Assembly: GCF_965641715.1 (NCBI RefSeq) | Contig: NZ_OZ282453.1 | Reading direction: 5' to 3' (one strand) | Source: Escherichia coli | GTDB taxonomy: Bacteria > Pseudomonadota > Gammaproteobacteria > Enterobacterales > Enterobacteriaceae | Length of the DNA: 64,000 bases | Shown: one piece after another, positions 1-64,000 of the stretch | Position numbering within the stretch: position 1 is the first letter of the stretch | How the letters are laid out: each line of letters starts with the position of its first letter | The notes under the pieces: model-generated | What the model was told of the DNA's origin: nothing | Databases searched by the model: none | The model's input: the letters and a program-made list of their open reading frames with translations, nothing else | Position numbers and translations under genes: made by a program

Positions 1-1303
1 CAAACCAGCGAATAAACCAGGCGAAACTGGCGACCGATTCAATCATCAGCAGAATCATGGCGGGCAGCAGGATCCAGTACTCCACTGACAACGCAAAACC
101 GGCAGCAAACAGCGGGAATTTACTGAAGAAGCCGTTGAACGGCGGTACGCCGGTAATCGCCAGCGCTGCCACGCAGAAACCCACGCCTGGCAACGGCAGG
201 GTGTGCAATACGCCACGCAGACGCGGCAACAAGCGCGTGCCGCAGCTGTAACTCAGCGCACCTGCTACAAGGAAAAACAGGCTTTTAGCGAACGCGTGGT
301 TGACGATGTAGGCGATGCTACCCTCCAGCGCCAGCCGCGAGCCGAAGATGGAGAGCGACAAGCCGAAGAACATCCAGCCAAGTTGAGTGATGGTCGACCA
401 GGCCAGCAACCGCTTCATATCCTGCTGTGGCAAATACATCAGAAATCCATAAAGAATGGTGACCAGGGCCATGACCATGCCAACGCCGCCAATCACATGC
501 GGGATATTGCCGCCGTCGATAATGGCGCGGGCAAAAATGTAAACGCCCACTTTCACCATCGATGCGGCGTGGAGATAGGCGCTGATCGGTGTTGGCGCTT
601 CCATTGCGTCCGGTAGCCACGCTTGCATCGGTAGCTGGGCCGATTTCCCCCACGCGGCAAACAGGATGCCGCCATAAACCAGATAACGTGCGTCGCCGTG
701 TAACTCGCTCATCGCGCTAAGCGCAAACGTTCCGGTCTGCAAAAACAGCGTGGCGGCGGCAAGATACAACCCCAACGAGCCGATATGAGTGATAAGTAAC
801 GCTTTTAGTGCTGAACGCTGTGCTTTATCGCTCTGGTAATAACTGATCAACGCCCAGGAGCAGCCGCCCGTAATTTCAAAAAACAACAACTGACCGAGCA
901 GCGTCGAGGAGAGTACCAGTCCCGCCATCGCGCCGATAAACACCAGCAAAAATGCGTAATAACGATTCGTGCCGTTATGCGGGTGTTCGCGATTTTTATC
1001 CGTCAGATAACCCGTGGAGTAGATCGTGACCAGCAAACCGAGAAACACCACCACAAACAGAATCAGCGTACTCACGCGATCAATGACCAGGCCAAACAAT
1101 GCCACATCCCCCACGTTGACCAACGTCAACGTGACGGCAACTTTATCGGCCTGATAAAACGCGGAGATCAGTGACAACATGCACAGCGTGGTCAGCGCGG
1201 CGAACAAAACCCCCCATTCGGCGGCCCGACGTTGTGGCGAAAACGAAACGACCAGTGCGCCGATAAAAGGCAGCATTAACGTCGTCAGAGCAAGATTTTC
1301 CAT
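1..1303 (-). CDS. hyfD: hydrogenase-4 membrane subunit HyfD; gene starts at 1303 and its 3' end runs off the window
   Basis: ATG at 1303-1301 on minus strand translating MENLALTT...; hydrophobic multi-pass frame continues to position 1; lies downstream of hyfC in the hyfABCD order. Confidence 0.75.
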   Translation of the reverse strand, partial: MENLALTTLMLPFIGALVVSFSPQRRAAEWGVLFAALTTLCMLSLISAFYQADKVAVTLTLVNVGDVALFGLVIDRVSTLILFVVVFLGLLVTIYSTGYLTDKNREHPHNGTNRYYAFLLVFIGAMAGLVLSSTLLGQLLFFEITGGCSWALISYYQSDKAQRSALKALLITHIGSLGLYLAAATLFLQTGTFALSAMSELHGDARYLVYGGILFAAWGKSAQLPMQAWLPDAMEAPTPISAYLHAASMVKVGVYIFARAIIDGGNIPHVIGGVGMVMALVTILYGFLMYLPQQDMKRLLAWSTITQLGWMFFGLSLSIFGSRLALEGSIAYIVNHAFAKSLFFLVAGALSYSCGTRLLPRLRGVLHTLPLPGVGFCVAALAITGVPPFNGFFSKFPLFAAGFALSVEYWILLPAMILLMIESVASFAWFIRWF

Positions 1304-1319
1304 ATTCCGTCAGTGCTCC

Positions 1320-2267
1320 TTACAGACCGGTTAACCAGAAGACCCATGCAAGCGCAGCAAGGCTGAAGCCAAGCCAGGTCACATGGTGAATGAGTAAAAA
1401 ACGCCCGCGTGCCAGCGTGTTTTCTGCGATTGAGGCCAGTACAAAAATCAGCAACACCTTGAGCAGCGTAACGACAAGTGAAGTCAGCAGGCAGGCGAGA
1501 GAAAGTTCTTGCGCGCGCCCAAAGGGCAGAAACAGGGCCACAAACAGTGCTGCCATCACGACCTGTTTCAGCCCCAGCCCCCATTTCGCCAGCGCCAGCC
1601 CGGCACCGGAATATTCTGTCAGCGGGCCTTCCTGTAATTCCTGTTCTGCTTCAGCAACATCAAAGGGAATTTTTCCCATCTCAATGAAGCAGGCAAAACC
1701 ACAGGCCAGTAACGCCAGTACGGTGGTTAGCGGCGAGTTCCAGCCCATCGCCAGCGTATTGCTGATCATCTCGATATGCGTGGAATCCGCTATCAGCGCC
1801 AATACCAGCAGTGAGAGAATGAGCATGGGTTCGACCAGAATGCCGAGCGTCAACTCGCGACTGGCACCGACTCCCGCAAACGGGCTTCCGGTATCCAGCC
1901 CTGAAAGAGCAAAGAAAAAACGAAACAGGGCAAGAAGATAGATAAGGGTGATCAGATCGCCGCCGCCCGCAAAAGGGGAAACGGTAATAAATAGTGGTAG
2001 GGCCATCGCCAGCACCAGCATGCTGCTGATTAATACCCACGGCATCAGGCGGAACATCAGACCTGAAGATATAGGCGCAACTTCCTGCCGTTTAAACAGT
2101 TTGTGGATATCGCGATAATCCTGCCAGATCCCCGGCCCGCGGCGGGAGTGCATACGCGCGCGTATCTGCCGGGAAATACCCGTAAAAAGCGGGGTTAGCA
2201 TCAGCAGAATCACGGCCTGTGCTAACGCAAAAATGACCAGATATCCGTCGCAAAGAGTTTGTCTCAT
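1320..2267 (-). CDS. hyfC: hydrogenase-4 membrane subunit HyfC (NuoH-like)
   Basis: ORF track 1320..2288 trimmed to internal Met (MRQTLCDGYLV...), 315 aa; start 10 nt downstream of the hyfB stop. Confidence 0.85.
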   Translation of the reverse strand: MRQTLCDGYLVIFALAQAVILLMLTPLFTGISRQIRARMHSRRGPGIWQDYRDIHKLFKRQEVAPISSGLMFRLMPWVLISSMLVLAMALPLFITVSPFAGGGDLITLIYLLALFRFFFALSGLDTGSPFAGVGASRELTLGILVEPMLILSLLVLALIADSTHIEMISNTLAMGWNSPLTTVLALLACGFACFIEMGKIPFDVAEAEQELQEGPLTEYSGAGLALAKWGLGLKQVVMAALFVALFLPFGRAQELSLACLLTSLVVTLLKVLLIFVLASIAENTLARGRFLLIHHVTWLGFSLAALAWVFWLTGL

Positions 2268-2277
2268 GGTGATTTCC

Positions 2278-4296
2278 TTAGACGGCAATAGCGATTAGCA
2301 GCACAACCAGTGCGGCAACCACATACAGGCAATAGAGACGAAAGTCGCCGCTTTGCAGATGCTGTATTTCTTTGGCCAGCCGTTGGGTGGCGCTCACGAT
2401 GGGGCGGATCACCCGCTCATCCCAGAAGGGTTCTGTGCTCTGAGCCCTGGCGGTGACGTGCGCAAGACCTTTATTTAGCCTCAGCGTAGGGTCGAGCTGT
2501 TGTCGTAGACGAAATAGCGCAGAGAAGACCACACGCAGCGGCTGCATCACGCCATTGCCTGACGGGGCCATCGCATTTTCCCAGCCGTAGCCGCATGCCC
2601 AGGCATCTCCTGTGCGACGAAACGCTGCGCGGCGCGAACGACACCACAGCCAGTAAAGGCCAGGCAGCAAAGGCATCGCCAGTAGTAACAGCAACAGTAA
2701 TGAGGGAGTGACCCGTGTATGAAACGTGCCGGGTACAAGTGCTATTCCGCTGGCGACAGTGACGGGAGGGGTATCGGTAAAGGCATGGGCAATATGCATT
2801 ATCTTCGGTGCCAGCCAACTGGCACTAAGCGCAATTAATACGCAGAGTGCCGCGAGCAGTAGCATGGCGACGATCATCGTATTTGGCACTTCCTGTGCCT
2901 CTTCAGCGTGTGTACTGCGCGGCGCACCACAGAAAGTAATACCGTACATTTTGACGAAGCACATTACTGCCAGCCCACCAGTGACTGCCAGCATCACCAT
3001 AGCAATAGGACCCGCAAGTTGTAGCGCTACGGCTTCCACACGACTTAGTGAGAACAGCGACTGCCAGGTGTACCATTCGCTGATAAAACCATTCAGCGGA
3101 GGAAGGGCTGATATCGCGAGGCAACCAATCAGGCATGCTGCGGCTGTCCACGGCATCCGTTTCGCCAGTGCCCCCATTTTTTCCATGTCGTGGGTATGCA
3201 AACGCGAAATAATCGCGCCCGCGCCGAGAAATAGCAGCCCTTTGAACAGCGCATGGTTGAGCAGATGAAACAGTGCGCCGAGCAGTCCAACCACGGTGAG
3301 CAGCGGGTCGTGCAGTGACAGACCGACCATCGCCACACCGACTGCCAGCAAAATAATGCCGACGTTTTCGACGGTACTCCAGGCCAGCAGCCGTTTGATA
3401 TCCTGTTCCGCCAGCGCATACAGCACGCCCAGGAGCGCGGAGATTGCGCCGATCGCCATCACCAGAATGCCCCACCACAGCGGCAAACCCGTTTGCGCCA
3501 GCAGATCCATCGCCACTTTCAGGATGCCGAAAATACCGATTTTGACCATTACGCCAGACATCAACGCCGAAGCGTGCGATGGTGCGGCAGGGTGAGCGCG
3601 CGGCAACCAGCTGTGCAACGGCATCATCCCGGCTTTCGCGCCAAAACCGAAAAAGGCCAGCAGGAACACCGCCGACGCCAGCCCCGGAGAAAGTGAAAGC
3701 GTGCGGAAACTGGCAAAATCGAGGCTGCCGCTTTCGCGCCCCATCAGCAAGAAGGCGATCATAATCAGCACCGATCCGGCGTGGGCGATAAAAAAGTAGA
3801 GCATGCCAGCGTTGATTGACGTTTTATCCTGCCTGGCAATGACCAGAAACCAGGAAGACAGCGACATCATTTCAAACAGCACGATGAACCAAAAAGCGTT
3901 GTCCATCACCAGCAGGGCAACCATCGATGCGATAAAAAGATTCATAAAGAAGCCCATCGCCGCCGCGCCTTTGCCCTCGTATTCGCGCATATAAGTCAAT
4001 GAATAGAGCGAACAAACCACCACAAGCAAGGAGATAACCAGCACCATAAATGCCGAGAGACTATCCATTCGCAGGGTTAAATCGGCAAAGTCAAAAGGGG
4101 TGGCAAAACGGGCGACTAAAGTTACGCCTGCATGTAATTGCGTAATTCCGCTGATGATGCCAATCACGCCGCCCACCAGCGATGTGATGGCGGAAAGCTT
4201 AATAGCCAGTCTGTCCAGACCGAGTAAAAACAGCGAAGCCAGACTGGCAAACAGATAGAGGATCAGCGACCAGGTTAATAATTGCAGGGCATCCAT
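2278..4296 (-). CDS. hyfB: hydrogenase-4 membrane subunit HyfB (NuoL-like antiporter family)
   Basis: 672-aa polytopic membrane ORF; start overlaps the hyfA stop at 4296. Confidence 0.85.
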   Translation of the reverse strand: MDALQLLTWSLILYLFASLASLFLLGLDRLAIKLSAITSLVGGVIGIISGITQLHAGVTLVARFATPFDFADLTLRMDSLSAFMVLVISLLVVVCSLYSLTYMREYEGKGAAAMGFFMNLFIASMVALLVMDNAFWFIVLFEMMSLSSWFLVIARQDKTSINAGMLYFFIAHAGSVLIMIAFLLMGRESGSLDFASFRTLSLSPGLASAVFLLAFFGFGAKAGMMPLHSWLPRAHPAAPSHASALMSGVMVKIGIFGILKVAMDLLAQTGLPLWWGILVMAIGAISALLGVLYALAEQDIKRLLAWSTVENVGIILLAVGVAMVGLSLHDPLLTVVGLLGALFHLLNHALFKGLLFLGAGAIISRLHTHDMEKMGALAKRMPWTAAACLIGCLAISALPPLNGFISEWYTWQSLFSLSRVEAVALQLAGPIAMVMLAVTGGLAVMCFVKMYGITFCGAPRSTHAEEAQEVPNTMIVAMLLLAALCVLIALSASWLAPKIMHIAHAFTDTPPVTVASGIALVPGTFHTRVTPSLLLLLLLAMPLLPGLYWLWCRSRRAAFRRTGDAWACGYGWENAMAPSGNGVMQPLRVVFSALFRLRQQLDPTLRLNKGLAHVTARAQSTEPFWDERVIRPIVSATQRLAKEIQHLQSGDFRLYCLYVVAALVVLLIAIAV

Positions 4297-4913
4297 TAGC
4301 GTTGCTCCTGAGTGAGGGAAAGGGGATCCTCCCCGCCATTGGCAAACCAGCTTGCGGCAAGGCGCTGTTTTTCTTTCATCTGACGTTGCAGGCTATCGTC
4401 GGTGATCAGCCGTAACGCCTGATTCGGGCAAGCGCGAACGCAGGCCGGACCTTGTGGCAAGAAATCACACAGGTCGCATTTCACCGCGACGGTCTGGACA
4501 CCCGGTTCCCAGCGCAGCAAAGCATGTTGTGTTGGCGCGTTTTCTTCGCCGTCTTTGAGTGAGCCCTCAGCCTGAAAAACATATTGCGCAGGGGCATTCA
4601 CCGGACGGCTTCCTGAAGCGCTGATTGCGCCAAATGGGCAGACTACGGCGCAAAGCTTGCAGCCAATACAGAGGCTTTCGTTGAGTTGGATCGCATCATC
4701 CCTCGGGGAGATGGCATTGACCGGGCAGACCTGCAGGCAAGGGGCTTCCTCACAGTGATGACACACGACAGGGGCAGTGAGTGTTGACGTCTTCGCCAGG
4801 GCCAGGCGCGGGTGTTGCTGTAAACCTTGCGTTTTATGCACGTCCGAACAGGCAGCGAGACAGGTATTACATCCTGTACACCACAGTGGTTCGGCCACCA
4901 CAAAGCGGTTCAT
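4296..4913 (-). CDS. hyfA: hydrogenase-4 ferredoxin-type 4Fe-4S subunit HyfA
   Basis: Repeated CxxCxxCxxxCP cysteine clusters; 205 aa from internal Met MNRFVVAEPLWC. Confidence 0.85.
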   Translation of the reverse strand: MNRFVVAEPLWCTGCNTCLAACSDVHKTQGLQQHPRLALAKTSTLTAPVVCHHCEEAPCLQVCPVNAISPRDDAIQLNESLCIGCKLCAVVCPFGAISASGSRPVNAPAQYVFQAEGSLKDGEENAPTQHALLRWEPGVQTVAVKCDLCDFLPQGPACVRACPNQALRLITDDSLQRQMKEKQRLAASWFANGGEDPLSLTQEQR

Positions 4914-5165
4914 GTCGGCTCCTTGAAAATGATATGAAACATTGCGTTTCATATTGCATAAAGGATGCCAGTCTGATTAATTTAATATATTCAATAAGTT
5001 ATGAATTAACTGGATTCTGAACGGTACAAAAATGATGGTCATTAACGTTCAGCAAAAAATGGATTCGACACCCGTGTCGCAGGGGAAAGTGAGAATGTGA
5101 TCTTGGTCACGAGAAGTGAGGTGTGCTGACCACAAGCGCAGCCAGCACGGAATGGAGCAAAGTAA

Positions 5166-5636
5166 TCAGGCGTGTTCTTTCAACCAGTTCAGCACAACGT
5201 CGTGGTGATTGCTGGTTTTGAAATCGTCAAAGACATGTTCGATTTTGCCATCAGCGTCAATCAGGAAGCTGATGCGATGAATACCATCGTAGGTTTTGCC
5301 CATGAAGGACTTTTCACCCCAGACGCCGAATTGTTCGCACACCTGGTGGTCCTCATCAGACAGGAGCGTAAAGTTAAGCAGCTCTTTTTCCGCAAAACGG
5401 GAGAGTTTTTCGGGTTTATCGGTGCTGATACCCAGCACATCAACGCCCGCTTTTTTCAACTCATCCATGTTATCGCGTAAGCCGCAGGCCTGTACGGTAC
5501 AGCCGGGGGTCATGGCTTTCGGGTAGAAATAAACCAGAACACGCTGTCCCTGGAAGTCGGTCAAATTAACTTGTTCTCCGTCTTGATCCGGCAAGCTAAA
5601 TTTCGGTGCGATATCACCGGCTTTCAGTGGATTCAT
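5166..5636 (-). CDS. bcp: thiol peroxidase Bcp (peroxiredoxin)
   Basis: 156 aa MNPLKAGDIAPKF...; peroxiredoxin PGCT motif. Confidence 0.9.
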   Translation of the reverse strand: MNPLKAGDIAPKFSLPDQDGEQVNLTDFQGQRVLVYFYPKAMTPGCTVQACGLRDNMDELKKAGVDVLGISTDKPEKLSRFAEKELLNFTLLSDEDHQVCEQFGVWGEKSFMGKTYDGIHRISFLIDADGKIEHVFDDFKTSNHHDVVLNWLKEHA

Positions 5637-6208
5637 TACTTAACTCCATCCTGTTCATCATGTTGGGAATAATTGACGACGTTAATACTGCCTTGTGCAT
5701 TGAGTTCTGTACATAGGGCTTTGAACGCTTGCTCAATATTTGCTGCGTCCGCAGATGCGGGGCTGTGGGCAGTAATCTGAATATGCAACTGCGCAGCCCG
5801 TTCATTTTCAGCAGGTTGTGTGCGCGACACCAGCTCCGCAATGTTCATATGATGCGTGTCGAAAAGTGCTGTGAAGCGTTCAATTAAATGCGGGGAGTCT
5901 GCCACATCGACCTGAACCCAGACAGATGCTGGCATTGGCGGACGCGGACGCGCCGTCGTGCGCTTCATCACGATTAAAAGATCCAGTTCGGCACCTTTCA
6001 ACGGTAACGTTGATTCAATCAGAGTAATGGCATTCCATGAACCGGAAAGCAGCATGATAAACGTGAACTCTTCTCCCAGCATCGCCAGGCGACTGTCTTC
6101 AATATTACAGCCGCAACTACTGACATGACGGGTGATGGTGTTCACAATTCCAGGGCGATCGGCACCCAACGCAGTGATCACCAGATAATGTTGCGATGAC
6201 AGTGTCAA
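5636..6208 (-). CDS. gcvR: glycine cleavage system transcriptional repressor GcvR
   Basis: 190 aa MTLSSQHYLVITALGADRPGIV...; start codon read as TTG at 6208-6206; stop overlaps the bcp start by 1 nt. Confidence 0.8.
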   Translation of the reverse strand: MTLSSQHYLVITALGADRPGIVNTITRHVSSCGCNIEDSRLAMLGEEFTFIMLLSGSWNAITLIESTLPLKGAELDLLIVMKRTTARPRPPMPASVWVQVDVADSPHLIERFTALFDTHHMNIAELVSRTQPAENERAAQLHIQITAHSPASADAANIEQAFKALCTELNAQGSINVVNYSQHDEQDGVK

Positions 6209-6353
6209 ACTGGTTATTCCTTTAAGGGGTGAGTTGTTCTTAAGGAAAGCATAAAAAAAACATGCATACAACAATCAGAACGGTTCTGTCTGCTTGCTTT
6301 TAATGCCATACCAAACGTACCATTGAGACACTTGTTTGCACAGAGGATGGCCC

Positions 6354-7232
6354 ATGTTCACGGGAAGTATTGTCGCGATTGTTACTCCGATGGATGAAAA
6401 AGGTAATGTCTGTCGGGCTAGCTTGAAAAAACTGATTGATTATCATGTCGCCAGCGGTACTTCGGCGATCGTTTCTGTTGGCACCACTGGCGAGTCCGCT
6501 ACCTTAAATCATGACGAACATGCTGATGTGGTGATGATGACGCTGGAGCTGGCTGACGGGCGCATTCCGGTGATTGCCGGGACCGGTGCTAACGCTACTG
6601 CGGAAGCCATTAGCCTGACGCAGCGCTTCAATGACAGTGGTATCGTCGGCTGCCTGACGGTAACCCCTTACTACAATCGTCCGTCGCAAGAAGGTTTGTA
6701 TCAGCATTTCAAAGCCATCGCTGAGCATACTGACCTGCCGCAAATTCTGTATAATGTGCCGTCCCGTACTGGCTGCGATCTGCTCCCGGAAACGGTGGGC
6801 CGTCTGGCGAAAGTAAAAAATATTATCGGAATCAAAGAGGCAACAGGGAACTTAACGCGTGTAAACCAGATCAAAGAGCTGGTTTCAGATGATTTTGTTC
6901 TGCTGAGCGGCGATGATGCGAGCGCGCTGGACTTCATGCAATTAGGCGGTCATGGGGTTATTTCCGTTACGGCTAACGTCGCAGCGCGTGATATGGCCCA
7001 GATGTGCAAACTGGCAGCAGAAGGGCATTTTGCCGAGGCACGCGTTATTAATCAGCGTCTGATGCCATTACACAACAAACTATTTGTCGAACCCAATCCA
7101 ATCCCGGTGAAATGGGCATGTAAGGAACTGGGTCTTGTGGCGACCGATACGCTGCGCCTGCCAATGACACCAATCACCGACAGTGGTCGTGAGACGGTCA
7201 GAGCGGCGCTTAAGCATGCCGGTTTGCTGTAA
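6354..7232 (+). CDS. dapA: 4-hydroxy-tetrahydrodipicolinate synthase
   Basis: 292 aa [17 protein letters not shown]... Confidence 0.9.
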
Positions 7233-7248
7233 AGTTTAGGGAGATTTG

Positions 7249-8283
7249 ATGGCTTACTCTGTTCAAAAGTCGCGCCTGGCAAAGGTTGCGGGTGTTTCGC
7301 TTGTTTTATTACTCGCTGCCTGTAGTTCTGACTCACGCTATAAGCGTCAGGTCAGTGGTGATGAAGCCTACCTGGAAGCGGCACCGCTTGCGGAGCTTCA
7401 TGCCCCGGCTGGAATGATTTTGCCGGTGACCTCCGGTGATTATGCAATCCCGGTGACCAACGGTAGTGGTGCTGTCGGTAAGGCGCTGGACATTCGTCCA
7501 CCAGCCCAGCCGCTGGCACTGGTTTCTGGCGCGCGTACCCAGTTCACGGGCGATACCGCTTCATTGCTGGTGGAAAATGGTCGTGGCAATACTCTGTGGC
7601 CGCAGGTGGTTAGCGTGCTGCAGGCGAAAAACTACACCATCACCCAACGTGATGATGCTGGTCAGACACTGACCACCGATTGGGTACAATGGAACCGTCT
7701 GGACGAAGACGAGCAGTATCGTGGTCGTTATCAAATCTCTGTTAAGCCGCAGGGTTATCAGCAGGCGGTTACGGTTAAACTGCTGAACCTGGAACAGGCG
7801 GGCAAACCGGTTGCAGACGCGGCTTCCATGCAGCGTTACAGCACGGAGATGATGAACGTTATTTCCGCCGGTCTGGATAAATCTGCCACTGACGCCGCGA
7901 ACGCTGCGCAAAATCGTGCCTCCACCACTATGGACGTACAAAGTGCAGCTGATGACACCGGTTTACCAATGCTGGTCGTACGCGGGCCGTTCAATGTGGT
8001 TTGGCAACGTCTGCCAGCGGCGCTGGAAAAAGTGGGCATGAAAGTGACCGACAGCACCCGTTCGCAGGGCAACATGGCCGTAACTTATAAGCCGCTGTCT
8101 GACAGCGACTGGCAGGAACTGGGCGCGAGCGATCCAGGCCTGGCATCCGGTGACTATAAACTGCAGGTTGGCGATTTAGATAACCGCAGCAGCCTACAGT
8201 TCATCGATCCGAAAGGTCATACTCTGACTCAGAGTCAGAACGACGCGCTGGTAGCTGTCTTCCAGGCTGCGTTTAGCAAGTAA
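7249..8283 (+). CDS. bamC: outer membrane protein assembly factor BamC (NlpB lipoprotein)
   Basis: 344 aa with lipoprotein signal ...LLAACSS; immediately downstream of dapA. Confidence 0.9.
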
Positions 8284-8290
8284 AAATACA

Positions 8291-8320
8291 GGGCTGGAAT
8301 CATCCGGCCCTTTTTTCTGA
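8291..8320 (+). terminator. rho-independent terminator after bamC
   Basis: GC hairpin agggctgg...ccggccct followed by a T tract. Confidence 0.5.
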
Positions 8321-8387
8321 TATGATACGCAAACGTGTGCGTCGGCAGGAAAACGCGATTTTAGCGGTAATTCGCACGAAATTTGTT

Positions 8388-8432
<45 letters not shown>

Positions 8433-8495
8433 ACATCCGGCACACCAGACAGCAAAAGATTTTAAAACGTTAATTCACACCCAGGAGTGATAAAG

Positions 8496-9209
8496 ATGCA
8501 AAAGCAAGCTGAGTTGTATCGTGGTAAAGCGAAAACCGTATACAGCACGGAAAACCCGGACCTGTTGGTGCTCGAATTCCGCAATGATACGTCAGCAGGG
8601 GATGGCGCGCGCATTGAGCAGTTTGATCGCAAAGGTATGGTGAACAACAAGTTCAACTACTTCATTATGAGCAAACTGGCTGAAGCGGGTATCCCGACTC
8701 AAATGGAGCGTCTGCTCTCCGATACCGAATGTCTGGTGAAAAAGCTGGATATGGTACCGGTTGAGTGTGTCGTGCGTAACCGTGCTGCGGGCTCTCTGGT
8801 GAAACGTCTTGGAATCGAAGAAGGTATTGAGCTGAACCCGCCGCTGTTCGATCTGTTCCTGAAAAACGACGCCATGCACGATCCGATGGTCAACGAATCT
8901 TACTGCGAAACCTTTGGCTGGGTGAGCAAAGAGAACCTGGCGCGTATGAAAGAGCTGACCTACAAAGCGAACGACGTGCTGAAAAAACTGTTCGATGATG
9001 CTGGTCTGATTCTGGTCGACTTCAAGCTGGAATTTGGTCTGTACAAAGGCGAAGTGGTACTGGGTGATGAGTTCTCCCCGGACGGTAGCCGCCTGTGGGA
9101 CAAAGAAACACTGGAGAAAATGGACAAAGACCGTTTCCGCCAGAGCCTCGGTGGCCTGATCGAGGCCTATGAAGCCGTCGCCCGCCGCCTGGGTGTACAG
9201 CTGGACTGA
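8496..9209 (+). CDS. purC: phosphoribosylaminoimidazole-succinocarboxamide synthase
   Basis: 237 aa [18 protein letters not shown]... Confidence 0.9.
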
Positions 9210-9376
9210 TTTTTCTGTTCATCATCTTGCCGTGCTGCTGGCACGGCAAGACAACCATTCTCGTAAGATGTGCAATGAACGCTCATTCCTCCGCCATTTC
9301 ATCCCGCTTTCCTGTGGTAATCTTCCTCTGAACCACCTACGATCATTTCTATAATGAATATATTGTTGAGGTATCT

Positions 9377-10240
9377 ATGCGTTGGCAAGGGCGACGTGAA
9401 AGTGACAATGTTGAAGACAGGCGCAACAGCTCTGGTGGTCCGTCTATGGGCGGTCCCGGTTTTCGCCTGCCGAGCGGTAAAGGCGGGCTGATTTTACTGA
9501 TAGTCGTGCTGGTTGCAGGCTACTATGGCGTTGATTTAACCGGGTTGATGACCGGACAGCCGGTTTCCCAACAGCAATCAACGCGGTCAATTAGCCCAAA
9601 TGAAGACGAAGCCGCAAAATTCACCTCGGTGATTCTGGCAACTACGGAAGACACCTGGGGACAGCAGTTCGAGAAGATGGGTAAAACCTATCAGCAACCG
9701 AAGCTGGTCATGTACCGTGGAATGACGCGTACCGGCTGCGGGGCGGGCCAGTCCATAATGGGGCCATTCTATTGCCCGGCGGATGGCACGGTTTATATCG
9801 ATCTCTCCTTCTATGATGACATGAAAGACAAACTTGGCGCGGATGGCGATTTTGCCCAGGGGTACGTTATCGCCCATGAAGTCGGTCATCATGTGCAGAA
9901 ACTGTTAGGCATCGAGCCGAAAGTTCGTCAACTGCAACAAAACGCGACGCAGGCGGAAGTGAACCGCTTATCTGTGCGTATGGAACTCCAGGCCGACTGT
10001 TTTGCCGGTGTCTGGGGGCATAGTATGCAGCAGCAAGGCGTTCTGGAAACCGGCGATCTGGAAGAGGCGCTGAACGCGGCGCAGGCCATCGGCGATGACC
10101 GTTTACAACAGCAAAGTCAGGGGCGAGTAGTACCAGACAGTTTCACTCATGGCACTTCTCAGCAACGCTACAGCTGGTTTAAACGTGGTTTCGACAGCGG
10201 CGATCCGGCACAATGCAATACTTTTGGTAAAAGCATTTAA
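9377..10240 (+). CDS. ypfJ: putative zinc metalloprotease-like protein YpfJ
   Basis: 287 aa with HEVGHH zinc-binding motif and an N-terminal hydrophobic segment. Confidence 0.8.
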
Positions 10241-10254
10241 CTTCCGGGGCAGGG

Positions 10255-12270
10255 ATGGCTGAACTGACTGCGCTTCACACATTAACAGCGCAAATGAAAC
10301 GTGAAGGGATCCGCCGCTTGCTGGTGTTGAGCGGGGAAGAGGGTTGGTGTTTTGATCATGCGCTTAAGTTACGTGATGCCTTACCTGGCGACTGGCTGTG
10401 GATTTCGCCGCAGCCAGATGCTGAAAACCACTGTTCTCCCTCGGCACTACAAACTTTACTTGGGCGCGAGTTCCGGCATGCGGTATTCGACGCCCGCCAC
10501 GGCTTTGATGCCGCTGCCTTTGCCGCACTTAGCGGAACGTTGAAAGCGGGAAGCTGGCTGGTTTTGTTACTCCCTGTATGGGAAGAGTGGGAAAACCAAC
10601 CTGATGCCGACTCGCTGCGCTGGAGTGATTGCCCTGACCCTATTGCGACGCCGCATTTTGTCCAGCATTTCAAACGCGTACTTACGGCGGATAACGACGC
10701 TATCCTCTGGCGGCAAAACCAGCCGTTCTCGTTGGCGCATTTTACTCCCCGTACTGACTGGCACCCCGCGACCGGCGCACCACAACCAGAACAACAGCAA
10801 CTCTTACAGCAGCTACTGACCATGCCGTCGGGCGTGGCAGCGGTAACTGCTGCGCGTGGGCGCGGTAAATCGGCGCTGGCAGGGCAACTCATTTCTCGTA
10901 TTGCGGGCAGTGCGATTGTCACTGCGCCCGCAAAAGCGGCAACGGATGTACTGGCACAATTTGCGGGCGAGAAGTTTCGCTTTATTGCGCCGGATGCCTT
11001 GTTAGCCAGCGATGAGCAAGCCGACTGGCTGGTGGTCGATGAAGCCGCAGCCATACCTGCGCCGTTGTTGCATCAACTGGTATCGCGTTTTCCTCGAACG
11101 TTGTTAACCACTACGGTGCAGGGCTACGAAGGCACCGGACGTGGTTTTTTGCTGAAATTTTGCGCTCGCTTTCCGCATTTACACCGTTTTGAACTGCAAC
11201 AGCCGATCCGCTGGGCACAGGGATGCCCGCTGGAAAAAATGGTTAGTGAGGCACTGGTTTTTGACGATGAAAACTTCACCCATACACCACAAGGCAATAT
11301 TGTCATTTCCGCATTTGAACAGACGTTATGGCGAATCGAGCCAGAAACGCCGTTAAAGGTTTATCAGTTATTGTCTGGTGCGCACTACCGGACTTCGCCA
11401 CTGGATTTACGCCGCATGATGGATGCACCAGGGCAACATTTTTTACAGGCGGCTGGCGAAAACGAGATTGCCGGAGCGCTGTGGCTGGTGGATGAGGGTG
11501 GATTATCTCAAGAACTCAGTCAGGCGGTATGGGCAGGTTTTCGTCGCCCGCGGGGTAATCTGGTGGCCCAGTCGCTGGCGGCGCACGGCAGCAATCCACT
11601 GGCGGCGACATTGCGTGGACGGCGGGTCAGCCGGATTGCAGTCCATCCGGCGCGTCAGCGCGAAGGCGTTGGGCAACAGCTCATTGCCAGCGCTTTGCAA
11701 TATAGGCCTGGCCTCGACTATCTTTCGGTGAGTTTTGGTTACACCGGGGAGTTATGGCGTTTCTGGCAACGCTGCGGTTTTGTGCTGGTGCGAATGGGTA
11801 ATCATCGTGAAGCCAGCAGCGGTTGCTATACGGCGATGGCGCTGTTACCGATGAGTGATGCGGGTAAACAGCTGGCTGAACGTGAGCATTACCGTTTACG
11901 TCGCGATGCGCAAGCTCTCGCGCAGTGGAATGGCGAAATGCTTCCTGTTGATCCACTAAACGATATCGTGCTTTCTGACGACGACTGGCTTGAACTGGCC
12001 GGTTTTGCTTTCGCTCATCGTCCGCTATTAACATCGTTAGGTTGCTTATTGCGTCTGCTACAAACCAGTGAACTGGCATTACCGGCGCTGCGTGGGCGTT
12101 TACAGAAAAACGCCAGTGACGCGCAGTTATGTACCACACTTAAACTTTCAGGCCGCAAGATGTTACTGGTCCGTCAGCGGGAAGAGGCCGCACAGGCGCT
12201 GTTCGCACTTAATGAGGTTCGCACTGAGCGTCTGCGCGATCGCATAACGCAATGGCAATTTTTTCACTGA
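10255..12270 (+). CDS. tmcA: tRNA(Met) cytidine acetyltransferase
   Basis: 671 aa; helicase-like GRGKSA Walker A motif plus C-terminal GNAT-like region; position between ypfJ and ypfH. Confidence 0.85.
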   Translation: MAELTALHTLTAQMKREGIRRLLVLSGEEGWCFDHALKLRDALPGDWLWISPQPDAENHCSPSALQTLLGREFRHAVFDARHGFDAAAFAALSGTLKAGSWLVLLLPVWEEWENQPDADSLRWSDCPDPIATPHFVQHFKRVLTADNDAILWRQNQPFSLAHFTPRTDWHPATGAPQPEQQQLLQQLLTMPSGVAAVTAARGRGKSALAGQLISRIAGSAIVTAPAKAATDVLAQFAGEKFRFIAPDALLASDEQADWLVVDEAAAIPAPLLHQLVSRFPRTLLTTTVQGYEGTGRGFLLKFCARFPHLHRFELQQPIRWAQGCPLEKMVSEALVFDDENFTHTPQGNIVISAFEQTLWRIEPETPLKVYQLLSGAHYRTSPLDLRRMMDAPGQHFLQAAGENEIAGALWLVDEGGLSQELSQAVWAGFRRPRGNLVAQSLAAHGSNPLAATLRGRRVSRIAVHPARQREGVGQQLIASALQYRPGLDYLSVSFGYTGELWRFWQRCGFVLVRMGNHREASSGCYTAMALLPMSDAGKQLAEREHYRLRRDAQALAQWNGEMLPVDPLNDIVLSDDDWLELAGFAFAHRPLLTSLGCLLRLLQTSELALPALRGRLQKNASDAQLCTTLKLSGRKMLLVRQREEAAQALFALNEVRTERLRDRITQWQFFH

Positions 12271-12343
12271 CTCCTTCAATTTTCTCCCATGGTCATTGTG
12301 AGTCAGCGGCGTAAAATTAATAACATCAGTTAAGGAGTTCGCC

Positions 12344-13042
12344 ATGAAACATGACCATTTTGTTGTTCAAAGCCCGGATAAACCTGCGCAACAGTTGTTA
12401 CTGCTTTTCCACGGTGTCGGGGATAACCCGGTGGCAATGGGGGAAATAGGCAGCTGGTTTGCGCCGCTATTTCCTGATGCGCTGGTGGTGAGTGTCGGAG
12501 GCGCGGAGCCGAGCGGTAATCCGGCGGGGCGTCAGTGGTTTTCGGTGCAGGGTATTACGGAAGATAATCGCCAGGCGCGTGTGGATGCGATCATGCCGAC
12601 GTTTATTGAAACGGTACGCTACTGGCAGAAACAGAGTGGAGTAGGGGCTAACGCCACGGCGCTAATTGGTTTCTCACAAGGCGCGATTATGGCGCTGGAG
12701 AGCATTAAAGCCGAACCGGGCCTTGCCTCACGCGTCATTGCCTTTAACGGACGCTATGCGAGCCTGCCGGAAACCGCGTCTACAGCCACGACAATTCACC
12801 TGATTCATGGCGGTGAAGATCCGGTTATCGATCTGGCGCATGCAGTTGCGGCGCAGGAAGCGTTAATCAGTGCCGGTGGTGACGTGACGCTGGATATCGT
12901 GGAGGATTTAGGCCATGCGATCGACAATCGCAGTATGCAATTTGCCCTGGATCACTTGCGTTATACCATTCCGAAACATTATTTCGACGAAGCGCTAAGT
13001 GGCGGTAAGCCTGGCGATGATGATGTGATTGAAATGATGTAA
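12344..13042 (+). CDS. ypfH: esterase YpfH (alpha/beta hydrolase)
   Basis: 232 aa with GFSQG nucleophile-elbow motif. Confidence 0.85.
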   Translation: MKHDHFVVQSPDKPAQQLLLLFHGVGDNPVAMGEIGSWFAPLFPDALVVSVGGAEPSGNPAGRQWFSVQGITEDNRQARVDAIMPTFIETVRYWQKQSGVGANATALIGFSQGAIMALESIKAEPGLASRVIAFNGRYASLPETASTATTIHLIHGGEDPVIDLAHAVAAQEALISAGGDVTLDIVEDLGHAIDNRSMQFALDHLRYTIPKHYFDEALSGGKPGDDDVIEMM

Positions 13043-13045
13043 TAA

Positions 13046-13116
13046 TAGCCGGGTAGGGCTGATAAGACCGTATCAGACATCATGGCCGGATGCGGCGTGA
13101 ACGCCTTATCCGGCCA
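13046..13116. repeat. REP element
   Basis: gccggatgcggcgtgaacgccttatccggc palindromic unit. Confidence 0.5.
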
Positions 13117-13122
13117 CTCAGC

Positions 13123-13323
13123 TTACTTCTTCGGTTGATCCTTTTTCGGCCAGTCGTCGTCATCGTCCCACTTATCGTTGAAATCACGATGCGGGGGAAG
13201 CTCCGGCTTGTTGGCGAGAAATTTCTTATGGTCGACGCGCTTGAGATCTTTAATCACGTTCAGCAGGACGCCTACCAAAAAGACAATCACCAGAATCCAC
13301 CAATATTTAGCCAGCCAGTCCAT
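13123..13323 (-). CDS. ypfN: small membrane protein YpfN
   Basis: 66 aa [21 protein letters not shown]... with an acidic DDDDDW C-terminus. Confidence 0.7.
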
Positions 13324-13350
13324 GCTTATTTCCTCTTGCAGAACCACTCA

Positions 13351-14478
13351 TCACGCGACGAGCTGTTCCATGATACGTTGATACATACGGGCAAGTAGCT
13401 GCAGGTCGGCAGCGTTCACACATTCATTAATTTTATGAATAGTGGCATTGACCGGCCCGAGTTCCACCACCTGCGCCCCCATGCGGGCAATAAAGCGCCC
13501 GTCGGACGTTCCGCCTGTGGTCAGTAGCTGCGGTTTAATTTCATTATAGTGCTCAACCGCGTTAACGACCGCATCCACCAGTTTACCGCGCGCGGTCAAA
13601 AATGGCTGCCCGGAAAGCCACCAGTCCACCGTATAACGCAGTTGATGTTTTTCAAGCAGGGCAAGTACCTGCGCTTTGATCATCTCATCAGTCAGTTCGG
13701 TACTGAAGCGGAAGTTAAACTGCACAAACAGTTCACCCGGAATAACGTTGTTACTGCCCGTTCCCGCCTGAATATTGGCAATCTGCATACTGGTCGCCGG
13801 GAAGAATTCATTGCCTTGATCCCACTCAATAGCCACTAATTCATTAAGGAAAGGTGCTGCGCGATGTACCGGATTGTCAGCCAGATGTGGGTAGGCAACA
13901 TGCCCCTGAACGCCATGAATGGTTAGGTTGCAGGTTAACGATCCGCGACGACCATTTTTCACCACATCACCTACCACTTCGATACTCGACGGTTCGCCGA
14001 CCAGGCAGTAATCGAGACGCTCATTACGTGCCATTAACGCTTCGACGACTTTTACCGTACCATTGTGTGCACTGGCTTCTTCATCAGAGGTGATCAGAAA
14101 TGCCAGTCGCCCCGTATGGTTGGGATGTTGTGCGACAAAACGTTCTGCCGCTACCACCATCGCCGCCAGCGAGCCTTTCATATCTGCCGCACCGCGCCCG
14201 AATAACATGCCGTCACGAATGGTTGGTTCAAACGGCGGATTGATCCAACGGTCGGCGTCGCCAGGCGGCACCACGTCGGTATGCCCGGCAAAGGCTAACG
14301 TTTCACCTTGCCCACGCCATGCCCAAAAATTCTGCGTATCGGCAAAGTCCATGCGTTCAACGGTAAAACCGATCGCCTGCAAACGTTCAATCAACAAAGC
14401 CTGGCATCCTGCGTCATCAGGACTCAGGGAAGGGCGGCGAATAAGCTGTTGTGTCAGCTCAATAACCGGGCACGACAT
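13351..14478 (-). CDS. dapE: succinyl-diaminopimelate desuccinylase
   Basis: 375 aa M20-peptidase-family sequence [22 protein letters not shown]... Confidence 0.9.
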
Positions 14479-14481
14479 AGA

Positions 14482-14856
<375 letters not shown>

Positions 14857-15218
14857 TTATGAGAATAAATACTCATTTAAGGGTGAAAACATTTTGCCTG
14901 CAAATGATTATCAGGAAATATAACATTATCGAAGTATTCAAATTAACAACTATTAAATAATATTAAACATTTTTAACGTAAACATTAAGAATATTCATCT
15001 TGTTATCTGTCTGTATTTTAACCAGAATTAAATCAGTATTAGATGCCGTATGAATATCTCGAAATGTTGCTGTGTATCACATACAAATTATCACCGCAGG
15101 ACCATAGTATTTACATAAGGTTTGTCCCCCGGAGGTAGTCATCGCAGCAATCGAGTAAATTAGCTTCACCACGGTATATTGTTTCCGTAGAATACCCATA
15201 ATTATAAGAGAGGTTGTT

Positions 15219-15278
15219 ATGATTGAACGTGAACTGGGGAACTGGAAAGACTTTATCGAAGTTATGCTTCGTAAGTAA
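15219..15278 (+). CDS. ypfM: 19-aa microprotein YpfM
   Basis: ATG preceded by an AGAGAGG Shine-Dalgarno; encodes MIERELGNWKDFIEVMLRK; below the ORF-track length cutoff. Confidence 0.5.
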   Translation: MIERELGNWKDFIEVMLRK

Positions 15279-15340
15279 TTCCTGAGACAAAGTATAAACA
15301 GCAAGAACCCGCTGAGCAGGTTCTTAATCGGAAAGTTGAA

Positions 15341-15371
15341 AAAGGCGACACATTGGCATGTCGCCTTTTTT
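15341..15371. terminator. bidirectional rho-independent terminator between ypfM and acrD
   Basis: ggcgaca...tgtcgcc hairpin flanked by an A tract and a T tract. Confidence 0.55.
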
Positions 15372-15376
15372 ATTGC

Positions 15377-18300
15377 TTATTCCGGGCGCGGCTTCAGCGG
15401 GAAGCGGCGGCGCACCAGCACAAAGAACAGCGGCACGAAGTAAATAGCCAGAATAGTAGCCGAAATCATCCCGCCCATTACGCCAGTACCCACCGCATGC
15501 TGACCACCGGAACCGGCACCCGTGCTGGTTGCCATTGGCAATACGCCGAAGATAAATGCCAGCGAGGTCATCAGAATCGGGCGTAAACGCTGACGGCAGG
15601 CGTGGAGCGTCGCTTCAAACAGGTCGTGGCCTTTTTGGTTCATCTCGTTAGCAAACTCGACGATCAGGATGGCGTTTTTCGCCGATAAACCAATGACCGT
15701 TAACAGGCCCACCTGGAAGTAAACGTCGTTTTCCAGCCCGCGCATCCAGGTTGCCAGCAGCGCGCCGATTACCCCCAGCGGCACGACCAGCATTACCGAG
15801 AACGGTACCGACCAGCTTTCATACAATGCAGCCAGACACAGGAATACCACCAGCAAGGAAATGGCGTACAGCGCCGGAGCCTGCGCGCCGGAAAGCCGCT
15901 CCTGATACGACATCGCCGTCCACTCCAGACCAAAGCCGTTTGGTAGCTGCTTCACTAACGATTCCATAATATCCATCGCCGTACCGGTACTGACCCCCGG
16001 TGCGGCTTCCCCAACAATTTCAACCGCAGAATAACCGTTATAGCGTTCCAGACGCGGCGAGCCTGTCTCCCAGCGTGAGGTCGCGAAAGCAGAGAAGGGC
16101 ACCATGCCGCCATCTTTATTTCGGACATACCAGAGATTGATGTCATCTGGCAGCATGCGATACGGCGCAGCTGCCTGCACATAGACTTTCTTCACGCGAC
16201 CGCGATCCATAAAGTCATTCACATAGCTCGAACCCCAGGCGGTTTGCAGTGTGTCGTTAATATCGTCGATAGCAACGCCCAGCGCCTGAGCTTTACGCTG
16301 GTCGATATCAATCTGCAACTGCGGACTGTCGTCGAGGCCGTTATGGCGCACACGGGTTAGCTCCGGGTTTTCCGCCGCCAGCGCCAGCAACTGGTTACGT
16401 GCTGCCATCAGCGCATCGTGACCTGCTCCAGCGTGGTCCTGCAACTCCATATCAAAACCTGCAGAACTACCAAGACCGCTAATTGCTGGCGGGCTGCTGG
16501 CGATAACGCGAGCTTCTTTAATTTGGTTAAACGCCTTTGTTGCACGCTCGATAATGGCAAACGAGGTGCCGGTCTTACTGTCGCGTTCGCTCCAGTCTTT
16601 CAGGCGGATAAACATTCGCGCCACGTTTTGCCCGTTACCCCCAGGGCCAGAACCAACAGTGGCAAACACCGACATGATGTTGTCTTTTTCATGGGTGAAG
16701 TAATATTTCTCGATTTGCTCAACGACTTTCAGGGTCTGTTGTTGGGTTGAACCGCTGGGCAATTGTACCGAGGTAGTAAACATGCCACGGTCTTCCAGCG
16801 GTAAGAACGACGTCGGCAAACGCAGGAACAGGAACACCATGCCGCCAAGCAGCAGGACATAAATCACAATCCAGCGCAGGCTACGGTGGAGAATTTTCGC
16901 CACCCCTTTTTCGTAGCGTTCGGCGTTGCGGTTAAACATCTGGTTAAACCAGGCAAAAAAGCCTTTTTGCCCGTGATGCTCACCTTTTTTCAGTGGCTTA
17001 AGTAGCGTGGCACACAGAGCCGGAGTGAGGATCATCGCTACCAGTACTGACAGCACCATCGCCGCAACAATGGTAATAGAGAACTGGCGATAGATGGCAC
17101 CGGTGGTGCCGCCGAAGAAGGCCATTGGTACAAATACCGCCGAAAGCACCATCGCAATCCCGACCAGTGCCCCCTGGATCTGCCCCATCGATTTACGTGT
17201 GGCTTCGCGAGGAGTGAGTCCTTCCTCACTCATAATACGTTCGACGTTTTCCACCACCACGATGGCGTCATCCACCAGCAGACCGATCGCCAGTACCATC
17301 GCGAACATGGTTAAGGTGTTGACGCTGTAACCGAAGGCGTAAAGTACGGAGAAGGTTCCCATCAACACCACCGGCACGGCGATAGTGGGTATCAGCGTGG
17401 CGCGGAAGTTTTGCAGGAACAGATACATAACGAGGAAAACCAGAGCGATAGCTTCCAGCAGCGTTTTCACCACGTCTTCAATGGAGGCTTTAACAAACGA
17501 GGTGGTTTCATACGCCACCTTGTATTCCAGTCCGTGCGGGAAGTACTGCGCCAGCTCGTCGAGACGATTGAGCACCAGCTCCGCTGTCGCCATTTCGTTT
17601 GCGCCGGAGGCCAGTTTTACCCCCAACCCGGAGGCTGGCTTACCATTGAAGCGGCTAAGATAATCGTATTTCTCCGCCCCCATCTCGACGGTGGCGACAT
17701 CGCCCAGCCTTACCTCTGAGCCGTCCTGATTCACCCGCAAGGTGATATCGCGGAACTGTTCTGGTGTTTGCAGCAGTGACTGGGCGTTAATGGTGGCGTT
17801 GAGCGCCTGCTTATCGACGGAAGGTGTACCCCCAAGTTGCCCAACCGCAATCTGCGCGTTCTGTGACTCAATGGCATCAGTGACATCTTTAGCCGTCATC
17901 TGGAAACTGTTGAGTTTCGCCGGGTCCAGCCAGATACGCATGGAATATTGCGAACCATAGGCATCGATATCCCCGACGCCATTCACGCGGCTTAACGGGT
18001 CCTGAATATTACTGGCAACATAATCGGCAATATCCTGTTTATCCATCGAACCATCGGTAGAGACGAAGGCAATGGTCAGAATGTTGGTATCGCCGGTTTT
18101 ACGCACCGTCACGCCCTGATTTTGCACCGCCTGCGGTAACTTTCGCATGGCTGATTGCAGCTGGTTTTGTACTTGCTGCACGGCTTCGTCCGGATCGGTG
18201 CCTGCTTTAAAACTTAAAGTGACAGATGCCTGACCGGTGCCACTGCTCTGAGATGACATATACATGAGATTATCGAGGCCAGTCATATTTTGCTCGATAA

Positions 18301-18490
18301 CCTGGGTCACGGTGTTTTCCAGCGTCTGGGCCGATGCGCCGGGATAGTTAGCGGTCACTCGCACATTCGGTGGCGCGAGATCGGGGTATTGTTCAACGGG
18401 CAATGAAAAAATCGCCAGGGTACCTGTCAGACACAACAGGATTGCCAGCACCCAGGCAAAAATGGGGCGATCAATAAAGAAATTCGCCAT
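15377..18490 (-). CDS. acrD: RND-family aminoglycoside efflux pump AcrD
   Basis: 1037 aa [21 protein letters not shown]... Confidence 0.9.
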
Positions 18491-18653
18491 TAAAAGAGGA
18501 CCTCGTGTTTCTGCGTATCGTTGTAGGCTTGACTTGCTTCACTGTAGCGGCAAGGTACGAGCCAATCGTGGAGAAAAAAAGGAGTTAATGTAAATTATCA
18601 TGCCCTTTTATACTGAACCTTAAGTGCAAGTATTCTTTGGTCAGTAGGAGGCA

Positions 18654-20354
18654 TTACATTAACTGACTTTCCTCACCCTCCGCAGAGCGAAAGCTAATAC
18701 TCACTAACGTGCCGCCGCCGGAAGGTTGTGAAAAAGTCAGCGTCCCACCCAGCCGTTCCGCGCGTTCGCGCATGATATTCAGACCATAATGACCTTCGGG
18801 TTCTTTCGGTTCACCGATACCAATCCCGTTATCACGGATATAAACCGTGTGATTGCCGTCCGGCGCGGTGACGCAACTGACGGCAATTTCGCTGGCGTTG
18901 GCGTGCTTCATCGCATTTAGCACCGCTTCGCGAATAATTTGCAACAAATGCACCTGCATTTGCGCATCCAGCGCCAGGGTTGGCAGACGGCAGTCGAGGG
19001 TCAGTTTGGCGCTGGTTTGATTTTGTAACGTATCCAGCATTTCCCTCAACGCGGAGGGGAGATCCGCCTGCTGCAGCGTCAGGCGGAAAGTAGTCAACAG
19101 CTCGCGTAACTGCCGATAAGCATCATTCAACGCCTGGGAAAAATCGGCCATGATACTTTGTGCGGTGTCGTTATCTTCCGGTATCGAACGCTTCAGTAAC
19201 GTCAACTGGATACGTAAGTAAGAAAGCACCTGAGCCAGCGAGTCGTGCAATTCGCGGGCGATGGTCGCACGTTCTTCCATCAACAATAACTGCTGAAAAT
19301 GCTTCTGCGCCTGATTAAAGTACAAACCGCGTCCCAGCATCGACGAAACGCTGTTAAGCAGCGGTTCTGATGATGAAACGTGACTATTTTGCCAGTGCAG
19401 TTCGCCGTAAACCGTCTCTTGCATTGTCACCGGTAAAATCTGCATCGGCAATTCCGGGTTTGGTTGCCCTTCGCTAATCCGCCAGTTTTCACCGACATTT
19501 AACTCCAGATATTCAGCCGCTTCATTGTCGCGAACAATCTGCAAAATATGGCGGAAACAATGCACATCAATCTGGCTGGTGTTCAGCGCCTGCGAACACT
19601 GATACAACACCTCCAGACGACGCTTGGCCTCGTGGAGATCGCGGGTCTTTTCTTCTACTGACGCCTCCAGCGAACGGTACAATTTATGTAGCTCGCTCGA
19701 CATCTGGTTAAAGGTTTTTGCAAGCAGGCCAAGCTCATTCGGCAGGCTGGTATCCAGCGGTGGCGAGTCGAACTGTCCGTGTTCAATACGCTGACTGGCG
19801 GTAACCAGCTGATTCAGCGGGGCAACCACCTGATGGCGTATGCGGCGCAAAGTAAAAAAGACCAGCGTGAAAATACCGATGCCGCCAGCCAGGGAAATCG
19901 CCACCACCAGCAGCATTTTGCGTTCAGCGTAGTGCTGTAAAGCCAGCACGAACAGGTCTATCTGATTAACATAATTATTAATATTGGCCTGATACCACGG
20001 CAAGTCGCCCTTGCTGAGACGATTATTCATCTCCAGCCAGTTGGCATTCAGATGCGCATAGCGAGTTTTTACTGCCTCTGGCACATACCAGACGTTGAGG
20101 TTGGTTAATACCGGTGAATGCAGTGCCTGCTGAAATAACTGGCGATGTGCATTGAGTTGTGGACTGCCACTTTGCAAGTCGTAGCCCAGGCGGTAACTCT
20201 GCATACGCAGCGATCCGGCAATATTGATAGCCTCAGCGTCGCGCAAACTGCTCGCCAGAGTTAGCAGAGCGATACCCGTGGAAAGAATCGACAGCAGCAC
20301 AATGTAAAAAAAGGCCCGGGCCAGACTGGCCGAGACGGGTCGTTTAACAATCAC
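18654..20354 (-). CDS. narQ: nitrate/nitrite sensor histidine kinase NarQ
   Basis: 566 aa from a GTG start (track residue V in ...VIVKRPVSASL); HAMP and histidine-kinase regions. Confidence 0.9.
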   Translation of the reverse strand: MIVKRPVSASLARAFFYIVLLSILSTGIALLTLASSLRDAEAINIAGSLRMQSYRLGYDLQSGSPQLNAHRQLFQQALHSPVLTNLNVWYVPEAVKTRYAHLNANWLEMNNRLSKGDLPWYQANINNYVNQIDLFVLALQHYAERKMLLVVAISLAGGIGIFTLVFFTLRRIRHQVVAPLNQLVTASQRIEHGQFDSPPLDTSLPNELGLLAKTFNQMSSELHKLYRSLEASVEEKTRDLHEAKRRLEVLYQCSQALNTSQIDVHCFRHILQIVRDNEAAEYLELNVGENWRISEGQPNPELPMQILPVTMQETVYGELHWQNSHVSSSEPLLNSVSSMLGRGLYFNQAQKHFQQLLLMEERATIARELHDSLAQVLSYLRIQLTLLKRSIPEDNDTAQSIMADFSQALNDAYRQLRELLTTFRLTLQQADLPSALREMLDTLQNQTSAKLTLDCRLPTLALDAQMQVHLLQIIREAVLNAMKHANASEIAVSCVTAPDGNHTVYIRDNGIGIGEPKEPEGHYGLNIMRERAERLGGTLTFSQPSGGGTLVSISFRSAEGEESQLM

Positions 20355-20559
20355 ACGCGTCTTCTCCACAAAAAATCATTAATGTTCCAGTTCGCTGAAA
20401 CGCAATTTAGTCAGTGATGGGATTATTTGATCTGCCACAGTTTATAGCGAAATAGTTACTTATTCTGGGCACATGAACATTGCCGATTCCCCTGTAAGTC
20501 GGGTAATAACAACACTCATATAAAGAATAAGGTTTTTACAACCAAAAAAGAAGGTCGTT

Positions 20560-22539
20560 ATGAATCGTTTTATTATGGCCAACAGTCAGCAATGTCTGGG
20601 TTGTCATGCTTGTGAAATCGCTTGTGTCATGGCTCACAATGATGAGCAACATGTCCTGAGCCAACATCATTTTCATCCCCGAATTACGGTTATCAAACAT
20701 CAGCAGCAACGTAGTGCAGTGACCTGTCACCATTGTGAAGATGCGCCCTGCGCCCGTAGCTGCCCTAATGGCGCAATCAGCCACGTTGATGACAGCATTC
20801 AGGTCAATCAGCAAAAGTGTATTGGCTGTAAATCCTGCGTGGTGGCCTGTCCGTTTGGTACGATGCAAATCGTCCTGACACCCGTCGCAGCGGGCAAAGT
20901 TAAAGCCACGGCGCATAAATGCGACCTTTGTGCAGGGCGCGAAAACGGTCCTGCCTGTGTCGAGAATTGCCCGGCGGACGCGCTGCAGCTGGTCACTGAC
21001 GCCGCACTCTCAGGCATGGCGAAATCCCGCCGCTTGCGTACCGCACGTCAGGAACATCAACCGTGGCATGCCAGTACCGCTGCACAAGAAATGCCGGTAA
21101 TGAGTAAAGTCGAACAAATGCAGGCAACGCCCGCGCGTGGCGAGCCGGATAAACTGGCGATTGAAGCGCGCAAAACCGGTTTTGATGAAATTTATCTGCC
21201 ATTCCGTGCCGATCAGGCACAACGGGAAGCCTCGCGCTGCCTTAAATGCGGCGAGCACAGCGTTTGTGAATGGACCTGCCCGCTGCATAACCATATACCG
21301 CAGTGGATTGAACTGGTGAAAGCCGGAAACATCGACGCCGCCGTCGAGCTTTCTCACCTGACCAACACCCTGCCGGAAATTACCGGACGCGTTTGTCCGC
21401 AAGACCGTTTGTGTGAAGGTGCCTGTACTATTCGCGATGAGCACGGTGCGGTAACTATCGGCAACATTGAACGCTACATTTCAGATCAGGCGTTGGCGAA
21501 AGGTTGGCGCCCTGACTTAAGCCATGTCACCAAAGTGGACAAGCGGGTGGCGATTATCGGTGCAGGTCCGGCAGGGCTGGCCTGTGCGGATGTTCTGACC
21601 CGCAATGGCGTGGCGGTGACGGTGTACGATCGCCATCCAGAAATCGGTGGCTTGCTCACTTTCGGCATTCCTTCTTTCAAACTGGATAAATCCCTGCTGG
21701 CACGCCGTCGGGAAATCTTCAGCGCGATGGGGATTCACTTCGAACTCAATTGTGAAGTGGGTAAAGATGTCTCTTTGGATTCGCTTTTGGAACAATACGA
21801 CGCGGTCTTCGTTGGCGTAGGCACTTACCGTTCCATGAAAGCGGGTTTACCCAATGAAGATGCGCCGGGCGTTTATGACGCGCTGCCGTTCCTCATCGCC
21901 AACACTAAACAGGTGATGGGGCTCGAAGAGCTACCGGAAGAGCCGTTTATCAATACCGCCGGACTTAACGTCGTGGTACTGGGCGGCGGCGACACCGCGA
22001 TGGACTGTGTGCGTACTGCGCTGCGCCACGGCGCGAGTAACGTCACCTGCGCTTATCGTCGTGATGAAGCTAACATGCCAGGCTCGAAGAAAGAGGTGAA
22101 GAACGCCCGCGAAGAGGGGGCCAACTTCGAATTTAACGTCCAGCCGGTGGCGCTTGAGCTGAATGAACAAGGTCACGTTTGCGGGATTCGTTTCCTGCGT
22201 ACGCGTCTTGGCGAGCCGGATGCCCAGGGGCGTCGGCGTCCAGTACCGGTGGAAGGCAGTGAATTTGTCATGCCAGCCGACGCGGTGATTATGGCGTTTG
22301 GCTTCAATCCGCACGGGATGCCGTGGCTGGAGTCGCACGGTGTAACGGTAGACAAATGGGGCCGCATCATCGCGGATGTGGAAAGCCAGTACCGTTACCA
22401 GACCACCAATCCGAAAATCTTCGCCGGTGGCGACGCCGTGCGTGGTGCGGATCTGGTGGTTACCGCAATGGCAGAAGGACGTCATGCGGCACAGGGGATT
22501 ATTGACTGGCTGGGGGTAAAATCAGTCAAATCTCACTGA
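20560..22539 (+). CDS. aegA: Fe-S cluster oxidoreductase AegA (GltD-like)
   Basis: 659 aa; N-terminal ferredoxin Cys clusters; GAGPAG dinucleotide-binding motif. Confidence 0.85.
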   Translation: MNRFIMANSQQCLGCHACEIACVMAHNDEQHVLSQHHFHPRITVIKHQQQRSAVTCHHCEDAPCARSCPNGAISHVDDSIQVNQQKCIGCKSCVVACPFGTMQIVLTPVAAGKVKATAHKCDLCAGRENGPACVENCPADALQLVTDAALSGMAKSRRLRTARQEHQPWHASTAAQEMPVMSKVEQMQATPARGEPDKLAIEARKTGFDEIYLPFRADQAQREASRCLKCGEHSVCEWTCPLHNHIPQWIELVKAGNIDAAVELSHLTNTLPEITGRVCPQDRLCEGACTIRDEHGAVTIGNIERYISDQALAKGWRPDLSHVTKVDKRVAIIGAGPAGLACADVLTRNGVAVTVYDRHPEIGGLLTFGIPSFKLDKSLLARRREIFSAMGIHFELNCEVGKDVSLDSLLEQYDAVFVGVGTYRSMKAGLPNEDAPGVYDALPFLIANTKQVMGLEELPEEPFINTAGLNVVVLGGGDTAMDCVRTALRHGASNVTCAYRRDEANMPGSKKEVKNAREEGANFEFNVQPVALELNEQGHVCGIRFLRTRLGEPDAQGRRRPVPVEGSEFVMPADAVIMAFGFNPHGMPWLESHGVTVDKWGRIIADVESQYRYQTTNPKIFAGGDAVRGADLVVTAMAEGRHAAQGIIDWLGVKSVKSH

Positions 22540-22606
22540 TAGCCTGCGCAGACAAACCCGACTTCACAGCGTAATATAATTGTTCATTTCGCGCTGTGGA
22601 GTCGGT

Positions 22607-23182
22607 ATGACGCAACAAATCACCCTCATTAAAGACAAAATTCTCTCCGATAACTATTTCACCCTGCACAACATTACTTACGATCTCACGCGCAAAGATG
22701 GCGAAGTTATCCGCCATAAACGTGAAGTTTACGATCGCGGTAATGGTGCGACGATCCTCCTGTACAACGCGAAGAAAAAGACCGTGGTTCTGATTCGTCA
22801 GTTCCGTGTCGCTACCTGGGTTAATGGCAATGAAAGCGGGCAGCTGATTGAAACCTGCGCCGGGCTGCTGGATAACGACGAACCGGAAGTGTGCATTCGC
22901 AAAGAAGCGATTGAAGAGACGGGCTATGAAGTGGGTGAAGTGCGCAAATTATTTGAACTGTATATGTCGCCAGGCGGTGTGACTGAGCTAATCCACTTTT
23001 TTATCGCCGAATACAGTGACAATCAGCGCGCTAACGCCGGTGGCGGTGTCGAAGATGAAGATATTGAAGTGCTCGAGCTGCCGTTCAGCCAGGCGCTGGA
23101 GATGATCAAAACCGGCGAGATACGTGACGGTAAGACGGTGTTATTGCTTAACTATTTGCAAATGTCACATTTAATGGACTGA
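22607..23182 (+). CDS. nudK: GDP-mannose pyrophosphatase (Nudix hydrolase)
   Basis: 191 aa [18 protein letters not shown]...; Nudix-box-like region. Confidence 0.85.
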
Positions 23183-23307
23183 AAAATAACAATAATATTT
23201 CGTTGTTTATTGTTGGCTCAATCCGACAAATCCGATTGAGCCGCGCTACCTGCGCAACGAAGATACGACTTGTGCTGTTTGTTTGAACTTCTGGGGTCGT
23301 ACCGTCC

Positions 23308-24351
23308 ATGCGCTATCGCATTTTCCTTCTCTTTTTTTTCGCTTTGTTGCCGACGTCTTTGGTGTGGGCGGCACCAGCGCAACGGGCGTTTTCCGACTGG
23401 CAGGTCACCTGTAATAACCAAAACTTCTGCGTGGCGCGTAATACGGGCGATCATAATGGACTGGTGATGACCCTGAGCCGCAGCGCCGGGGCGCATACCG
23501 ATGCCGTTTTACGTATTGAGCGCGGCGGGTTGAAATCGCCGGATGCGTCTGAAGGGGAGATAGCGCCACGGCTGCTGTTAGATGGTGAGCCGTTGGCGTT
23601 AAGTGGTGACAAGTGGCGGATTTCACCATGGTTATTAGTAACCGATGATACGGCAACCATCACCGCGTTTTTGCAGATGATTCAGGAAGGGAAGGCGATC
23701 ACCTTACGCGACGGCAATCAGACCATTTCTCTGAGTGGCTTAAAAGCGGCGTTGTTGTTTATTGATGCTCAGCAAAAGCGCGTTGGCAGTGAAACCGCGT
23801 GGATAAAGAAAGGGGACGAACCGCCGCTCAGCGTACCGCCCGCGCCTGCGCTGAAAGAGGTCGCGGTGGTTAACCCAACGCCGACGCCACTCTCACTCGA
23901 AGAACGCAACGATTTGCTGGATTATGGAAACTGGCGGATGAATGGTCTGCGCTGCTCGCTTGATCCATTGCGTCGTGAGGTGAATGTCACTGCGCTGACT
24001 GATGATAAAGCGCTGATGATGATTAGCTGTGAGGCAGGGGCCTATAACACCATTGATTTGGCATGGATTGTGTCGCGTAAAAAGCCGCTGGCCTCGCGCC
24101 CGGTTCGGTTGCGTTTGCCGTTCAACAACGGTCAGGAGACGAATGAACTGGAACTGATGAACGCAACATTTGATGAGAAATCGCGTGAGCTGGTGACCTT
24201 AGCAAAAGGGCGCGGATTAAGCGATTGTGGCATTCAGGCGCGCTGGCGCTTTGACGGTCAGCGTTTTCGCCTGGTGCGTTACGCCGCAGAACCCACCTGC
24301 GATAACTGGCATGGGCCAGACGCCTGGCCCACGTTGTGGATCACCCGTTAA
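23308..24351 (+). CDS. ypfG: DUF1176-family exported protein YpfG
   Basis: 347 aa with an N-terminal signal peptide. Confidence 0.8.
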   Translation: MRYRIFLLFFFALLPTSLVWAAPAQRAFSDWQVTCNNQNFCVARNTGDHNGLVMTLSRSAGAHTDAVLRIERGGLKSPDASEGEIAPRLLLDGEPLALSGDKWRISPWLLVTDDTATITAFLQMIQEGKAITLRDGNQTISLSGLKAALLFIDAQQKRVGSETAWIKKGDEPPLSVPPAPALKEVAVVNPTPTPLSLEERNDLLDYGNWRMNGLRCSLDPLRREVNVTALTDDKALMMISCEAGAYNTIDLAWIVSRKKPLASRPVRLRLPFNNGQETNELELMNATFDEKSRELVTLAKGRGLSDCGIQARWRFDGQRFRLVRYAAEPTCDNWHGPDAWPTLWITR

Positions 24352-24364
24352 ACAAAATAGCGGG

Positions 24365-24470
24365 ACATGTAGGCCGGATAAGACGCTGTAGGCCGGATAA
24401 GACGCGTCAGCGTCGCATCCGGCAATCAGCATCCGGCAATCAGCGTCCGGCAATCAGCATCTGCCGGTCA
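24365..24470. repeat. REP cluster (BIME-like)
   Basis: Two copies of gtaggccggataagacgc followed by three tandem copies of atccggcaatcagc. Confidence 0.6.
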
Positions 24471-24473
24471 GTA

Positions 24474-26477
24474 TCAGGCACCTTTTACTCCCAGCACCTT
24501 ATGCGCTTTTGCCACAATATTCTCGGCGGTAAAGCCAAAGAACGGGAACAGCTTATCCGCCGGAGCAGATTCCCCGTAACCCGTCATCCCGACAATTGCC
24601 CCTTTCAGACCAACATACTTGTACCAGTAATCGGCAATACCTGCTTCCACCGCCACGCGAGCCGCAACGTTAGAAGGCAACACCGACTCCCGATATTCCT
24701 CATCCTGGGCGTCGAAAATATCGGTCGAGGGCAGGGAAACTACGCGAACATTGCGACCCTCTCCCGCTAATTTCTCTGCCGCTTGCAGGGTGATTTCCAT
24801 CTCTGAACCGGTGGCAATCAGAATAATATCTGGCTTACCGCCGCTGTCTTTCAGCACATAACCGCCACGAGCAATCTCTTTAACCTGATCCGGCGTACGT
24901 TCCACCTGGGCCAGATTCTGCCTGGAGAGAATCAGTGCCGTCGGTCCGTTGTGGCGCTCAACCGCCAGCTTCCAGCCCACCGCCGCTTCCACCTGATCGC
25001 ACGGTCGCCAGGTGCTGAAATTTGGCGTTAAGCGCAGGCTGGCCAGTTGCTCAACAGCCTGGTGCGTCGGACCATCTTCGCCCAGACCAATTGAGTCGTG
25101 GGTATAAACCATAATCTGCCGCGCTTTCATCAGTGCCGCCATCCGCGCGGCGTTACGGGCGTATTCAACAAACATCAGGAACGTTGCGGTATACGGCACA
25201 AAGCCGCCGTGGTGCGCAATGCCATTGGCGATAGCGGTCATGCCAAATTCACGCACCCCGTAGTGAATGTAGTTGCCCGCCGGATCTTCCTTCAGCGAAA
25301 CAGAACCTTTCCAGATGGTCAGGTTGCTGGGAGCCAGATCCGCCGAACCGCCGAGCAGCTCCGGTAGCATCGGCCCGTAAGCGTTAAGCGTATTTTGCGA
25401 AGCCTTACGGGTAGCGATTTTCGCCGGATTCGCCTGCAACTCATTGATATATTTCTGAGTCGTTTTCTCCCAGTCCTTCGGTAAACCACCGCTCATCCGA
25501 CGGGTAAACTCTTCTGCCAGTTGCGGATGAGCCTTTTTATAGGCGGCAAACTTCTCATTCCAGCTCTGCTGCGCTTTTTCGCCTTTTTCGCGGGCATCCC
25601 AGGCGTGATAAATATCTTTAGGGATCTCAAATGGCGGATGGTGCCAGCCCAGTTTTTGCCGTGCCAGCGCCACTTCTTCTTCCCCCAGTGGTGCGCCGTG
25701 CGCCTCTTCCTTACCTGCTTTATTCGGCGAACCAAAGCCAATCACCGTACGGCAGATAATCAGCGACGGCTTATCTTTCACGCTTTGCGCTTCAAGGATC
25801 GCTTCCTTCACCGCCTGCGGATCGTGACCGTCGATTTCATGGATTACATGCCAGTGATAGGCTTCAAAACGTTTTGCCGTATCGTCGGTAAACCAGCCTT
25901 CGGTTTCTCCATCAATCGAAATACCGTTGTGATCGTAAAAACCAATCAGCTTGCCCAGTCCCAGCGTGCCCGCCAGCGAACAGACTTCGTGGGAAATACC
26001 TTCCATCAGGCAGCCGTCGCCCATAAACACATAGGTGAAGTGATCGACAATTTCATGATCCGGCTGGTTAAACTGCGCCGCCAGTGTACGCTCTGCTATC
26101 GCCAGTCCGACGGCGTTCGCCAAACCTTGTCCAAGTGGACCGGTGGTGGTTTCAACACCGGGCGTATAGCCGATTTCCGGGTGGCCAGGGGTTTTCGAAT
26201 GCAACTGACGGAAGTTCTTCAGTTCTTCCAGCGGCAGGTCGTAACCGGTCAGATGTAGCAAACTGTAGAGCAGCATCGACGCGTGACCGTTGGAAAGAAT
26301 AAAGCGGTCGCGATCATACCAGGTTGGGTCGGTAGGGTTATGTTTAAGAAAATCGTTCCACAGCACTTCTGCAATATCAGCCATGCCCATCGGCGCGCCG
26401 GGATGACCAGAATTGGCTTTTTGTACCGCATCCATACTGAGTGCGCGAATCGCATTGGCAAGGTCTTTTCGGGACAT
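24474..26477 (-). CDS. tktB: transketolase 2
   Basis: 667 aa [31 protein letters not shown]... Confidence 0.9.
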
Positions 26478-26496
26478 ATAACACTCCGTGGCTGGT

Positions 26497-27447
26497 TTAT
26501 AGTTTGGCGGCAAGAAGATCTTCCAGTTTGCGTTGATCAACGGCGAACAGACGAATGCCTTCAGACAGTTTTTCTACCGCCATCGCATCCTGATTGTGCA
26601 CCCAACGGAACTCCGCTTCGCTCATGGGAGCTGGGCGTGGGAACGTCTGAGAAGGTGGGATTAATTTACGTACCACTGGCGAAACTTTTTCCTGCAGCTC
26701 CTTCAGCAAATTCGGTGCGATAGTCAGTCGATCGCAGCCGGTTAAGGCGAGGATTTGTTCGGTGCGACGGAAGCTCGCGCCCATCACAATGGTTTCATAG
26801 TGGTGTTGCTTATAGTAGTCGTAGATATTGCGCACCGATTTAACGCCCGGATCTTCTTCCACCACATACGGGTCCATCGGCTTGCGTGCCTGATACCAGT
26901 CATAAATACGCCCGACAAACGGCGAAATCAGAAAAACGCCTGCTTCTGCACAGGCCCGTGCCTGGGCAAAAGAAAACAGCAGCGTCAGGTTGCAGTTAAT
27001 ACCTTCTTTTTCCAGCTCTTCTGCCGCGCGAATTCCTTCCCAGGTCGAAGCCAGCTTGATCAGAATGCGTGATTTCTCAACGCCTTGTTGCTGATACAAG
27101 TCCACCAGATGGCGCGCCTTCTCAATACTCTTTTCTTTATCAAAAGAGAGGCGTGCATCAACTTCTGTTGACACGCGACCGGGTACGATTTTGAGGATTT
27201 CAGCACCGAAATTGACCGCCAGTTTGTCACACGCTGCGACCACCTGTTGTTCCTGGGTCTTGCCATTTTTTTTACCCCAGGCGATAGCATCGTCTATTAA
27301 ATGCTCATATTGTGATAATCCGGCAGCCTTGAGCAACAGCGAAGGATTGGTGGTGGCATCCTGGGGATGATAATGGCGAATGGACTCAATATCGCCGCTG
27401 TCTGCCACGACAGTGGTGAACTGTTTGATGCCGTCTAACTCGTTCAT
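26497..27447 (-). CDS. talA: transaldolase A
   Basis: 316 aa [23 protein letters not shown]... Confidence 0.9.
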
Positions 27448-27735
27448 AGGAAATACTCCTTGAAAAGTAAAGTGTTAGATGAGTGCGTTAATTCACACTT
27501 CTGAGAAATTTCGCTAAACGCATCAAAAAAGCATAGCAGACAGGCATGGTATTGCTGGATTAAGCAGGTAACATCAGTGTTATAGGATTATTACCAAAAC
27601 ATTATATTAATGGTGAGAGTTTGGACTTGCTCAAAGTCTGTAGACTCCGGCAAGGTAATAATGTGCGCCACGTTGTGGGCAGGGGCTGTTGCCCACACAC
27701 TTTATTTGTGAACGTTACGTGAAAGGAACAACCAA

Positions 27736-30015
27736 ATGGATGACCAGTTAAAACAAAGTGCACTTGATTTCCATGAATTTCCAGTTCCAGGGAAAATCCA
27801 GGTTTCTCCAACCAAGCCTCTGGCAACGCAGCGCGATCTGGCGCTGGCCTACTCACCAGGCGTTGCCGCACCTTGTCTTGAAATCGAAAAAGACCCGTTA
27901 AAAGCCTACAAATATACCGCGCGCGGTAACCTGGTGGCGGTGATCTCTAACGGTACGGCGGTGCTGGGGTTAGGCAACATTGGCGCGCTGGCAGGCAAAC
28001 CGGTGATGGAAGGCAAGGGCGTTCTGTTTAAGAAATTCGCCGGGATTGATGTATTTGACATTGAAGTTGACGAACTCGACCCGGACAAATTTATTGAAGT
28101 TGTCGCTGCGCTCGAACCGACCTTCGGCGGAATCAACCTCGAAGACATTAAAGCGCCAGAATGTTTCTATATTGAACAGAAACTGCGCGAGCGGATGAAT
28201 ATTCCGGTATTCCACGACGATCAGCACGGCACGGCAATCATCAGCACTGCCGCCATCCTCAACGGCTTGCGCGTGGTGGAGAAAAACATCTCCGACGTGC
28301 GGATGGTGGTTTCCGGCGCGGGTGCCGCAGCAATCGCCTGTATGAACCTGCTGGTAGCGCTGGGTCTGCAAAAACATAACATCGTGGTTTGCGATTCAAA
28401 AGGCGTTATCTATCAGGGCCGTGAGCTAAACATGGCGGAAACCAAAGCCGCATATGCGGTGGTGGATGACGGCAAACGTACCCTAGATGATGTGATTGAA
28501 GGCGCGGATATTTTCCTCGGCTGTTCCGGCCCGAAAGTGCTGACCCAGGAAATGGTGAAGAAAATGGCTCGTGCGCCAATGATCCTGGCGCTGGCGAACC
28601 CGGAACCGGAAATTCTGCCGCCGCTGGCGAAAGAAGTGCGTCCGGATGCCATCATTTGCACCGGTCGTTCTGACTACCCGAACCAGGTGAACAACGTCCT
28701 TTGCTTCCCGTTTATCTTCCGTGGCGCGCTGGACGTTGGCGCAACGGCTATCAATGAAGAGATGAAACTGGCGGCGGTACGCGCGATTGCAGAACTGGCC
28801 CATGCGGAACAGAGCGAAGTGGTGGCTTCAGCGTATGGCGATCAGGATCTGAGCTTTGGTCCGGAATACATCATTCCAAAACCGTTTGATCCGCGCTTGA
28901 TCGTTAAGATCGCTCCTGCGGTCGCGAAAGCGGCGATGGAGTCGGGCGTGGCGACGCGTCCGATTGCTGATTTCGACGTCTACATCGACAAGCTGACTGA
29001 GTTCGTTTACAAAACCAACCTGTTTATGAAGCCGATTTTCTCCCAGGCTCGCAAAGCGCCGAAGCGCGTAGTTCTGCCGGAAGGGGAAGAGGCGCGCGTT
29101 CTGCATGCCACTCAGGAACTGGTAACGCTGGGACTGGCGAAACCGATCCTTATCGGTCGTCCGAACGTGATCGAAATGCGCATTCAGAAACTGGGCTTGC
29201 AGATCAAATCGGGCGTTGATTTTGAGATCGTCAATAACGAATCCGATCCGCGCTTTAAAGAGTACTGGACCGAATACTTCCAGATCATGAAGCGTCGCGG
29301 TGTCACTCAGGAACAGGCGCAGCGTGCGCTGATCAGTAACCCGACAGTGATCGGCGCGATCATGGTTCAGCGTGGGGAAGCCGATGCAATGATCTGCGGT
29401 ACGGTGGGCGATTATCATGAACATTTTAGCGTGGTGAAAAATGTCTTTGGTTATCGCGATGGCGTTCACACCGCAGGTGCAATGAACGCGCTGCTGCTGC
29501 CGAGTGGTAACACCTTTATTGCCGATACATATGTTAATGATGAACCGGATGCAGAAGAGCTGGCGGAGATCACCTTGATGGCGGCAGAAACTGTCCGTCG
29601 TTTTGGTATTGAGCCGCGCGTTGCTCTGTTGTCGCACTCCAACTTTGGTTCTTCTGACTGCCCGTCGTCGAGCAAAATGCGTCAGGCGCTGGAACTGGTC
29701 AGGGAACGTGCGCCAGAACTGATGATTGATGGTGAAATGCACGGCGATGCAGCGCTGGTGGAAGCGATTCGCAACGACCGTATGCCGGACAGCCCTTTGA
29801 AAGGTTCCGCCAATATTCTGGTAATGCCAAACATGGAAGCTGCCCGCATTAGTTACAACTTACTGCGCGTTTCCAGCTCGGAAGGTGTGACTGTCGGTCC
29901 GGTGCTGATGGGCGTGGCGAAACCGGTTCACGTGTTAACGCCGATCGCATCGGTACGTCGTATCGTCAACATGGTGGCGCTGGCCGTGGTTGAAGCGCAA
30001 ACCCAACCGCTGTAA
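27736..30015 (+). CDS. maeB: NADP-dependent malic enzyme
   Basis: 759 aa; N-terminal malic-enzyme domain and C-terminal phosphotransacetylase-like domain. Confidence 0.9.
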
Positions 30016-30032
30016 TTCTTTTTTAACTCTCA

Positions 30033-30060
30033 CGCTTACCCTGAATATTCAGGGTAAGCG
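30033..30060. terminator. hairpin terminator after maeB
   Basis: Perfect inverted repeat cgcttaccctg aatatt cagggtaagcg. Confidence 0.5.
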
Positions 30061-30308
30061 GTTTGGCTGCAATATATTAGTAAAGCTTATTACTGAGTTT
30101 GCGAATAATAAAAAAAAGCAGTCTATATAATATCTCGATATTATTTTATTTATATTCATGCGTTGCATATGAAAGTTTATGCACCACAGCGAATATCTCT
30201 CCATTCTTAGTGATCTACCTCACCTTTTAAACGCGCTTGCCGAATTTTGTTATTTACTCTGACGAAAAATTGTCACGATACACGAAAGTTTTTCACAGGC
30301 GGCGACTC

Positions 30309-30644
30309 ATGGATAAAGAACGCATCATTCAGGAATTTGTGCCCGGTAAACAAGTCACACTGGCGCATCTCATCGCGCATCCCGGCGAGGAACTGGCGAA
30401 GAAAATCGGCGTTCCGGATGCGGGCGCAATTGGCATTATGACGCTAACTCCTGGCGAAACGGCGATGATCGCCGGTGATTTAGCATTGAAAGCCGCTGAT
30501 GTGCATATCGGTTTTCTCGACCGTTTTAGCGGCGCGCTGGTGATTTATGGCTCGGTGGGTGCAGTAGAAGAAGCGTTATCACAAACCGTCAGTGGTTTAG
30601 GTCGCTTATTAAATTATACGCTTTGTGAAATGACCAAAAGTTAA
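30309..30644 (+). CDS. eutS: ethanolamine microcompartment shell protein EutS
   Basis: 111 aa [21 protein letters not shown]... Confidence 0.85.
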
Positions 30645-30656
30645 TACGAGGCATTC

Positions 30657-31136
30657 ATGAAACGAATTGCGTTTGTGGGTACCGTCGGGGCAGGGAAAAC
30701 AACGTTATTTAATGCGTTGCAGGGGAATTATACCCTCGCCAGAAAAACACAGGCCGTGGAATTTAATGATAAGGGCGATATTGATACGCCGGGTGAATAT
30801 TTTAGCCATCCCCGCTGGTATCACGCCTTAATTACCACGCTACAGGATGTGGACATGCTGATCTATGTCCACGGCGCGAATGACCCGGAAAGTCGGTTGC
30901 CTGCCGGGTTGCTGGATATTGGCGTCAGCAAACGGCAAATCGCCGTCATCAGTAAAACGGACATGCCAGATGCTGACGTCGCCGCAACGCGAAAGTTATT
31001 GCTTGAGACTGGCTTCGAAGAGCCAATTTTCGAGCTAAACAGCCACGACCCGCAAAGCGTGCAGCAACTGGTGGATTATCTGGCATCTCTCACCAAACAG
31101 GAGGAAGCAGGTGAAAAAACTCATCACAGCGAATGA
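30657..31136 (+). CDS. eutP: ethanolamine utilization GTPase-like protein EutP
   Basis: 159 aa with GTVGAGKTT P-loop. Confidence 0.85.
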   Translation: MKRIAFVGTVGAGKTTLFNALQGNYTLARKTQAVEFNDKGDIDTPGEYFSHPRWYHALITTLQDVDMLIYVHGANDPESRLPAGLLDIGVSKRQIAVISKTDMPDADVAATRKLLLETGFEEPIFELNSHDPQSVQQLVDYLASLTKQEEAGEKTHHSE

Positions 31137-31812
31137 TATTCGTGAAGCACACGCGCGCGGCGAACAGGCAATGTCCGTGGTTCTGCGCGCCAGCATTATT
31201 ACCCCGGAAGCCCGTGAAGTGGCGGATCTACTGGGTTTTACCATCACCGAATGTGATGAATCGATCCCGGTAACGGCGTCCGTGCCCGCCAGCGTGCCAG
31301 CCGATAAAACCGAAAGTCAGCGCATCCGCGAAACCATCATTGCCCAGCTGCCGGAAGGCCAGTTTACCGAAAGCCTGGTCGCGCAGTTGATGGAAAAAGT
31401 GATGAAGGAAAAACAGTCGCTGGAGCAGGGTGCAATGCAGCCGAGCTTCAAATCGGTGACCGGCAAAGGCGGCATCAAAGTGATTGATGGCAGCAGCGTC
31501 AAGTTTGGTCGTTTCGACGGCGCAGAGCCGCATTGCGTGGGCTTAACTGACCTTGTGACCGGAGACGACGGCAGCAGCATGGCCGCTGGTTTTATGCAGT
31601 GGGAGAACGCATTCTTCCCGTGGCCCCTGAACTACGACGAAATCGACATGGTGCTGGAAGGGGAGCTGCATGTTCGCCACGCAGGCGAAACCATGATCGC
31701 TAAAGCAGGCGACGTGATGTTTATCCCGAAAGGCTCCAGCATCGAATTTGGTACGACATCCAGCGTGAAATTCCTGTATGTCGCCTGGCCGGCTAACTGG
31801 CAATCCCTATGA
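31111..31812 (+). CDS. eutQ: ethanolamine utilization protein EutQ (cupin)
   Basis: 233 aa; start overlaps the eutP 3' end by 26 nt. Confidence 0.85.
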   Translation: MKKLITANDIREAHARGEQAMSVVLRASIITPEAREVADLLGFTITECDESIPVTASVPASVPADKTESQRIRETIIAQLPEGQFTESLVAQLMEKVMKEKQSLEQGAMQPSFKSVTGKGGIKVIDGSSVKFGRFDGAEPHCVGLTDLVTGDDGSSMAAGFMQWENAFFPWPLNYDEIDMVLEGELHVRHAGETMIAKAGDVMFIPKGSSIEFGTTSSVKFLYVAWPANWQSL

Positions 31813-32612
31813 AAGATTTCATCACCGAAGCATGGCTAAGAGCGAACCATACGCTCAGCGAAGGCGCAGAGATCCATCTCCCTGCGGACAGTCGCCTGAC
31901 GCCCTCTGCCCGGGAGTTGCTGGAAAGCCGCCATCTGCGCATCAAGTTTATTGACGAGCAGGGCCGCCTGTTTGTTGACGATGAACAGCAGCAGCCGCAG
32001 CCCGTTCATGGGCTGACCAGTAGCGATGAACATCCGCAGGCGTGCTGCGAACTGTGCCGCCAGCCGGTGGCAAAAAAGCCGGACACGCTGACTCACCTGT
32101 CGGCGGAAAAAATGGTCGCCAAAAGCGATCCGCGTCTGGGTTTTCGCGCGGTTCTCGACAGCACCATTGCGCTGGCAGTGTGGCTGCAAATTGAACTGGC
32201 GGAACCGTGGCAGCCGTGGCTTGCGGATATCCGTTCGCGTCTTGGCAACATTATGCGTGCCGATGCGCTGGGGGAACCGCTGGGCGATCAAGCGATTGTC
32301 GGGCTTTCTGACGAAGATCTGCATCGGCTTTCTCATCAGCCGCTGCGCTATCTCGGCCACGATCATCTGGTGCCGGAAGCCAGCCACGGGCGCGATGCTG
32401 CGTTGCTCAATCTGCTACGCACCAAAGTGCGGGAAACCGAAACCGTAGCGGCGCAGGTGTTTATCACCCGCAGCTTTGAAGTATTACGCCCGGACATCTT
32501 GCAGGCGCTGAACCGCCTTTCGAGCACGGTCTACGTGATGATGATCCTGAGCGTAACGAAGCCGCCGCTAACGGTGAAGCAGATCCAACAACGACTGGGG
32601 GAAACGCAATGA
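31809..32612 (+). CDS. eutT: ethanolamine utilization cob(I)alamin adenosyltransferase EutT
   Basis: 267 aa; 4-nt overlap with both neighbours. Confidence 0.85.
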
Positions 32613-33625
32613 TTATTGAACGTTGTCGTGAACTGGCGTTGCGAGCGCCCGCCAGGGTGGTTTTTCCGGATGCGTTAGATCAACGTGTGCTGAAAGCTGC
32701 GCAATATTTACATCAACAAGGTCTGGCAACGCCCATTCTGGTCGCCAATCCGTTTGAACTTCGTCAGTTTGCGCTCAGTCACGGCGTGGCGATGGACGGG
32801 CTACAGGTGATTGATCCGCATGGCAACCTCGCAATGCGGGAAGAATTTGCTCATCGCTGGCTGGCCCGCGCGGGCGAAAAAACGCCGCCGGATGCGCTGG
32901 AAAAACTTACCGATCCGCTGATGTTCGCCGCCGCAATGGTCAGCGCCGGTAAAGCGGATGTCTGTATCGCGGGCAACCTCTCTTCCACGGCGAATGTGCT
33001 GCGTGCCGGATTACGCATTATCGGCTTGCAGCCAGGCTGTAAAACGCTCTCTTCCATTTTCCTGATGCTGCCACAGTACAGCGGTCCGGCGTTGGGTTTT
33101 GCGGATTGCAGCGTGGTGCCACAGCCGACGGCGGCGCAGCTGGCGGATATCGCACTTGCCAGCGCTGAAACCTGGCGCACCATCACCGGAGAAGAGCCGC
33201 GCGTGGCGATGTTGTCGTTTTCCAGCAACGGTAGCGCCCGTCACCCCTGCGTTGCCAATGTCCAGCAGGCGACAGAAATCGTCCGTGAGCGCGCACCAAA
33301 GCTGGTAGTCGATGGCGAGTTGCAGTTTGACGCCGCCTTCGTGCCGGAAGTGGCGGCGCAAAAAGCGCCTGCCAGCCCGCTACAGGGCAAGGCCAATGTG
33401 ATGGTTTTTCCGTCGCTGGAAGCCGGAAATATTGGCTACAAAATCGCACAACGACTCGGCGGATATCGTGCCGTCGGGCCATTGATACAAGGACTTGCCG
33501 CGCCGATGCACGATCTCTCTCGTGGTTGTAGCGTGCAGGAAATTATCGAGCTGGCGCTGGTGGCAGCTGTGCCGCGTCAGACAGAAATGAACCGCGAAAG
33601 CAGTTTACAAACACTGGTTGAATGA
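32609..33625 (+). CDS. eutD: ethanolamine utilization phosphotransacetylase EutD
   Basis: 338 aa phosphate acetyltransferase-like sequence. Confidence 0.85.
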
Positions 33626-33663
33626 ACGGTCCCGTTCTGGACCCTGATAAAGAGGAAAGCACA

Positions 33664-33957
33664 ATGGAAGCATTAGGAATGATCGAAACCCGGGGCCTGG
33701 TTGCACTGATTGAGGCTTCTGACGCGATGGTGAAAGCTGCGCGCGTCAAGCTGGTTGGTGTTAAGCAGATTGGCGGCGGCCTGTGTACTGCCATGGTTCG
33801 TGGTGATGTTGCAGCCTGTAAAGCGGCGACCGATGCCGGTGCCGCAGCGGCACAGCGTATCGGCGAGCTGGTATCTGTACACGTTATCCCGCGTCCGCAC
33901 GGCGACCTGGAAGAAGTGTTCCCGATCGGCCTGAAAGGCGATAGCAGCAACCTGTAA
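33664..33957 (+). CDS. eutM: microcompartment shell protein EutM (BMC domain)
   Basis: 97 aa [26 protein letters not shown]... Confidence 0.9.
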
Positions 33958-34063
33958 TCACCCTGTGTGACGTCGATTCGGGCGTCACGCTCTCTCATTT
34001 TTCATTTTACCTTCCGCGGAGGGTAGGGGGAGCTTTTACCTGAAATACGCCACGGAGGCGGGT

Positions 34064-34351
34064 ATGAAACTGGCAGTCGTCACTGGACAAATTGTTTGTA
34101 CCGTACGCCATCACGGACTGGCGCATGACAAATTGCTGATGGTGGAAATGATTGATCCACAAGGTAATCCTGACGGGCAATGTGCCGTCGCCATCGACAA
34201 TATTGGCGCGGGAACCGGGGAGTGGGTGTTGCTGGTGAGTGGCAGTTCCGCCCGCCAGGCGCATAAAAGCGAAACGTCACCGGTCGATCTGTGCGTGATT
34301 GGCATCGTCGATGAGGTGGTGTCTGGCGGTCAGGTAATTTTCCACAAATAA
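34064..34351 (+). CDS. eutN: microcompartment vertex protein EutN
   Basis: 95 aa MKLAVVTGQIVCTVRHHGL... Confidence 0.85.
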   Translation: MKLAVVTGQIVCTVRHHGLAHDKLLMVEMIDPQGNPDGQCAVAIDNIGAGTGEWVLLVSGSSARQAHKSETSPVDLCVIGIVDEVVSGGQVIFHK

Positions 34352-34362
34352 GGCAGAACATC

Positions 34363-35766
34363 ATGAATCAACAGGATATTGAACAGGTGGTGAAAGCGGT
34401 ACTGCTGAAAATGCAAAGCAGTGACACGCCGCCCGCCGCCGTTCATGAGATGGGCGTTTTCGCGTCCCTGGATGACGCTGTTGCGGCAGCCAAAATTGCC
34501 CAGCAAGGGTTAAAGAGCGTGGCAATGCGCCAGTTAGCCATTGCTGCCATTCGTGAAGCAGGCGAAAAACACGCCAGAGATTTAGCGGAACTTGCCGTCA
34601 GTGAAACCGGCATGGGTCGCGTTGAAGATAAATTTGCCAAAAACGTCGCTCAGGCACGCGGCACGCCAGGCGTTGAGTGTCTCTCTCCGCAAGTGCTGAC
34701 GGGCGACAACGGCCTGACTTTAATTGAAAACGCGCCCTGGGGCGTGGTGGCTTCGGTGACGCCGTCCACTAACCCGGCGGCAACCGTAATTAATAACGCC
34801 ATCAGCCTGATTGCCGCGGGCAACAGCGTCATTTTTGCCCCGCATCCGGCGGCGAAAAAAGTCTCCCAGCGGGCGATCACGCTGCTCAACCAGGCGATTG
34901 TTGCCGCAGGCGGGCCGGAAAACTTACTGGTTACTGTGGCAAATCCGGATATCGAAACCGCGCAACGCTTGTTCAAGTTTCCGGGTATCGGCCTGCTGGT
35001 GGTGACCGGCGGCGAAGCGGTAGTAGAAGCGGCGCGTAAACACACCAATAAACGTCTGATTGCCGCAGGCGCTGGCAACCCGCCGGTAGTGGTGGATGAA
35101 ACCGCTGACCTCGCCCGTGCTGCTCAGTCCATCGTCAAAGGCGCGTCTTTCGATAACAACATCATTTGTGCCGACGAAAAGGTACTGATTGTTGTTGATA
35201 GCGTAGCCGATGAACTGATGCGTCTGATGGAAGGCCAGCACGCGGTGAAACTGACCGCAGAACAGGCGCAGCAGCTGCAACCGGTGTTGCTGAAAAATAT
35301 CGACGAGCGCGGAAAAGGCACCGTCAGCCGTGACTGGGTTGGTCGCGACGCAGGCAAAATCGCGGCGGCAATCGGCCTTAAAGTTCCGCAAGAAACGCGC
35401 CTGCTGTTTGTGGAAACCACCGCAGAACATCCGTTTGCCGTGACTGAACTGATGATGCCGGTGTTGCCCGTCGTGCGCGTCGCCAACGTGGCGGATGCCA
35501 TTGCGCTAGCGGTGAAACTGGAAGGCGGTTGCCACCACACGGCGGCAATGCACTCGCGCAACATCGAAAACATGAACCAGATGGCGAATGCTATTGATAC
35601 CAGCATTTTCGTTAAGAACGGACCGTGCATTGCCGGGCTGGGGCTGGGCGGGGAAGGCTGGACCACCATGACCATCACCACGCCAACCGGTGAAGGGGTA
35701 ACCAGCGCGCGTACGTTTGTCCGTCTGCGTCGCTGTGTATTAGTCGATGCGTTTCGCATTGTTTAA
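34363..35766 (+). CDS. eutE: acetaldehyde dehydrogenase EutE
   Basis: 467 aa aldehyde dehydrogenase-family sequence. Confidence 0.85.
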   Translation: MNQQDIEQVVKAVLLKMQSSDTPPAAVHEMGVFASLDDAVAAAKIAQQGLKSVAMRQLAIAAIREAGEKHARDLAELAVSETGMGRVEDKFAKNVAQARGTPGVECLSPQVLTGDNGLTLIENAPWGVVASVTPSTNPAATVINNAISLIAAGNSVIFAPHPAAKKVSQRAITLLNQAIVAAGGPENLLVTVANPDIETAQRLFKFPGIGLLVVTGGEAVVEAARKHTNKRLIAAGAGNPPVVVDETADLARAAQSIVKGASFDNNIICADEKVLIVVDSVADELMRLMEGQHAVKLTAEQAQQLQPVLLKNIDERGKGTVSRDWVGRDAGKIAAAIGLKVPQETRLLFVETTAEHPFAVTELMMPVLPVVRVANVADAIALAVKLEGGCHHTAAMHSRNIENMNQMANAIDTSIFVKNGPCIAGLGLGGEGWTTMTITTPTGEGVTSARTFVRLRRCVLVDAFRIV

Positions 35767-35776
35767 GGAGTAACAG

Positions 35777-36613
35777 ATGGCGCACGACGAACAATGGCTC
35801 ACCCCACGTCTGCAAACGGCGGCAACGCTGTGTAACCAGACGCCCGCCGCGACGGAATCTCCGCTGTGGCTGGGGGTGGATCTGGGCACCTGCGATGTGG
35901 TGTCGATGGTTGTCGACCGCGACGGTCAGCCAGTGGCGGTATGCCTCGACTGGGCCGATGTGGTTCGCGACGGCATCGTCTGGGATTTCTTCGGCGCTGT
36001 CACCATTGTTCGTCGCCATCTCGACACGCTCGAGCAGCAATTCGGTCGTCGTTTTAGCCATGCGGCGACTTCATTTCCTCCAGGTACGGACCCGCGTATT
36101 TCCATCAACGTGCTGGAATCTGCCGGACTGGAAGTGAGCCATGTGCTGGATGAGCCAACCGCAGTTGCGGATCTGCTGCAACTGGACAACGCCGGTGTAG
36201 TGGATATCGGCGGCGGCACTACCGGCATTGCCATCGTGAAAAAGGGCAAGGTGACGTACTCGGCGGATGAAGCCACCGGCGGACATCACATCTCTCTGAC
36301 TCTCGCCGGAAATCGCCGTATTTCGCTGGAAGAGGCGGAGCAGTACAAGCGCGGTCACGGTGAAGAGATTTGGCCTGCGGTGAAACCGGTGTACGAAAAA
36401 ATGGCGGACATTGTCGCCCGGCATATTGAAGGGCAGGGCATTACTGATTTATGGCTGGCGGGCGGCTCTTGTATGCAACCGGGCGTGGCGGAACTGTTTC
36501 GCAAACAATTCCCGGCGTTACAGGTGCATTTACCGCAGCACAGTTTGTTTATGACCCCGCTGGCGATCGCCAGTAGTGGGCGAGAGAAAGCGGAGGGGCT
36601 ATATGCAAAATGA
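35777..36613 (+). CDS. eutJ: ethanolamine utilization chaperone-like protein EutJ
   Basis: 278 aa with actin/Hsp70-type ATPase motifs (DLGTCD, DIGGGTTG). Confidence 0.85.
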   Translation: MAHDEQWLTPRLQTAATLCNQTPAATESPLWLGVDLGTCDVVSMVVDRDGQPVAVCLDWADVVRDGIVWDFFGAVTIVRRHLDTLEQQFGRRFSHAATSFPPGTDPRISINVLESAGLEVSHVLDEPTAVADLLQLDNAGVVDIGGGTTGIAIVKKGKVTYSADEATGGHHISLTLAGNRRISLEEAEQYKRGHGEEIWPAVKPVYEKMADIVARHIEGQGITDLWLAGGSCMQPGVAELFRKQFPALQVHLPQHSLFMTPLAIASSGREKAEGLYAK

Positions 36614-37790
36614 ATTGCAGACCGCGCTCTTTCAGGCGTTCGATACCCTGAATCTGCAACGGGTAAAAACATTTAGCGTTCCACCGGTGACGCTTTGCGG
36701 TCCGGGCTCGGTGAGCAGTTGCGGACAGCAAGCGCAAACGCGTGGGCTGAAACATCTGTTCGTGATGGCAGACAGCTTTTTGCATCAGGCAGGGATGACC
36801 GCCGGGCTGACGCGTAGCCTGACCGTTAAAGGTATCGCCATGACGCTCTGGCCATGTCCGGTGGGCGAACCGTGCATTACCGACGTGTGTGCAGCCGTGG
36901 CGCAGTTGCGTGAGTCAGGCTGTGATGGGGTGATCGCGTTTGGCGGCGGCTCGGTGCTGGATGCGGCGAAAGCCGTGACGTTGCTGGTGACGAACCCGGA
37001 TAGCACGCTGGCAGAGATGTCAGAAACCAGCGTTCTGCAACCGCGCTTGCCGCTGATTGCCATTCCAACTACCGCCGGAACCGGCTCTGAAACCACCAAT
37101 GTAACGGTGATTATCGACGCGGTGAGCGGGCGCAAGCAGGTGTTAGCCCATGCCTCGCTGATGCCGGATGTGGCGATCCTCGACGCCGCATTGACCGAAG
37201 GTGTGCCGTCGCATGTCACGGCGATGACCGGCATTGATGCGTTAACCCATGCCATTGAAGCATACAGCGCCCTGAACGCTACACCGTTTACCGACAGTCT
37301 GGCGATTGGTGCCATTGCGATGATTGGCAAATCGCTGCCGAAAGCGGTGGGCTACGGTCACGACCTTGCCGCGCGCGAGAGCATGTTGCTGGCTTCATGT
37401 ATGGCGGGAATGGCGTTTTCCAGTGCGGGTCTTGGGTTGTGCCACGCGATGGCGCATCAGCCGGGCGCGGCGCTGCATATTCCGCACGGTCTCGCGAACG
37501 CTATGTTGCTGCCAACGGTGATGGAGTTTAACCGGATGGTTTGTCGTGAACGCTTTAGTCAGATTGGTCGGGCACTGCGAACTAAAAAATCCGACGATCG
37601 TGACGCTATTAACGCGGTAAGTGAGCTGATTGCGGAAGTTGGGATTGGTAAACGACTGGGCGATGTTGGCGCGACATCTGCGCATTACGGTGCATGGGCG
37701 CAGGCCGCGCAGGAAGATATTTGTCTGCGCAGCAACCCGCGTACCGCCAGCCTGGAACAGATTGTCGGACTGTACGCAGCGGCGCAATAA
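36603..37790 (+). CDS. eutG: iron-containing alcohol dehydrogenase EutG
   Basis: 395 aa from internal Met MQNELQTALF...; overlaps the eutJ 3' end. Confidence 0.85.
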   Translation: MQNELQTALFQAFDTLNLQRVKTFSVPPVTLCGPGSVSSCGQQAQTRGLKHLFVMADSFLHQAGMTAGLTRSLTVKGIAMTLWPCPVGEPCITDVCAAVAQLRESGCDGVIAFGGGSVLDAAKAVTLLVTNPDSTLAEMSETSVLQPRLPLIAIPTTAGTGSETTNVTVIIDAVSGRKQVLAHASLMPDVAILDAALTEGVPSHVTAMTGIDALTHAIEAYSALNATPFTDSLAIGAIAMIGKSLPKAVGYGHDLAARESMLLASCMAGMAFSSAGLGLCHAMAHQPGAALHIPHGLANAMLLPTVMEFNRMVCRERFSQIGRALRTKKSDDRDAINAVSELIAEVGIGKRLGDVGATSAHYGAWAQAAQEDICLRSNPRTASLEQIVGLYAAAQ

Positions 37791-37791
37791 A

Positions 37792-37873
37792 TGCCGGATG
37801 CGACGCTTGCCGCGTCTTATCCGGCCTACGGGATTGCACATGTAGGGCGGATAAGGCTTCACGCAGCATCCGC
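37792..37873. repeat. REP elements between eutG and eutH
   Basis: gccggatgcgacgcttgccgcgtcttatccggcc and tgtagggcggataaggc palindromic units. Confidence 0.55.
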
Positions 37874-37905
37874 TAATAAATAACAACTAACAGGGAGTAA
37901 AGGCG

Positions 37906-39132
37906 ATGGGAATTAACGAAATCATCATGTACATCATGATGTTCTTTATGCTGATAGCTGCCGTAGACAGGATCCTGTCGCAGTTCGGCGGTTCTGCTCG
38001 TTTCCTCGGTAAGTTCGGTAAAAGTATCGAAGGATCAGGCGGTCAGTTCGAAGAAGGCTTTATGGCAATGGGCGCACTGGGCCTGGCGATGGTCGGTATG
38101 ACCGCGCTGGCACCGGTACTGGCTCACGTTCTCGGGCCGGTAATTATTCCGGTTTACGAAATGCTCGGCGCTAACCCATCGATGTTCGCCGGAACACTGC
38201 TGGCGTGCGATATGGGCGGCTTCTTCCTCGCCAAAGAGCTGGCGGGCGGCGACGTAGCCGCGTGGCTATACTCTGGGTTAATTCTCGGGTCGATGATGGG
38301 GCCAACGATTGTGTTTTCCATTCCGGTGGCGCTCGGCATTATCGAACCTTCTGACCGTCGTTATCTGGCGCTCGGCGTGCTGGCGGGCATTGTGACCATT
38401 CCGATTGGTTGTATCGCTGGTGGTCTGGTTGCTATGTACTCCGGTGTTCAGATCAACGGCCAGCCGGTGGAATTCACTTTCGCCCTGATCCTGATGAACA
38501 TGATCCCGGTGATCATTGTTGCGATTCTGGTGGCGCTGGGGCTGAAATTCATCCCAGAAAAAATGATCAACGGCTTCCAGATCTTCGCCAAATTCCTCGT
38601 TGCATTGATCACCCTCGGTCTTGCCGCTGCGGTAGTGAAATTCCTGCTTGGCTGGGAACTGATCCCCGGTCTGGATCCTATCTTTATGGCCCCTGGCGAT
38701 AAACCCGGTGAGGTGATGCGCGCCATTGAAGTTATCGGTTCTATCTCCTGCGTTCTGTTAGGGGCGTATCCGATGGTGCTGCTGCTGACCCGCTGGTTTG
38801 AAAAACCGCTGATGAGCGTCGGTAAAGTGCTGAATATGAACAACATCGCGGCAGCCGGCATGGTGGCAACGCTTGCCAACAACATCCCGATGTTCGGCAT
38901 GATGAAGCAGATGGATACCCGCGGCAAAGTCATCAACTGCGCCTTCGCCGTTTCCGCTGCTTTCGCCCTGGGCGACCACTTAGGCTTCGCCGCTGCCAAC
39001 ATGAATGCCATGATCTTCCCGATGATTGTCGGCAAGTTGATCGGCGGCGTAACGGCGATTGGCGTGGCGATGATGCTGGTGCCAAAAGACGACGCGACCG
39101 CGGCTAAAACCGAAGCGGAGGCACAATCGTGA
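37906..39132 (+). CDS. eutH: ethanolamine permease EutH
   Basis: 408-aa polytopic membrane protein. Confidence 0.85.
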   Translation: MGINEIIMYIMMFFMLIAAVDRILSQFGGSARFLGKFGKSIEGSGGQFEEGFMAMGALGLAMVGMTALAPVLAHVLGPVIIPVYEMLGANPSMFAGTLLACDMGGFFLAKELAGGDVAAWLYSGLILGSMMGPTIVFSIPVALGIIEPSDRRYLALGVLAGIVTIPIGCIAGGLVAMYSGVQINGQPVEFTFALILMNMIPVIIVAILVALGLKFIPEKMINGFQIFAKFLVALITLGLAAAVVKFLLGWELIPGLDPIFMAPGDKPGEVMRAIEVIGSISCVLLGAYPMVLLLTRWFEKPLMSVGKVLNMNNIAAAGMVATLANNIPMFGMMKQMDTRGKVINCAFAVSAAFALGDHLGFAAANMNAMIFPMIVGKLIGGVTAIGVAMMLVPKDDATAAKTEAEAQS

Positions 39133-40532
39133 ACACTCGCCAGCTACTGAGCGTCGGTATCGATATCGGCACCACCACCACCCAGGTGATTTTCTCCCAC
39201 CTGGAACTGGTTAACCGTGCGGCGGTGTCGCAGGTGCCGCGCTACGAATTCATCAAACGCGAAATTAGCTGGCAAAGCCCGGTGTTCTTTACCCCTGTCG
39301 ATAAACAGGGTGGTTTAAAAGAAGCGGAACTGAAATCGCTGATTTTAGAGCAATATCAGGCTGCGGGCATTGCGCCGGAAAGCGTTGATTCTGGTGCCAT
39401 CATCATCACCGGTGAAAGCGCGAAAACCCGCAATGCTCGCCCGGCGGTGATGGCGCTCTCTCAGTCGCTGGGCGATTTTGTCGTCGCCAGCGCCGGGCCG
39501 CACCTCGAATCCGTGATCGCCGGTCACGGTGCCGGGGCGCAAACCCTTTCTGAACAACGGCTGTGTCGGGTACTGAATATCGACATCGGCGGTGGCACCG
39601 CGAACTACGCCCTGTTCGATGCCGGAAAAATCAGCGGCACTGCCTGCCTCAACGTCGGTGGTCGCCTGCTGGAAACCGACAGCCAGGGGCGCGTGGTTTA
39701 CGCTCATAAACCGGGGCAGATGATTGTGGATGAGTGCTTCGGCGCAGGCACCGATGCCCGTTCGCTGACCGGCGCGCAGCTGGTGCAGGTTACCCGGCGG
39801 ATGGCAGAGCTGATTGTCGAAGTGATTGACGGAACGCTTTCGCCGCTCGCGCAGGCATTAATGCAAACCGGTTTGCTGCCCGCAGGTGTTACGCCCGAAA
39901 TCATTACGCTTTCTGGCGGCGTGGGCGAATGTTATCGCCACCAGCCCGCCGACCCGTTCTGTTTTGCCGATATTGGCCCGCTTCTGGCAACGGCGCTGCA
40001 TGACCATCCGCGCCTGCGTGAGATGAACGTGCAGTTTCCGGCGCAAACCGTGCGCGCCACGGTGATTGGTGCGGGTGCACATACCCTTTCGCTCTCTGGC
40101 AGCACAATCTGGCTGGAGGGCGTACAACTGCCGCTGCGCAATTTGCCGGTGGCGATCCCAATTGATGAAACGGATCTGGTGGGTGCCTGGCAACAGGCGC
40201 TGATTCAGCTGGATCTTGATCCCAAAACTGACGCGTACGTGCTGGCGCTTCCCGCCTCGCTGCCTGTGCGTTACGCCGCGGTACTGACGGTCATCAACGC
40301 GTTGGTCGATTTCGTCGCGCGTTTTCCGAATCCGAATCCCCTGCTGGTGGTGGCCGGGCAGGACTTTGGTAAAGCTCTGGGCATGTTGTTGCGCCCACAG
40401 CTACAACAACTCCCGTTGGCAGTCATTGACGAAGTGATTGTCCGCGCGGGGGACTATATCGACATTGGTACGCCTCTTTTTGGCGGATCGGTTGTGCCGG
40501 TGACGGTGAAATCACTCGCATTTCCTTCCTGA
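39129..40532 (+). CDS. eutA: ethanolamine ammonia-lyase reactivase EutA
   Basis: 467 aa MNTRQLLSVGIDIGTTTTQVIF...; stop TGA at 40530-40532 abuts the island. Confidence 0.85.
   Translation: MNTRQLLSVGIDIGTTTTQVIFSHLELVNRAAVSQVPRYEFIKREISWQSPVFFTPVDKQGGLKEAELKSLILEQYQAAGIAPESVDSGAIIITGESAKTRNARPAVMALSQSLGDFVVASAGPHLESVIAGHGAGAQTLSEQRLCRVLNIDIGGGTANYALFDAGKISGTACLNVGGRLLETDSQGRVVYAHKPGQMIVDECFGAGTDARSLTGAQLVQVTRRMAELIVEVIDGTLSPLAQALMQTGLLPAGVTPEIITLSGGVGECYRHQPADPFCFADIGPLLATALHDHPRLREMNVQFPAQTVRATVIGAGAHTLSLSGSTIWLEGVQLPLRNLPVAIPIDETDLVGAWQQALIQLDLDPKTDAYVLALPASLPVRYAAVLTVINALVDFVARFPNPNPLLVVAGQDFGKALGMLLRPQLQQLPLAVIDEVIVRAGDYIDIGTPLFGGSVVPVTVKSLAFPS
40525..40532. repeat. left junction direct repeat (att core candidate), overlaps the eutA stop codon
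   Basis: cttcctga, identical to 51725-51732; surrounding 20 bp are imperfectly similar. Confidence 0.5.
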
Positions 40533-40626
40533 ATACTGTAGTTATCAGGCGTGGCGCTGGGTGGCTGGGTGTTAGTGGGATTATATCCGGCTGTGTATCC
40601 GGTCGGGGTGATTGGTCTGTATAGCA

Positions 40627-40647
40627 GAAAACCCGGCGCGGGGCCGG
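40627..40647 (-). terminator. rho-independent terminator of the eutA-proximal cargo gene
   Basis: cccggc gcgg gccggg hairpin with a U tract on the minus-strand transcript; a near-identical copy is at 42316-42337. Confidence 0.6.
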
Positions 40648-40655
40648 GTGAACTA

Positions 40656-41216
40656 TCACTCAGGGAACAAGTTGATTTGAAGCAAACTGCCAATGTATTT
40701 ACCAGTGCTTTTAATTTTTCGCTTTGATGGCTTACACGAATTCAGGTTGACACCAGCCTGGCTAGATATTGGCTTGTATTGCCGCTCCGCCAGTACGATC
40801 AGGTCTGCCGCGTCTTTTAGCTTTCCATCGTTAGCCAGTTCCAATGCTCGATCCGCCATTTGCCCGCATTGTTGAATCAGCTTAAGTTGCGATACCTCCA
40901 GTCGCAATTGCTGGATTCGTTCTACCACTTTCGCCCTAATGCGCTTAGTTTCACGCATTCCCATTCTTAATGCCTGGTTGCCAGTAAGTGAGTAAACCTC
41001 TTTTTCTTTCCTGAAGTTTGCGGCTTTACCGTCAGCTTGGACGCGCATTTTATGCGCTTCCAAGAATTCGCCCTCCAATTCATCCCTGATCTTCGCGTTG
41101 AATCTGTCGTTCTTGAGTTCATTTAACCCTTCCGCCTTGCGGATCTGGTTGATTAACTCCAACAATTCATCACTGCGGATACGCCACTCGCTATCAACCT
41201 GTACCAAGTCAAACAT
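40656..41216 (-). CDS. hypothetical protein (island cargo); function unknown
   Basis: ORF track 40656..41309 begins at a TTG; the internal ATG at 41216 (MFDLVQVDSEWRIR...) has a GGGAG Shine-Dalgarno 6 nt upstream, giving 186 aa; basic C-terminus; own terminator. Confidence 0.55.
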   Translation of the reverse strand: MFDLVQVDSEWRIRSDELLELINQIRKAEGLNELKNDRFNAKIRDELEGEFLEAHKMRVQADGKAANFRKEKEVYSLTGNQALRMGMRETKRIRAKVVERIQQLRLEVSQLKLIQQCGQMADRALELANDGKLKDAADLIVLAERQYKPISSQAGVNLNSCKPSKRKIKSTGKYIGSLLQINLFPE

Positions 41217-41380
41217 GTTGTTGCTCCCGTTTTGCTGCCATAGGGCAACGGCTCGCCAGCCTTTATCACCTCCTTTAGTTGTTGCGATTCTTAACTGAAT
41301 GGTTATCAAAACGCTGCGTTAATATCATTGATATGTATCAAATTTGTTTTGTGACGCGACAATGCCTTGTGAATATCAAT

Positions 41381-41404
41381 AAAAAACCCAGCGCTATGGC
41401 TGGG
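41381..41404 (-). terminator. rho-independent terminator of the HTH cargo gene
   Basis: cccagc gctatg gctggg hairpin with a U tract on the minus-strand transcript. Confidence 0.55.
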
Positions 41405-41437
41405 CTTCGTTTAATGAGATGGGATTGAAAGCGGGTT

Positions 41438-42220
41438 TTATTTATCTCCCAGATTGTATTCCCAGTTGGGAAGTAAAGTTATCAGCTTGTCACCTTTCTT
41501 GCCTTTGCCGATCTGGTTGCCGTTCTCGTCTTTCTTGTGTGTGATTTCCTGGTCAACCTTAATCAATCCTCTCTCTTTGGCTTGCTCAATCAGTCGGTAG
41601 AATGCGCCGTTACTAATCGGCTTCCGGTTACCGTCGTTATCCATCGCAGTGATTTTCTGTTGCAGTCCGGCGTTATTGCCCAGGTATTCGCCACCTAACG
41701 CCGCCAGTACCTGACACAACATGCCGACACTGTATTTTTTCGGATTTGGGTTAATCCATTCTTTAGCTCCCATCTCTTTTTTGTCGTTGGGCGCTTGTTC
41801 TGCTGCTACTGCGTTCACCTTTTCATCTCCCATCTTGTTACCGCTTGCTGTGCGCTTAATTTCTTCCAGTTCTCTCTCAAGCTCACCTATACGTAATTCA
41901 CGCTCGATAATTACCCCGCGCAGCACATCATCATCACCGTGAGGGCTTGCCTGAATCCAGTTACCATTGGCGAGCGGTAGGAGGGCATAAATTCCGAACA
42001 GGTCACAAAGCGCGGCAAGTGTATTAAAATCAGGTTCCCGGCGTCCCTCCATCCAGTGGCTAACAGCGCCTTTTGTGACTGGTTCGCCTTTCTTGCTTTT
42101 AACACCCATGCGATCCAGTGCGGCGGCTATCTCTTCGCATTTAATGCCACGACCGCCAGCATAGCCCGCCGCTTTCGCGGCCCCTTTGAGGATGTCGTGA
42201 ATTTTCATTTCGTAACTCAT
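41438..42220 (-). CDS. XRE/Cro-C1-type helix-turn-helix domain protein (island cargo)
   Basis: ORF track 41438..42235; preferred start is the second ATG (MSYEMKIHD...) with a GGGAGA Shine-Dalgarno; HTH-like segment IKCEEIAAALDRMGVKSKKGEPVTKGAVSHWMEG; coiled-coil middle; Lys/Gly-rich C-terminus. Confidence 0.6.
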   Translation of the reverse strand: MSYEMKIHDILKGAAKAAGYAGGRGIKCEEIAAALDRMGVKSKKGEPVTKGAVSHWMEGRREPDFNTLAALCDLFGIYALLPLANGNWIQASPHGDDDVLRGVIIERELRIGELERELEEIKRTASGNKMGDEKVNAVAAEQAPNDKKEMGAKEWINPNPKKYSVGMLCQVLAALGGEYLGNNAGLQQKITAMDNDGNRKPISNGAFYRLIEQAKERGLIKVDQEITHKKDENGNQIGKGKKGDKLITLLPNWEYNLGDK

Positions 42221-42226
42221 AATTTT

Positions 42227-42257
42227 ATCTCCCATCTCATGAACTATGGTGGGAGAT
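42227..42257. promoter_or_regulatory. perfect 8-bp inverted repeat (atctccca N15 tgggagat) over the start region of the HTH gene
   Basis: Arms at 42227-42234 and 42250-42257; one arm contains the Shine-Dalgarno and first ATG of the minus-strand gene; tgggagat recurs at 42958-42965. Confidence 0.45.
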
Positions 42258-42315
42258 TAACACGGCGGGCCTGTGGCGGGTAAGTGTAACGGGAGAGAAT
42301 GTTGATTCAGGTCAC

Positions 42316-42337
42316 AAAAACCCGGCGCGGGGCCGGG
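42316..42337 (-). terminator. rho-independent terminator of the 158-aa cargo gene
   Basis: cccggc gcgg(g) gccggg hairpin with a U tract on the minus-strand transcript. Confidence 0.6.
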
Positions 42338-42359
42338 CTGTGTTAGTACGTCGTTGCTC

Positions 42360-42836
42360 TTAGTTCATGAGGAGATCTTTAAATTCGACGCCGTATTCAT
42401 GGGCAATGTCGCCTCTATAGTAGATGTTATCTTTCAGGATATATCCGACGTTTCTCAGGACGTGAGAACACTCTCTTACTGCTGCCTCTTTACCCCTTAA
42501 AACATCCTCCCCGCTAACTTCTTCGCCGCTGTACTTCACTGCGATGTTGTCTGCTGCACGCTCTGCTGCTTCCAGGCAATTAATCTTCACTTTTCCCCGA
42601 TTCTCCCAGGCAAAATCGCGGCCATAAATCCCCATTGCATCAACCATCTTTTGCGCAGTAGTGCGCTCATCCACCCATTCAGTGCGTTCGAACTTCTCGC
42701 CAGCAGCTACCCTTGCCGCCAGTTGTTCGTGTTGAGTCTGTACGGCCGCAGCCTCTTCTTCCCATTTGCCTTGCTCGTTGTATACGATGAAGCCAGTGAT
42801 GACTGCAGCGATTAGTAACTTGTCCAGAAAATTCAT
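42360..42836 (-). CDS. membrane-anchored hypothetical protein (island cargo)
   Basis: 158 aa; AGGAGG Shine-Dalgarno 5 nt upstream of the ATG; single N-terminal hydrophobic helix LLIAAVITGFIVY followed by a charged soluble domain. Confidence 0.6.
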   Translation of the reverse strand: MNFLDKLLIAAVITGFIVYNEQGKWEEEAAAVQTQHEQLAARVAAGEKFERTEWVDERTTAQKMVDAMGIYGRDFAWENRGKVKINCLEAAERAADNIAVKYSGEEVSGEDVLRGKEAAVRECSHVLRNVGYILKDNIYYRGDIAHEYGVEFKDLLMN

Positions 42837-43120
42837 AGCTTCCTCCTATCTGTTCAATTACCCGGCATCTCTTGCCGTTGAACGTATTAAACAAAATGCC
42901 AGTCAGGGATAAAGCGATCTGCGTCATAAAGTCCATCCCCCATCTCATTGATATTGATGGGAGATTGTTTAATTGGTCAGAAATTAAGCGTTTATGTGCG
43001 CTGCCGGGTATCCACCTCCTATCTGAAGATGGAAAGATGGGTGATATAATGTGATGGCAATTGGTGGATTGCGTGGTTTTTACAATGATAAGGGGCTGGC
43101 GTAATGCTGGCCCCTTTGTT

Positions 43121-43162
43121 TATCCGGTATCCGGTATCCGGTATAAGCGGGCGTGTATCCGG
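43121..43162. repeat. cluster of four tatccgg motifs (three tandem 7-mers plus one)
   Basis: tatccggtatccggtatccggtataagcgggcgtgtatccgg; related copies at 40584-40602 and, inverted, at 51558-51565. Confidence 0.5.
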
Positions 43163-43356
43163 TAGCGGGGATATGGGCGCGTGTACGTGAAATCTGGCAA
43201 ATTAGCAGGGTAATTGTGAGGGAATTTTTGCGTAGGAGCGTTTGTGGCTGGTAGCTCAAAATTGAGCTTTGCTTTTCATTCAATGACTTAGGTTAATTCT
43301 AGCAAAACGCTAGGATTGAATGTCCGCCAGTCTGCTTCCCCTAGCGTGGGATTTGG

Positions 43357-45723
43357 TCAACGTCTGCGCGGCTGCAAAATTCCTCCGGGTCGTTGTGATT
43401 CACGCTGCATCAGTCGCATCGCTGTGTTTTCTATGGTCTGCTGCAGCGCTTTTGAGTCTTCCTCTGTCCAGCCGTTGTTAGCCTGGATGTTGAACGTATT
43501 GTTCATCGTGATTCCGCCACCGCCTACCAGATCGCGGCCCGGTGTAACTCGTCCACCTTCACCCGGGATCATGTACTGTTTCCCGCCAGTGGATGTAAAT
43601 AGCTCCGGTACTCCGTGCTCCCCGACCCTATAAAGATTGCCACCGTTAACAGCCCCGCCGTTGTAACGAGCGCCAGCCAGTCCAAGCGTTTTGGCGGCAG
43701 CTACGCCAGTAGTAAGCCCGGTAAGTCCAGTGGCCCCAGCGCCGCCCATCGTGGCTACGTTAGCCAGGTATGCAGGAGTGGCCCACGCCGATCCTAATGC
43801 TGTAGCCTCTGCTAGTGCTTTAGCTGTTGCGGCTGCGTTTGCGGCTTCACCAATTAGCTGCTGTTTAACCCACTCAGCACCCATCTGGACAATGCCACCG
43901 ACCACAGAAGACAGGATCGTACTGCCAACGTTGGCAAGTGACTCTTGCAGCGATTGAGTACCGTTTATCAGTCCGGTAAATGCGCTGCCAGCGCCAGACG
44001 ATAACCCATCGACCATATTCCCGATGAGGCCATTTATATCGCTTTGTTTCTTCCACTGCTGCCACTGGAGATCCAGAACCCTTTGTTCATGTGCGATCTC
44101 TTCCTGGCGCAACTGCTCTTCGGTAGCCCCAAGATCTAGAAGCATTTGCTTGCGAACAGCCCATTCATTTTGGATCTTCTGTATTGGGTCAATCTGAGCT
44201 TTCTGCTTATCCTGCTCACTGACAAGACTGTCCCATTTCGCTTTCTGCTTGCGGATGGCTTCAGCTTCATCAATTGCTGCGAGTGTACTTGCTCGCTGTT
44301 TCGCGCTGATCAACCGTTTCTGCTCAGCCGCTTCCAGGTCTTCTACTGCTTTTTTCCGTTTATTGAGCGCCGCTAGTTCGGGATCGTATTTTTCCACCAA
44401 TGAAAGGCCGCTTGCTTCCTTACGTTCGCGTTCTCTTTGTGCCTGTTTGGCTGCCTGCTTAGCGGCGTTTTCTGCTTGTTTGGCTGCTCTTTCTTTCGCC
44501 CTGGTGTTCTCTTCTTCCTTGCGCTTATTCTCTTCTAACTCCTTGTTTTGTTCGCGTAATTTAACGATTTCCTCATGATGCGCCTTTGTCAGCTGGCCTT
44601 CTTTCAGTGCCCGATCTATATCAGCGTTTGCGTTGCCTTTTAGCTGTTCCTGTTTAACTTGCAGATGTTTAATCATCATTTCGCCAGTGGCAATCGCTGC
44701 CGCAGACGCTCCAGCATTCAGAGCTTCATTTAACGCTCTCTGACGTTCTTCTGCTGTTAATGCCTCGTTGCTGTATCGAAGTAGCGCATCAACGTATTTC
44801 TCCAGTTCTGCGCGGCCTGCCGCAGTTGCTGGTTCCATTGCTTTTAGGATGCTCAGAAGGCTTTGCGCTTCATAGGAAGACGGGTTTTTGCGGAACTGCG
44901 CCATAGCGTTATAAAGCGCCATAGCTTCACCCTCTGTGATTCTGTACTTAGCTCCCAGCCCTTCAATGACCGCTGATAACTGTTTGCCAAGCGCTGCACC
45001 GAATGCGCCTTCCTTGCTTAATTTGTTGAGCACTTCACTCAGTGAATTTCCTGACACGCCCAGCGCGTCGAGTTCTCTTGCTACCGTTCCCAGGTCGCCG
45101 CCTTTCATCCATCCTGCATTAGAAAATTCAGTGATAGCCCGGCCCGCTTCCCGCGTTTCTTCCTGGAGTGTTTTTAGCGCCCGCACGGCCTGCTCTTTCA
45201 TTACGGCGGCGGCAATGGCGTTGTTCTGTGTGGCTTCGTAATATGAATCACTGAAAGCGTTAACGCCCTGGGTGGATTTGCCGATCACGGCGTCGATTGA
45301 TGCTAATGCCTCCTTCATCCTTTCAGCGCTATCCGTTGCGTCGTCCATGCTGTCCGTTAGGCTGTTGGCAATCGCCCCGCCAATAGCCATCACCGCCCCC
45401 ATGACCGCACCGCCAGTACCGAAGGCAGCGGCAAGTTGTGCACCCTGCACAGCGAACGCCTGGAGCGCATTACCGCCCATCTGCAATTGAGTGGCAAGGT
45501 CTGCGATCTGGTATGATGCGTTACGGATTGCCGGGGAAAGGTTGGTTTTGACTGCGGCAGACGTTTTGGTCATCTGCGTGTTCAGTTTTTTGACGCCACT
45601 GTCAGCGCGTTTTGCGCCGCGTTCTATACTGTCAAAAGCCTGGTCCGCTTCTTGTTGTGCTGCCAGGAGTTTACCAGTACGGGCGTCGACCTCATAGTAT
45701 ATGGTCCCAAGATTCCCACTCAT
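43357..45723 (-). CDS. phage tail tape-measure protein, lambda gpH-like
   Basis: 788 aa; N-terminal Gly/Ala-rich hydrophobic segment (GGAVMGAVMAIGGAI); long Ala/Lys/Glu/Gln-rich coiled-coil centre; C-terminal Gly-rich region with NLYR and NNTFNIQ motifs resembling the lambda H C-terminus as recalled; no Walker A motif. Confidence 0.7.
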   Translation of the reverse strand: MSGNLGTIYYEVDARTGKLLAAQQEADQAFDSIERGAKRADSGVKKLNTQMTKTSAAVKTNLSPAIRNASYQIADLATQLQMGGNALQAFAVQGAQLAAAFGTGGAVMGAVMAIGGAIANSLTDSMDDATDSAERMKEALASIDAVIGKSTQGVNAFSDSYYEATQNNAIAAAVMKEQAVRALKTLQEETREAGRAITEFSNAGWMKGGDLGTVARELDALGVSGNSLSEVLNKLSKEGAFGAALGKQLSAVIEGLGAKYRITEGEAMALYNAMAQFRKNPSSYEAQSLLSILKAMEPATAAGRAELEKYVDALLRYSNEALTAEERQRALNEALNAGASAAAIATGEMMIKHLQVKQEQLKGNANADIDRALKEGQLTKAHHEEIVKLREQNKELEENKRKEEENTRAKERAAKQAENAAKQAAKQAQRERERKEASGLSLVEKYDPELAALNKRKKAVEDLEAAEQKRLISAKQRASTLAAIDEAEAIRKQKAKWDSLVSEQDKQKAQIDPIQKIQNEWAVRKQMLLDLGATEEQLRQEEIAHEQRVLDLQWQQWKKQSDINGLIGNMVDGLSSGAGSAFTGLINGTQSLQESLANVGSTILSSVVGGIVQMGAEWVKQQLIGEAANAAATAKALAEATALGSAWATPAYLANVATMGGAGATGLTGLTTGVAAAKTLGLAGARYNGGAVNGGNLYRVGEHGVPELFTSTGGKQYMIPGEGGRVTPGRDLVGGGGITMNNTFNIQANNGWTEEDSKALQQTIENTAMRLMQRESQRPGGILQPRRR

Positions 45724-46012
45724 AATATCTTTATCCGCGTTGTGCGGACACCTCCGATTATTCTTTACTCTAATAATTTCACAATGAAACAGTTTATTGC
45801 CGCTTCAGTGGCTTCGTGTTCCGGTTTGCTTCGATCAATCACAAAAAATACAGCTTAATAGAATCAATGGCTTATAAAGTTGTATTAGCTATGTTTCTTC
45901 GTCCGTGCCACTGAAAACCCAGTTTTTCCAATGGAATCAATACTGATATGTATCCATACTGTTTTTCACATAATGTACGTTATGCGCACTACGGGAAACG
46001 TACTGAATTTAT

Positions 46013-46243
46013 TTACTGGTCGCCGTTCAGTTCATGCAGAGTCTGTTCTGGCAATGAATCCAGCCAGTTTTCTGCATCCTCCCTGTAACACTCCAGGATG
46101 CAACGGTTTGTGAAGTTGATGAAAGCGGTCAGTGATTCTGCTTCGTCGTTCCTGTGCGTTCTCCTGGCGTGCTTGCGTAGTCGTTTCGCGTCTGCCAGTT
46201 GGTCATTGAGTATCTTCAGTCTGTCGGCAATATCATCGTTCAT
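46013..46243 (-). CDS. hypothetical small protein
   Basis: 76 aa; GGGAGA Shine-Dalgarno 6 nt upstream of the ATG. Confidence 0.45.
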   Translation of the reverse strand: MNDDIADRLKILNDQLADAKRLRKHARRTHRNDEAESLTAFINFTNRCILECYREDAENWLDSLPEQTLHELNGDQ

Positions 46244-46430
46244 GTCGTCTCTCCCTCGCGCGCGCGTCGTACTTGTCCGAAAATTACCCCCATAAAAGCG
46301 CCCCTCATATAGTGCAAAATCCCGGCTGACGCGGATCTCAGTGGGTTTTAGCAGTGAAAACTGACATCAAAAACGGCTCGCTAAGGTCCGCTAAGTATCC
46401 GCTATCGTTCGCTAACCCCCCGCTAACCTA

Positions 46431-46796
46431 TTAGATATCGCATCCAACGCTATTGAGCTGGCTATGTATATCGGCGCGAATTAACTTCAGGCGTTTACAA
46501 AATTCGCGTTCTTCCGAATTAAGCTCGCGGCCACCTTGTTTCGAGGCAATGAGCTTGTTGATGGTGGAAAGCGAATATTCACTCCATATACGAAGCATTT
46601 GTCGCTTCATTGGTTGCTCGCTCAATGGTGAGTTTTTCAGGTCTGACACGCGCTCTGCGACGGTTCTTGCGATGCCTTGTACCACTCGTAGTGCCAACAT
46701 GATGATTTTCTCCGGACTTGTGCTAATATAGTTCCCGAACATTGTTTCGAGACTGCTTATCCTGTTTGTCTTGTCCGATTTGTTCATTGGTCGCAT
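46431..46796 (-). CDS. hypothetical protein
   Basis: 121-aa ORF in the same orientation as, and closely spaced with, the upstream 180-aa ORF. Confidence 0.45.
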   Translation of the reverse strand: MRPMNKSDKTNRISSLETMFGNYISTSPEKIIMLALRVVQGIARTVAERVSDLKNSPLSEQPMKRQMLRIWSEYSLSTINKLIASKQGGRELNSEEREFCKRLKLIRADIHSQLNSVGCDI

Positions 46797-46838
46797 TGTT
46801 AAGTCAGCCGGGGTAATTCCCGGCTTTCTTTTATCCGA

Positions 46839-47381
46839 TCAGTACCGAATCCCTATCGCATTGAATACGCGTTTCCGTTGCTCAGCTTCAGGATCGGCGG
46901 CCATTTCTGGTTCTGGCTCCGGCATAGACGGGGCGGCATCAAAATGCTCAATTTCACGACCGAAATACGAGTTCAGGTCAATACCTGCCGAACTATCCAC
47001 TCCATCAAAATAGCGACGCTGTTCCTCGGTGAGACAGCTACCCAGACGTTCCTCAACCTGCGCCATAAACTCAGCATCCGGTGAGAAGTACTCATCCGGA
47101 GTCGGAGCACCGCTCTGTTTGTGCATCTCCATTTTCTCTGCGTTCGTTTTCAGCCCGGCAATGCGTTTCTCCAGTCCGGCGGCTTTAATAGCGTCAGCAA
47201 CGATTTGTGGGATCTGCGGTTTAATTATTTCGATAACTTCATTGCTGATTAATTTAAACTGGGCCATACGGATCGCTTTAATCTGCTTATTTAACAGTGC
47301 GCGTTCCCCTTCGTTGGCGGTTTTATCACGCTGTGCTACCAGTTCATCGCCTTTGTTTGTCAGTACATCAAATGCGTCCAT
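46839..47381 (-). CDS. hypothetical protein
   Basis: 180 aa; strong GGAGGAGG Shine-Dalgarno 7 nt upstream; acidic Pro/Glu-rich C-terminal tail; 17 nt downstream of the 108-aa ORF. Confidence 0.55.
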   Translation of the reverse strand: MDAFDVLTNKGDELVAQRDKTANEGERALLNKQIKAIRMAQFKLISNEVIEIIKPQIPQIVADAIKAAGLEKRIAGLKTNAEKMEMHKQSGAPTPDEYFSPDAEFMAQVEERLGSCLTEEQRRYFDGVDSSAGIDLNSYFGREIEHFDAAPSMPEPEPEMAADPEAEQRKRVFNAIGIRY

Positions 47382-47398
47382 TGTCTTTCCTCCTCCGA

Positions 47399-47725
47399 TT
47401 ATTTAAAAGTGCTTATTGACACGCCGAAACGACGACTTAATTCAAAAAGGAGTCGCGCCTTTGCAGTGCCTTCCATGTCTTCCGGCATTTCAGACTGAAG
47501 TTTATCAGCTACTTCATCAACAAGTGGCCGAACCGTTTCCACGAACTTGTCCGCAATATAATCAGCAGAACGCATCACTTTTTCCTGGAATTCCTCACGG
47601 CGTACCTGGGCGGCTGATTTAGGGGCTGTCGTGCGCTGAAAATAACTGTCTAATGAATGCATGGCATCTGCTCCTTTTACTTTGATTGCTGTTATTTCTT
47701 TAATTGTGTTTGCTTTGATTTTCAT
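47399..47725 (-). CDS. hypothetical protein
   Basis: 108-aa ORF starting 76 nt downstream of the AlpA-like gene. Confidence 0.5.
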   Translation of the reverse strand: MKIKANTIKEITAIKVKGADAMHSLDSYFQRTTAPKSAAQVRREEFQEKVMRSADYIADKFVETVRPLVDEVADKLQSEMPEDMEGTAKARLLFELSRRFGVSISTFK

Positions 47726-47801
47726 GCTGCCTATTCCTTCAGAAATTGCGGTAGTTTGCTTTTTAAATCAATAAGTTATTTGATAATCTCAGTAGCTGTT
47801 T

Positions 47802-47993
47802 TCATTGGTGGCGAGCGCCTTTGTTTTTATAGAATTCCAAAATCTCAGATCGGATAAACTTAATTCTTGAGCCAATCGGACTGACCGGGACGGGCCAGCC
47901 TTTAATCTTGTTCATCCACCGGAATATTGTCCGACGGGTAACGCCGAATAAAGCTGCTACCTCGTTAACCGTCATTAATTCGCTATCATTCAT
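47802..47993 (-). CDS. excisionase / AlpA-family DNA-binding protein
   Basis: 63 aa; HTH MTVNEVAALFGVTRRTIFRWM typical of excisionase-family domains; GAGGTGA Shine-Dalgarno. Confidence 0.7.
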   Translation of the reverse strand: MNDSELMTVNEVAALFGVTRRTIFRWMNKIKGWPVPVSPIGSRIKFIRSEILEFYKNKGARHQ

Positions 47994-48003
47994 GTTCTCA
48001 CCT

Positions 48004-48046
48004 CAAAAAGTAGCGGTGAGGAAAATATGGAGAAAACCCTCACCGC
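48004..48046 (-). promoter_or_regulatory. terminator-like hairpin in the leader of the AlpA-like gene (candidate attenuator)
   Basis: Minus-strand RNA reads GCGGUGAGG, 16-nt loop, CCUCACCGC, UACUUUUU, then GAGGUGAGAAC AUG; the 3' arm could alternatively pair with the Shine-Dalgarno. Confidence 0.45.
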
Positions 48047-48220
48047 GCCCTGAATGAAATTAAAGACCAACATTACTGTTGATACTTATTATTATATTCC
48101 TCCTGTCCCTGTTTCACATCTTTTACCATATAGTGAAAGGGGATATTCTGTAATGTTTACAAAACTTTTAATTAGCAAAAAATAATTGCGCATCTCACGT
48201 AATGCAGGGATAATATTACT

Positions 48221-48306
48221 CAAGGGCTGGTTGCCCTTACTCAAAATGTGATCTATAACTACAACGATCTATTTCACTTCCCCGCTTTCTCCGGCGGGAT
48301 TTTTTT
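48221..48306 (+). ncRNA. candidate small RNA (~86 nt), divergent from the AlpA-like operon
   Basis: Promoter-like TTGCGC (48186-48191), 17-bp spacer, GATAAT (48209-48214); internal hairpin agggctggttgccct; terminator cccgc tttctccg gcggg plus T7 at 48281-48306; no ORF. Confidence 0.4.
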
Positions 48307-49115
48307 GCCTGCAATCTGGCACCATTGCGCACATTAAAATTAGATGCCATTTAAAAGCGATATAACGCGTTCTGCCGGGCTTAATTTTGGCTATCCACTT
48401 GGAAGGGTAAGCCTGTTTTGATTCGTCTGGCGTGGAATGGTGCGGCGGTAATATCAGATCTCAGCGTTCTGCGTGGTGGGATGAAATAGCCTGGCAGGAT
48501 TTGCGTGTGGTTTGCTCTCCCAAAAAATGGGGTAATGGCGCTGGCTGGATGGCAGGACTCCGCGCTGATTACTGGATGGCTGAAAATTTAATGAAATCGC
48601 ATCAATTTTAATGCGTCTAAATCGCTCTGTGGCGACGTGAAGTTTTCAGGTAAGCAAGTGTAGCTGTGTGGTGTGTTCATCGCGTTACTGGCACCATTCC
48701 GTTCGAATTTGGCGCTATCAGGATGGTTTGCGGTGGTCGGCGGCGGGGATAAACTTGCTTGAGTGGTCACCTCAGCCTGCTGTGCGTCGTGTGATGGTAC
48801 TGTCTGCACCTGGCTATACGCTGCTTTGCTGCTGTTTCCTGTCTGGTCTGTATACGCGATAAAACCCATCGGCTTTACAGTGAGTGAGTTTTTTGCGCTT
48901 TGCTTTCCATTCGGTTTGCTTACTGCTGCTGTGTGTCTGTGCGGTAGCTCAGAAAGCTGTCGATGATAACCATCACTGCCAGACCGTCTTTTGAGCTGGC
49001 GATTGCTCGAAGTCTTCCGAAGGTCCGCTGGGCTTGTTGCTTGTTTGTGTTCTTTTAAAATGCGCGCCTCTTACTTTCTCTTAAAAAGAAAAAAGGAATA
49101 TACAGATCTCATACT

Positions 49116-49275
49116 ATGTGTGTCCCAAATGTCACACGTCATGGCCTGACCTGTATCCCAAATGTCACACGTCACCCTCTGACCTGTATCCCAAATGTCA
49201 CACGTACCTGTGTCCCAAATGTCACACGTCTATTGTTAATTAATTGTTGACCTGTGTCTCAAATGTCACACGTCT
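49116..49275. repeat. iteron array: five direct repeats of about 22 bp
   Basis: Copies start at 49116, 49149, 49182, 49206, 49250 (spacings 33, 33, 24, 44 bp); core cccaaatgtcacacgt; AT-rich ttgttaattaattgttga between copies 4 and 5. Confidence 0.7.
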
Positions 49276-49292
49276 GTTGATGGTTTAAGTAA

Positions 49293-49319
49293 TAAAAAGG
49301 GCCACCATTTTAGGTGACC
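49293..49319 (-). terminator. rho-independent terminator of the wHTH gene
   Basis: gggccacc atttta ggtgaccc hairpin (one G-U pair) with a U tract on the minus-strand transcript. Confidence 0.5.
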
Positions 49320-49338
49320 CATTGATGCGTTTTAGTCG

Positions 49339-50103
49339 TTATCTTGCGTTCTCGACCTGAAAAAGCATTCTGTATTTTCTTGCGTGCTGACCAATAACAT
49401 ATTCCCCGTATGGCTCAATGAGTCCTAACTCAACCAGGATTTTCATCTGGCGAATTACGGTGCGGCGATTCATGCCCCATTCATCAGCTATTTTTGCCTG
49501 GCAAACTTCAGATACATAAGATCCATCATTCTGCTTTCTTGCTGCTGATGCAATGCTGGATAATACGCTCCAGGCTGTAGCTTTAGCTTTATTCTCGCAA
49601 CCACTTCTGACAAATGCCTTACGTGCCGCACCCAAACAGACATAACTGCAATAAATTCCTTTTTCTTCCGTTTGGTATTGTGTCTCTTTATCCTGCATGG
49701 CTTCCGGTTCTTCCGGCGCTTCCTGCTGTGGTGCTGTCTGCGAAGTTTTAGCGGCCATACTGCGTAGCTCGTTCACGATATCAGTAGCTGATTTCTTCTC
49801 GCTTTTAGTTTCCTGCGTGACTGATAAATACTCACCTTGTAACGCCAGGAAGTCAGCGCGGGCGTTTGCCTGGCTTTGTTCTGGTGATTCAGGTTCTGCA
49901 TCGGCAGGTGATGAAATCGGTGATACACGCGCCCAGCCTGTTTTGGCGTTGCATTCCCAGCGATAACCATTAAAGCGGATATCATTCAGGCCATCATCAA
50001 TGGCGCTCCGTACTTCTTCCGGGATCGCGTCGATTTTCTGAAGGCTGTGTTTACCGAGTGATTCGCCTTGCCGTGGGGCGTAGGCGGTTGGTAAAATATT
50101 CAT
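49339..50103 (-). CDS. winged-helix DNA-binding protein, putative replication initiator or repressor
   Basis: 254 aa; AAGGAGA Shine-Dalgarno; acidic low-complexity middle; C-terminal HTH-like EVCQAKIADEWGMNRRTVIRQMKILVELGLIE; iteron array immediately downstream. Confidence 0.5.
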   Translation of the reverse strand: MNILPTAYAPRQGESLGKHSLQKIDAIPEEVRSAIDDGLNDIRFNGYRWECNAKTGWARVSPISSPADAEPESPEQSQANARADFLALQGEYLSVTQETKSEKKSATDIVNELRSMAAKTSQTAPQQEAPEEPEAMQDKETQYQTEEKGIYCSYVCLGAARKAFVRSGCENKAKATAWSVLSSIASAARKQNDGSYVSEVCQAKIADEWGMNRRTVIRQMKILVELGLIEPYGEYVIGQHARKYRMLFQVENAR

Positions 50104-50315
50104 GTGGGATTTCTCCTTTTTACTTGTTTCCCATATCGCCCGGATTGGTTAGCGGCCTTCCGGGCTTTTTGTTGCGTTGATCCTATTTTCGATCCCCGGA
50201 TTTTTTATTACAAACTTGGCTTAATCATTGATTTTATTGGTATAGCTGTATAAAAGGATAACAGGATAAAAGGGTGATAGATTGTGTAACCTGTTAACCT
50301 TTTATACCAGTAAGG

Positions 50316-50342
50316 CGAAAGAAAAGCCGGACGAATCCGGCC
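50316..50342 (-). terminator. rho-independent terminator after the integrase gene
   Basis: gccgga cgaa tccggc hairpin with a U-rich tract, 8 nt past the integrase stop. Confidence 0.5.
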
Positions 50343-50349
50343 TTATAGT

Positions 50350-51555
50350 TCACGGCTCCAGCGGATTACCGCCACCAGCCAATATCTGGTCGATGGCGTC
50401 GCTGTAGTCCTGCATCATGGCCCGCCGTTGCTTCAGATAGGCCGCCTGGTTATAAACGCCGCGCACACCTTTCGGAACGTGGGCCAGTTGGATTTCGATC
50501 CAGTCTGGTGAGTATCTGCCGTACTCGTTAAGTGCGGTTGAAAAGGTGGTTCGCCAGCCGTGACCAGTGGCTATCGACTTGTATCCGATACGCTCCAGGG
50601 CTTTAAGGATGGCACTGGCTGAAAGTGGCTTATCCATGAATCGACCAGGGAACACAAAAGCACTGTATCCGCTGCGGGTAAACTGGTCCTGTAATAGCTC
50701 GACCGCCTGCCGGGATAGCGGGACCACATGCGGGCGGCGGGCCTTCATGACTTCAGCGGGTAGGGTGATGGTTGCCGATTCCAGATCTACCCACTCCCAG
50801 CGCATTAAACGCAGTTCTGCGGTCCTTAGGGCGCTTAATATAAGCAAACGTATTGCCGTCTGAATCTGAACGCTCCCGGCTCTCTCAAGGGCTTTGTAGA
50901 AGGCCGGGATTTCGTTAATTTGTATCCATGCGTTATGGCCTGGGCGTCGGGCTTTCAATGCCGTGTCCAGATCTGCAACCGGATTTCGGTTAACCAGTTC
51001 AGTGATAACGGCAAATTTGAAGATTTCCCCTATACGCTGCCGTAATTTTCGGGCCTGTTCCGGCGCGGTGCGCTCTTTCTTCTGAAGCAATGCCAGCACG
51101 TCACGGGCCGTTATATCGACAATCGACCGCTTGCCAAGTACCGGATAAACATCTTTCTCCAGTGCCGATCTAACTTGTTTCGTGTAAGACTCAGACCAAC
51201 CGCTCACTCTGGTAGCAAACCAGTCTTCCGCTACCGTCTTAAAACTTGCCGCCATGTTGAGCGCATCAATGGCTTTCTCCTTGCGCGCTTCTTCCATTGG
51301 GTCAATTCCCTGGGCGATGAGTAAACGGCTCTCTGTGGCGCGTTTACGTGCTTCCTTCAAGGTAATCAGCGGATATACCCCAATAGCCTGTAACCGCTCT
51401 TTCTTGTCTATCCAGTACCGGAATCGCCAGTATTTGCTGCCATTGGGATGTACCAGCAAGAACAGGCCAGGTGTCTGTGAATCGGTGAGTTTGTAGGGCT
51501 TGTCCTTCGGCTGGGCGGCCTCTATGCCCTTTGCTGTCAGTGGTGTCTTGCTCAA
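50350..51555 (-). CDS. P4-type tyrosine integrase (site-specific recombinase), intZ-like
   Basis: 401 aa; N-terminal arm-binding domain (PYKLTDSQTPGLFLLVHPNGSKYWRFRY); C-terminal catalytic region with the HGWRTTFSTALNE and RGVYNQAAY motifs. Confidence 0.85.
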   Translation of the reverse strand: MSKTPLTAKGIEAAQPKDKPYKLTDSQTPGLFLLVHPNGSKYWRFRYWIDKKERLQAIGVYPLITLKEARKRATESRLLIAQGIDPMEEARKEKAIDALNMAASFKTVAEDWFATRVSGWSESYTKQVRSALEKDVYPVLGKRSIVDITARDVLALLQKKERTAPEQARKLRQRIGEIFKFAVITELVNRNPVADLDTALKARRPGHNAWIQINEIPAFYKALERAGSVQIQTAIRLLILSALRTAELRLMRWEWVDLESATITLPAEVMKARRPHVVPLSRQAVELLQDQFTRSGYSAFVFPGRFMDKPLSASAILKALERIGYKSIATGHGWRTTFSTALNEYGRYSPDWIEIQLAHVPKGVRGVYNQAAYLKQRRAMMQDYSDAIDQILAGGGNPLEP

Positions 51556-51724
51556 AACCGGATACCTCGATCTAACGACTCGATAACCCCGCTCATGTAT
51601 CCGTCGCGTTCGGTTGCGTTCGGCAGGATAAGTAACGGGCGTATTAAGTGGAACACCTTACAGGACAAGGGATAACGATGAAATAGAATTGTTCGAATGC
51701 TGTGAAAAATGTTACTCATCACTT

Positions 51725-51732
51725 CTTCCTGA
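51725..51732. repeat. right junction direct repeat (att core candidate), immediately 5' of the eutB ribosome-binding site
   Basis: cttcctga, identical to 40525-40532; followed by gggaacgactt ATG (eutB). Confidence 0.5.
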
Positions 51733-51743
51733 GGGAACGACTT

Positions 51744-53105
51744 ATGAAACTAAAGACCACATTGTTCGGCAATGTATATCAGTTTAAGGATGTAAAAGAG
51801 GTGCTGGCTAAAGCCAACGAACTGCGTTCGGGGGATGTGCTGGCGGGCGTCGCAGCGGCAAGCTCACAGGAGCGCGTGGCGGCAAAGCAGGTGTTGTCGG
51901 AAATGACCGTAGCGGACATCCGCAATAATCCGGTGATTGCCTATGAAGATGACTGCGTGACGCGGCTGATTCAGGACGATGTTAACGAAACGGCCTACAA
52001 CCAGATTAAAAACTGGAGCATCAGCGAACTGCGTGAGTATGTGCTGAGCGATGAAACCAGCGTGGACGACATTGCCTTTACCCGCAAAGGGCTGACCTCG
52101 GAAGTGGTCGCGGCGGTAGCGAAGATTTGCTCCAACGCGGACCTGATCTACGGCGCGAAGAAAATGCCGGTAATCAAAAAGGCCAATACCACCATCGGTA
52201 TTCCGGGCACCTTTAGCGCCCGTTTGCAGCCAAATGACACCCGTGACGACGTGCAAAGTATCGCCGCGCAAATCTACGAAGGGCTTTCCTTCGGGGTGGG
52301 CGATGCGGTGATCGGCGTCAACCCGGTAACTGACGATGTGGAAAACTTAAGCCGCGTGCTGGATACCATTTATGGCGTGATCGACAAATTCAACATCCCA
52401 ACTCAGGGCTGCGTACTGGCGCACGTCACCACCCAGATCGAAGCGATTCGTCGCGGCGCGCCTGGCGGACTGATTTTCCAGAGTATCTGTGGCAGCGAAA
52501 AAGGGCTGAAAGAGTTTGGCGTGGAACTGGCGATGCTCGACGAAGCGCGCGCAGTGGGCGCAGAGTTCAACCGTATCGCCGGGGAAAACTGCCTCTACTT
52601 CGAAACCGGACAAGGCTCTGCGCTATCCGCTGGCGCTAACTTCGGCGCTGACCAGGTGACGATGGAAGCACGTAACTATGGGCTGGCGCGTCATTACGAT
52701 CCGTTTATCGTCAACACCGTGGTCGGTTTTATTGGGCCGGAGTATCTCTACAACGACCGCCAGATTATCCGTGCTGGCTTAGAAGATCACTTTATGGGCA
52801 AGCTGAGCGGCATCTCTATGGGCTGTGACTGCTGTTACACCAACCACGCTGACGCTGACCAGAACCTCAACGAAAACCTGATGATCCTGCTCGCCACCGC
52901 AGGCTGCAACTACATCATGGGGATGCCGTTGGGCGATGACATCATGCTCAACTACCAGACCACCGCCTTCCACGACACTGCCACTGTGCGTCAGTTACTC
53001 AACCTGCGCCCGTCACCGGAGTTTGAACGCTGGCTGGAAAGCATGGGCATTATGGCAAACGGTCGCCTGACCAAACGGGCGGGCGATCCGTCACTGTTCT
53101 TCTGA
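51744..53105 (+). CDS. eutB: ethanolamine ammonia-lyase large subunit
   Basis: 453 aa from internal Met MKLKTTLFGNVYQFKDVKEVLAKAN... Confidence 0.9.
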   Translation: MKLKTTLFGNVYQFKDVKEVLAKANELRSGDVLAGVAAASSQERVAAKQVLSEMTVADIRNNPVIAYEDDCVTRLIQDDVNETAYNQIKNWSISELREYVLSDETSVDDIAFTRKGLTSEVVAAVAKICSNADLIYGAKKMPVIKKANTTIGIPGTFSARLQPNDTRDDVQSIAAQIYEGLSFGVGDAVIGVNPVTDDVENLSRVLDTIYGVIDKFNIPTQGCVLAHVTTQIEAIRRGAPGGLIFQSICGSEKGLKEFGVELAMLDEARAVGAEFNRIAGENCLYFETGQGSALSAGANFGADQVTMEARNYGLARHYDPFIVNTVVGFIGPEYLYNDRQIIRAGLEDHFMGKLSGISMGCDCCYTNHADADQNLNENLMILLATAGCNYIMGMPLGDDIMLNYQTTAFHDTATVRQLLNLRPSPEFERWLESMGIMANGRLTKRAGDPSLFF

Positions 53106-53125
53106 TGACGCGGAGATAACACATC

Positions 53126-54013
53126 ATGGATCAAAAACAGATTGAAGAAATTGTACGCAGCGTGATGGCGTCAATGGGACAAGTGGCCCCCGCGCCGTCA
53201 GAAGCAAAGTGCGCCACCACCAACTGTGCGGCACCGGTGACCTCGGAAAGCTGCGCGCTGGATTTAGGTTCTGCGGAAGCAAAAGCGTGGATTGGTGTTG
53301 AAAACCCACATCGTGCGGATGTGTTAACAGAACTGCGTCGCAGCACCGTGGCCCGCGTTTGTACCGGTCGTGCCGGTCCGCGTCCGCGTACCCAGGCGCT
53401 GCTGCGTTTCCTGGCCGATCACTCTCGTTCGAAAGATACCGTACTTAAAGAAGTGCCGGAAGAGTGGGTGAAAGCGCAGGGCTTGCTGGAAGTACGCTCT
53501 GAAATTAGCGACAAAAATCTCTACCTGACTCGCCCGGATATGGGCCGCCGCCTGTGTGCAGAAGCTGTTGAAGCGCTGAAAGCGCAGTGTGTTGCCAATC
53601 CGGACGTGCAGGTCGTTATTTCTGATGGCCTGTCAACTGATGCCATCACTGTGAACTACGAAGAGATCCTGCCACCGCTGATGGCGGGCCTGAAACAGGC
53701 CGGGCTGAAAGTCGGTACACCATTCTTTGTTCGTTATGGTCGCGTGAAGATTGAAGATCAGATCGGTGAGATCCTCGGCGCGAAAGTGGTGATCCTGCTG
53801 GTGGGGGAACGTCCGGGGTTAGGGCAGTCAGAAAGCCTCTCCTGCTACGCCGTTTACTCGCCGCGTATGGCGACCACCGTTGAGGCCGATCGCACCTGCA
53901 TCTCTAACATTCACCAGGGCGGCACGCCGCCGGTTGAAGCCGCAGCCGTCATTGTGGATTTGGCGAAACGTATGCTGGAGCAGAAAGCATCCGGCATCAA
54001 CATGACCCGATAA
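53126..54013 (+). CDS. eutC: ethanolamine ammonia-lyase small subunit
   Basis: 295 aa [19 protein letters not shown]... Confidence 0.9.
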
Positions 54014-54022
54014 GGAGGCATC

Positions 54023-54682
54023 ATGCCAGCTTTAGATTTGATTCGACCGTCGGTAACCGCCATGCGGGTGATTGCCTCCGTTAACGCCGAATTTGCGCGT
54101 GAACTGAAATTGCCGCCGCATATTCGTAGCCTCGGGCTGATTTCTGCTGATTCCGATGACGTCACCTACATTGCCGCTGATGAAGCGACCAAGCAGGCGA
54201 TGGTGGAAGTTGTGTATGGCCGCTCGCTGTATGCGGGCGCTGCACACGGCCCGTCACCGACTGCCGGTGAAGTGCTGATTATGCTTGGTGGGCCAAACCC
54301 GGCGGAAGTGCGTGCAGGTCTGGATGCAATGGTTGCGCATATTGAAAATGGCGCTGCTTTCCAGTGGGCTAATGATGCGCAAGATACGGCATTCCTGGCA
54401 CATGTAGTTTCGCGTACCGGTTCTTATCTCTCATCAACCGCCGGGATCACGCTTGGCGATCCGATGGCGTATCTGGTGGCACCGCCGCTGGAAGCGACCT
54501 ACGGCATTGATGCAGCGTTGAAATCTGCCGACGTACAGCTGGTGACCTATGTCCCGCCACCGTCTGAAACTAACTACTCGGCAGCATTTTTAACCGGTAG
54601 CCAGGCAGCGTGTAAAGCGGCCTGTAACGCCTTTACCGATGCAGTGCTGGAAATCGCGCGTAATCCAATCCAGCGTGCGTAA
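54023..54682 (+). CDS. eutL: microcompartment shell protein EutL (tandem BMC)
   Basis: 219 aa [24 protein letters not shown]... Confidence 0.85.
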
Positions 54683-54694
54683 TGGAGGTTGCCG

Positions 54695-55195
54695 ATGATC
54701 AATGCACTGGGATTGCTGGAAGTGGACGGCATGGTCGCTGCGATAGATGCAGCGGATGCCATGCTCAAAGCAGCTAACGTTCGTCTGCTCAGTCACGAAG
54801 TGCTTGACCCTGGTCGCTTAACGCTGGTGGTGGAAGGCGATCTGGCGGCGTGTCGTGCTGCGCTGGACGCAGGTTGTGCTGCCGCGATGCGTACCGGGCG
54901 TGTCATCAGCCGTAAGGAGATCGGTCGGCCAGACGATGACACCCAGTGGCTGGTTACTGGCTTTAACCGCCAGCCGAAGCAACCCGTAAAGGAACCCGAC
55001 GCGCCAGTTATCGTCGTGGAATCTGCTGACGAGTTGTTGGCGCTGTTAACATCAGTACGTCAGGGAATGACGGCAGGAGAAGTGGCTGCCCACTTTGGCT
55101 GGCCGCTGGAAAAAGCCAGAAATGCGCTCGAACAGCTCTTTTCTGCCGGGACGTTACGTAAACGCAGTAGTCGTTACCGTCTCAAGCCCCATTAA
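54695..55195 (+). CDS. eutK: microcompartment shell protein EutK
   Basis: 166 aa from ATG at 54695 with GGAGG Shine-Dalgarno; BMC-like N-terminus MINALGLLEVDGMVAAIDAADAM. Confidence 0.85.
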   Translation: MINALGLLEVDGMVAAIDAADAMLKAANVRLLSHEVLDPGRLTLVVEGDLAACRAALDAGCAAAMRTGRVISRKEIGRPDDDTQWLVTGFNRQPKQPVKEPDAPVIVVESADELLALLTSVRQGMTAGEVAAHFGWPLEKARNALEQLFSAGTLRKRSSRYRLKPH

Positions 55196-55240
55196 CCTGT
55201 CGGAGGTGCCGGGTGTCCTACAACACCCGGCATTAACATC

Positions 55241-56293
55241 ATGAAAAAGACCCGTACAGCCAATTTGCACCATCTTTATCATGAACCCTTACCCGAAAAC
55301 CTGAAGCTCACGCCGAAGGTCGAAGTGGATAATGTTCATCAACGACAGACAACGGATGTCTATGAACATGCTTTGACAATTACCGCCTGGCAGCAGATTT
55401 ACGATCAGCTGCATCCGGGCAAGTTTCATGGTGAATTTACGGAAATTCTACTCGATGATATTCAGGTTTTTCGTGAATACACCGGTCTGGCGCTGCGTCA
55501 GTCGTGCCTGGTCTGGCCGAACTCGTTCTGGTTTGGCATTCCGGCGACGCGCGGTGAGCAGGGATTTATCGGTTCGCAATGTCTGGGAAGCGCAGAAATT
55601 GCGACGCGCCCGGGTGGAACCGAGTTTGAATTAAGTACGCCGGACGATTACACGATCCTGGGCGTAGTGCTTTCTGAAGATGTCATCACTCGTCAGGCTA
55701 ACTTTTTGCATAATCCGGATCGGGTATTACATATGCTGCGTAGCCAGTCGGCGCTGGAAGTGAAAGAGCAGCATAAAGCCGCTCTGTGGGGCTTTGTCCA
55801 ACAGGCGCTGGCGACATTTTGCGAGAACCCGGAAAATCTTCATCAGCCTGCTGTGCGTAAAGTGCTGGGGGATAATTTGCTCATGGCGATGGGGGCGATG
55901 CTGGAAGAAGCGCAGCCAATGGTGACGGCGGAAAGCATCAGTCATCAGAGTTACCGTCGATTGCTTTCCCGCGCCCGTGAATATGTGCTGGAAAACATGT
56001 CCGAACCAGTGACGGTGCTGGAGTTGTGCAATCAATTGCACGTCAGCCGCCGCACGCTACAAAACGCATTTCACGCCATTTTGGGCATTGGTCCGAACGC
56101 GTGGCTGAAACGTATTCGCCTGAACGCCGTGCGCCGCGAATTGATAAGTCCGTGGTCACAAAGCACAACGGTAAAAGACGCCGCCATGCAGTGGGGATTC
56201 TGGCATCTTGGGCAATTTGCCACGGATTATCAGCAACTGTTTGCCGAGAAGCCGTCACTGACGCTGCATCAGCGGATGCGGGAGTGGGGGTGA
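55241..56293 (+). CDS. eutR: AraC-family transcriptional activator of the eut operon
   Basis: 350 aa with C-terminal AraC-type HTH. Confidence 0.85.
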
Positions 56294-56298
56294 GGGAG

Positions 56299-57201
<903 letters not shown>

Positions 57202-58071
57202 TTACCGCTTTCTCGAGTGTGCTTTCTGGTTGTCAAACCAGTGGAAATAACTGATCACGCCTTCGGCAATCGCTGTGGCGATTTTCTGGCGAAACGCCGC
57301 CGTGCCTAACAGCCGCTCTTCTTCCGGGTTGGTGATAAACGAGGTTTCCACCAGCACCGACGGAACCGACGGCGATTTCAACACCACAAACGCGGCTTGT
57401 TCGGTGTTGCGGCTGTGCAGTTTATGCACCGGCTTAATCTTTTTCAGAATATGCGAGCCGAGCGTCAGGCTGTTTTTAATAGTATCGGTTTGCACCAGAT
57501 CAAACAGCACTTGCTGCAATAGGTGATCCTTGTCAGTCGCCTTTTTACCGGCAACTTCATCGGCGCGGTTTTCGCGTTCAGACAGGTATTTCGCCATTGC
57601 GCTACTTGCCCCACGGTTAGAGAGGGCAAATACCGAAGCACCGGCAGCTTTCGGGTTGGTAAAGCCATCGGCATGAATTGACATAAACAGATCTGCGCCA
57701 TGTTTATGGGCGATTTCAACGCGATCGTAAAGTGGGATAAACGTATCGCCAGAACGCGTTAAACGCGCATCAATCCCATGATTACGCAAAATGGAACGGA
57801 CGTTTTTAGCAATCGCCAGCACCACATGTTTTTCTTTCGAACCGTTGCGTCCGATCGCTCCGGTATCAATTCCGCCGTGGCCTGGATCGAGAACAACGAC
57901 ACGTTTGCCGCCAGATTTTTTGGCTTTCGGCTTGCTGTGTCCGTTGCTGGTTTTTAAAGGTTCGTCTTTGGCGATGGCTTGCGACATTCCTGACAACGTC
58001 AGGGCAGCCAAACCGGCTTTCAGCACCTGGCGGCGCGAAGTGAGTGTTTTTAGTGGTTTAAAAGTGCTCAT
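57202..58071 (-). CDS. amiA: N-acetylmuramoyl-L-alanine amidase AmiA
   Basis: 289 aa with Tat-type signal (SRRQVLKAG) and amidase_3 domain; directly upstream of hemF. Confidence 0.9.
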   Translation of the reverse strand: MSTFKPLKTLTSRRQVLKAGLAALTLSGMSQAIAKDEPLKTSNGHSKPKAKKSGGKRVVVLDPGHGGIDTGAIGRNGSKEKHVVLAIAKNVRSILRNHGIDARLTRSGDTFIPLYDRVEIAHKHGADLFMSIHADGFTNPKAAGASVFALSNRGASSAMAKYLSERENRADEVAGKKATDKDHLLQQVLFDLVQTDTIKNSLTLGSHILKKIKPVHKLHSRNTEQAAFVVLKSPSVPSVLVETSFITNPEEERLLGTAAFRQKIATAIAEGVISYFHWFDNQKAHSRKR

Positions 58072-58284
58072 ACGGCCTGAGTTGTAATAATAAAGTTCCA
58101 GATGTTATATCGTATCGCGTAATCCGTTACGACGGTTTGATGTTGAGAATTGTTTTACTTTTCATTTCAATAGTTGACAACTCCCCATTATGCCACTTTT
58201 TCAACCGATTTTCGTCAGATATTGGCTAATTCGACCGTTCACGCCATAATCAGCCTTTTAACCCGCAAAAAGGTAACGAATACC

Positions 58285-58710
58285 ATGGAGATACGCGTAT
58301 TTCGCCAGGAAGATTTCGAAGAGGTCATCACCCTTTGGGAGCGTTGCGACTTGCTGCGTCCGTGGAACGATCCGGAAATGGACATCGAGCGTAAGATGAA
58401 CCATGACGTCAGTTTGTTTTTGGTCGCTGAGGTAAACGGTGAAGTGGTCGGAACGGTGATGGGCGGTTATGACGGGCATCGCGGGTCTGCTTATTATCTT
58501 GGCGTGCATCCAGAGTTTCGTGGGCGTGGGATTGCCAATGCGTTGCTTAATCGGCTGGAGAAAAAGCTGATTGCTCGTGGCTGCCCGAAAATTCAGATCA
58601 ATGTGCCGGAAGATAACGACATGGTGCTCGGAATGTATGAACGCCTGGGATATGAACACGCCGACGTGCTGAGTCTGGGTAAGCGTTTGATTGAAGATGA
58701 AGAGTACTGA
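58285..58710 (+). CDS. ypeA: GNAT-family acetyltransferase YpeA
   Basis: 141 aa from internal Met [19 protein letters not shown]... Confidence 0.8.
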
Positions 58711-59146
58711 GTTCCATCCTGTCCATTATGATGCGCACGGACGCCTGCGTTTACCCTTGCTCTTCTGGCTTGTGCTATTGCTTCAGGCGCGAACCTGGGT
58801 GCTGTTTGTCATTGCCGGTGCGTCGCGCGAGCAGGGTACTGCGCTGCTAAATCTGTTTTATCCCGATCACGATAATTTCTGGCTGGGGCTGATTCCAGGC
58901 ATTCCGGCGGTGCTGGCGTTTTTGTTGAGCGGTCGGCGGGCTACATTTCCTCGCACTTGGCATGTGCTCTATTTTCTGTTGCTGTTGGCGCAGGTGGTTT
59001 TACTTTGCTGGCAACCGTGGCTGTGGCTGAACGGTGAATCCGTTAGCGGTATCGGTCTGGCGCTGGTAGTGGCGGATATTGTGGCGTTAATCTGGCTGCT
59101 GACCAATCGACGTTTACGCGCTTGTTTTAATGAAGAAAAAGAATAA
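58697..59146 (+). CDS. yfeZ: inner membrane protein YfeZ
   Basis: 149 aa [29 protein letters not shown]...; overlaps the ypeA 3' end. Confidence 0.8.
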
Positions 59147-59167
59147 CGCAGAGGTGCGCTTTGTTTA

Positions 59168-59265
59168 TGCCGGATGCGGCGTGAACGCCTTATCCGGCCT
59201 ACAAAACATCGAAAATTCAATATATTGCAGGAGAAAGTAGGCCTGATAAGCGTAGCGCATCAGGC
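59168..59265. repeat. REP elements between yfeZ and yfeY
   Basis: gccggatgcggcgtgaacgccttatccggcc and aggcctgataagcgtagcgcatcaggc palindromic units. Confidence 0.55.
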
Positions 59266-59352
59266 AATTTTGTGTTTGTCATCAACCTTTAACGGCACTT
59301 TTTGGTGAATTTGCACTCCAAGCAACGTTATTGAATAACCAAAGGAAGTGAC

Positions 59353-59928
59353 ATGAAATCGCTGCGTTTAATGTTATGCGCTATGCCGTTGATGCTGACC
59401 GGCTGTTCCACGATGTCGTCAGTTAACTGGTCGGCCGCTAACCCGTGGAACTGGTTTGGGTCGTCCACCAAAGTGAGCGAGCAGGGCGTGGGTGAATTAA
59501 CGGCGTCCACACCACTGCAAGAACAAGCCATTGCTGATGCGCTTGATGGCGATTATCGCCTGCGCAGCGGAATGAAAACCGCGAACGGCAACGTGGTGCG
59601 CTTTTTTGAAGTGATGAAAGGCGACAACGTGGCGATGGTGATTAACGGTGATCAGGGCACGATCAGCCGCATTGATGTGCTGGATAGCGATATTCCAGCT
59701 GACACCGGTGTTAAAATCGGTACACCGTTTAGCGGCCTTTACAGCAAAGCATTTGGCAATTGCCAAAAAGCCGACGGTGATGATAATCGTGCTGTCGAAT
59801 GTAAAGCCGAAGGCAGTCAACATATTAGCTACCAGTTCAGCGGGGAATGGAGTGGCCCTGAAGGGTTAATGCCTTCGGACGATACCCTGAAAAACTGGAA
59901 AGTCAGTAAAATTATCTGGCGGCGTTAA
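59353..59928 (+). CDS. yfeY: lipoprotein YfeY
   Basis: 191 aa with lipobox LTGCS. Confidence 0.8.
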   Translation: MKSLRLMLCAMPLMLTGCSTMSSVNWSAANPWNWFGSSTKVSEQGVGELTASTPLQEQAIADALDGDYRLRSGMKTANGNVVRFFEVMKGDNVAMVINGDQGTISRIDVLDSDIPADTGVKIGTPFSGLYSKAFGNCQKADGDDNRAVECKAEGSQHISYQFSGEWSGPEGLMPSDDTLKNWKVSKIIWRR

Positions 59929-59939
59929 TTTGCGTCTGA

Positions 59940-60923
<984 letters not shown>

Positions 60924-60980
60924 GCGTTTCTGATTCATTGATTAAAGGCCAGCCAGTAACACAACTGACTGGCCTTTTTA

Positions 60981-62282
60981 TTACTGCTTTAACGCCGCAT
61001 ACACTTGATCAACTACCCAACCATAAGTTGCAATCGGCAACTGACCGCTTTCGAACATATTGGGATTTTTGTGTGGATCGGCAACTGGCGAATGTGGCTT
61101 GTTGCTTAACATCACAATCGCCATATGATTCACCGGATCGATAACGGTCACCGTCCCGGTCCAGCCAGTGTGACCGTAGGTTTGCGGGCTTGCCAGCGTG
61201 CCAAACGTCGGCGTCATGGTGGCATTACCATTCACGCGCCAGCCAAGGCCAAAAGTGGCATCTTCCTTAGAGCTGGTGGTGAACATCTTCACCGTTTCCG
61301 CACTGAACAGCTGCACATCACCATAGCCACCGCCGTTCAGCATCGTTTGCATTAACACCGCAATATCGCCGGTATTGGAAAACAAACCTGCGTGCCCGGA
61401 AACACCGCCCATCGAATAAAAGGCTTTTTCATCGTGCACCTGACCCCAGAGAGTGGAGGTGCGGATATTCGGGAAATGGATCACGCCATCGCGGGTATTG
61501 CCGTTCAGTTCCGTGGCGGCAATTTGCTGTGGTTTAAAGCCTTTCAGCAGCGGATTAAATACCGTGTGCGTCAGGCCGAGCGGGCGATAAATCGACTCTT
61601 CAACATAGCGGTCAAGTGGCTGACCGGTAACCGACTCGACGATAAATCCAAGCAGCATATAATCGACATCGCTGTAGATATGCTTGCTGCCGGGCTGATA
61701 CTCCAGCGGCGTGCGCTTGATCATCTCCAGCGTCTGGCCTTTATCCTGGGAATATAACGCGCCCGCGACCGCTTTATTCGGATATTGTGGGTCCGCCGGG
61801 AAACCGCCGCTGTGATGCAGCAGATCAGAAATCCGCAACGTGTTTTTGCCTTTAATGGTGTCATTTGGGTTATCGGCAAATCCCGGAATATATTTCGCAA
61901 TCCGATCGTCAGGATGCAGCTTGCCTTCGCTCATTAGCTTTTGCAGAGCAAAGTTAGTGGCGTACATTTTGGTGTTTGAGGCCAGATCATACAGCGTCCC
62001 GGTGGTGGCTTTTACAGGCTGCGCCATTAACGTGCTGCCATCGTACTTTTTCGCCGCGCCCCAGGCTTTGCGATAAACAATCTGATTATCTTTTATAATC
62101 AGCAGGTTTACGCCGGGATAACCGGCGTCCACTTGCTGGCTTATCCAGCGATCCATCTGATTAAGCCGTTCGACGTTAAACCCTGCTTTCTCTGGCGAAC
62201 TTTCTGTCAGAACAGGGTATTTTGCGGCGCTGACGCTACAGCTGACAGCCAGCAGAGAAAGATAGAGCATTGTCCGTTTCAT
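60981..62282 (-). CDS. yfeW: putative penicillin-binding protein 4B (beta-lactamase fold)
   Basis: From internal Met MKRTMLYLSLLAVSCSVSAA (signal peptide); about 433 aa. Confidence 0.8.
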   Translation of the reverse strand: MKRTMLYLSLLAVSCSVSAAKYPVLTESSPEKAGFNVERLNQMDRWISQQVDAGYPGVNLLIIKDNQIVYRKAWGAAKKYDGSTLMAQPVKATTGTLYDLASNTKMYATNFALQKLMSEGKLHPDDRIAKYIPGFADNPNDTIKGKNTLRISDLLHHSGGFPADPQYPNKAVAGALYSQDKGQTLEMIKRTPLEYQPGSKHIYSDVDYMLLGFIVESVTGQPLDRYVEESIYRPLGLTHTVFNPLLKGFKPQQIAATELNGNTRDGVIHFPNIRTSTLWGQVHDEKAFYSMGGVSGHAGLFSNTGDIAVLMQTMLNGGGYGDVQLFSAETVKMFTTSSKEDATFGLGWRVNGNATMTPTFGTLASPQTYGHTGWTGTVTVIDPVNHMAIVMLSNKPHSPVADPHKNPNMFESGQLPIATYGWVVDQVYAALKQ

Positions 62283-62286
62283 ATTA

Positions 62287-63711
<1,425 letters not shown>

Positions 63712-63714
63712 GGG

Positions 63715-64000
63715 TTATTCCTTGTCTAAAACCTGACGAATAAAGCCGCCGTGTTGATCCAGGCGTTTTTTAGCTTCTGCGGCATCGAGATTTTTCAGCA
63801 CCATCACAATGGCCGTTTTACAGTTGCGCTCGCAGGCAATTAACGCTGTTTCCGCTTGTTCGGCATTACATCCGGTGGCGTTTTTAACGATATTGACCTG
63901 GCGCACATGCAGTTTTTCGTTGGTGGCGACCACATCGACCATCAGGTTGCCGAACACTTTGCCGGATTTAATCATCAGCCCGGTGGAGAGCATATTGAGC
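63715..64000 (-). CDS. murQ: N-acetylmuramic acid 6-phosphate etherase; 3' portion only, 5' end beyond the window
   Basis: C-terminal 92-aa frame ending at 63715 that reads through to the window edge; downstream partner murP. Confidence 0.75.

Follow-up and report, generated by a model that had tools for sequence, protein, structure and literature searches.

Start codons and gene junctions in the window

The stretch of DNA analyzed here (the window; 64,000 nt) covers the E. coli chromosome from hyfD to murQ, with the gene order hyfD–hyfA, bcp, gcvR, dapA, bamC, purC ... acrD, narQ, aegA ... maeB and the eut operon, with hemF, amiA ... murQ after eutR. An 11.2-kb insertion (40533–51743) interrupts the eut operon between eutA and eutB. 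The region from 4000 to 8000 has matches in 5,425 out of 5,426 complete E. coli genomes, and strain A30 is 100% identical there. Genes of the A30 RefSeq annotation were transferred to the window by BLAST and, because the window as a whole differs from A30, their limits were recomputed in window coordinates. All of the recomputed genes are intact ORFs, and their limits agree with the RefSeq/PGAP annotation of A30, the closest genome; this agreement, like that with the NCBIfam profiles given below, is partly circular, since the models derive from E. coli-like annotations.

The gcvR coding sequence, which encodes the glycine cleavage system transcriptional repressor, lies on the minus strand at 5636–6208 and consists of 190 codons and a TAA stop in an intact reading frame. 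Its product scores 398.2 bits against the NCBIfam equivalog NF008612 (cutoff 267), with residues 1–189 corresponding to positions 1–189 of the 189 in the profile. The initiation codon, TTG (6208–6206), is followed by ACA CTG TCA TCG CAA (TLSSQ), giving (M)TLSSQHYLVITALGADRPGIVNTITR as the predicted N-terminal peptide, and is preceded by a Shine-Dalgarno sequence AGGAA (6217–6221), with 8 nt between the two. At the other end of the gene, the TAA stop (5638–5636) and the ATG of bcp (5636–5634) have base 5636 in common, so that the junction reads TAATG (5634–5638) on the minus strand, an overlap of 1 nt. The bcp gene (5166–5636, minus strand; thiol peroxidase) has its own Shine-Dalgarno sequence, GGAG at 5644–5647, which falls within gcvR codons 187–189 and leaves a 7-nt spacer. 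PGAP (A30) and the K-12 MG1655 record place both genes identically: K-12 gcvR (b2479, NP_416974.4) and bcp (b2480) have the same layout, with the TTG start and the 1-nt TAATG overlap. The window copy of gcvR differs from that of K-12 at five nucleotides and one amino acid (A118T), and the 60 nt upstream are identical.

The narQ coding sequence (18654–20354, minus strand) starts at a GTG (20354–20352) followed by IVKRPVS, and its product matches NCBIfam NF008184 with 930 bits (residues 1–562 on profile positions 1–564 of 565). This GTG is part of a GUGUGA sequence (20356–20351) in which two GUGs overlap: the 5′ GUG (20356–20354) is followed in frame by UGA, and the 3′ GUG is the annotated start, with an A at position 4 of the coding sequence. 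A GGAG Shine-Dalgarno sequence (20364–20367) stands 9 nt upstream.

In the eut operon, which lies on the plus strand, the first 26 nt of eutQ (31111–31812; NF012001, match 1–233 of 233) overlap the 3′ end of eutP (30657–31136; NF012011, match 1–159 of 159) at 31111–31136. The GTG start of eutQ at 31111 is preceded by GGAGG (31100–31104) with a 6-nt spacer; the ribosome-binding sites of gcvR, narQ, and eutQ thus all have spacings of 5–10 nt (8, 9, and 6 nt, respectively). The eutT gene (31809–32612; NF011595, match 1–267 of 267) overlaps both of its neighbors by 4 nt at ATGA sequences, eutQ at 31809–31812 and eutD (pta; 32609–33625) at 32609–32612. A further 4-nt overlap, GTGA at 39129–39132, places the GTG start of eutA over the TGA stop of eutH. 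Elsewhere in the window, eutJ and eutG overlap by 11 nt, ypeA and yfeZ by 14 nt, and hyfA and hyfB by 1 nt at a TAATG at 4296.

The preliminary description of this DNA had reported the TTG start of gcvR and its one-base overlap with bcp, the GTG start of narQ, the 26-nt eutP/eutQ overlap, and the 4-nt overlaps of eutT with both neighbors. These readings proved exact, although the 5′ GUG and UGA of the narQ site had been overlooked. Its list was also incomplete: the GTG starts of eutQ and eutA and the eutH/eutA, eutJ/eutG, hyfA/hyfB, and ypeA/yfeZ overlaps were not in it.

Neither non-ATG starts nor short overlaps are enriched in the window, in keeping with the earlier characterization of these features as ordinary. 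The 47 backbone coding sequences have 43 ATG, three GTG, and one TTG start codons, while the E. coli norm for ATG, GTG, and TTG is 83%, 14%, and 3% (bioRxiv 10.1101/063800); four non-ATG starts compare with approximately eight expected (P = 0.97 for four or more, binomial). Among co-directional gene pairs, seven out of 35 are separated by −8 to +6 nt, compared with 707 out of 2987 (24%) genome-wide (PMC10666635; P = 0.76, binomial). Six further pairs in the window lie at +9 to +12 nt, the other distance peak in E. coli (PMC10666635). An enrichment of either feature is therefore rejected by comparison with the genome-wide figures.

Initiation at gcvR and narQ

A scan of one genome per species yielded 80 gcvR loci in Enterobacteriaceae, to which Serratia, a Yersiniaceae genome, Dickeya, and Erwinia were added. 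The first codon of gcvR is TTG in all 84 of these Enterobacterales loci (80 out of 80 Enterobacteriaceae species and the four additional genomes). In Budvicia aquatica, whose protein is 67% identical, GTG stands at the aligned codon, again preceded by AGGAAG: a swap of start codon at an unchanged position. For gcvR, the one gene in which start-codon conservation was examined, the start position in orthologues is never CTN or TTA. The AGGAA at positions −13 to −9 is likewise invariant (68 unique sequences; 37-sequence alignment). At greater distance (40%–44% identity), gcvR of Photobacterium, Vibrio litoralis, and Parasalinivibrio begins with an ATG located 2–6 codons ahead of the conserved HYLVITA strand.

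Two alternative placements of the start can be weighed against these data. A start farther upstream, for example at an in-frame TTG at 6274, would give an ORF of 212 aa and turn the TTG at 6208 into an internal leucine codon. The frame is indeed open back to 6274, and database models of orthologues with 201–223 aa exist, the 212-aa ORF being annotated in many Salmonella records. However, the pattern of variation argues against coding upstream of 6208. Downstream from the TTG, variability at codon positions 1, 2, and 3 is 0.077, 0.029, and 0.299, respectively, which is a coding signature, whereas upstream it is flat (0.197, 0.263, and 0.254); the onset of codon periodicity is exactly at the TTG. 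In approximately 30 species, among them members of Enterobacter, Leclercia, Kluyvera, and Erwinia, an in-frame stop lies 7–12 codons upstream and the interval contains no ATG, GTG, or TTG, so that in these species the TTG is the first possible start. An internal leucine codon would also be expected to vary synonymously: all 10 invariant internal leucines of GcvR use three to six synonymous codons each, and none of 20 fourfold degenerate sites is invariant; drift to CTG or CTT would thus be expected of this TTG too, were it no more than a leucine codon. The GTG of Budvicia at the same position points the same way, as do the distant homologues and the solved structure of the Vibrio cholerae homologue (PDB 1U8S), which begin within a few residues of the TTG point (chain residue 4 of 1U8S aligns to residue 6 of E. 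coli GcvR). With periodicity absent upstream, stops in frame, and the codon invariant, we regard an upstream start as effectively refuted.

A start downstream, at a GTG in codon 10 (6181–6179) or a TTG in codon 15, is scarcely credible either. Each is in frame in E. coli and belongs to the canonical start codons, but codon 10 is GTT, GTC, or GTA in 59 of the 68 unique sequences, and neither codon has a ribosome-binding site on its 5′ side. Initiation at either would remove the conserved first strand HYLVITALG, which is part of the match to 1U8S, and coding-type conservation is already present from codon 1. These two candidates were rejected on the grounds that codon 10 is not kept, that no ribosome-binding site precedes them, and that the first strand would be lost. 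The comparative sequence data thus strongly support the TTG at 6208–6206 as the correct start of gcvR.

A UUG start for gcvR was reportedly determined experimentally by Ghrist and Stauffer (their report is said to be in J Bacteriol, 1998). A full-text literature search for gcvR in combination with UUG, TTG, or "start codon" returned no match. There is no row for GcvR or NarQ among the TRAINSPOTTER Table S1 entries examined, and neither protein is found in the INRI-seq supplements as far as these were covered. In this respect, gcvR and narQ differ, within the data examined, from rpsT (TTG), cra (GTG), and eutQ (GTG), whose near-cognate starts are confirmed by N-terminal peptides, with the non-AUG codon read as fMet and a ribosome-binding site 5′ of it. 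Published N-terminal peptides, which the preliminary description had named as a check, match the annotated starts of EutQ and Bcp.

We also considered whether the ribosome-binding site of gcvR is hidden in a hairpin, in which a UUUCCUU at about −40 would pair with AAGGAAG. The fold of the E. coli sequence is no better than that of shuffled sequences (z = −0.34). The pairing is not maintained: UUUACC is found in Serratia, the Yersiniaceae genome, Dickeya, Erwinia, and Budvicia, all of which keep the ribosome-binding site unchanged. This candidate was rejected for both reasons. A search for Rfam families found none anywhere in the window.

The GUGUGA of narQ is the most interesting detail among the features described here, and it is already published. 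The K-12 narQ site, a GUGUGA with a moderate-strength GGAG Shine-Dalgarno sequence, has been characterized with reporters (NAR 2022, PMC9841429), and we detect no difference between it and the window, where GUGUGA and GGAG stand at the same spacing. Both GUGs were found to initiate. Mutation of A4 to G reduced reporter expression and moved initiation to the competing frame, which the authors of that study read as the loss of termination-reinitiation at the UGA; the A4 dependence was seen in a reporter with 20 nt of the K-12 narQ 5′ UTR, and the dependence on RF2 in model GUGUGA constructs (PMC9841429). A single unambiguous GUG gave approximately seven- to eightfold more expression than GUGUGA (PMC9841429). 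By extension to the window, narQ would start at the 3′ GUG, the 5′ GUG with its immediate UGA allowing ribosomes to terminate and restart in the narQ frame, and the arrangement would lower output approximately seven- to eightfold relative to a single GUG.

Overlaps and translational coupling

Gene order around gcvR is conserved: in the window and in nine loci with listed gene calls, from Serratia to Vibrionaceae, gcvR is divergent from dapA and followed by bcp. In the 78 Enterobacteriaceae loci whose sequence extends beyond the junction, bcp lies 3′ of gcvR; the start of dapA is found upstream in 12 out of 13 sampled loci. The junction itself reads TAATG in at least 65 of the 80 Enterobacteriaceae species, the others having TGATG, ATGA, or gaps of +2 or +3 nt. 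Among the 78 complete Enterobacteriaceae loci, the distance between the two genes is always −4 to +3 nt, and it falls in this range in Serratia, the Yersiniaceae genome, Dickeya, and Budvicia as well; the exception is one Erwinia genome, with a 23-nt overlap. In Vibrionaceae, the gcvR–bcp order is kept with spacers of 50–75 nt. Judged by these sequences, the tight gcvR/bcp junction is a trait of Enterobacterales.

The 3′ end of gcvR appears to carry more than coding information. The bcp Shine-Dalgarno region GGATGGAG, or a one-base variant of it, is present at every junction among those listed. Synonymous variation in gcvR is low over the last ~30 codons (0.59–0.77 bits, compared with 1.2–1.4 bits in the middle of the gene), and codons 166–168 and 173–174 are completely invariant. 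This dip suggests that signals for bcp are embedded there, and the invariant synonymous sites located 60–75 nt before bcp are a hint of an internal promoter. A scan for consensus promoters found no minus-strand site inside gcvR. A promoter survey gives gcvR and bcp as separate transcription units. The Bcp N-terminal peptide MNPLKAGDIAPK... has been detected in K-12, in an identical start context, and the bcp start carries an INRI flag; as the upstream sequence in INRI-seq constructs is limited to 30 nt, bcp is able to initiate on its own.

How far does translation of bcp depend on gcvR? A ribosome ending gcvR could restart on the bcp AUG via the common base, and under strict termination-reinitiation such ribosomes would provide most bcp translation, the 1-nt overlap being the coupling device. 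The narrow range of junction distances kept in Enterobacteriaceae and in the related genomes named above is what this explanation would predict, and overlaps of −1 and −4 nt usually do couple. Several observations nevertheless make it unlikely. A weak UUG start and a regulator as product imply that few ribosomes would be available for coupling, and Bcp is a much more abundant enzyme than GcvR. Furthermore, bcp is served by a GGAG of its own, at a spacing of 7 nt, and carries the INRI flag, the two genes are listed as separate transcription units, an internal promoter is hinted at by the invariant synonymous sites, and Vibrionaceae keep the same order with much longer spacers. We infer that the bulk of Bcp synthesis does not depend on gcvR translation and proceeds from the GGAG within the gcvR 3′ end and probably from a promoter of its own, with coupling through the 1-nt overlap as a possible, minor route.

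For the eut operon, the preliminary description had considered the overlaps consistent with translational coupling. This fits the 4-nt overlaps of eutT by their geometry, but does not extend to the 26-nt eutP/eutQ overlap. Efficient coupling needs distances of about −8 to +6 nt, and −4 is the commonest distance in E. coli, followed by −1 and −8 (PMC10666635). The gcvR/bcp (−1), eutQ/eutT, eutT/eutD, and eutH/eutA (all −4) junctions lie within this range, whereas eutP/eutQ (−26) does not. The 26-nt overlap is itself real, given that the EutQ N-terminal peptide MKKLITANDIR, read from the GTG, has been detected in K-12, where the 60-nt context is identical. The start of eutQ is INRI-flagged and lies 6 nt downstream from a strong GGAGG, so eutQ can initiate de novo; the GUG 26 nt inside eutP most likely initiates on its own.

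More generally, gcvR/bcp, hyfA/hyfB (−1), and the 4-nt overlaps eutQ/eutT, eutT/eutD, and eutH/eutA (ATGA or GTGA) share the coupling geometries described by Huber et al. 2019/2023 (PMC6728339, PMC10666635), whereas eutP/eutQ, eutJ/eutG (−11), and ypeA/yfeZ (−14) are outside the −8 to +6 range of that work. The geometry of the 4-nt overlaps would support termination-reinitiation. An alternative is that the short overlaps have no function, start and stop codons shifting easily onto ATGA or TAATG and being tolerated in compact operons. It gains some weight from the drift of the gcvR/bcp geometry between species (−1, −4, +2, and +3 nt), from the frequency of overlaps in the window, which equals the genome average, and from the fact that, of five other E. 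coli pairs with 4-nt overlaps in reporter tests, one was uncoupled. However, three of those five were strongly coupled and one partly, 13 out of 14 pairs were coupled when E. coli and Haloferax are taken together, coupling falls off steeply with distance in the termination-reinitiation literature, and the gcvR/bcp junction never extends beyond +3 nt in the 78 complete Enterobacteriaceae junctions. We therefore regard an absence of function as rather doubtful, though less so than strict dependence of bcp on gcvR, and consider translational coupling at the 1-nt and 4-nt overlaps plausible from their geometry.

Annotation and dosage of GcvR

The reading that we favor, with a probability of roughly 0.9, is that the near-cognate starts and short overlaps of the window are authentic translation signals, of an ordinary kind, in conserved E. 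coli genes. For gcvR, this would mean translation from the UUG at 6208–6206, directed by AGGAA at a distance of 8 nt.

The preliminary description had also held that these features matter for automatic annotation, and for GcvR the databases bear this out. Gene callers differ in the start that they select, with the result that models of its orthologues are 177–223 aa long; the family itself has 184–191 aa. The 212-aa models of Salmonella start at an upstream TTG, and the 195-aa models of Yersiniaceae at an upstream ATG, with the true start read as leucine. The K-12 accession is at version 4, which implies that its sequence has been revised repeatedly. Callers that choose the longest ORF or prefer ATG misplace the GcvR N terminus, and the same type of error would lengthen dapA (TTG at 6336 instead of ATG at 6354) and eutB (GTG at 51702 instead of ATG at 51744). 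A rule for the family is to place the gcvR start at the TTG (or GTG) located 8 nt downstream from the invariant AGGAA.

Near-cognate starts, ATGA and TAATG overlaps, and the narQ GUGUGA are all documented, and current understanding of them is unchanged by these data. The comparison of sequences makes one small addition: neither the gcvR UUG nor its ribosome-binding site varies among the Enterobacterales loci compared, apart from GUG in Budviciaceae; in Vibrionaceae, the start is AUG.

What might such invariance mean? Within the 10%–100% range of initiation measured for canonical start codons, UUG ranks at the low end, and a weak UUG start would keep GcvR, an accessory repressor, scarce. The general trend is for selection to favor AUG (PMC5622118), and the invariance of the gcvR UUG against this trend suggests gene-specific selection for a weak start. 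The invariance is a constraint; by itself it does not identify low expression as the selected trait. With UUG in 84 out of 85 Enterobacterales loci, GUG in Budvicia, and AUG in Vibrionaceae, we suggest tentatively, at somewhat less than even odds, that the UUG may serve to set gene dosage and be actively maintained for it, instead of being a frozen accident. Together with the compacted junction, it would keep GcvR at a low level compared with its partner GcvA, and the last ~30 codons of gcvR would serve as an expression platform for bcp, containing its ribosome-binding site and probably its promoter.

The gcvR 3′ end and its flanking region

Over the last ~30 codons of gcvR (5636-5730, minus strand), synonymous variation is approximately halved, and two runs of codons, 166-168 (TGTACAGAA) and 173-174 (GGCAGT), are constant in all 84 sequences compared. 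Taken together, the invariant codons and the reduced synonymous variation suggest that, besides the ribosome-binding site of bcp, the 3′ end of gcvR harbors a putative internal bcp promoter.

Upstream of gcvR, the intergenic region shared with dapA contains three blocks that are nearly invariant across Enterobacterales: 6244-6261 (GGTTTTTTTTATGCTTTCC), 6293-6301 (AAAAGCAAG), and 6311-6325 (CAATGGTACGTTTGG). They presumably act as promoter or operator elements for dapA and gcvR, which are divergently oriented; within the same region, the gcvR promoter has been predicted as TTAAAA-18-TCTGAT in a published survey.

The database protein P0029 is a 331-aa GcvR-Bcp "fusion" assigned to the fungus Astraeus odoratus; it almost certainly reflects contaminating bacterial sequence in which the gene was called incorrectly. 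The GcvR of one Erwinia genome is extended at its C terminus and runs 23 nt into bcp (positions 1269-1291 of compared locus L086), an arrangement that looks like the result of a frameshift or of stop-codon loss.

Start codons of narQ, dapA, and eutB

The narQ start lies in the sequence GUGUGA (20351-20356, minus strand), which forms a start-stop mini-ORF: a 5′ GUG that overlaps the annotated start and runs directly into UGA. This sequence has been described as an ambiguous initiation site dependent on termination-reinitiation (PMC9841429). For dapA and eutB, the longest open reading frames begin upstream of the annotated starts, at TTG 6336 rather than ATG 6354 and at GTG 51702 rather than ATG 51744, respectively (both plus strand); the dapA ATG is supported by an N-terminal peptide from K-12.

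The eut operon: an insertion and gene spacing

The gap between eutA and eutB holds an 11.2-kb insertion (40533-51743) at the CPZ-55 prophage site. Alongside HTH proteins and an intZ-type tyrosine integrase (51555-50350, minus strand), it carries a 788-aa ORF that shows weak tape-measure-like similarity. Since coverage of the insertion reaches at most 63%, at ~94% identity, in any of 5,426 complete E. coli genomes, part of its cargo is rare.

Six co-directional gene pairs in the window are spaced by +9 to +12 nt: hyfC/B and, within the eut operon (30309-55195), eutS/P, eutN/E, eutE/J, eutC/L, and eutL/K. These spacings agree with the secondary peak at approximately +10/11 nt reported for E. coli, which has been attributed to polycistronic genes that initiate independently.

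Follow-up and report, generated by a model that had tools for sequence, protein, structure and literature searches.

We wanted to establish what the short repeats between the convergent genes ypfG and tktB of an Escherichia coli genome are, how they came to stand there and what they may do in the mRNA. The stretch of DNA analysed (64,000 nt of contig NZ_OZ282453.1, assembly GCF_965641715.1; hereafter the window) contains both genes, and an earlier note on it had described the cluster as a typical BIME-like arrangement of REP units. A REP element at ypfG-tktB is already known, and what is added here is descriptive: the tandem architecture of the half-arms, the polymorphism of the two arrays with its frequencies, an apparent origin by decay of a BIME, and the read-through of the tktB mRNA.

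Anatomy of the repeat cluster

The gene names ypfG and tkt/tktB are backed by the RefSeq annotation of matching E. coli records and of K-12, and this annotation agrees with the location between two convergent gene ends given in the earlier note. The flanking genes are 98-99% identical to those of E. coli, the ypfG of the window being 98.5% identical to K-12 ypfG. Between the two stop codons lies a spacer of 122 nt (24352-24473), which reads, in order, ACAAAATAGCGGGACA, two copies of TGTAGGCCGGATAAGACGC, GTCAGCGTC, two copies of GCATCCGGCAATCA, GCGTCCGGCAATCA and GCATCTGCCGGTCAGTA.

The repeat coordinates (Table 1) are those on which direct reading of the sequence, Tandem Repeats Finder and a second repeat search agreed. 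Tandem Repeats Finder reported 2.0 exact copies of the 19-mer TGTAGGCCGGATAAGACGC at 24368-24405 (100% match, score 76) and 3.4 copies of the 14-mer GCATCCGGCAATCA at 24415-24461 (93% match, score 87). The full copies of the 14-mer stand at 24415-24428, 24429-24442 and 24443-24456, the third of them (R3) with a single A>G at the third base of the unit, and a 9-nt loop separates the 19-mer pair from the 14-mer triple. The second search returned the same registers and added a fourth, diverged copy of the 14-mer (82% and 64% copies). The repeats were thus found where the earlier note had placed them; the 18-mer and the 14-mer described there correspond to these units, read with a small offset. 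Both motifs are commoner in the window than chance would give. The 18-mer GTAGGCCGGATAAGACGC matched 4 times when up to 3 mismatches were tolerated (0.02 expected), and the 14-mer 6 times when up to 2 were tolerated (1.0 expected), three of the latter matches being contiguous at ypfG-tktB.

Table 1. Features of the ypfG-tktB junction in window coordinates (MFE, minimum free energy)
Feature	Position	Strand	Description	Evidence
ypfG (DUF1176 protein) CDS	23308..24351	+	stop TAA at 24349-24351	ORF list; RefSeq annotation of matching records
GC-rich hairpin in ypfG 3' end	24312..24331	-	TGGGCCAG/CTGGCCCA; Term-seq end just past it	inverted repeat
L1	24368..24386	+	first 19-mer (TGTAGGCCGGATAAGACGC): T + GTAG + REP left arm	sequence; repeat searches; MFE folds
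L2	24387..24405	+	second 19-mer, identical to L1; left arm of the sole complete REP	sequence; repeat searches
Sole complete REP palindrome	24388..24423	+		sequence; inner hairpin of the folds
R1-R3	24415..24456	+	three tandem 14-mers (GCATCCGGCAATCA): REP right arm + 3' flank	sequence; repeat searches
R4'	24457..24473	+	diverged terminal unit GCATCTGCCGGTCAGTA	repeat search; fold; allele comparison
tktB (transketolase 2) CDS	24474..26477	-	stop TGA at 24474-24476	RefSeq annotation; translation

In E. coli, a REP is defined by a 5' GTAG and an imperfect palindrome with a bulge of two mismatched bases (PMC3333891, PMC8266576; papers of Chandler and Ton-Hoang). GTAG was found at 24369-24372 and 24388-24391, and from the latter runs an imperfect, bulged palindrome in the range of 30-40 nt, made in order of GTAG, GCCGGAT, AA, GACGC, GTCA, GCGTC, GC and ATCCGGC. 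This corresponds to a 7-bp stem, a 2x2 mismatch (AA against GC, the bulge), a 5-bp stem and a 4-nt loop. The element is extragenic, lying between the stops of ypfG and tktB, and dispersed, with further REPs at 37.8 kb and 59.2 kb. The identity as a member of the REP family, already proposed in the earlier note, is upheld by the GTAG and the imperfect palindrome with its 2-nt internal mismatch. The 14-mer consists of the right arm of this palindrome followed by AATCA, as the 19-mer consists of T, GTAG and the left arm.

REP179a-c are listed for talA-tktB in K-12 in a table of PMC10100675, while the RefSeq record of K-12 annotates no REP features over about 59 kb. They share with the window element the locus, the flanking genes, the GTAG and the bulged imperfect palindrome. 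The K-12 allele lacks two of the right-arm units and ends in another terminal unit, and is otherwise identical. The feature is very probably, with the origin and the 3'UTR role discussed below included, a local allele of the E. coli REP catalogued as REP179 in K-12, the halves of which have been amplified head-to-tail. The best Rfam match was naRNA4 (REP325-derived, RF02564) with 42.1 bits and E = 8e-6, below the gathering score of 59.5; naRNA4/REP325 is, like the window element, a REP-derived structured RNA but belongs to a different locus. The other Rfam matches, to a plant microRNA family and to archaeal and fungal snoRNA families, were rejected as noise.

Variation in unit number and origin of the tandem units

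To describe the site in the species, 5,426 complete E. coli genomes were used as the population set. The ypfG-tktB site is a double tandem-repeat polymorphism, with one to three left units and two to five right units among the sampled genomes. Allele lengths, taken from sequenced examples, correspond to spacers of 76 nt for 1L+2R, 94/95 nt for 2L+2R (the K-12 allele, 94 nt in K-12 itself), 114 nt for 3L+2R, 109 nt for 2L+3R, 122/123 nt for 2L+4R and 136/137 nt for 2L+5R. The window type, with two left units, three right units and the diverged unit, has a spacer of 122/123 nt, and the same type with one more right unit a spacer of 137 nt.

A tandem of left units was detected in 3,277 of the 5,426 genomes (60%), at essentially one place per genome; the 8 extra places match the eight 3L records. 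Three right units in tandem, at an identity of at least 95%, were present in 189 genomes (3.5%). In 831 genomes (15%) a BoxC motif stands in the place of the REP, and the remaining genomes (about 24%) fit the 1L class, with which an even-step sample of the ranked matches agrees. The window allele itself was matched at 99% or more by a single genome of the 5,426, NZ_OZ197100.1, and its form with one further right unit was found in strain A30. The commonest allele is 2L+2R, which by its fold energy is much more stable than 1L+2R. The numbers of left and right units vary independently and no matching between them was seen, since two left units occur with two to five right units and three left units with two right units.

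The expansions occurred on at least three haplotype or sequence backgrounds. In all this variation the units at the edges keep their variants, the first left unit being TGTAGACC and the last right unit GGCGATCA, and the interior units are identical. Retained edge variants together with identical interior units are the pattern left by slippage or unequal exchange, and the tandem units most likely arose by such slipped-strand mispairing or unequal exchange, in DNA that readily forms hairpins. No microhomology flanks the founding duplication of the 19-mer (A|T at one end, C|G at the other), so that simple slippage accounts for the later changes in copy number better than for the founding event. 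Hairpin-templated (quasipalindrome) switching was also considered for L1 and was rejected, as L1 matches L2 exactly in the same orientation and is not complementary to R2.

Another origin of the half-arm tandems would be enzymatic, with the REP-associated tyrosine transposase TnpA-REP (RAYT) cutting single-stranded DNA at C|T beside the REP and the strands being rejoined, along the lines of the published model for BIME amplification; we regard this as unlikely. TnpA-REP does cleave at C|T on either side (5' or 3') of a REP that bears GTAG, and its strand transfer adds REP units in vitro (PMC3333891, PMC8266576). Moreover, the L1|L2 junction (GACGC|TGTAGG) is a C|T, as are the junctions between right units when read on the bottom strand (ATGC|TGAT). 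However, a C|T junction is expected by chance about 1 time in 16, and in a single-copy allele the two necessary cuts would fall at A|T (ACA|TGTAGG) and at C|G (GACGC|GTCAG). The junction between left units in Escherichia sp. L049 is likewise C|G. On the bottom strand the element is an inverted REP (iREP), which lacks the GTAG needed for binding of the enzyme, and the homogeneity of the interior units is equally compatible with slippage. We therefore retain slipped-strand mispairing or unequal exchange as the preferred origin.

In this behaviour the site resembles the VNTR or minisatellite loci used in MLVA, with which it shares head-to-tail units (14 and 19 nt), recurrent changes in copy number on several haplotypes and retained edge variants. 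Unlike in an ordinary VNTR, the two arrays are complementary halves of one palindrome, and matched copies give a nested hairpin. A literature search by the gene names ypfG and tktB returned no paper describing the locus as a VNTR or a typing marker. A hypervariable site with two linked arrays could serve as a cheap strain marker.

The BoxC or intrastrand-triplex allele was looked at in E. coli 20AR0192 (locus L008, positions 453-554), where it occupies the same site as window 24352-24473. Its motif CCCTCGCCCCTCTGGGGAGAGGGTTAGGGTGAGGGG is identical to K-12 TMECO nos 9, 16, 19 and 22 (PMC4666352), and of the REP only the last right-arm unit is retained. An allele of the BoxC type was also found in Escherichia sp. 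E1V33 (L047).

Relation to BIMEs and the site in related species

The term BIME denotes a REP and an iREP with a linker between them (PMC3333891). Two canonical BIMEs lie in other parts of the window (about 37780-37880 and about 59180-59260, - strand as read). In each, an iREP that ends in CCTAC is joined by a linker, 11 or about 35 nt long, to a REP that starts with GTAG.

At ypfG-tktB, neither CTAC nor an iREP was found in 24352-24473, where all repeats are direct and in one orientation, and the repeat units directly adjoin one another, so that a linker has no place between them. That the cluster is typical of BIMEs, as the earlier note had it, in the sense of complete REPs in alternating orientation separated by linkers, is accordingly quite improbable. 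This reading can call on the presence of REP DNA at convergent gene ends, on the iREP, linker and REP found at the same site in Escherichia L025 and in several Citrobacter, and on the EcoCyc-derived naming, which counts three REP sequences (REP179a-c). Against it, the window units are all co-oriented, the site holds a single full palindrome of which the repeats are the two half-arms, the real BIMEs at about 37.8 kb and 59.2 kb each have two inverted REPs, and the definition in PMC3333891 demands a REP and an iREP. Set against the published definitions, the cluster has the features of a REP, but not the REP and iREP required of a BIME. The likeness to BIMEs lies in being built of REP, in the extragenic position and in a copy number that varies among strains. 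In BIMEs, it is complete REP-iREP pairs, alternating in orientation and with defined linkers, that are amplified, whereas at ypfG-tktB only half-arms are, in one orientation and without linker or iREP.

The cluster is not CRISPR-like either, in line with what had been noted from the sequence: the units follow each other head-to-tail, their start-to-start spacing equals the unit length (14 and 19 nt) and spacers are absent. For annotation, the label to be given is REP element, and not CRISPR array, end of a mobile element, terminator or canonical BIME. As a local allele of REP179 with amplified half-arms, the element can be placed next to what its relatives carry at the same junction.

For this, a degenerate pattern of the YpfG C-terminus was used with one genome per species, which gave 51 loci (L018-L068); 45 of these allowed the end of tktB to be located. 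No spacer exists in 29 of the 45 Enterobacteriaceae loci, where the two genes overlap, by either 4 or 11 nt. In separate lineages the genes are set apart by 14-189 nt; these spacers contain a REP or BIME in Escherichia, several Citrobacter and one Enterobacter, and in others BoxC-like motifs or terminator-like hairpins (Leclercia, Phytobacter). In Citrobacter youngae, near-duplicates of the former overlap border the BIME on both sides, ATCACNCGTTAA next to ypfG and ATCAGGCGTTAAG next to tktB. The C-terminus of TktB reads ...KVL-GVKGA* in Escherichia (window 24474-24500, - strand) and ...KVLNA/NG* in the genera with overlapping genes. Small repeats (REP, BIME, BoxC) have thus repeatedly colonised a convergent junction that is overlapping in most relatives, and the last codons of TktB were rewritten.

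An earlier state may be seen in Escherichia sp. L025, a more distant species of the genus (about 89% identical), which has a canonical BIME at the site, made of an iREP, a 16-nt linker and a REP. The right arm of this REP, ATCAGGC, contains the stop codon of tktB. When the E. coli 1L allele was aligned with L025, a gap of 39 nt spanned the iREP and most of the linker, and E. coli had 28 extra nt of right-arm units. The tktB end of E. coli keeps ATCAGGC with the stop codon as a remnant of a REP right arm, and a 42-nt query of three right units aligns across the tktB end in genomes of the K-12 type with 36 of 38 bases matching.

Given the true two-REP BIME of L025 at the site, the E. coli element appears to be a BIME in a decayed state, probably descended from one of the kind that L025 and Citrobacter still carry. 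A REP or BIME would first have been inserted between ypfG and tktB, the inverted REP partner would then have been lost in the E. coli lineage, and the half-arms would have been duplicated, after which the arrays would have expanded and contracted. As to the second step, a shared edge of 5 nt and the BIMEs of Citrobacter suggest that the iREP may have been lost in E. coli, and not gained in L025. Escherichia sp. MOD1-EC7003 (L049, a closer species, about 94%) already has two diverged left units; the 2L state would seem to predate E. coli, and the 1L alleles would be contractions. The species may together offer a natural series of BIME decay and expansion of hairpin half-arms.

In L049, the stop codon of tktB was lost (GCC TGA > GCC GGA) and the gene ends two residues later, at a TGA in the next repeat unit. 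Its TktB ends in ...GAGC, and the stop now lies within a right unit.

Folding, transcription and possible function

The spacer is predicted to fold stably on either strand, with an MFE of -60.6 kcal/mol (z = -6.5) on the + strand and of -58.9 kcal/mol (z = -4.7) on the - strand. Since the left and right units are complementary, the predicted structure is a nested two-tier hairpin, in which L2 pairs with R1 in the inner tier and L1 with R2 in the outer tier; in the latter, GCCGGAT of L1 (24373-24379) is able to pair with ATCCGGC of R2. Model alleles gave -33 kcal/mol for 1L1R, -51 kcal/mol for 2L2R and -70 kcal/mol for 3L3R, so that each matched pair of left and right units adds about -18 kcal/mol. 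An unmatched unit in these models adds only about -2 kcal/mol.

A scan for intrinsic terminators on either strand found no hairpin followed by a U-tract at the site, and a promoter scan found no pattern there. Among the curated 3' ends of K-12 determined by Term-seq in a study of three growth conditions (Adams et al. 2021, supplementary file 1), none falls inside the REP, and the only nearby one is the tktB-sense end 2581778 (+), which corresponds to window 24307 (-). This end lies 139 nt past the tktB stop, 45 nt antisense into ypfG and about 60 nt beyond the REP. The talA-tktB transcript therefore reads through the REP. The GC-rich hairpin that directly precedes the Term-seq end (Table 1) has 7-8 bp and no U-tract and is smaller than the REP. 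The REP is accordingly a structure of the talA-tktB 3'UTR, and it is neither a terminator nor the steady-state end of the transcript in K-12 under the three conditions.

REPs in general act as barriers to 3' exonucleases and are associated with Rho-dependent 3' ends (PMC6061677). By analogy, the REP at this site may slow the 3'->5' exonucleolytic decay of the talA-tktB mRNA as a structural element. A study in which transcripts containing REPs were stabilised under ATP depletion names talA-tktB in its table of NaF-responsive pathway genes, which has entries for REPs as well (PMC10100675).

One could go further and see in the tandem amplification of half-arms a distinct, adaptive mode of REP evolution, in which the number of matched pairs tunes tktB. 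The ancestral right arm ATCAGGC, holding the tktB stop, would have been frozen by coding constraint, and duplication of the arms would have freed the REP-proximal copies to co-evolve with the left arm, by GCCTGAT>GCCGGAT together with ATCAGGC>ATCCGGC. The matched arm pairs would then set the strength of the nested 3'UTR hairpin and, with it, the expression of tktB. We find little likelihood in this scenario.

Still less probable, to the point of being very hard to credit, is that the site is a selected device in which unit number tunes the expression of tktB or ypfG, possibly as a bidirectional terminator, by stalling of ribosomes near the tktB stop or through repeated single-stranded GGA-containing motifs of the 3'UTR. 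In its favour, the structure begins a few nt from the tktB stop and the balanced 2L+2R allele is both the commonest and far more stable than 1L+2R. Liang, Rudd and Deutscher (2015) reportedly found that REPs located at most 15 nt from a stop codon reduce translation. The listing of talA-tktB among NaF-responsive genes with REPs (PMC10100675) fits as well. Against it stand the lack of a terminator signature and the read-through seen by Term-seq. Furthermore, the independent numbers of left and right units, the replacement of the REP by an unrelated BoxC in 15% of the genomes and the absence of a spacer in most genera all argue against an essential role. A 3'UTR structure that probably slows decay is the reading we keep, with the extra unmatched units as presumably near-neutral by-products.

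In the window allele, the fold contains an additional 6-bp hairpin between R3 (CCGGCA, 24447-24452) and the diverged fourth unit (TGCCGG, 24462-24467), which directly adjoins the tktB stop codon. This terminal unit, GCATCTGCCGGTCAGTA, differs from the common terminal unit GCATCCGGCGATCACCA at 5 of 17 positions, and its central heptamer resembles a local inversion (CCGGCAx > xTGCCGG), from which the new small hairpin with R3 results. It was otherwise found only in NZ_OZ197100.1 and in strain A30 (CP028745).

Follow-up and report, generated by a model that had tools for sequence, protein, structure and literature searches.

The eutA-eutB interval of the Escherichia coli K-12 ethanolamine operon holds CPZ-55, an element classically described as a cryptic prophage. 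It is annotated at NC_000913.3 2558691-2565480 (6,790 bp), where it abuts the eutA stop and starts 11 nt from the eutB ATG. An 8-bp duplication at the CPZ-55 site and a prevalence of about 8% were published earlier (PMC6379469), and in K-12 the insertion abolishes both eutB induction and growth on ethanolamine (bioRxiv 10.1101/2024.05.13.593892). CPZ-55 excision occurs in fewer than 1 in 100,000 K-12 cells (PMC3105296), and mobilome sequencing of stressed K-12 cells revealed no CPZ-55 activity. Among phage satellites, the Vibrio cholerae PLEs have a tape measure gene of their own and assemble chimeric tails, and predicted tmp genes have also been reported in other satellites (PMC11838301), as well as in EPIPs.

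Here, we describe an 11,200-bp island at the same position in a 64,000-nucleotide stretch of E. coli DNA (the window, whose coordinates are used throughout). It differs from CPZ-55 in most of its DNA, and it carries an intact tail tape measure gene as its only structural gene.

Results and Discussion

The Island Occupies the CPZ-55 Site

The eut operon of the window is split between eutA (ORF 39129-40532, with a TGA stop at 40530-40532) and eutB (ATG at 51744, 453 aa in the gene call of the identical public contig L009). The initial annotation had recognized this split, the flanking direct repeat, the P4-type integrase at the eutB-proximal end, and the identity of the site with the position of CPZ-55; each of these points held. 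The features of the two ends are as follows.

40525..40532, unstranded: left core copy CTTCCTGA (attL crossover region), including the eutA stop; same junction in 7 of 7 complete-genome islands compared
40533..40650, unstranded: conserved left arm; contains a GTATCCGG motif (40595-40602) and, on the minus strand, a terminator-like hairpin (40631-40649)
50350..51555, minus: IntZ-type tyrosine integrase (P4/DUF4102 type), 401 aa, 92% identical to K-12 IntZ
51558..51565, minus: GTATCCGG motif in inverted orientation, 3 bp before the start of int; candidate for an arm-type or regulatory site
51725..51732, unstranded: right core copy CTTCCTGA (attR), 11 nt 5' of the eutB ATG

Because an 8-bp repeat alone is weak evidence, the boundaries were tested independently by joining window positions 40233-40532 to 51733-52032, which yields 600 bp of eut flank. 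The rejoined flanks gave a single uninterrupted match, with an identity of at least 99%, in 4,965 of 5,426 complete E. coli genomes. Therefore, about 8.5% of complete E. coli genomes have an interrupted site. Both junctions are base-for-base alike in six complete-genome islands (..CCTTCCTGA/ATAC.. and ..TTCTTCCTGA/GGGAACGAC.., with the slash at the junction), and a seventh, L001, shows the left junction only, its right end having been lost to deletion. When the last 300 bp of eutA plus the left arm are aligned, similarity to K-12 and to two other islands extends to about 40648-40650, with 95-97% identity across all 417 bp. Similarity upstream of the core consists of scattered matches, at about 14 of 22 positions as judged by eye.

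The initial annotation had also stated that both genes remain intact. This is correct for the coding sequences but not for function in K-12, where eutB induction is lost. Through the insertion, eutBCLK is cut off from the promoter of the operon; the junctions are observed here, and the polarity is experimental in K-12 only.

Gene Content

The remaining features of the island are listed from its eutA-proximal end.

40656..41309, minus: orf217, variable left-end cargo position; 186 aa (40656-41216) in the identical public contig
41035..41061, plus: 27-bp palindromic element GCTTGGACGCGCATTTTATGCGCTTCC; mEp021-type phages have the identical sequence as a non-coding element, about 130 bp upstream of terS
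41438..42235, minus: orf265, YffS-like HTH regulator, 66-70% amino acid identity to K-12 YffS
42360..42836, minus: orf158, YffR-like protein, 34% identity
43090..43172, unstranded: strong terminator-like hairpin (43090-43116), then a GTATCCGG cluster (43127, 43134, 43155)
43357..45723, minus: tail tape measure protein, 788 aa, intact
46013..46243, minus: orf76, small helical protein present in some family members
46431..46796, minus: orf121, YffM-like core protein; probable true product 89 aa (46431-46700)
46839..47381, minus: orf180, highly conserved core protein, 95-100% identical in 4 of 6 sister islands compared
47399..47725, minus: orf108, conserved small protein
47802..47993, minus: orf63, excisionase/AlpA-type HTH protein
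49119..49273, unstranded: five 21-bp iterons TGTRTCYCAAATGTCACACGT, putative replication origin, directly 3' of orf254
49339..50103, minus: orf254, winged-helix DNA-binding protein and putative iteron-binding replication initiator, at the position of K-12 YffL
50248..50307, unstranded: inverted repeat (21-nt arms) in the int-orf254 interval, which may be an operator or terminator

The integrase has the arm-binding, middle, and catalytic domains of a P4-type (DUF4102) tyrosine integrase (Arm-DNA-bind_3, Phage_int_M, and Phage_integrase in precomputed Pfam hits of an identical protein; phrog_1, E 2e-66). A string search alone supplied the candidate catalytic motifs R244, HGWR at 332, LAH at 357, and VY at 367. 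Across other islands, the integrase is 94-100% identical in amino acid sequence. The 50,697 phage records searched contained no IntZ orthologue and no phage integrase more than 43% identical. Assignment of orf63 as excisionase-type comes from Pfam HTH_17 (PF12728) and phrog_66 (E 1.7e-9), with TIGR01764 below its cut-off.

The tape measure assignment draws on a full-length profile match (phrog_1538, E 8e-112, residues 1-774), a TMP_2 domain (Pfam, E 1e-5), and an intact ORF. PHROG and NCBIfam scans of the island detected no capsid, portal, large terminase, tail tube, or lysis gene, and neither a tail assembly chaperone nor a capsid-size factor nor a cos site could be identified in it. PADLOC matched none of 10 island proteins (the main ORFs except the integrase and orf63) to a known defence system. 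Weak Ant/anti-repressor-like matches were obtained for orf217 (phrog_8235 and phrog_1726, E about 1e-5), which has homologues in islands L007, L020, and L021. The structural model of orf121, the candidate considered for a tail assembly chaperone, is a generic three-helix bundle, and its named homologues all come from Escherichia (54 clusters). The GTATCCGG cluster at 43127-43155 resembles the left arm, and a module boundary may lie there.

The iteron search returned five matches against 0.01 expected, and the predicted fold of orf254 is a generic winged helix. We regard orf254 as a putative Rep and the iterons as its putative origin, based on the adjacency of gene and repeats together with weak HMM hits. 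No primase or helicase domain was found in the island, and no DnaA box, the iteron region included. At least two specificities of this replication-like module exist: the island pairs orf254 with five 21-bp repeats, and K-12 pairs yffL with four repeats of 23 bp. Such modules have been exchanged between island variants.

A Diverged Sibling of CPZ-55

The initial annotation had described CPZ-55 as shorter and without an annotated tape measure gene; both statements are accurate. It had also named a near-identical full-length alignment to CPZ-55 as the result that would remove any novelty. Instead, only 17% of the island DNA aligned to K-12, at 83.8% identity, and none of the 5,426 complete genomes holds at least 80% of the island. 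Four proteins are common to both elements: IntZ (92% amino acid identity), YffS (66-70%), YffM (45%), and YffR (34%). The idea that the insert simply is the described K-12 element, with the size difference an annotation artefact, can draw on the shared site, 8-bp repeat, and integrase family. It is nonetheless refuted by the low coverage and identity, the small and diverged set of shared proteins, the tape measure gene that K-12 lacks, and the differences in iterons and winged-helix protein.

By sequence, then, the island is a diverged mosaic relative of CPZ-55, with the same att core, an IntZ orthologue, and YffS, YffR, and YffM homologues. It is a member of a CPZ-55 family of compact (about 7-15 kb) integrative elements of E. 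coli, as it has both the insertion between the eutA stop and the eutB ribosome-binding site with the CTTCCTGA repeat and the IntZ-orthologous integrase at the eutB-proximal end. The earlier suggestion of a different or less-decayed occupant is therefore borne out in part: the island is distinct from CPZ-55, but it is not unrelated, and its content does not support a less-decayed prophage, since genes for capsid, portal, large terminase, tail tube, and lysis are all missing and all readable islands measure about 6.8-15 kb.

Fourteen islands at the eutA/eutB site, all with readable extent, span about 6.8-14.8 kb; twelve were sized junction to junction and two from annotation, with L001 lacking its right end. 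Only part of one more island, L017, was seen. None of the 14 is a full prophage, and capsid, portal, TerL, tail tube, and lysis genes are absent from all of them. Compact size without a full virion and lysis gene set is what is expected of a phage satellite.

Links to mEpimmI Phages

Several features tie the family to the mEpimmI phages (mEp021, mEp013, and relatives; PMC11893012). A search of 50,697 phage records found the 27-bp element in mEp021, mEp013, mEp515, and mEp044 and in no others. The mEp021 TerS is matched by K-12 YffO and by the TerS-like protein of L006, and mEpimmI phages are the only coliphages with a YffO match. The Neck1 protein of L007 is 47% identical to mEp013_81, and the HNH protein of sister islands weakly matches that of mEp013. 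Judged by homology, the phage-like genes of the family all encode "interface" proteins of virion assembly or packaging, each with an mEpimmI homologue. The closest phage tape measures are likewise of the mEp021 type, with 52-60% identity over the aligned 40-54% of the protein and about 80% identity in the C-terminal 150 aa.

Within the family, the hypervariable gene is that of the tape measure (28-73% identity between islands, one near-identical pair excepted), and at 80% coverage or more this allele is absent from all 5,426 complete genomes.

Possible Nature of the Element

We tentatively prefer, with slightly less than even confidence, to view the island as a satellite-like element, or a recently active descendant of one, over a decaying prophage. 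We infer a life cycle of five steps; what is shown here is the gene inventory, repeats, homologies, and selection signatures. A temperate siphophage of the mEp021 type (mEpimmI) would infect the cell or be induced there, and IntZ together with the excisionase-type orf63 would excise the element. Replication would then be fired by the winged-helix orf254 at the five adjacent iterons. The helper's HNH-associated terminase would package the element, a step suggested because sister islands carry TerS-like, HNH, and Neck1 homologues and this island carries the 27-bp terS-upstream element. Finally, the 788-aa tape measure would take the place of the helper protein in tails, as in the Vibrio cholerae PLEs. 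Insertion at the 8-bp core CTTCCTGA, across the eutA stop codon, is the work of IntZ.

The island may instead be an inert or host-domesticated remnant of an ancient mEpimmI-related prophage, a reading that we consider possible though somewhat doubtful. Deletions would have left HNH, TerS-like, Neck1, and tape measure genes, the element would have spread by vertical descent and eut-flank recombination, and its genes would be kept by host benefit or hitch-hiking. Across sister islands, these four genes are indeed collinear with a phage late operon, an arrangement that deletion remnants would show as well. The family is found in one species and at one site only, a distribution that homologous recombination in the eut flanks could produce without site-specific mobility. 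Excision in K-12 is rare, with no stress-induced activity seen, and many variants contain IS elements, deletions, and pseudogenes. Metagenome and viral contig collections yielded no attP (excised-circle) junction, IMG/VR viral contigs contained no relatives of IntZ or orf180, and all 10 metagenome right ends found were integrated at eutB, four of these contigs having the eutA junction too. Against this, neither the islands examined nor 60 E. coli genomes sampled from the 488 with a match contained a relative of full or intermediate length, and the phage records contained no IntZ orthologue. Purifying selection is strong (omega 0.07 for int, 0.13 for the tape measure, and 0.20 for orf265 against yffS), and the tape measure ORF is intact in 6 of 6 islands compared (2.2-2.4 kb, 726-790 aa). 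Integrase alleles differ by a dS of 0.5-0.9, far above the divergence of the eut flanks, whose rejoined 600 bp are at least 99% identical in about 4,800 genomes; the compact form is therefore old and not a product of recent decay. The swapping of winged-helix-plus-iteron modules between variants also argues against a remnant, and a relic would hardly be expected to vary most in its tape measure gene, although host domestication could account for the purifying selection.

Anti-phage defence could also be the main role of the island, with the tape measure, perhaps along with small helical proteins, poisoning or titrating mEpimmI-type tail assembly, other defence cargo at variable positions, and mobility secondary. 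An AIPR/Abi-alpha gene and a YafO toxin do occupy variable positions of sister islands, a hypervariable tape measure would fit an arms race, and interference with tail assembly aimed at tape measure proteins is known from Tab (PMC10884400) and from Rta of PLE11. We consider this role improbable, since PADLOC matched none of the ten proteins and the iteron module and excisionase-type gene would be left unexplained. To our knowledge, there is no case of a full-length tape measure acting itself as a defence effector.

The satellite-like reading has a broader form, which we put forward as rather unlikely: CPZ-55 would be a degenerate member of an unrecognized E. coli satellite family that parasitizes temperate mEpimmI siphophages, replicates through a winged-helix protein and iterons, and places its own hypervariable tape measure in helper tails. 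Tape measures encoded by satellites were recognized only in 2025, in PLEs and EPIPs, and an E. coli family would open the question in the best genetic system, with candidate helper phages that were isolated on K-12 and a TMP-bearing island in ATCC 8739. The present analysis also gives two unexplained K-12 genes testable roles, yffL as an iteron-binding initiator and yffO as a homologue of the mEp021 small terminase. In about 8.5% of E. coli genomes, the element interrupts eut, an operon tied to gut fitness; since the K-12 element abolishes ethanolamine use, its presence or precise excision switches a metabolic trait off or on, and precise excision of a satellite would restore the operon as well. 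If the island is only a remnant, it represents ordinary strain-to-strain variation at a known hotspot.

Comparison with Known Systems

CPZ-55 shares with the island the insertion point, the 8-bp core, an IntZ 92% identical in protein sequence, YffS, YffR, and YffM homologues, and the gene order of int, winged-helix gene plus iterons, small genes, and HTH regulator, all antisense to eut. The two differ in length (6,790 versus 11,200 bp), in the 788-aa tape measure that K-12 lacks, and in most of their DNA, of which only 17% aligns. Their winged-helix proteins are 27% identical over 86 aa, their iteron sequences also differ, and the island has neither YffO (TerS-like) nor YffP.

The mEpimmI phages provide the closest phage homologues of the island tape measure, homologues of the TerS-like, Neck1, and HNH proteins of sister islands, and the identical 27-bp element. 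Unlike the island, these phages are complete and 53-55 kb long; they encode an unrelated integrase (25% identity to IntZ) and have none of the small core genes of the island.

P4-like satellites have the same integrase type with a DUF4102 arm-binding domain, and the closest phage integrases are 41-43% identical; in contrast, PHROG and NCBIfam scans found no homologues of psu, delta, sid, alpha-primase, or epsilon in the island. Gram-negative PICIs of the EcCICFT073 type resemble it in size (about 10-15 kb), in having the integrase at one end and genes in the same direction, in the AlpA/excisionase-type HTH protein, and, for some family members, in TerS-like and HNH genes linked to cos-type phages. 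However, no primase-replicase and no Rpp or Ppi-like gene was recognized in the island, which has a winged-helix protein followed by five iterons and an integration site inside an operon, and its full-length tape measure departs from the PICI definition of having no structural genes.

The Vibrio cholerae PLEs, whose function is experimental whereas a like role for the island is proposed, have a lytic myovirus as helper in place of the temperate siphophages proposed here, and kinship in sequence with the island would not be expected; no TAC or baseplate hub homologue was found in the island, and PHROGs recognized no TAC. Like the island, the PLEs are small integrative elements without capsid or tail tube genes that carry their own full-length tape measure, diverged from that of one phage group.

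The island is a precise insertion between eutA and eutB

The eutA reading frame (39129-40532) ends with a TGA at 40530-40532, eutB starts with the ATG at 51744, and an 11,200-bp island lies between them. The octamer CTTCCTGA is found at both 40525-40532 and 51725-51732, which agrees with the flanking direct repeat reported in the initial annotation. Because an 8-bp repeat by itself could arise by chance, the boundaries were tested independently with a synthetic empty site, in which the 300 bp before 40533 were joined to the 300 bp after 51732. This sequence was uninterrupted at at least 99% identity in 4,965 of 5,426 complete E. coli genomes. Therefore, the 11,200 bp between the repeats were inserted at precisely these boundaries into an E. 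coli host, and the proposed insertion between the eutA stop codon and eutB is established by both the junctions and the empty-site match. Both junctions were base-for-base identical in six complete-genome islands, eutB was joined to all 10 of the right ends found in metagenome contigs, and the island of strain USMARC-49610 (L001) kept only its left junction. An earlier publication already describes the 8-bp duplication and puts the prevalence at about 8% (PMC6379469).

The remainder of the window is collinear with K-12 (hyfD to murP, 96-98% identity), and a public contig (GCA_965259455.1 CBDGWI010000013.1) matches positions 37001-55000 at 100% identity. The only other breaks in collinearity were short indels in the yfeZ-yfeW region, at 59149-59289 and about 60949-60975. 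We considered host divergence as the source of low identity at the eutA end of island alignments and rejected it, since the rejoined flanks are at least 99% identical to other E. coli; a divergent island arm within the alignments is the cause.

Two further observations concern the site in other sequences. Several metagenome contigs (L020, L022, and L024) carry an island with only 47-55 bp of eut flank at one or both ends, probably marking a break in the assembly graph of a sample that contains both occupied and empty sites. In K-12 substr. AG100 (NZ_LN832404.1 2561267-2561956), eutA and eutB are joined with about 90 extra bases and without CPZ-55, for which an engineered scar and excision are the candidates.

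The insertion leaves the coding sequences of eutA and eutB untouched, as had been noted from the sequence, and places 11.2 kb of antisense DNA between eutBCLK and the operon promoter. The plus strand of the island also contains several terminator-like hairpins (43090-43116, 46806-46825, and 48281-48298). The CPZ-55 insertion leaves K-12 BW25113 unable to induce eutB, form microcompartments, or grow on ethanolamine (bioRxiv 10.1101/2024.05.13.593892), and by analogy we would expect the same loss of eut function in the window strain. Precise excision would restore the operon.

A mosaic member of the CPZ-55 family

CPZ-55 is annotated in K-12 at NC_000913.3 2558691-2565480, where it abuts the eutA stop codon and ends 11 nt before the eutB ATG, exactly like the window island. 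The two insertions thus share the same position, and CPZ-55 is indeed the shorter of the two, at 6,790 bp against 11,200 bp. We rejected the possibility that the island is K-12 CPZ-55 itself: the alignment, which had been named as the refuting check, returned no near-identical full-length match, K-12 aligning to 17% of the island at 83.8% identity. Only four proteins are common to both, namely IntZ (92%), YffS (66-70%), YffR (34%), and YffM (45%). The suggestion of a different occupant holds in that the island differs from K-12 CPZ-55, but it is still a member of the CPZ-55 family, and a less-decayed prophage is not supported.

At least 80% of the island was found in none of the complete E. 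coli genomes. USMARC-49610 has an island that matches the right half at 98.5% identity, and strain 2018-18.25PC has one that matches part of the left half at 99%; most of the tape measure gene matches neither. By these alignments, the island is a mosaic member of a diverse CPZ-55 family. The exact tape measure protein occurs on six public contigs and no complete genome contains at least 80% of its gene; both the mosaic and the allele are rare.

All island genes lie on the minus strand, antisense to eut. Listed from the eutB end, the features are as follows.

Features of the window island
50350-51555, minus: IntZ integrase, with Arm-DNA-bind_3, Phage_int_M, and Phage_integrase domains
49339-50103, minus: orf254, winged-helix protein (predicted model with a confident C-terminal winged helix)
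49119-49273: five 21-bp iterons TGTRTCYCAAATGTCACACGT, after a terminator-like hairpin directly 3' of orf254
Between the iterons and orf63: mostly non-coding stretch of about 1.1 kb
Between the non-coding stretch and orf108, minus: orf63, excisionase/AlpA-type HTH_17 protein
Between orf63 and the tape measure gene, minus: orf108, orf180, orf121, and orf76, conserved small helical proteins
43357-45723, minus: tape measure protein, 788 aa (phrog_1538, E 8e-112, full length; Pfam TMP_2)
Next, minus: orf158, YffR-like
Next, minus: orf265, YffS-like HTH regulator
Last gene, at the eutA end, minus: orf217, weak anti-repressor-like matches

Scans of the island genes found no capsid, portal, TerL, tail tube, or lysis genes. 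The NCBIfam scan gave sub-threshold excisionase-HTH matches on orf63 only, the PADLOC scan of ten island proteins (the main ORFs apart from the integrase and orf63) gave zero matches, and Rfam returned no match at E up to 1. Neither orf254 nor orf265 gave a useful match in PDB sequence searches. The orf121 model was confident (pLDDT 93) and depicts a generic three-helix bundle, with no chaperone-specific match.

Several non-coding elements were also observed. The spacer between int and orf254 holds an inverted repeat (50248-50307) whose 21-nt arms are 90% complementary and separated by 18 nt; it may be an operator or a terminator. On the plus strand, a promoter-like site (48156-48183) precedes a terminator-like hairpin with a T-run (48281-48298), and together these elements (48156-48306) could yield a putative RNA of about 100 nt that runs antisense to the orf63 leader; for the interval 48188-48306, the fold was not significant (z -1.47) and Rfam gave no match. 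Finally, all five copies of GTATCCGG in the 64-kb window fall inside the island (40595, 43127, 43134, 43155, and 51558), against 1.0 expected. One is near each island end. The other three are clustered just 3' of the tape measure gene, where the sequence is similar to the left arm and a strong terminator-like hairpin adjoins them. The five copies may serve as arm sites for the integrase or mark a module boundary.

Sixteen islands at the eutA/eutB site were examined, and the 12 that were measured junction to junction ranged from 6,790 to 14,815 bp. The measured islands included those of the window and K-12 (L003), L001 (without its right end), L002, L006, L007, and L008, as well as the metagenome islands L020, L021, L023, and L024; L016 and L018 are about 10 kb by annotation, and L017 and L022 were in partial view only. 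The constant backbone consists of int, a winged-helix gene, an HTH or HNH gene, small genes, usually a tape measure gene, and a YffS-like regulator. Variable cargo occupies fixed positions.

Cargo of sister islands
L002, 7735-10242: AIPR/Abi-alpha gene (phrog_1841, E 4e-59), with a 232-aa partner, flanked by the orf76 homologue and the tape measure gene
L017 (O157:H7 strain), 17227-17742: YafO toxin gene, near the int end
Sister islands: TerS-like and HNH genes
L007: Neck1 gene
L016 (strain 200088), 2024-5877: IS1-linked block with racemase, antiporter, and decarboxylase genes

The L016 variant is common, occurring in many genomes (H17-H30), and has lost the left half, including the tape measure gene; its replacement block comprises IS1, a murI-like glutamate racemase, a gadC-like antiporter, and a truncated PLP-dependent decarboxylase. 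In USMARC-49610, a deletion (L001 11670-13590) fuses a truncated intZ to a truncated eutB, immobilising that island and shortening the eutB coding sequence; both fused genes carry pseudogene annotations.

A winged-helix gene and iterons form a conserved module

The five iteron matches in the window compare with 0.01 expected. In K-12, yffL sits in the position of orf254 and has its own iterons, four tandem 23-bp copies of GGTGGGTCAAAAGTTGCCG immediately after the gene (L003 5951-6046, in the yffL-yffM gap) rather than the five 21-bp copies of the window; L002 and L006 repeat the K-12 type. Thus, the winged-helix gene and its iterons are a conserved module with different specificities. We found no published description of the yffL iterons. 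Classically, an arrangement of this kind marks an initiator with its origin, and orf254 is accordingly placed as a putative initiator. Its homologues carry PF13730 or PF13545. Several observations keep the role putative: the HMM matches are weak, the fold is generic, and the island contains no DnaA box, hence none near the iterons, and no primase or helicase. All source names given for orf254 homologues were Escherichia or an unclassified Enterobacteriaceae isolate.

The tape measure gene is intact, hypervariable, and related to mEpimmI phages

Genes of the family are under purifying selection, with omega values of 0.07 for int, 0.13 for the tape measure gene (window vs L006), and 0.20 for the yffS-like gene. 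Integrase alleles differ by a dS of 0.5-0.9, whereas the eut flanks are at least 99% identical; therefore, the islands have diverged over a long period as already compact elements. The tape measure gene is intact in all six islands compared (726-790 codons) and is their most variable gene, with 28-73% identity between islands apart from one near-identical pair, while its neighbours are 94-100% identical between the same islands. Its termini are conserved and its centre is mosaic, and some alleles resemble a phage tape measure more closely than they resemble one another.

The best phage matches of the island tape measure are the mEpimmI phages (mEp021-type temperate siphophages), with identity of 52-60% where the proteins align, rising to about 80% over the C-terminal 150 residues. 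Other family proteins point to the same phages. K-12 YffO (L003 7112-7528) matches the mEp021 small terminase (27% over 115 aa, E 2e-11), and its only coliphage matches in the collection are mEpimmI, the remainder being Pseudomonas and Ralstonia phages. The TerS-like protein of L006 is homologous to the same terminase (E 8e-14), the L007 Neck1 protein is 47% identical to mEp013_81, and island HNH proteins weakly match that of mEp013. In addition, a 27-bp palindrome inside orf217 (41035-41061) is 100% identical to a non-coding phage element about 130 bp upstream of terS, found among 50,697 phage records only in mEp021, mEp013, mEp515, and mEp044. Similarity ends abruptly beyond about 34 bp, and by our reading of the sequences, stop codons bracket the phage element in the orf217 frame, so the match is not coding homology. 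The element may serve in packaging or in regulation, or it may be a scar left by recombination.

A simple remnant of an mEp021-type prophage integrated at this site was rejected as the sole explanation: identity between the mEpimmI integrase and IntZ is only 25%, and mEp013 lacks all of the island's small core genes. Among 60 genomes sampled from the 488 E. coli genomes with a match, none had a full-length prophage at the site.

Nature of the element

The island is a site-specifically inserted, IntZ-bearing, compact CPZ-55-family element whose genes are under purifying selection, with an iteron module, an excisionase-type gene, and an intact, hypervariable, mEpimmI-related tape measure gene. 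From these features, we tentatively infer, at a little short of an even chance, that the island acts, or acted until recently, as a satellite of mEpimmI-like phages and provides the tape measure itself. The main rival, which we regard as rather less probable though substantial, is an ancient remnant, inert or domesticated, that moves by flank recombination. In its favour, the HNH, TerS-like, Neck1, and tape measure genes found across the family are collinear with a phage late operon, and the family is confined to one species and one site. Excision in K-12 occurs in fewer than 1 in 100,000 cells (PMC3105296), and no stress-induced activity was seen. The attP junction, CATCACTTCTTCCTGA joined to ATAC(G/T)GTAGTTATCAGG, had no exact match in metagenome or viral contigs of public collections, and no relative of IntZ or of orf180 turned up in scans of IMG/VR. 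Such a remnant would also have to accommodate the low omega values and the tape measure reading frames kept open in every island compared. A defence island, with the tape measure acting as a poison of tail assembly, is a considerably less likely possibility.

Among 50,697 phage records, no integrase was more than 43% identical to IntZ, and a scan of one genome per species, which detects close relatives only, gave nothing but distant integrases (31-40% identical) from unrelated taxa.

The insertion site, 8-bp repeat, IntZ, and variant islands were already known or visible in public annotation. Judged against the searchable literature, the family-level picture, the iteron modules (including that of K-12 yffL), and the several independent mEpimmI links are new; we found no paper pairing CPZ-55 with "satellite" or phage-inducible chromosomal islands with eutA. 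If the element is a satellite, its tape measure would be supplied to an mEpimmI-like helper phage. There is precedent for this strategy: the PLEs of V. cholerae were recently shown to supply their own tape measure (PMC11838301), and other satellites have also been noted to carry tmp genes (PMC11838301; EPIP preprint).

What the first reader, a model, noticed from the sequence alone, without database searches (positions are those of the whole stretch)
42227..42257. Perfect inverted repeat covering the ribosome-binding site and start of the HTH cargo gene, with the same motif upstream of the neighbouring membrane-protein gene
Seen in sequence: atctccca (42227-42234) and tgggagat (42250-42257) form an 8-bp perfect inverted repeat with a 15-bp spacer. 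On the minus-strand mRNA one arm is the GGGAGA Shine-Dalgarno and first codons of the HTH gene. The tgggagat half-site recurs at 42958-42965, about 120 bp upstream of the 158-aa gene, with a partner atctc at 42942-42946. Inference: either an operator for the HTH protein (autoregulation plus control of the membrane-protein gene) or an mRNA hairpin that sequesters the Shine-Dalgarno.
Basis: seen in the sequence. Interest (0 to 1): 0.45.

Follow-up and report, generated by a model that had tools for sequence, protein, structure and literature searches.

The report
Operator-like dyads around a yffS homolog
The inverted repeat is real and is one of four to seven copies of a type-specific dyad (CCCA-N15-TGGGAG) that most likely lets the YffS-like prophage regulator control its own gene and the neighbouring cargo promoter. 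This is an ordinary repressor-operator layout, but it gives a testable function to an uncharacterised E. coli K-12 gene family.

Summary
In detail: atctccca (42227-42234) and tgggagat (42250-42257) form a perfect 8-bp inverted repeat with a 15-bp spacer. An 8-bp repeat alone is not remarkable: 52 occur in the window against about 21 expected. Its recurrence is remarkable. CCCA-N15-TGGG occurs four times in 1.5 kb and nowhere else in the 64 kb.

The window is an E. coli ATCC 8739-type remnant of the CPZ-55 prophage, and the "HTH gene" is a yffS homolog. In 10 further related YffS-type loci the dyad sits at conserved places:
- the regulator's start;
- the cargo-operon control region;
- an antisense promoter;
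- inside the regulator's coding sequence, where it fixes rare CCC and GGA codons;
- across its stop codon.

Two other regulator types at the same locus carry different dyads at the same places. The dyad type follows the C-terminal winged-helix domain, even where the cargo genes are 97% identical.

A conserved TGnTAATCT element overlaps the 5' arm. It lies 61.5 bp from a site shown experimentally in K-12 to bind CRP and FNR. This places the transcription start inside the spacer.

Best reading: operators for autoregulation and cargo control (confidence 0.6). A hairpin that masks the Shine-Dalgarno is less likely (0.15). No binding or start-site data exist.

The parts
42227..42257 (-). Dyad S1 (the finding). 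On the sense (minus) strand it reads ATCTCCCA-N15-TGGGAGAT. The 3' arm contains the Shine-Dalgarno of the yffS-like gene.
   Evidence: It is conserved as xxxTCCCA-N15-TGGGAGRT in 6 of 10 YffS-type variants and weakened to ATCTCACA-N16-TGGGAGAT in 4.
41438..42220 (-). yffS-like regulator gene, 260 aa. It has an N-terminal XRE/ImmR-like HTH, a long helix, a disordered linker and a C-terminal winged helix.
42254..42262 (-). Candidate extended -10 element TGtTAATCT. The hexamer TAATCT is at 42254-42259 and overlaps the 5' arm of S1.
   Evidence: This is the conserved block in the upstream alignment. It is the top sigma-70-like candidate in 9 of 10 YffS-type loci and second in the window. It is a prediction only.
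42301..42316 (-). CRP/FNR-type site TGTGAcctgaaTCAAC. Its centre lies 61.5 bp upstream of the start predicted from the extended -10.
   Evidence: It is the ortholog of the K-12 site ttTGTGAtctgcgTCAATatt. That site bound CRP in vitro (PMC12871828; PMC3105977) and FNR in vivo (PMC1802558).
42316..42337 (-). Intrinsic-terminator-like hairpin cccggc-cccgc-gccggg followed by TTTTTGTG, after the 158-aa gene.
   Evidence: Read directly and conserved in relatives. The scan did not list it, although it listed the same hairpin at 40649-40631.
42360..42836 (-). 158-aa cargo gene with an N-terminal hydrophobic helix.
   Evidence: No family match.
42886..42891 (-). Candidate -10 element TTTAAT of the cargo promoter.
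   Evidence: Conserved in K-12 and L006. The CRP-like site lies at -41.5 by my own counting. It is a prediction only.
42913..42928 (-). CRP-like site tATGAcgcagaTCGCT, a weakened ortholog of the K-12 yffQ CRP site.
   Evidence: K-12 site ttTGTGAtgcagaTCGCTttt, Kd 2.3 nM (PMC12871828).
42935..42965 (-). Dyad S2. On the sense strand it reads ATCTCCCA-N15-TGGGGGAT. It lies just upstream of the cargo-promoter CRP-like site.
   Evidence: Orthologous dyads are present in all 10 other YffS-type loci.
43014..43045 (-). Dyad S3, degenerate in this window. On the sense strand it reads ATCACCCA-N16-TAGGAGGT. The 98.8% identical relative L001 has TGGGAGGT. It overlaps the plus-strand promoter TGaTATAAT.
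41765..41795 (-). Intragenic dyad Int-2. On the sense strand it reads AGCGCCCA-N15-TGGGAGCT. It lies in the linker-coding region just before the C-terminal domain.
   Evidence: Its Pro codon is CCC in 10/10 variants and its Gly codon is GGA in 10/10.
41444..41474 (-). Dyad 'End'. On the sense strand it reads ACTTCCCA-N15-TGGGAGAT. It spans the last codons of the regulator gene up to the stop codon.
   Evidence: Its Pro codon is CCC in 10/10 variants and its Gly codon is GGA in 9/10.
41825..41832 (-). Orphan half-site TGGGAGAT inside the gene. It is a remnant of dyad Int-1, which is complete in K-12 and other variants.
41413..41424 (+). Extra half-site AATGAGATGGGA in the opposite orientation, between the regulator's stop codon and its terminator.

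Best explanation
The inverted repeat is one operator of a small set of dyad sites with the consensus A-N2-TCCCA-N15-TGGGAG-N-T. These sites are probably bound by the YffS-like regulator encoded next to them, most likely through its conserved C-terminal winged-helix domain acting as a dimer.

At S1 the 5' arm overlaps a weak extended -10 promoter (TGtTAATCT). That promoter depends on a CRP/FNR-type activator site centred at about -61.5. Bound regulator would cover roughly -10 to +22 and shut off its own gene, which is negative autoregulation.

S2, and S3 in relatives, flank the CRP-dependent cargo promoter and overlap a divergent antisense promoter. The same protein would therefore also set expression of the 158-aa membrane-protein gene.

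Shown here:
- the dyads, their positions and their conservation;
- their switch in sequence with regulator type;
- nucleotide-level constraint on the copies inside the gene;
- activator binding at the orthologous K-12 sites, taken from the literature.

Inferred:
- the promoter and transcription start positions;
- that YffS is the binding protein, and through which domain;
- that the effect is repression.
For: (1) Clustering. CCCA-N15-TGGG occurs 4 times in 41448-42970 and nowhere else in 64 kb. The 28-nt gapped motif is shared exactly by S1 and S2, with 0 expected.

(2) Conserved positions. The other 10 YffS-type loci carry 5-7 dyads each at the same places: S3, S2, the peptide-gene start, S1, Int-1, Int-2 and End. 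All lie within the yffQRS-type module. None lies near int or the other genes of K-12 CPZ-55 (L004).

(3) Specificity switch.
- The L002-type regulator is 29% identical and NCBI names it 'XRE family transcriptional regulator'. It has TTTGTTGATAAA-N15-TTTAGCAACAAA at S1, at the peptide-gene start and at End, plus 4 half-sites inside the gene.
- A third type (L024/L025) has xxYCCA-N23-TGGAYTGA at the same distance from both ATGs, plus a copy inside the gene.
- L002 and L006 share cargo genes at 97% identity. They differ in the roughly 170-200 bp control region and in the regulator gene.
- L006 has an unrelated N-terminal module but the YffS C-terminal domain, and it keeps the TGGGAG dyads. L024 has an N-terminus 39% identical to that of L006 but a different C-terminal domain, and its dyad is different.

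(4) The protein looks like a DNA binder. The AlphaFold2 model has an N-terminal domain resembling the ImmR DNA-binding domain (7t8i, TM-score 0.81). Its C-terminal domain resembles PadR/Pex/F93 winged helices.

(5) Promoter context.
- TGnTAA(T/C)CT overlapping the 5' arm is the best sigma-70-like candidate in 9 of 10 YffS-type loci. The analogous TGaTAAATT is the best candidate in L002.
- K-12 data place CRP, FNR and RpoD holoenzyme in these spacers.

(6) Nucleotide-level selection inside the gene. The arm codons are fixed on the rare codons CCC and GGA in 9-10 of 10 variants. Most other conserved Pro and Gly columns vary among synonymous codons, and the two that do not use the common codons CCG and GGC.

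(7) Symmetry without a helix. The outer pair 1 is kept or co-varies (AU 26, GC 4), while pair 2 is unpaired in 19 of 39 sites.
Against: - There is no binding, ChIP or transcription-start data for YffS anywhere I could search.
- The promoter assignment is a crude weight-matrix prediction. In this window a second candidate, TACACT at -68, scores slightly higher. That promoter would transcribe both arms.
- The 3' arm is also a Shine-Dalgarno. AGATGGGAGAT-N5-ATG recurs before cargo genes that have no 5' partner (L008 genes at 1570 and 1813). Part of the repetition therefore reflects translation signals.
- At pair 3 the mismatches are almost all U.G on the sense strand: 16-19 cases against 1 on the antisense strand. 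A sense-strand RNA helix would produce the same pattern.
- S1 is weakened in four variants (CACA, N16). S3 carries a core mutation in this window.
- The arm spacing differs between regulator types (15 against 23 bp). This is awkward if the dimers have the same geometry.
- The sites inside the gene and at its stop codon have no obvious regulatory logic.
Confidence: 0.6

Rival explanations
1. The two arms are both transcribed and fold into an mRNA hairpin. The hairpin buries the GGGAGA Shine-Dalgarno and throttles translation of the regulator. In relatives it would do the same for the 20-aa hydrophobic peptide.
For: - The sense-strand hairpin is predicted at -11.9 kcal/mol for S1 and -14.0 for S2, and in S1 the Shine-Dalgarno lies in the stem.
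- Mismatches at pair 3 are nearly all U.G on the sense strand.
- At the peptide gene the predicted class II CRP promoter (-10 TTTAAT) would place the whole dyad in the 5' UTR (and my own counting).
- In this window an alternative -10 (TACACT at -68) would transcribe both arms.
Against: - In the L002 type and the third type the dyad stops short of the Shine-Dalgarno. Masking it is therefore not the conserved feature.
- The same arm sequence is used at all sites of one element and changes with regulator type. A simple hairpin does not need that.
- S2, S3, Int-2 and End are not at real gene starts.
- Pair 2 is unpaired in 19 of 39 sites and pair 4 in 11 of 39. The total pairing of 87.8% barely exceeds the 85.0% of shuffles.
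- The antisense strand folds as well or better (-14.6 kcal/mol).
- The best conserved promoter candidate puts the start inside the spacer.
- No Rfam family matches.
Confidence: 0.15
2. The dyads are DNA sites for a process other than transcription control. They could be iterons of a replication origin lying in the initiator's own gene, as in lambda O/ori. They could also be junction sites at which modules of the element are exchanged.
For: - Copies lie in the linker-coding part of the regulator gene in all three types.
- The L002 type has four direct half-sites in a tandem 93-bp intragenic repeat.
- Dyads sit at mosaic break-points. Identity between L002 and L006 begins right after the peptide-gene dyad.
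- Protein variants lack exactly the segment between Int-1 and Int-2.
- A 254-aa protein elsewhere in the element has weak replication-initiator hits.
Against: - There is no AT-rich unwinding region and no DnaA boxes next to the sites.
- YffS has no similarity to initiators.
- Most sites are at promoters or gene starts rather than in one cluster.
- The integrase and the invertase-type recombinases of these elements use other kinds of site (established knowledge).
- Break-points at conserved motifs can arise from ordinary homologous recombination.
Confidence: 0.08
3. There is no dedicated function. A Shine-Dalgarno-containing start cassette has been copied around the element, and the upstream complementary arms are fortuitous.
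For: - The AGATGGGAGRT-N5-7-ATG cassette precedes several genes, some without a partner arm.
- Single 8-bp inverted repeats are common in the window.
Against: - CCCA sits exactly 15-16 bp upstream of TGGG at 4-7 sites per element in 11 loci, including non-start positions.
- The rare codons CCC and GGA are fixed at the intragenic arms.
- Parallel but different dyads occur in two other regulator types.
Confidence: 0.07

Closest known systems
XRE-type immunity repressors of prophages and integrative elements with operators at their own promoter (lambda/434 CI, ICEBs1 ImmR)
   Same: The regulator has an N-terminal XRE/ImmR-like HTH. Dyad sites overlap the regulator's own predicted promoter and a second promoter. 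Control region and regulator are exchanged together between otherwise near-identical elements, as in heteroimmune phages.
   Different: There is no S24 peptidase or ImmA-type partner. The dyad type follows a second, C-terminal winged-helix domain rather than the XRE domain. The arms are separated by 15 bp instead of forming a compact 14-17 bp operator. Sites also occur inside and at the end of the coding sequence. The module lies after the tail genes next to attR, and all genes of the element point the same way.
PadR-family winged-helix regulators binding inverted repeats
   Same: The C-terminal domain gives the best fold matches to PadR, Pex and LmrR-type winged helices. The targets are palindromic.
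   Different: The E-values are weak (4e-3 and above) and there is no Pfam PadR match. PadR dimers bind short palindromes with closely spaced half-sites (established knowledge). Here the domain hangs on a disordered linker after a coiled coil.
P22 immI region (mnt-arc-ant with the sar antisense RNA)
   Same: It is a secondary regulatory module in the late or tail end of a prophage. It has small dyad operators at overlapping divergent promoters, a short antisense RNA unit and an antirepressor-like gene. The 217-aa downstream gene here has weak Ant hits. The comparison with P22 rests on my own knowledge.
   Different: The regulators are unrelated (ribbon-helix-helix against HTH plus winged helix). 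The RNA candidate here is divergent, not antisense to a coding gene. Nothing here has been tested experimentally.
Lambda O protein and ori iterons within the O coding sequence
   Same: Binding-site-like repeats lie in the linker-coding region of the gene for the protein presumed to bind them. They co-vary with protein type.
   Different: There are only one or two dyads inside the gene here, no AT-rich region and no initiator homology. Most sites lie outside the gene, at promoters.
Shine-Dalgarno-sequestering leader hairpins (for example in type I toxin mRNAs such as tisB or zorO, or translational operators)
   Same: In the YffS type the 3' arm is the Shine-Dalgarno and a 6-8 bp stem can form. 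In relatives, a 20-aa hydrophobic peptide gene has the same arrangement.
   Different: The loop is 15 nt. The stem has frequent internal mismatches. The dyad does not include the Shine-Dalgarno in the other two types. Transcription of both arms has not been shown.

Membership tests
Autoregulatory repressor-operator pair (prophage immunity type) | A dyad-symmetric site at or overlapping the regulator's own promoter. | tested here: inconclusive
   The dyad is confirmed. Its overlap with a promoter rests on a predicted extended -10 element and on K-12 data showing CRP, FNR and RNA polymerase binding in the spacer. No transcription start has been mapped.
Autoregulatory repressor-operator pair (prophage immunity type) | The same site is repeated at other promoters of the module. 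| tested here: met
   S2 and S3 lie in the cargo and antisense promoter region, and relatives have a site at the peptide-gene start. There are 4-7 sites per element.
Autoregulatory repressor-operator pair (prophage immunity type) | The site sequence changes together with regulator specificity type. | tested here: met
   Three regulator types carry three different dyads at equivalent positions. The mosaic swap is shown. The dyad follows the C-terminal domain.
Autoregulatory repressor-operator pair (prophage immunity type) | The protein binds the site and represses transcription. | not testable with these tools
   This needs EMSA, footprinting, ChIP and reporter fusions.
Shine-Dalgarno-sequestering mRNA hairpin | The stem includes the Shine-Dalgarno or the start codon. 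| tested here: met
   This is met for the YffS type only: the GGGAGA lies in the 3' arm. It is not met in the L002 type or the third type.
Shine-Dalgarno-sequestering mRNA hairpin | Both arms are present in the mRNA. | not testable with these tools
   The predicted start lies inside the spacer, but an alternative -10 element exists in this window. No public start-site data were found.
Shine-Dalgarno-sequestering mRNA hairpin | Base pairing is maintained by compensatory changes. | tested here: inconclusive
   Pairing is 87.8% against 85.0% in shuffles, and 3 of 500 shuffles reach it. Three pairs show changes on both sides. Pair 2 is unpaired in 19 of 39 sites and pair 4 in 11 of 39. DNA dyad symmetry predicts the same two-sided changes.
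Known RNA families (Rfam 15) | A covariance-model match. | tested here: not met
   There are no matches with E-value up to 1 in 40400-43500.
Lambda-type origin iterons in the initiator gene | A cluster of at least 3-4 iterons with an adjacent AT-rich region, and an initiator-family protein. | tested here: not met
   The YffS type has one or two dyads inside the gene. There is no initiator homology. No AT-rich block is visible in the coding region.
XRE family HTH (Pfam HTH_3 / HTH_31) | A Pfam match above the gathering score. | tested here: not met
   HTH_31 scores 20.8 bits against a cut-off of 27. HTH_3 scores 18.6 bits against a cut-off of 23. At fold level the domain resembles the ImmR DNA-binding domain.

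The most novel reading that the evidence does not exclude
The dyads work at two levels. As DNA they are operators for the C-terminal winged-helix domain. As RNA, in the peptide-gene leader and in read-through transcripts, they mask the Shine-Dalgarno.

In addition, the regulator carries copies of its own operator inside its reading frame, at the domain junction and across its stop codon. These copies force rare codons and mark the break-points at which N-terminal, C-terminal and cargo modules are exchanged between elements.
Probability: 0.2. Interest if true: 0.6.

Novelty: new member of a known kind. Interest (0 to 1): 0.4.

Why it matters
- The analysis gives a concrete, testable function to yffS, an uncharacterised E. 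coli K-12 gene, and to the right-end module of CPZ-55-type prophages that interrupt the eut operon. The proposed function is a self-regulating two-domain DNA-binding protein with a defined operator consensus. Seven sites are predicted in K-12. They lie behind promoters that bind CRP and FNR in published experiments.
- The regulator and its control region behave as an exchangeable specificity cassette. At least three types occur among E. coli strains.
- Operator-like sequence embedded in a coding region can fix rare codons.
- If confirmed, it would explain how cargo membrane proteins of these prophage remnants are kept under control in lysogens.

Tried and rejected
- Peptide-pattern scans for YffS relatives gave one marginal locus in viral contigs and nothing in genome contigs. 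The family appears confined to E. coli.
- A DNA-pattern scan of viral contigs with GCGCGTGTACGTGAAA returned one truncated relevant locus and eight chance hits.
- tblastn of the C-terminal domain against 50,697 phage records found no match. megablast of the region against phages found nothing relevant.
- Rfam found nothing.
- PADLOC found no defence-system match for the module proteins.
- Pfam and PHROGs gave only sub-threshold HTH hits.
- I looked for K-12 transcription-start or 3'-end data for yffS and yffQ in the supplements of PMC7815308 and PMC10301672 and found none. 'yffSp4' in PMC5961368 is only a listed promoter name.
- I considered a sigma-32 -10 element (CCCCATnT on the plus strand at S2), dnaX-like frameshift signals at Int-2 (the A-run is not conserved or in phase), integrase arm sites, invertase crossover sites and CsrA sites. 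I rejected all of them on inspection of the sequence and of conservation.
- The consensus promoter scan found no promoter on the minus strand in the region.

Full report
**Context**

The window carries eutH (37906-39132) and eutA (39129-40532), followed by a roughly 11-kb prophage remnant. The remnant contains a 217-aa gene, the "HTH gene", a 158-aa gene, a tape-measure gene (43357-45723) and an integrase (50350-51555). eutB follows it.

The region around the finding is 100% identical to E. coli ATCC 8739. It is the strain-specific version of the K-12 cryptic prophage CPZ-55, and the HTH gene is a homolog of K-12 yffS. PGAP calls the gene from the ATG at 42220 (MSYEMK, 260 aa) in a 98.8% identical relative. 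That ATG has GGGAGA six nucleotides upstream.

**The observation**

They are 8/8 complementary and 15 bp apart. A single such repeat is not significant. The window holds 52 perfect 8-bp inverted repeats with 3-20 bp spacers, against about 21 in random sequence, and 3 of them have a 15-bp spacer.

What is significant is the repetition:
- S1 and the upstream site S2 share CCCATCTCAT-N9-TGGGAGATT exactly, with 0 expected.
- TGGGAGAT occurs five times, all within 1.5 kb.
- CCCA-N15-TGGG occurs at 41448, 41769, 42231 and 42939 and nowhere else in the window.

At S2 the true partner arm is atccccca (42935-42942), with the same 15-bp spacer.

**A family of dyads**

I collected 11 related loci from complete E. 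coli genomes and assemblies. Ten of these, like the window, are of the YffS type, and I searched them in gene-sense orientation. Each of the ten has 5-7 CCCA-N15/16-TGGG dyads, and the window has 4, at conserved positions:
- S3 overlaps an antisense-strand TGaTATAAT promoter.
- S2 ends a few bp before a CRP site.
- One dyad lies at the start of a 20-aa hydrophobic peptide gene. This gene is absent from the window.
- S1 lies at the yffS start.
- Int-1 and Int-2 lie in the part of yffS that encodes a disordered linker.
- End spans the last codons and the stop.

The window has S2, S1, Int-2 and End. It also has a point-mutated S3 and an orphan Int-1 half-site. None of the sites lies elsewhere in K-12 CPZ-55 (L004).

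The intragenic arms are under nucleotide-level constraint. The Pro and Gly codons in the arms are CCC (10/10 at both Pro columns) and GGA (9/9, 10/10 and 9/10 at the three Gly columns). Most other conserved Pro and Gly columns of the same alignment vary among synonymous codons and prefer CCG and GGC.

**Specificity switch**

A second regulator type (L002) is 29% identical with the same architecture, and NCBI names it "XRE family transcriptional regulator". It has no TGGGAG dyads. Instead it carries TTTGTTGATAAA-N15-TTTAGCAACAAA at its own start. It carries related dyads with identical geometry at the peptide-gene start and across its stop codon, and four half-sites in a tandem intragenic repeat.

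A third type (L024/L025) carries xxYCCA-N23-TGGAYTGA at the same distance from both ATGs. A 17-nt inverted match links the two control regions, and a further copy lies in the linker-coding region.

L002 and L006 are 97% identical across the peptide gene and two cargo genes. The identity starts immediately after the peptide-gene dyad. They are 93% identical in the conserved RNA and terminator region. They are unrelated in the roughly 170-200 bp control region and in the regulator gene.

L006 has an unrelated N-terminal module joined to the YffS C-terminal domain, and it keeps the TGGGAG dyads. L024 has an N-terminus 39% identical to that of L006, a different C-terminal domain and a different dyad. 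The dyad type therefore follows the C-terminal domain.

The AlphaFold2 model (mean pLDDT 72.6) shows four parts:
- a confident N-terminal domain resembling the ImmR DNA-binding domain;
- a long helix;
- a disordered linker at residues 124-159;
- a C-terminal winged helix whose best matches are PadR, Pex and F93.

**Promoter context**

Between the terminator of the upstream gene and S1 lies TGTGAcctgaaTCAAC (42301-42316). Three published K-12 studies bear on its K-12 ortholog:
- It is a 1.4 nM CRP site in Footprint-seq (PMC12871828).
- yffS and yffQ are listed as CRP genomic-SELEX targets (PMC3105977).
- It is the proposed FNR site under a ChIP-chip peak (PMC1802558).

RpoD holoenzyme SELEX peaks lie in both the yffR-yffS and yffP-yffQ spacers (PMC3946193).

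The most conserved block between that site and the Shine-Dalgarno is cgTGtTAA(T/C)CT, which overlaps the 5' arm. A simple weight-matrix scan ranks it first in 9 of 10 YffS-type loci and second in the window. It ranks the analogous TGaTAAATT first in L002. The third type has TGtTATCGT at the same place.

With this -10 element the activator site is centred at -61.5 and transcription would start inside the dyad spacer. The dyad would then span about -10 to +22. That is a classic position for promoter occlusion, and the 5' arm would be absent from the mRNA.

For the cargo promoter, TTTAAT (42886-42891) places the CRP-like site (42913-42928) at -41.5 and S2 at about -53 to -84.

All of these positions are predictions. 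I found no start-site data.

**The RNA alternative**

The S1 hairpin is predicted at -11.9 kcal/mol on the sense strand, with the Shine-Dalgarno in the stem. The antisense strand folds at -14.6 kcal/mol.

On 39 distinct 15-spacer sites, 87.8% of cells pair, against 85.0% after shuffling (3 of 500 shuffles reach it). Pair 2 is unpaired in 19 of 39 sites and pair 4 in 11 of 39. The outermost pair is nevertheless kept or co-varies. That pattern fits symmetric recognition better than a helix.

The excess of U.G over C.A at pair 3 is the one feature that favours a sense-strand helix. It is also explained by the 3' arm being held as TGGGAG.

In the other two regulator types the dyad abuts the Shine-Dalgarno but does not include it. 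Masking the Shine-Dalgarno therefore cannot be the conserved role. It may still operate at the peptide-gene leader and in read-through transcripts.

**Caveats**

- AGATGGGAGRT-N5-7-ATG also serves as a plain translation-start cassette before some cargo genes that have no partner arm.
- S1 is weakened (CACA, N16) in four variants.
- The arm spacing differs among regulator types.
- The purpose of the intragenic and stop-codon sites is unexplained.

**Verdict**

The operator alternative is favoured at 0.6 and the hairpin alternative stands at 0.15. The kind of system is known: a type-specific regulator-operator cassette in a prophage. The family itself is uncharacterised.

Noticed in passing
window 43042-43124 (+ strand): A perfect extended -10 promoter (TGaTATAAT, 43042-43050) is followed about 40 nt later by a strong intrinsic terminator (43090-43116 plus a T-run). 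This predicts an RNA of about 65 nt, divergent from the cargo genes. The unit is conserved in K-12, L002, L003 and L006 with a variable body. It has no Rfam match, and dyad S3 overlaps its promoter.
   Followed up: partly
L004 (K-12 MC4100) about 7944-8006 (- strand); also L003, L002, L006, L008: A 20-aa hydrophobic peptide ORF (MKRWEVALLVMVMLVCCIEL in K-12) with a strong Shine-Dalgarno is the first gene after the cargo promoter in relatives. It is not annotated in the K-12 record I used and is deleted in this window. Together with the divergent small RNA it resembles a type I toxin-antitoxin layout.
   Followed up: no
window 41328-41341: A perfect FNR-consensus box (TTGATacatATCAA) lies between the regulator's terminator and the 217-aa gene, which has weak PHROG hits to antirepressor Ant. 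It is part of a longer ATTGATAT...ATATCAAT symmetry.
   Followed up: no
window 43122-43182: Tandem CCGGTAT heptamers and a 28-nt imperfect direct repeat (GTATCCGGTATCCGGTATAAGCGGGCGT and GTATCCGGTAGCGGGGATATGGGCGCGT) lie just after the plus-strand terminator. They are followed by a block conserved in all relatives, including K-12 (gcgtgtacgtgaaatctgg...ttgtgaggga).
   Followed up: no
Alignment A2: P0011, P0017, P0020; P0142: Some YffS variants lack exactly the roughly 20 residues between the Int-1 and Int-2 motif copies. The L002-type protein exists as 242-aa and 211-aa forms that differ by one 93-bp repeat unit. This suggests recombination between the repeated motif copies inside the gene.
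   Followed up: partly
L008 1540-1570 and 1790-1815: Two cargo genes are preceded by the near-identical cassette GCGCACATC-N12-AGATGGGAGATGAATTATG. They share the 3'-arm and Shine-Dalgarno motif but have no complementary 5' arm.
   Followed up: partly
window 42679-42948 (- strand); K-12 L004 about 8040-8120: An ORF starts 7 nt after the S2 3' arm (MTQIALSLTGILFNTF... in the window, a 25-aa MMQIAFSLQAFLFNSINERQFPTTK in K-12). It runs through the CRP site and the promoter. It is probably a by-product of conserved regulatory DNA.
   Followed up: no
window 40600-51600: The element is a roughly 11-kb remnant between eutA and eutB with all genes on one strand. Relatives show that the full element has terminase, tail and, in some, invertase-type resolvase genes upstream of the same control region. 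No sequenced phage in the INPHARED set carries the regulator.
   Followed up: partly
window 40631-40649 and 42321-42337: The same GC-rich terminator hairpin (CCCGGCCCCGCGCCGGG) is used after the 158-aa gene and after the 217-aa gene. The consensus scan listed only the first of these locations.
   Followed up: no

Follow-up and report, generated by a model that had tools for sequence, protein, structure and literature searches.

Predicted arm-type sites of the IntZ integrase and a separate, variable heptamer array in a CPZ-55-family prophage island of Escherichia coli

Why does one short motif, TATCCGG, gather at both ends of a prophage island and once more in its interior? The question arises in a window of 64,000 nucleotides of the E. 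coli chromosome (contig NZ_OZ282453.1), the whole stretch of DNA analysed here, in which an island at ~40.53-51.73 kb belongs to the CPZ-55/intZ family of cryptic prophages and occupies the junction of eutA and eutB. An earlier note on the same DNA took the heptamers for arm sites of the integrase or of a recombination directionality factor (RDF), and suggested from the internal cluster (43121-43162) that the island might consist of two fused elements or carry a modular cargo cassette. When the window was re-read, all of the heptamer coordinates given there were correct, as was the length of the gap that holds the internal cluster (non-coding, 42837-43356, 520 bp).

Between its cores the island spans 40536-51724, a length of ~11.2 kb (Table 1). 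K-12 CPZ-55 carries the identical 8-bp duplication CTTCCTGA at its borders (PMC6379469). The window contains no tRNA or tmRNA gene that could serve as insertion target; the target is the eutA/eutB junction. At the eutB end, intZ encodes a tyrosine integrase with an N-terminal Arm-DNA-bind_3 domain (PF13356, residues 6-93, E = 1.5e-24). Integrases from phage genomes are at most ~43% identical to IntZ, and a scan of species-representative genomes with IntZ peptides returned two remote relatives only. The island contains a tape-measure gene without capsid, terminase or other tail genes, and defence-system and NCBIfam models found no match among the cargo proteins. None of 5426 complete E. coli genomes contains the exact island, which is a mosaic of three types, with a leftmost gene of the OW1E2/CEA106S type, sequence of the ATCC 8739 type up to ~43.68 kb and a remainder of the USMARC-49610 type. 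A promoter-like site in the int-side arm (AGGACA-16-TAGAAT, window 51662-51689, + strand) points outward into eutB and might drive eutBCLK downstream of the insertion.

Table 1. Features of the island in the window, with three features of related elements in the last rows (positions there are those of the related sequences).
Feature	Position	Strand	Basis or remark
attL core copy CTTCCTGA	40525-40532	+	overlaps eutA stop codon; read directly
Int-distal arm, two direct TATCCGG 12 bp apart	40584-40602	+	52-70 bp inside attL core; candidate arm-type sites
Intrinsic terminator, end of leftward cargo genes	40631-40649	-	terminator scan
Variable distal module, three genes	40656-42836	-	Pfam and PHROG matches
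Ant-like protein, 217 aa	40656-41309	-	Pfam/PHROG
yffS-like HTH protein, 265 aa	41438-42235	-	Pfam/PHROG; yffS homology
158-aa protein, no assigned function	42360-42836	-	Pfam/PHROG searched
Small transcription unit	43042-43120	+	terminator scan; end abuts first heptamer
Three perfect tandem TATCCGG	43121-43141	+	copy number varies among strains
Fourth heptamer within imperfect palindrome TATCCGGTAGCGGGGATAT	43156-43174	+	most conserved unit of internal array
Conserved block B (GGGCGCGTGTACGTGAAATCTGGCAAATT.GCAGGGTA.TTGTGAGGGA.TTTTT.CGTAGG), ~63 bp	43175-43237	+	alignments by eye
Tail tape-measure gene, 788 aa	43357-45723	-	phrog_1538, E = 8e-112
Several small ORFs	between 45.7 and 49.3 kb	-	
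Excisionase/AlpA-like HTH_17 protein, 63 aa, candidate RDF	47802-47993	-	PF12728 7e-9; TIGR01764 excisionase domain
HTH_36 protein	49339-50103	-	weak matches only; initiator-like
intZ tyrosine integrase	50350-51555	-	PF13356 1.5e-24, PF22022, PF00589; intZ annotated in relatives
Int-proximal arm, inverted pair	51558-51604	-	CCGGATA and one-mismatch TATCCGT 40 bp further out
attR core copy CTTCCTGA	51725-51732	+	directly 5' of eutB; read directly
Arm layout with another motif, integrases 44-45% identical to IntZ	L025 2448-2500; L027 2450-2500		TACCCCC/GGGGGTA
141-aa ORF, integrase arm-binding domain	L016 15145-15570; L015 17217-17642; also L012 728-1153		
attP-type junction	L012 1154-1395		distal arm, core CAGGAAGAA, int-side arm, int; short assembly contig

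On the + strand of the island the heptamer begins at 40584, 40596, 43121, 43128, 43135 and 43156, its inverse CCGGATA lies at 51558-51564, and one further copy is found inside intZ (51141). The GTATCCG at 51597-51603 is part of a one-mismatch copy, TATCCGT (51598-51604), and most relatives have a perfect TATCCGG at this place. These eight heptamers compare with 0.96 expected in the island; with the tandem triplet counted once they amount to six independent events, a number that 0 of 500 dinucleotide-preserving shuffles reached, and seven of the eight fall in three non-coding stretches that total 810 bp. Across the whole window there are 18 heptamers against 5.7 expected, and 18 was reached in 0 of 100 shuffles. 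The enrichment, for which the earlier note suggested a statistical check, is thus confirmed by count, and a similar motif density in chromosomal sequence elsewhere, which by that note would have refuted it, was not borne out: of the ten copies outside the island, five belong to REP elements (GCCTTATCCGGCCTAC) and the others are at background level. The E. coli REP consensus itself includes TATCCGG. However, the REP palindrome context (GCCGGATGCGGCG...CGCCTTATCCGGCCTAC) that surrounds five copies outside the island is missing around those within it, which rules out REP/BIME elements as the identity of the island heptamers. A BIME-like intergenic array at 24360-24460, unrelated to the island, consists of two REP copies (GTAGGCCGGATAAGACGC) followed by three tandem units of 14-15 bp (CATCCGGCAATCAG) and contributes to the window-wide excess. 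In the related elements L016 and L015, which hold 6-7 heptamers each, above compositional expectation and unclustered, single copies sit at conserved positions (L016 2769 and 9478; L015 1749 and 8538; contexts tgctgTATCCGGt and gtttTATCCGGt); those of L016 are intergenic, and L015 8538 is inside a called gene.

The two end clusters have the layout of arm-type sites. Measured from the attR core, the inverted pair is found at 121-174 bp, and its inner member, CCGGATA, is placed between the Shine-Dalgarno sequence and the start codon of intZ. In all E. coli variants examined, K-12 included, the distal arm consists of two direct copies at 12-bp spacing and the int-side arm reads CCGGATA-N33-TATCCGG; K-12 CPZ-55 has five heptamers, of which four are arm copies laid out as in the window. 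More distant integrases, 65-72% identical to IntZ (L009-L012), keep the inverted pair at the matching place. For three of them (L009, L010 and L012; 65-68% identical) the int start is preceded by CCGGATA-N33/34-TATCCGG, set in int-side arm DNA that cannot be aligned with the window apart from the core. When the int-side arms are aligned, the long invariant runs coincide with the core and both heptamers, and with a short GAGTC that the heptamers flank. On the distal side TGTATCC does not vary, and it is retained in the divergent L016 element as well, where the distal copies are degenerate only (TATACCT, TATCCCT); the full heptamer is therefore not strictly required there. Integrases of Klebsiella and Pectobacterium, 44-45% identical to IntZ and inserted beside tRNA genes, have another motif in the same layout: TACCCCC adjoins the start codon, and 38-52 bp upstream GGGGGTA occurs twice at a spacing of 12 bp. 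A constant position combined with a sequence specific to the integrase clade is the behaviour predicted for arm-type sites.

The end clusters accordingly combine a cognate integrase bearing an N-terminal arm DNA-binding domain, a motif distinct from the core and repeated in both arms within ~200 bp of it, and conservation of motif and position among related integrases, with a switch of motif between clades. On this part the earlier note has held up: TATCCGG is very probably the arm-type motif that IntZ grips in both arms of its att sites. Its alternative, that the AlpA-like protein or RDF binds the heptamer, fares less well. Between the window and L009 the excisionase-like proteins have no detectable similarity while the arm domains of the integrases are 71% identical, so that Int is the likelier binder, as far as can be inferred from such sequence comparison. 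The literature on CPZ-55 and IntZ that we searched reports the 8-bp duplication, and we found no arm sites in it.

In the mechanism that we propose, the IntZ clade among the P4-type tyrosine integrases would recognize TATCCGG (extended, TRTATCCGGT) as its arm-type motif, with the two direct copies on the eutA side and the inverted pair at the intZ start codon as arm sites. Int would hold these heptamers by its N-terminal domain while its catalytic domain acts at the CTTCCTGA cores. Since one heptamer separates the ribosome-binding site from the start codon, Int probably also damps its own expression. A simple promoter scan detected no intZ promoter overlapping the proximal sites, so this negative autoregulation is proposed by analogy only, with KplE1, where arm sites overlap the expression signals of intS and IntS represses its own gene (PMC2951348).

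A free-standing ORF of 141 aa in related elements (Table 1) corresponds to an integrase arm-binding domain alone and is 41% identical to the N-terminus of IntZ. It stands last among the genes of a larger eut-locus element, and its stop codon is 4 bp away from where an extended eutA of 491 aa is annotated to end and ~70 bp away from the att core. This ORF may be what accretion left of an integrase, now truncated, or else a protein that binds arm sites by itself.

The internal cluster is of a different kind. Its heptamers agree with the extended consensus TRTATCCGGT and point the same way as those of the distal arm. Tandem Repeats Finder (TRF) reports a 7-bp repeat of 3.4 copies with 100% match (43121-43144), enclosed by a 28-bp repeat of 2.1 copies (43127-43185). 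The array starts directly after the T-tract of a + strand terminator and ends at block B, and in the ~15 alleles seen it is always exactly at this joint. What varies is the number of heptamers. There is none in OW1E2 and USMARC-49610; one, that of TATCCGGTAGCGGGGATAT, in O157:H7, L024 and L045; two, 18-21 bp apart, in L020-L023, L033 and L056; two together with a mutated TGTCCGG in L014, L019 and L031; three in 13P460A; and four in ATCC 8739 and the window. 14EC029 and K-12 likewise have no internal heptamers. The tandem part itself has three copies in ATCC 8739 and the window and two in 13P460A, other strains having 0-1 or TGTCCGG. As 13P460A and ATCC 8739 are near-identical in sequence except for one 7-bp unit, the difference bears the signature of slippage. 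Perfect head-to-tail copies that are polymorphic between close alleles make the triplet a variable-number tandem repeat (VNTR).

The fourth copy behaves otherwise. The 19-mer TATCCGGTAGCGGGGATAT is missing in L003, L004 and L006, and is identical in the O157:H7 type, L021-L024, L031, L033, L045 and L056, remaining unchanged in lineages with 10-20% divergence in block B. O157:H7 and LH13-b have lost the terminator through independent deletions, both of which end exactly at a heptamer edge. The identical 19-mer and these deletions hint at some constraint and fit poorly with pure neutrality. We dropped the idea that the internal site of O157:H7 arose by tandem duplication of a distal-arm segment, since the L014 allele makes O157:H7 a deletion derivative. 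Iterons of a replication origin, which are several repeats of 17-22 bp beside an initiator gene in an AT-rich/DnaA-box region, were also rejected: the array has a 7-bp unit, 6 kb separate it from the closest gene resembling an initiator (49339-50103, weak matches), and many relatives lack it.

Could the internal cluster nonetheless serve in recombination, as the earlier note proposed? A search allowing three mismatches gave no core copy near 43.1 kb, in agreement with the note's own failure to find a convincing third copy there; the best core match elsewhere in the island has three mismatches and lies inside a gene. No fixed short distance or phasing ties the array to the attL core, from which it is 2.6 kb away in the window and between 0.49 kb (O157:H7) and 2.6 kb away among relatives, and its presence among functional relatives ranges from zero to four copies. 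Scans of viral and metagenome sequences with the 19-mer yielded mostly chance matches in unrelated coding sequences; the true relatives among them were five (L014, L031, L033, L045 and L056), all in the context of the window at the eut locus and none adjoining a core. With no core nearby, a variable distance and 0-4 copies, the internal cluster is, on these comparisons, neither an att site nor part of the intasome, and it is dispensable; its proposed role as a recombination arm is not upheld. We suggest instead that duplication of a 28-bp unit and 7-bp slippage produced the array, and that its seat, the joint of terminator and block B, would be the inner edge of the variable distal module. The whole account, in which TATCCGG is the arm motif of IntZ at the island ends and the internal array is a separate, dispensable product of slippage and duplication, has in our estimate a probability of roughly 0.6.

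The sequences on either side of the array are conserved in their own right. The small transcription unit that abuts it has an extended -10 element (TGATATAAT, 43042-43050) and a terminator hairpin with T-tract (43090-43116; fold z = -3.0), which is kept across variants by G-U changes and one compensatory change. It is antisense to the leftward operons. In relatives the -10 element and hairpin are kept and the 5' part is different (GCGGGGAUUGUGAGAAAGG). Rfam gave no family at gathering score over the window and the gap, and noise only at E up to 10. The unit could be a prophage antisense or immunity-type small RNA next to the Ant-like module. Block B, between the heptamer array and the stop codon of the tape-measure gene, is found in 300 of 5426 complete E. 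coli genomes, irrespective of the cargo. Its segment GGGTA.TTGTGAGGGA resembles the 5' part of the relatives' small RNA on the matching strand, so that a minus-strand transcript would carry a second, imperfect target for that RNA.

Beyond the array, towards eutA, the island is modular. Between the distal arm and the tape-measure gene the window and ATCC 8739 carry three genes, USMARC-49610 a GrpE-like protein and an HTH protein, 14EC029 a single small gene, and O157:H7 an A-rich filler without genes, and other strains have IS1, gadC and murI. The attL-to-tape-measure region therefore varies independently among strains when islands are compared, which supports the modular cargo suggested in the earlier note. 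The low-complexity filler (aaaataaaaaaggaaaaaaccaaaacc...), ~350 bp long, stands in many strains in place of the distal genes, from the attL arm to the heptamer unit (L002 5640-5990, O157:H7; also L014, L018, L019 and L020). Another island variant has an AIPR-family gene of abortive-infection type 5' of the tape-measure gene (L005 7131-8837), and a further one holds the IS1, gadC and murI copies (L018 2157-6010); by these variants the island is a landing pad for varied cargo.

A fusion of two elements, the other proposal of the earlier note, is unlikely. No third att core marks the internal junction, no integrase-like ORF is present in 40.6-43.1 kb, and there is neither a second integrase or remnant nor an independent occurrence of each part. 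In the middle of the cargo stands a homologue of yffS, the last gene of K-12 CPZ-55, and in 5426 E. coli genomes the cargo is found at the eut locus only and once per genome. The right part occurs without the left in O157:H7; the left part is never alone or elsewhere. Against phage genomes the distal module gave no DNA or protein match.

A more specific form of this idea is that the cluster is the leftover int-distal arm of a second intZ-family element, once in tandem at eutA/eutB, and that deletions removed the integrase, proximal arm and shared core of the left element and stranded the arm sites of the right one. The right half of the internal array (TATAAGCGGGCGTGTATCCGGTAGCGGGGAT) does match the distal two-site block at 24 of 31 positions, ungapped, with orientation and 12-bp spacing unchanged (E = 4e-4, the search space being small), but TRF attributes the first half of this match to the tail of the internal 28-bp duplication. 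In OW1E2 the 32 bp that come after the distal arm sites recur as a second, internal copy, yet both there and in L014 ~150 bp separate the duplicated arm flank from the heptamer position, which it does not adjoin. That the family forms tandem copies or circles is indicated by the junction in L012 (Table 1), which joins the distal end of an L016-type element through a core to the int-side arm of the next copy, and thus implies that the sample contained an L009/L016-type element in tandem or in the form of an excised circle. The L012 junction and the OW1E2 duplicate leave some room for ancient accretion followed by decay. Against it count the want of a core within reach of the cluster, of a second integrase and of any integrase fragment, and the content of the left part, which with yffS holds the normal distal gene of the family; we regard a stranded arm as improbable.

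We rate as similarly improbable that Int, or some other protein of the island, binds the array as a functional secondary locus, a decoy or roadblock tuned by 7-bp slippage that modulates Int availability or transcription among the tape-measure operon, the + strand RNA unit and the distal module. Such a role would suit the exact seat between terminator and block B in ~15 alleles, the 19-mer held identical beside a diverged block B, the two deletions that stop at the heptamer, and copy numbers that differ among near-identical alleles; the 19-mer is moreover an imperfect palindrome, as expected for a dimer operator. However, OW1E2, USMARC-49610 and 14EC029 have no array although terminator and/or block are kept, so the array is not required, and copies spaced by 7 bp would bring a steric clash for a domain that usually needs ~10-12 bp per site. 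A promoter scan of the gap detected no promoter-like site, and the DNA or RNA of the heptamer block shows no significant structure, being no different from shuffles (z = 0.02). The strongest version, a slippage-tunable Int decoy that sets the free Int available for the arms and the int start, and with it island stability, or that gates transcription, is a long shot; if true, the array would be a heritable and reversible dial on prophage excision, made from the recombinase's own arm motif.

That the heptamer binds no protein at all, its clusters being REP-like, compositional or due to chance and the triplet a plain microsatellite, is scarcely credible: the REP consensus includes the motif, half of the non-island copies are REPs and the triplet is as polymorphic as any microsatellite, but the island copies lack the REP palindrome, the shuffles never attained the island count, and composition cannot explain a motif that is fixed in place in unalignable arms and swapped in another integrase clade, a comparison that largely refutes this reading.

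The preferred account, of IntZ arm sites at the ends and a separate internal array, describes what is, judged from sequence, real and fairly ordinary prophage anatomy, in which the new part is the prediction of arm sites for an uncharacterised integrase. With it, IntZ gains a concrete predicted arm-site motif and a map of its att sites; the K-12 cryptic prophage family to which this integrase belongs interrupts the ethanolamine-utilisation operon of hundreds of E. coli genomes. In at least two clades of P4-type integrases one layout rule seems to hold, with a site at the int start codon and inverted partners ~40 bp upstream, and this rule could aid the automatic delimitation of islands and the prediction of autoregulated integrase genes. 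The internal array would be mainly a marker of the mosaic joint at which distal modules are exchanged, and would gain in importance only if bound by Int.

Several known systems resemble parts of this island. As in the tandem accretion of CIME/ICE-type arrays, attP-type junctions are formed in the IntZ family (L012) and the distal part of the island varies independently; unlike those arrays, the window island has no internal att core or second integrase, and its distal part is never seen as a separate unit. With VNTR or contingency repeats, which change by slipped-strand mispairing, the array shares perfect head-to-tail 7-bp copies, two versus three in number between near-identical alleles, with a TGTCCGG point variant in some. 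It differs from them in that its unit is the putative integrase arm motif itself, and, unlike contingency repeats, it stands outside genes and evident promoter spacers, so that no on/off switch is apparent.

The end clusters invite comparison with the arm-type sites of lambda-type and P4-type integrases (P1, P2 and P'1-3 of lambda; IntS of KplE1/HK620). In common are an N-terminal arm-binding domain, a short motif unrelated to the core in both arms at ~50-170 bp from it, and copies within one arm spaced by about one helical turn (12 bp). The motif and layout of the IntZ clade are specific, not described in the literature searched, and the nearest phage integrases are ~43% identical to IntZ. 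In KplE1, and by prediction here, an arm site overlaps the expression signals of the integrase, but in intZ the predicted site falls between start codon and ribosome-binding site and not at a mapped promoter. Closest of all is K-12 CPZ-55 (intZ, yffL-yffS). The window island is larger (~11.2 kb versus 6.8 kb), has a tape-measure gene and a different gene set, and contains an internal heptamer array where K-12 has none; yet both insert at eutA/eutB with the same 8-bp core duplication, carry a yffS homologue at the distal end, share an intZ that is 93-97% identical among E. coli relatives, and are alike in the layout of their putative arm sites.
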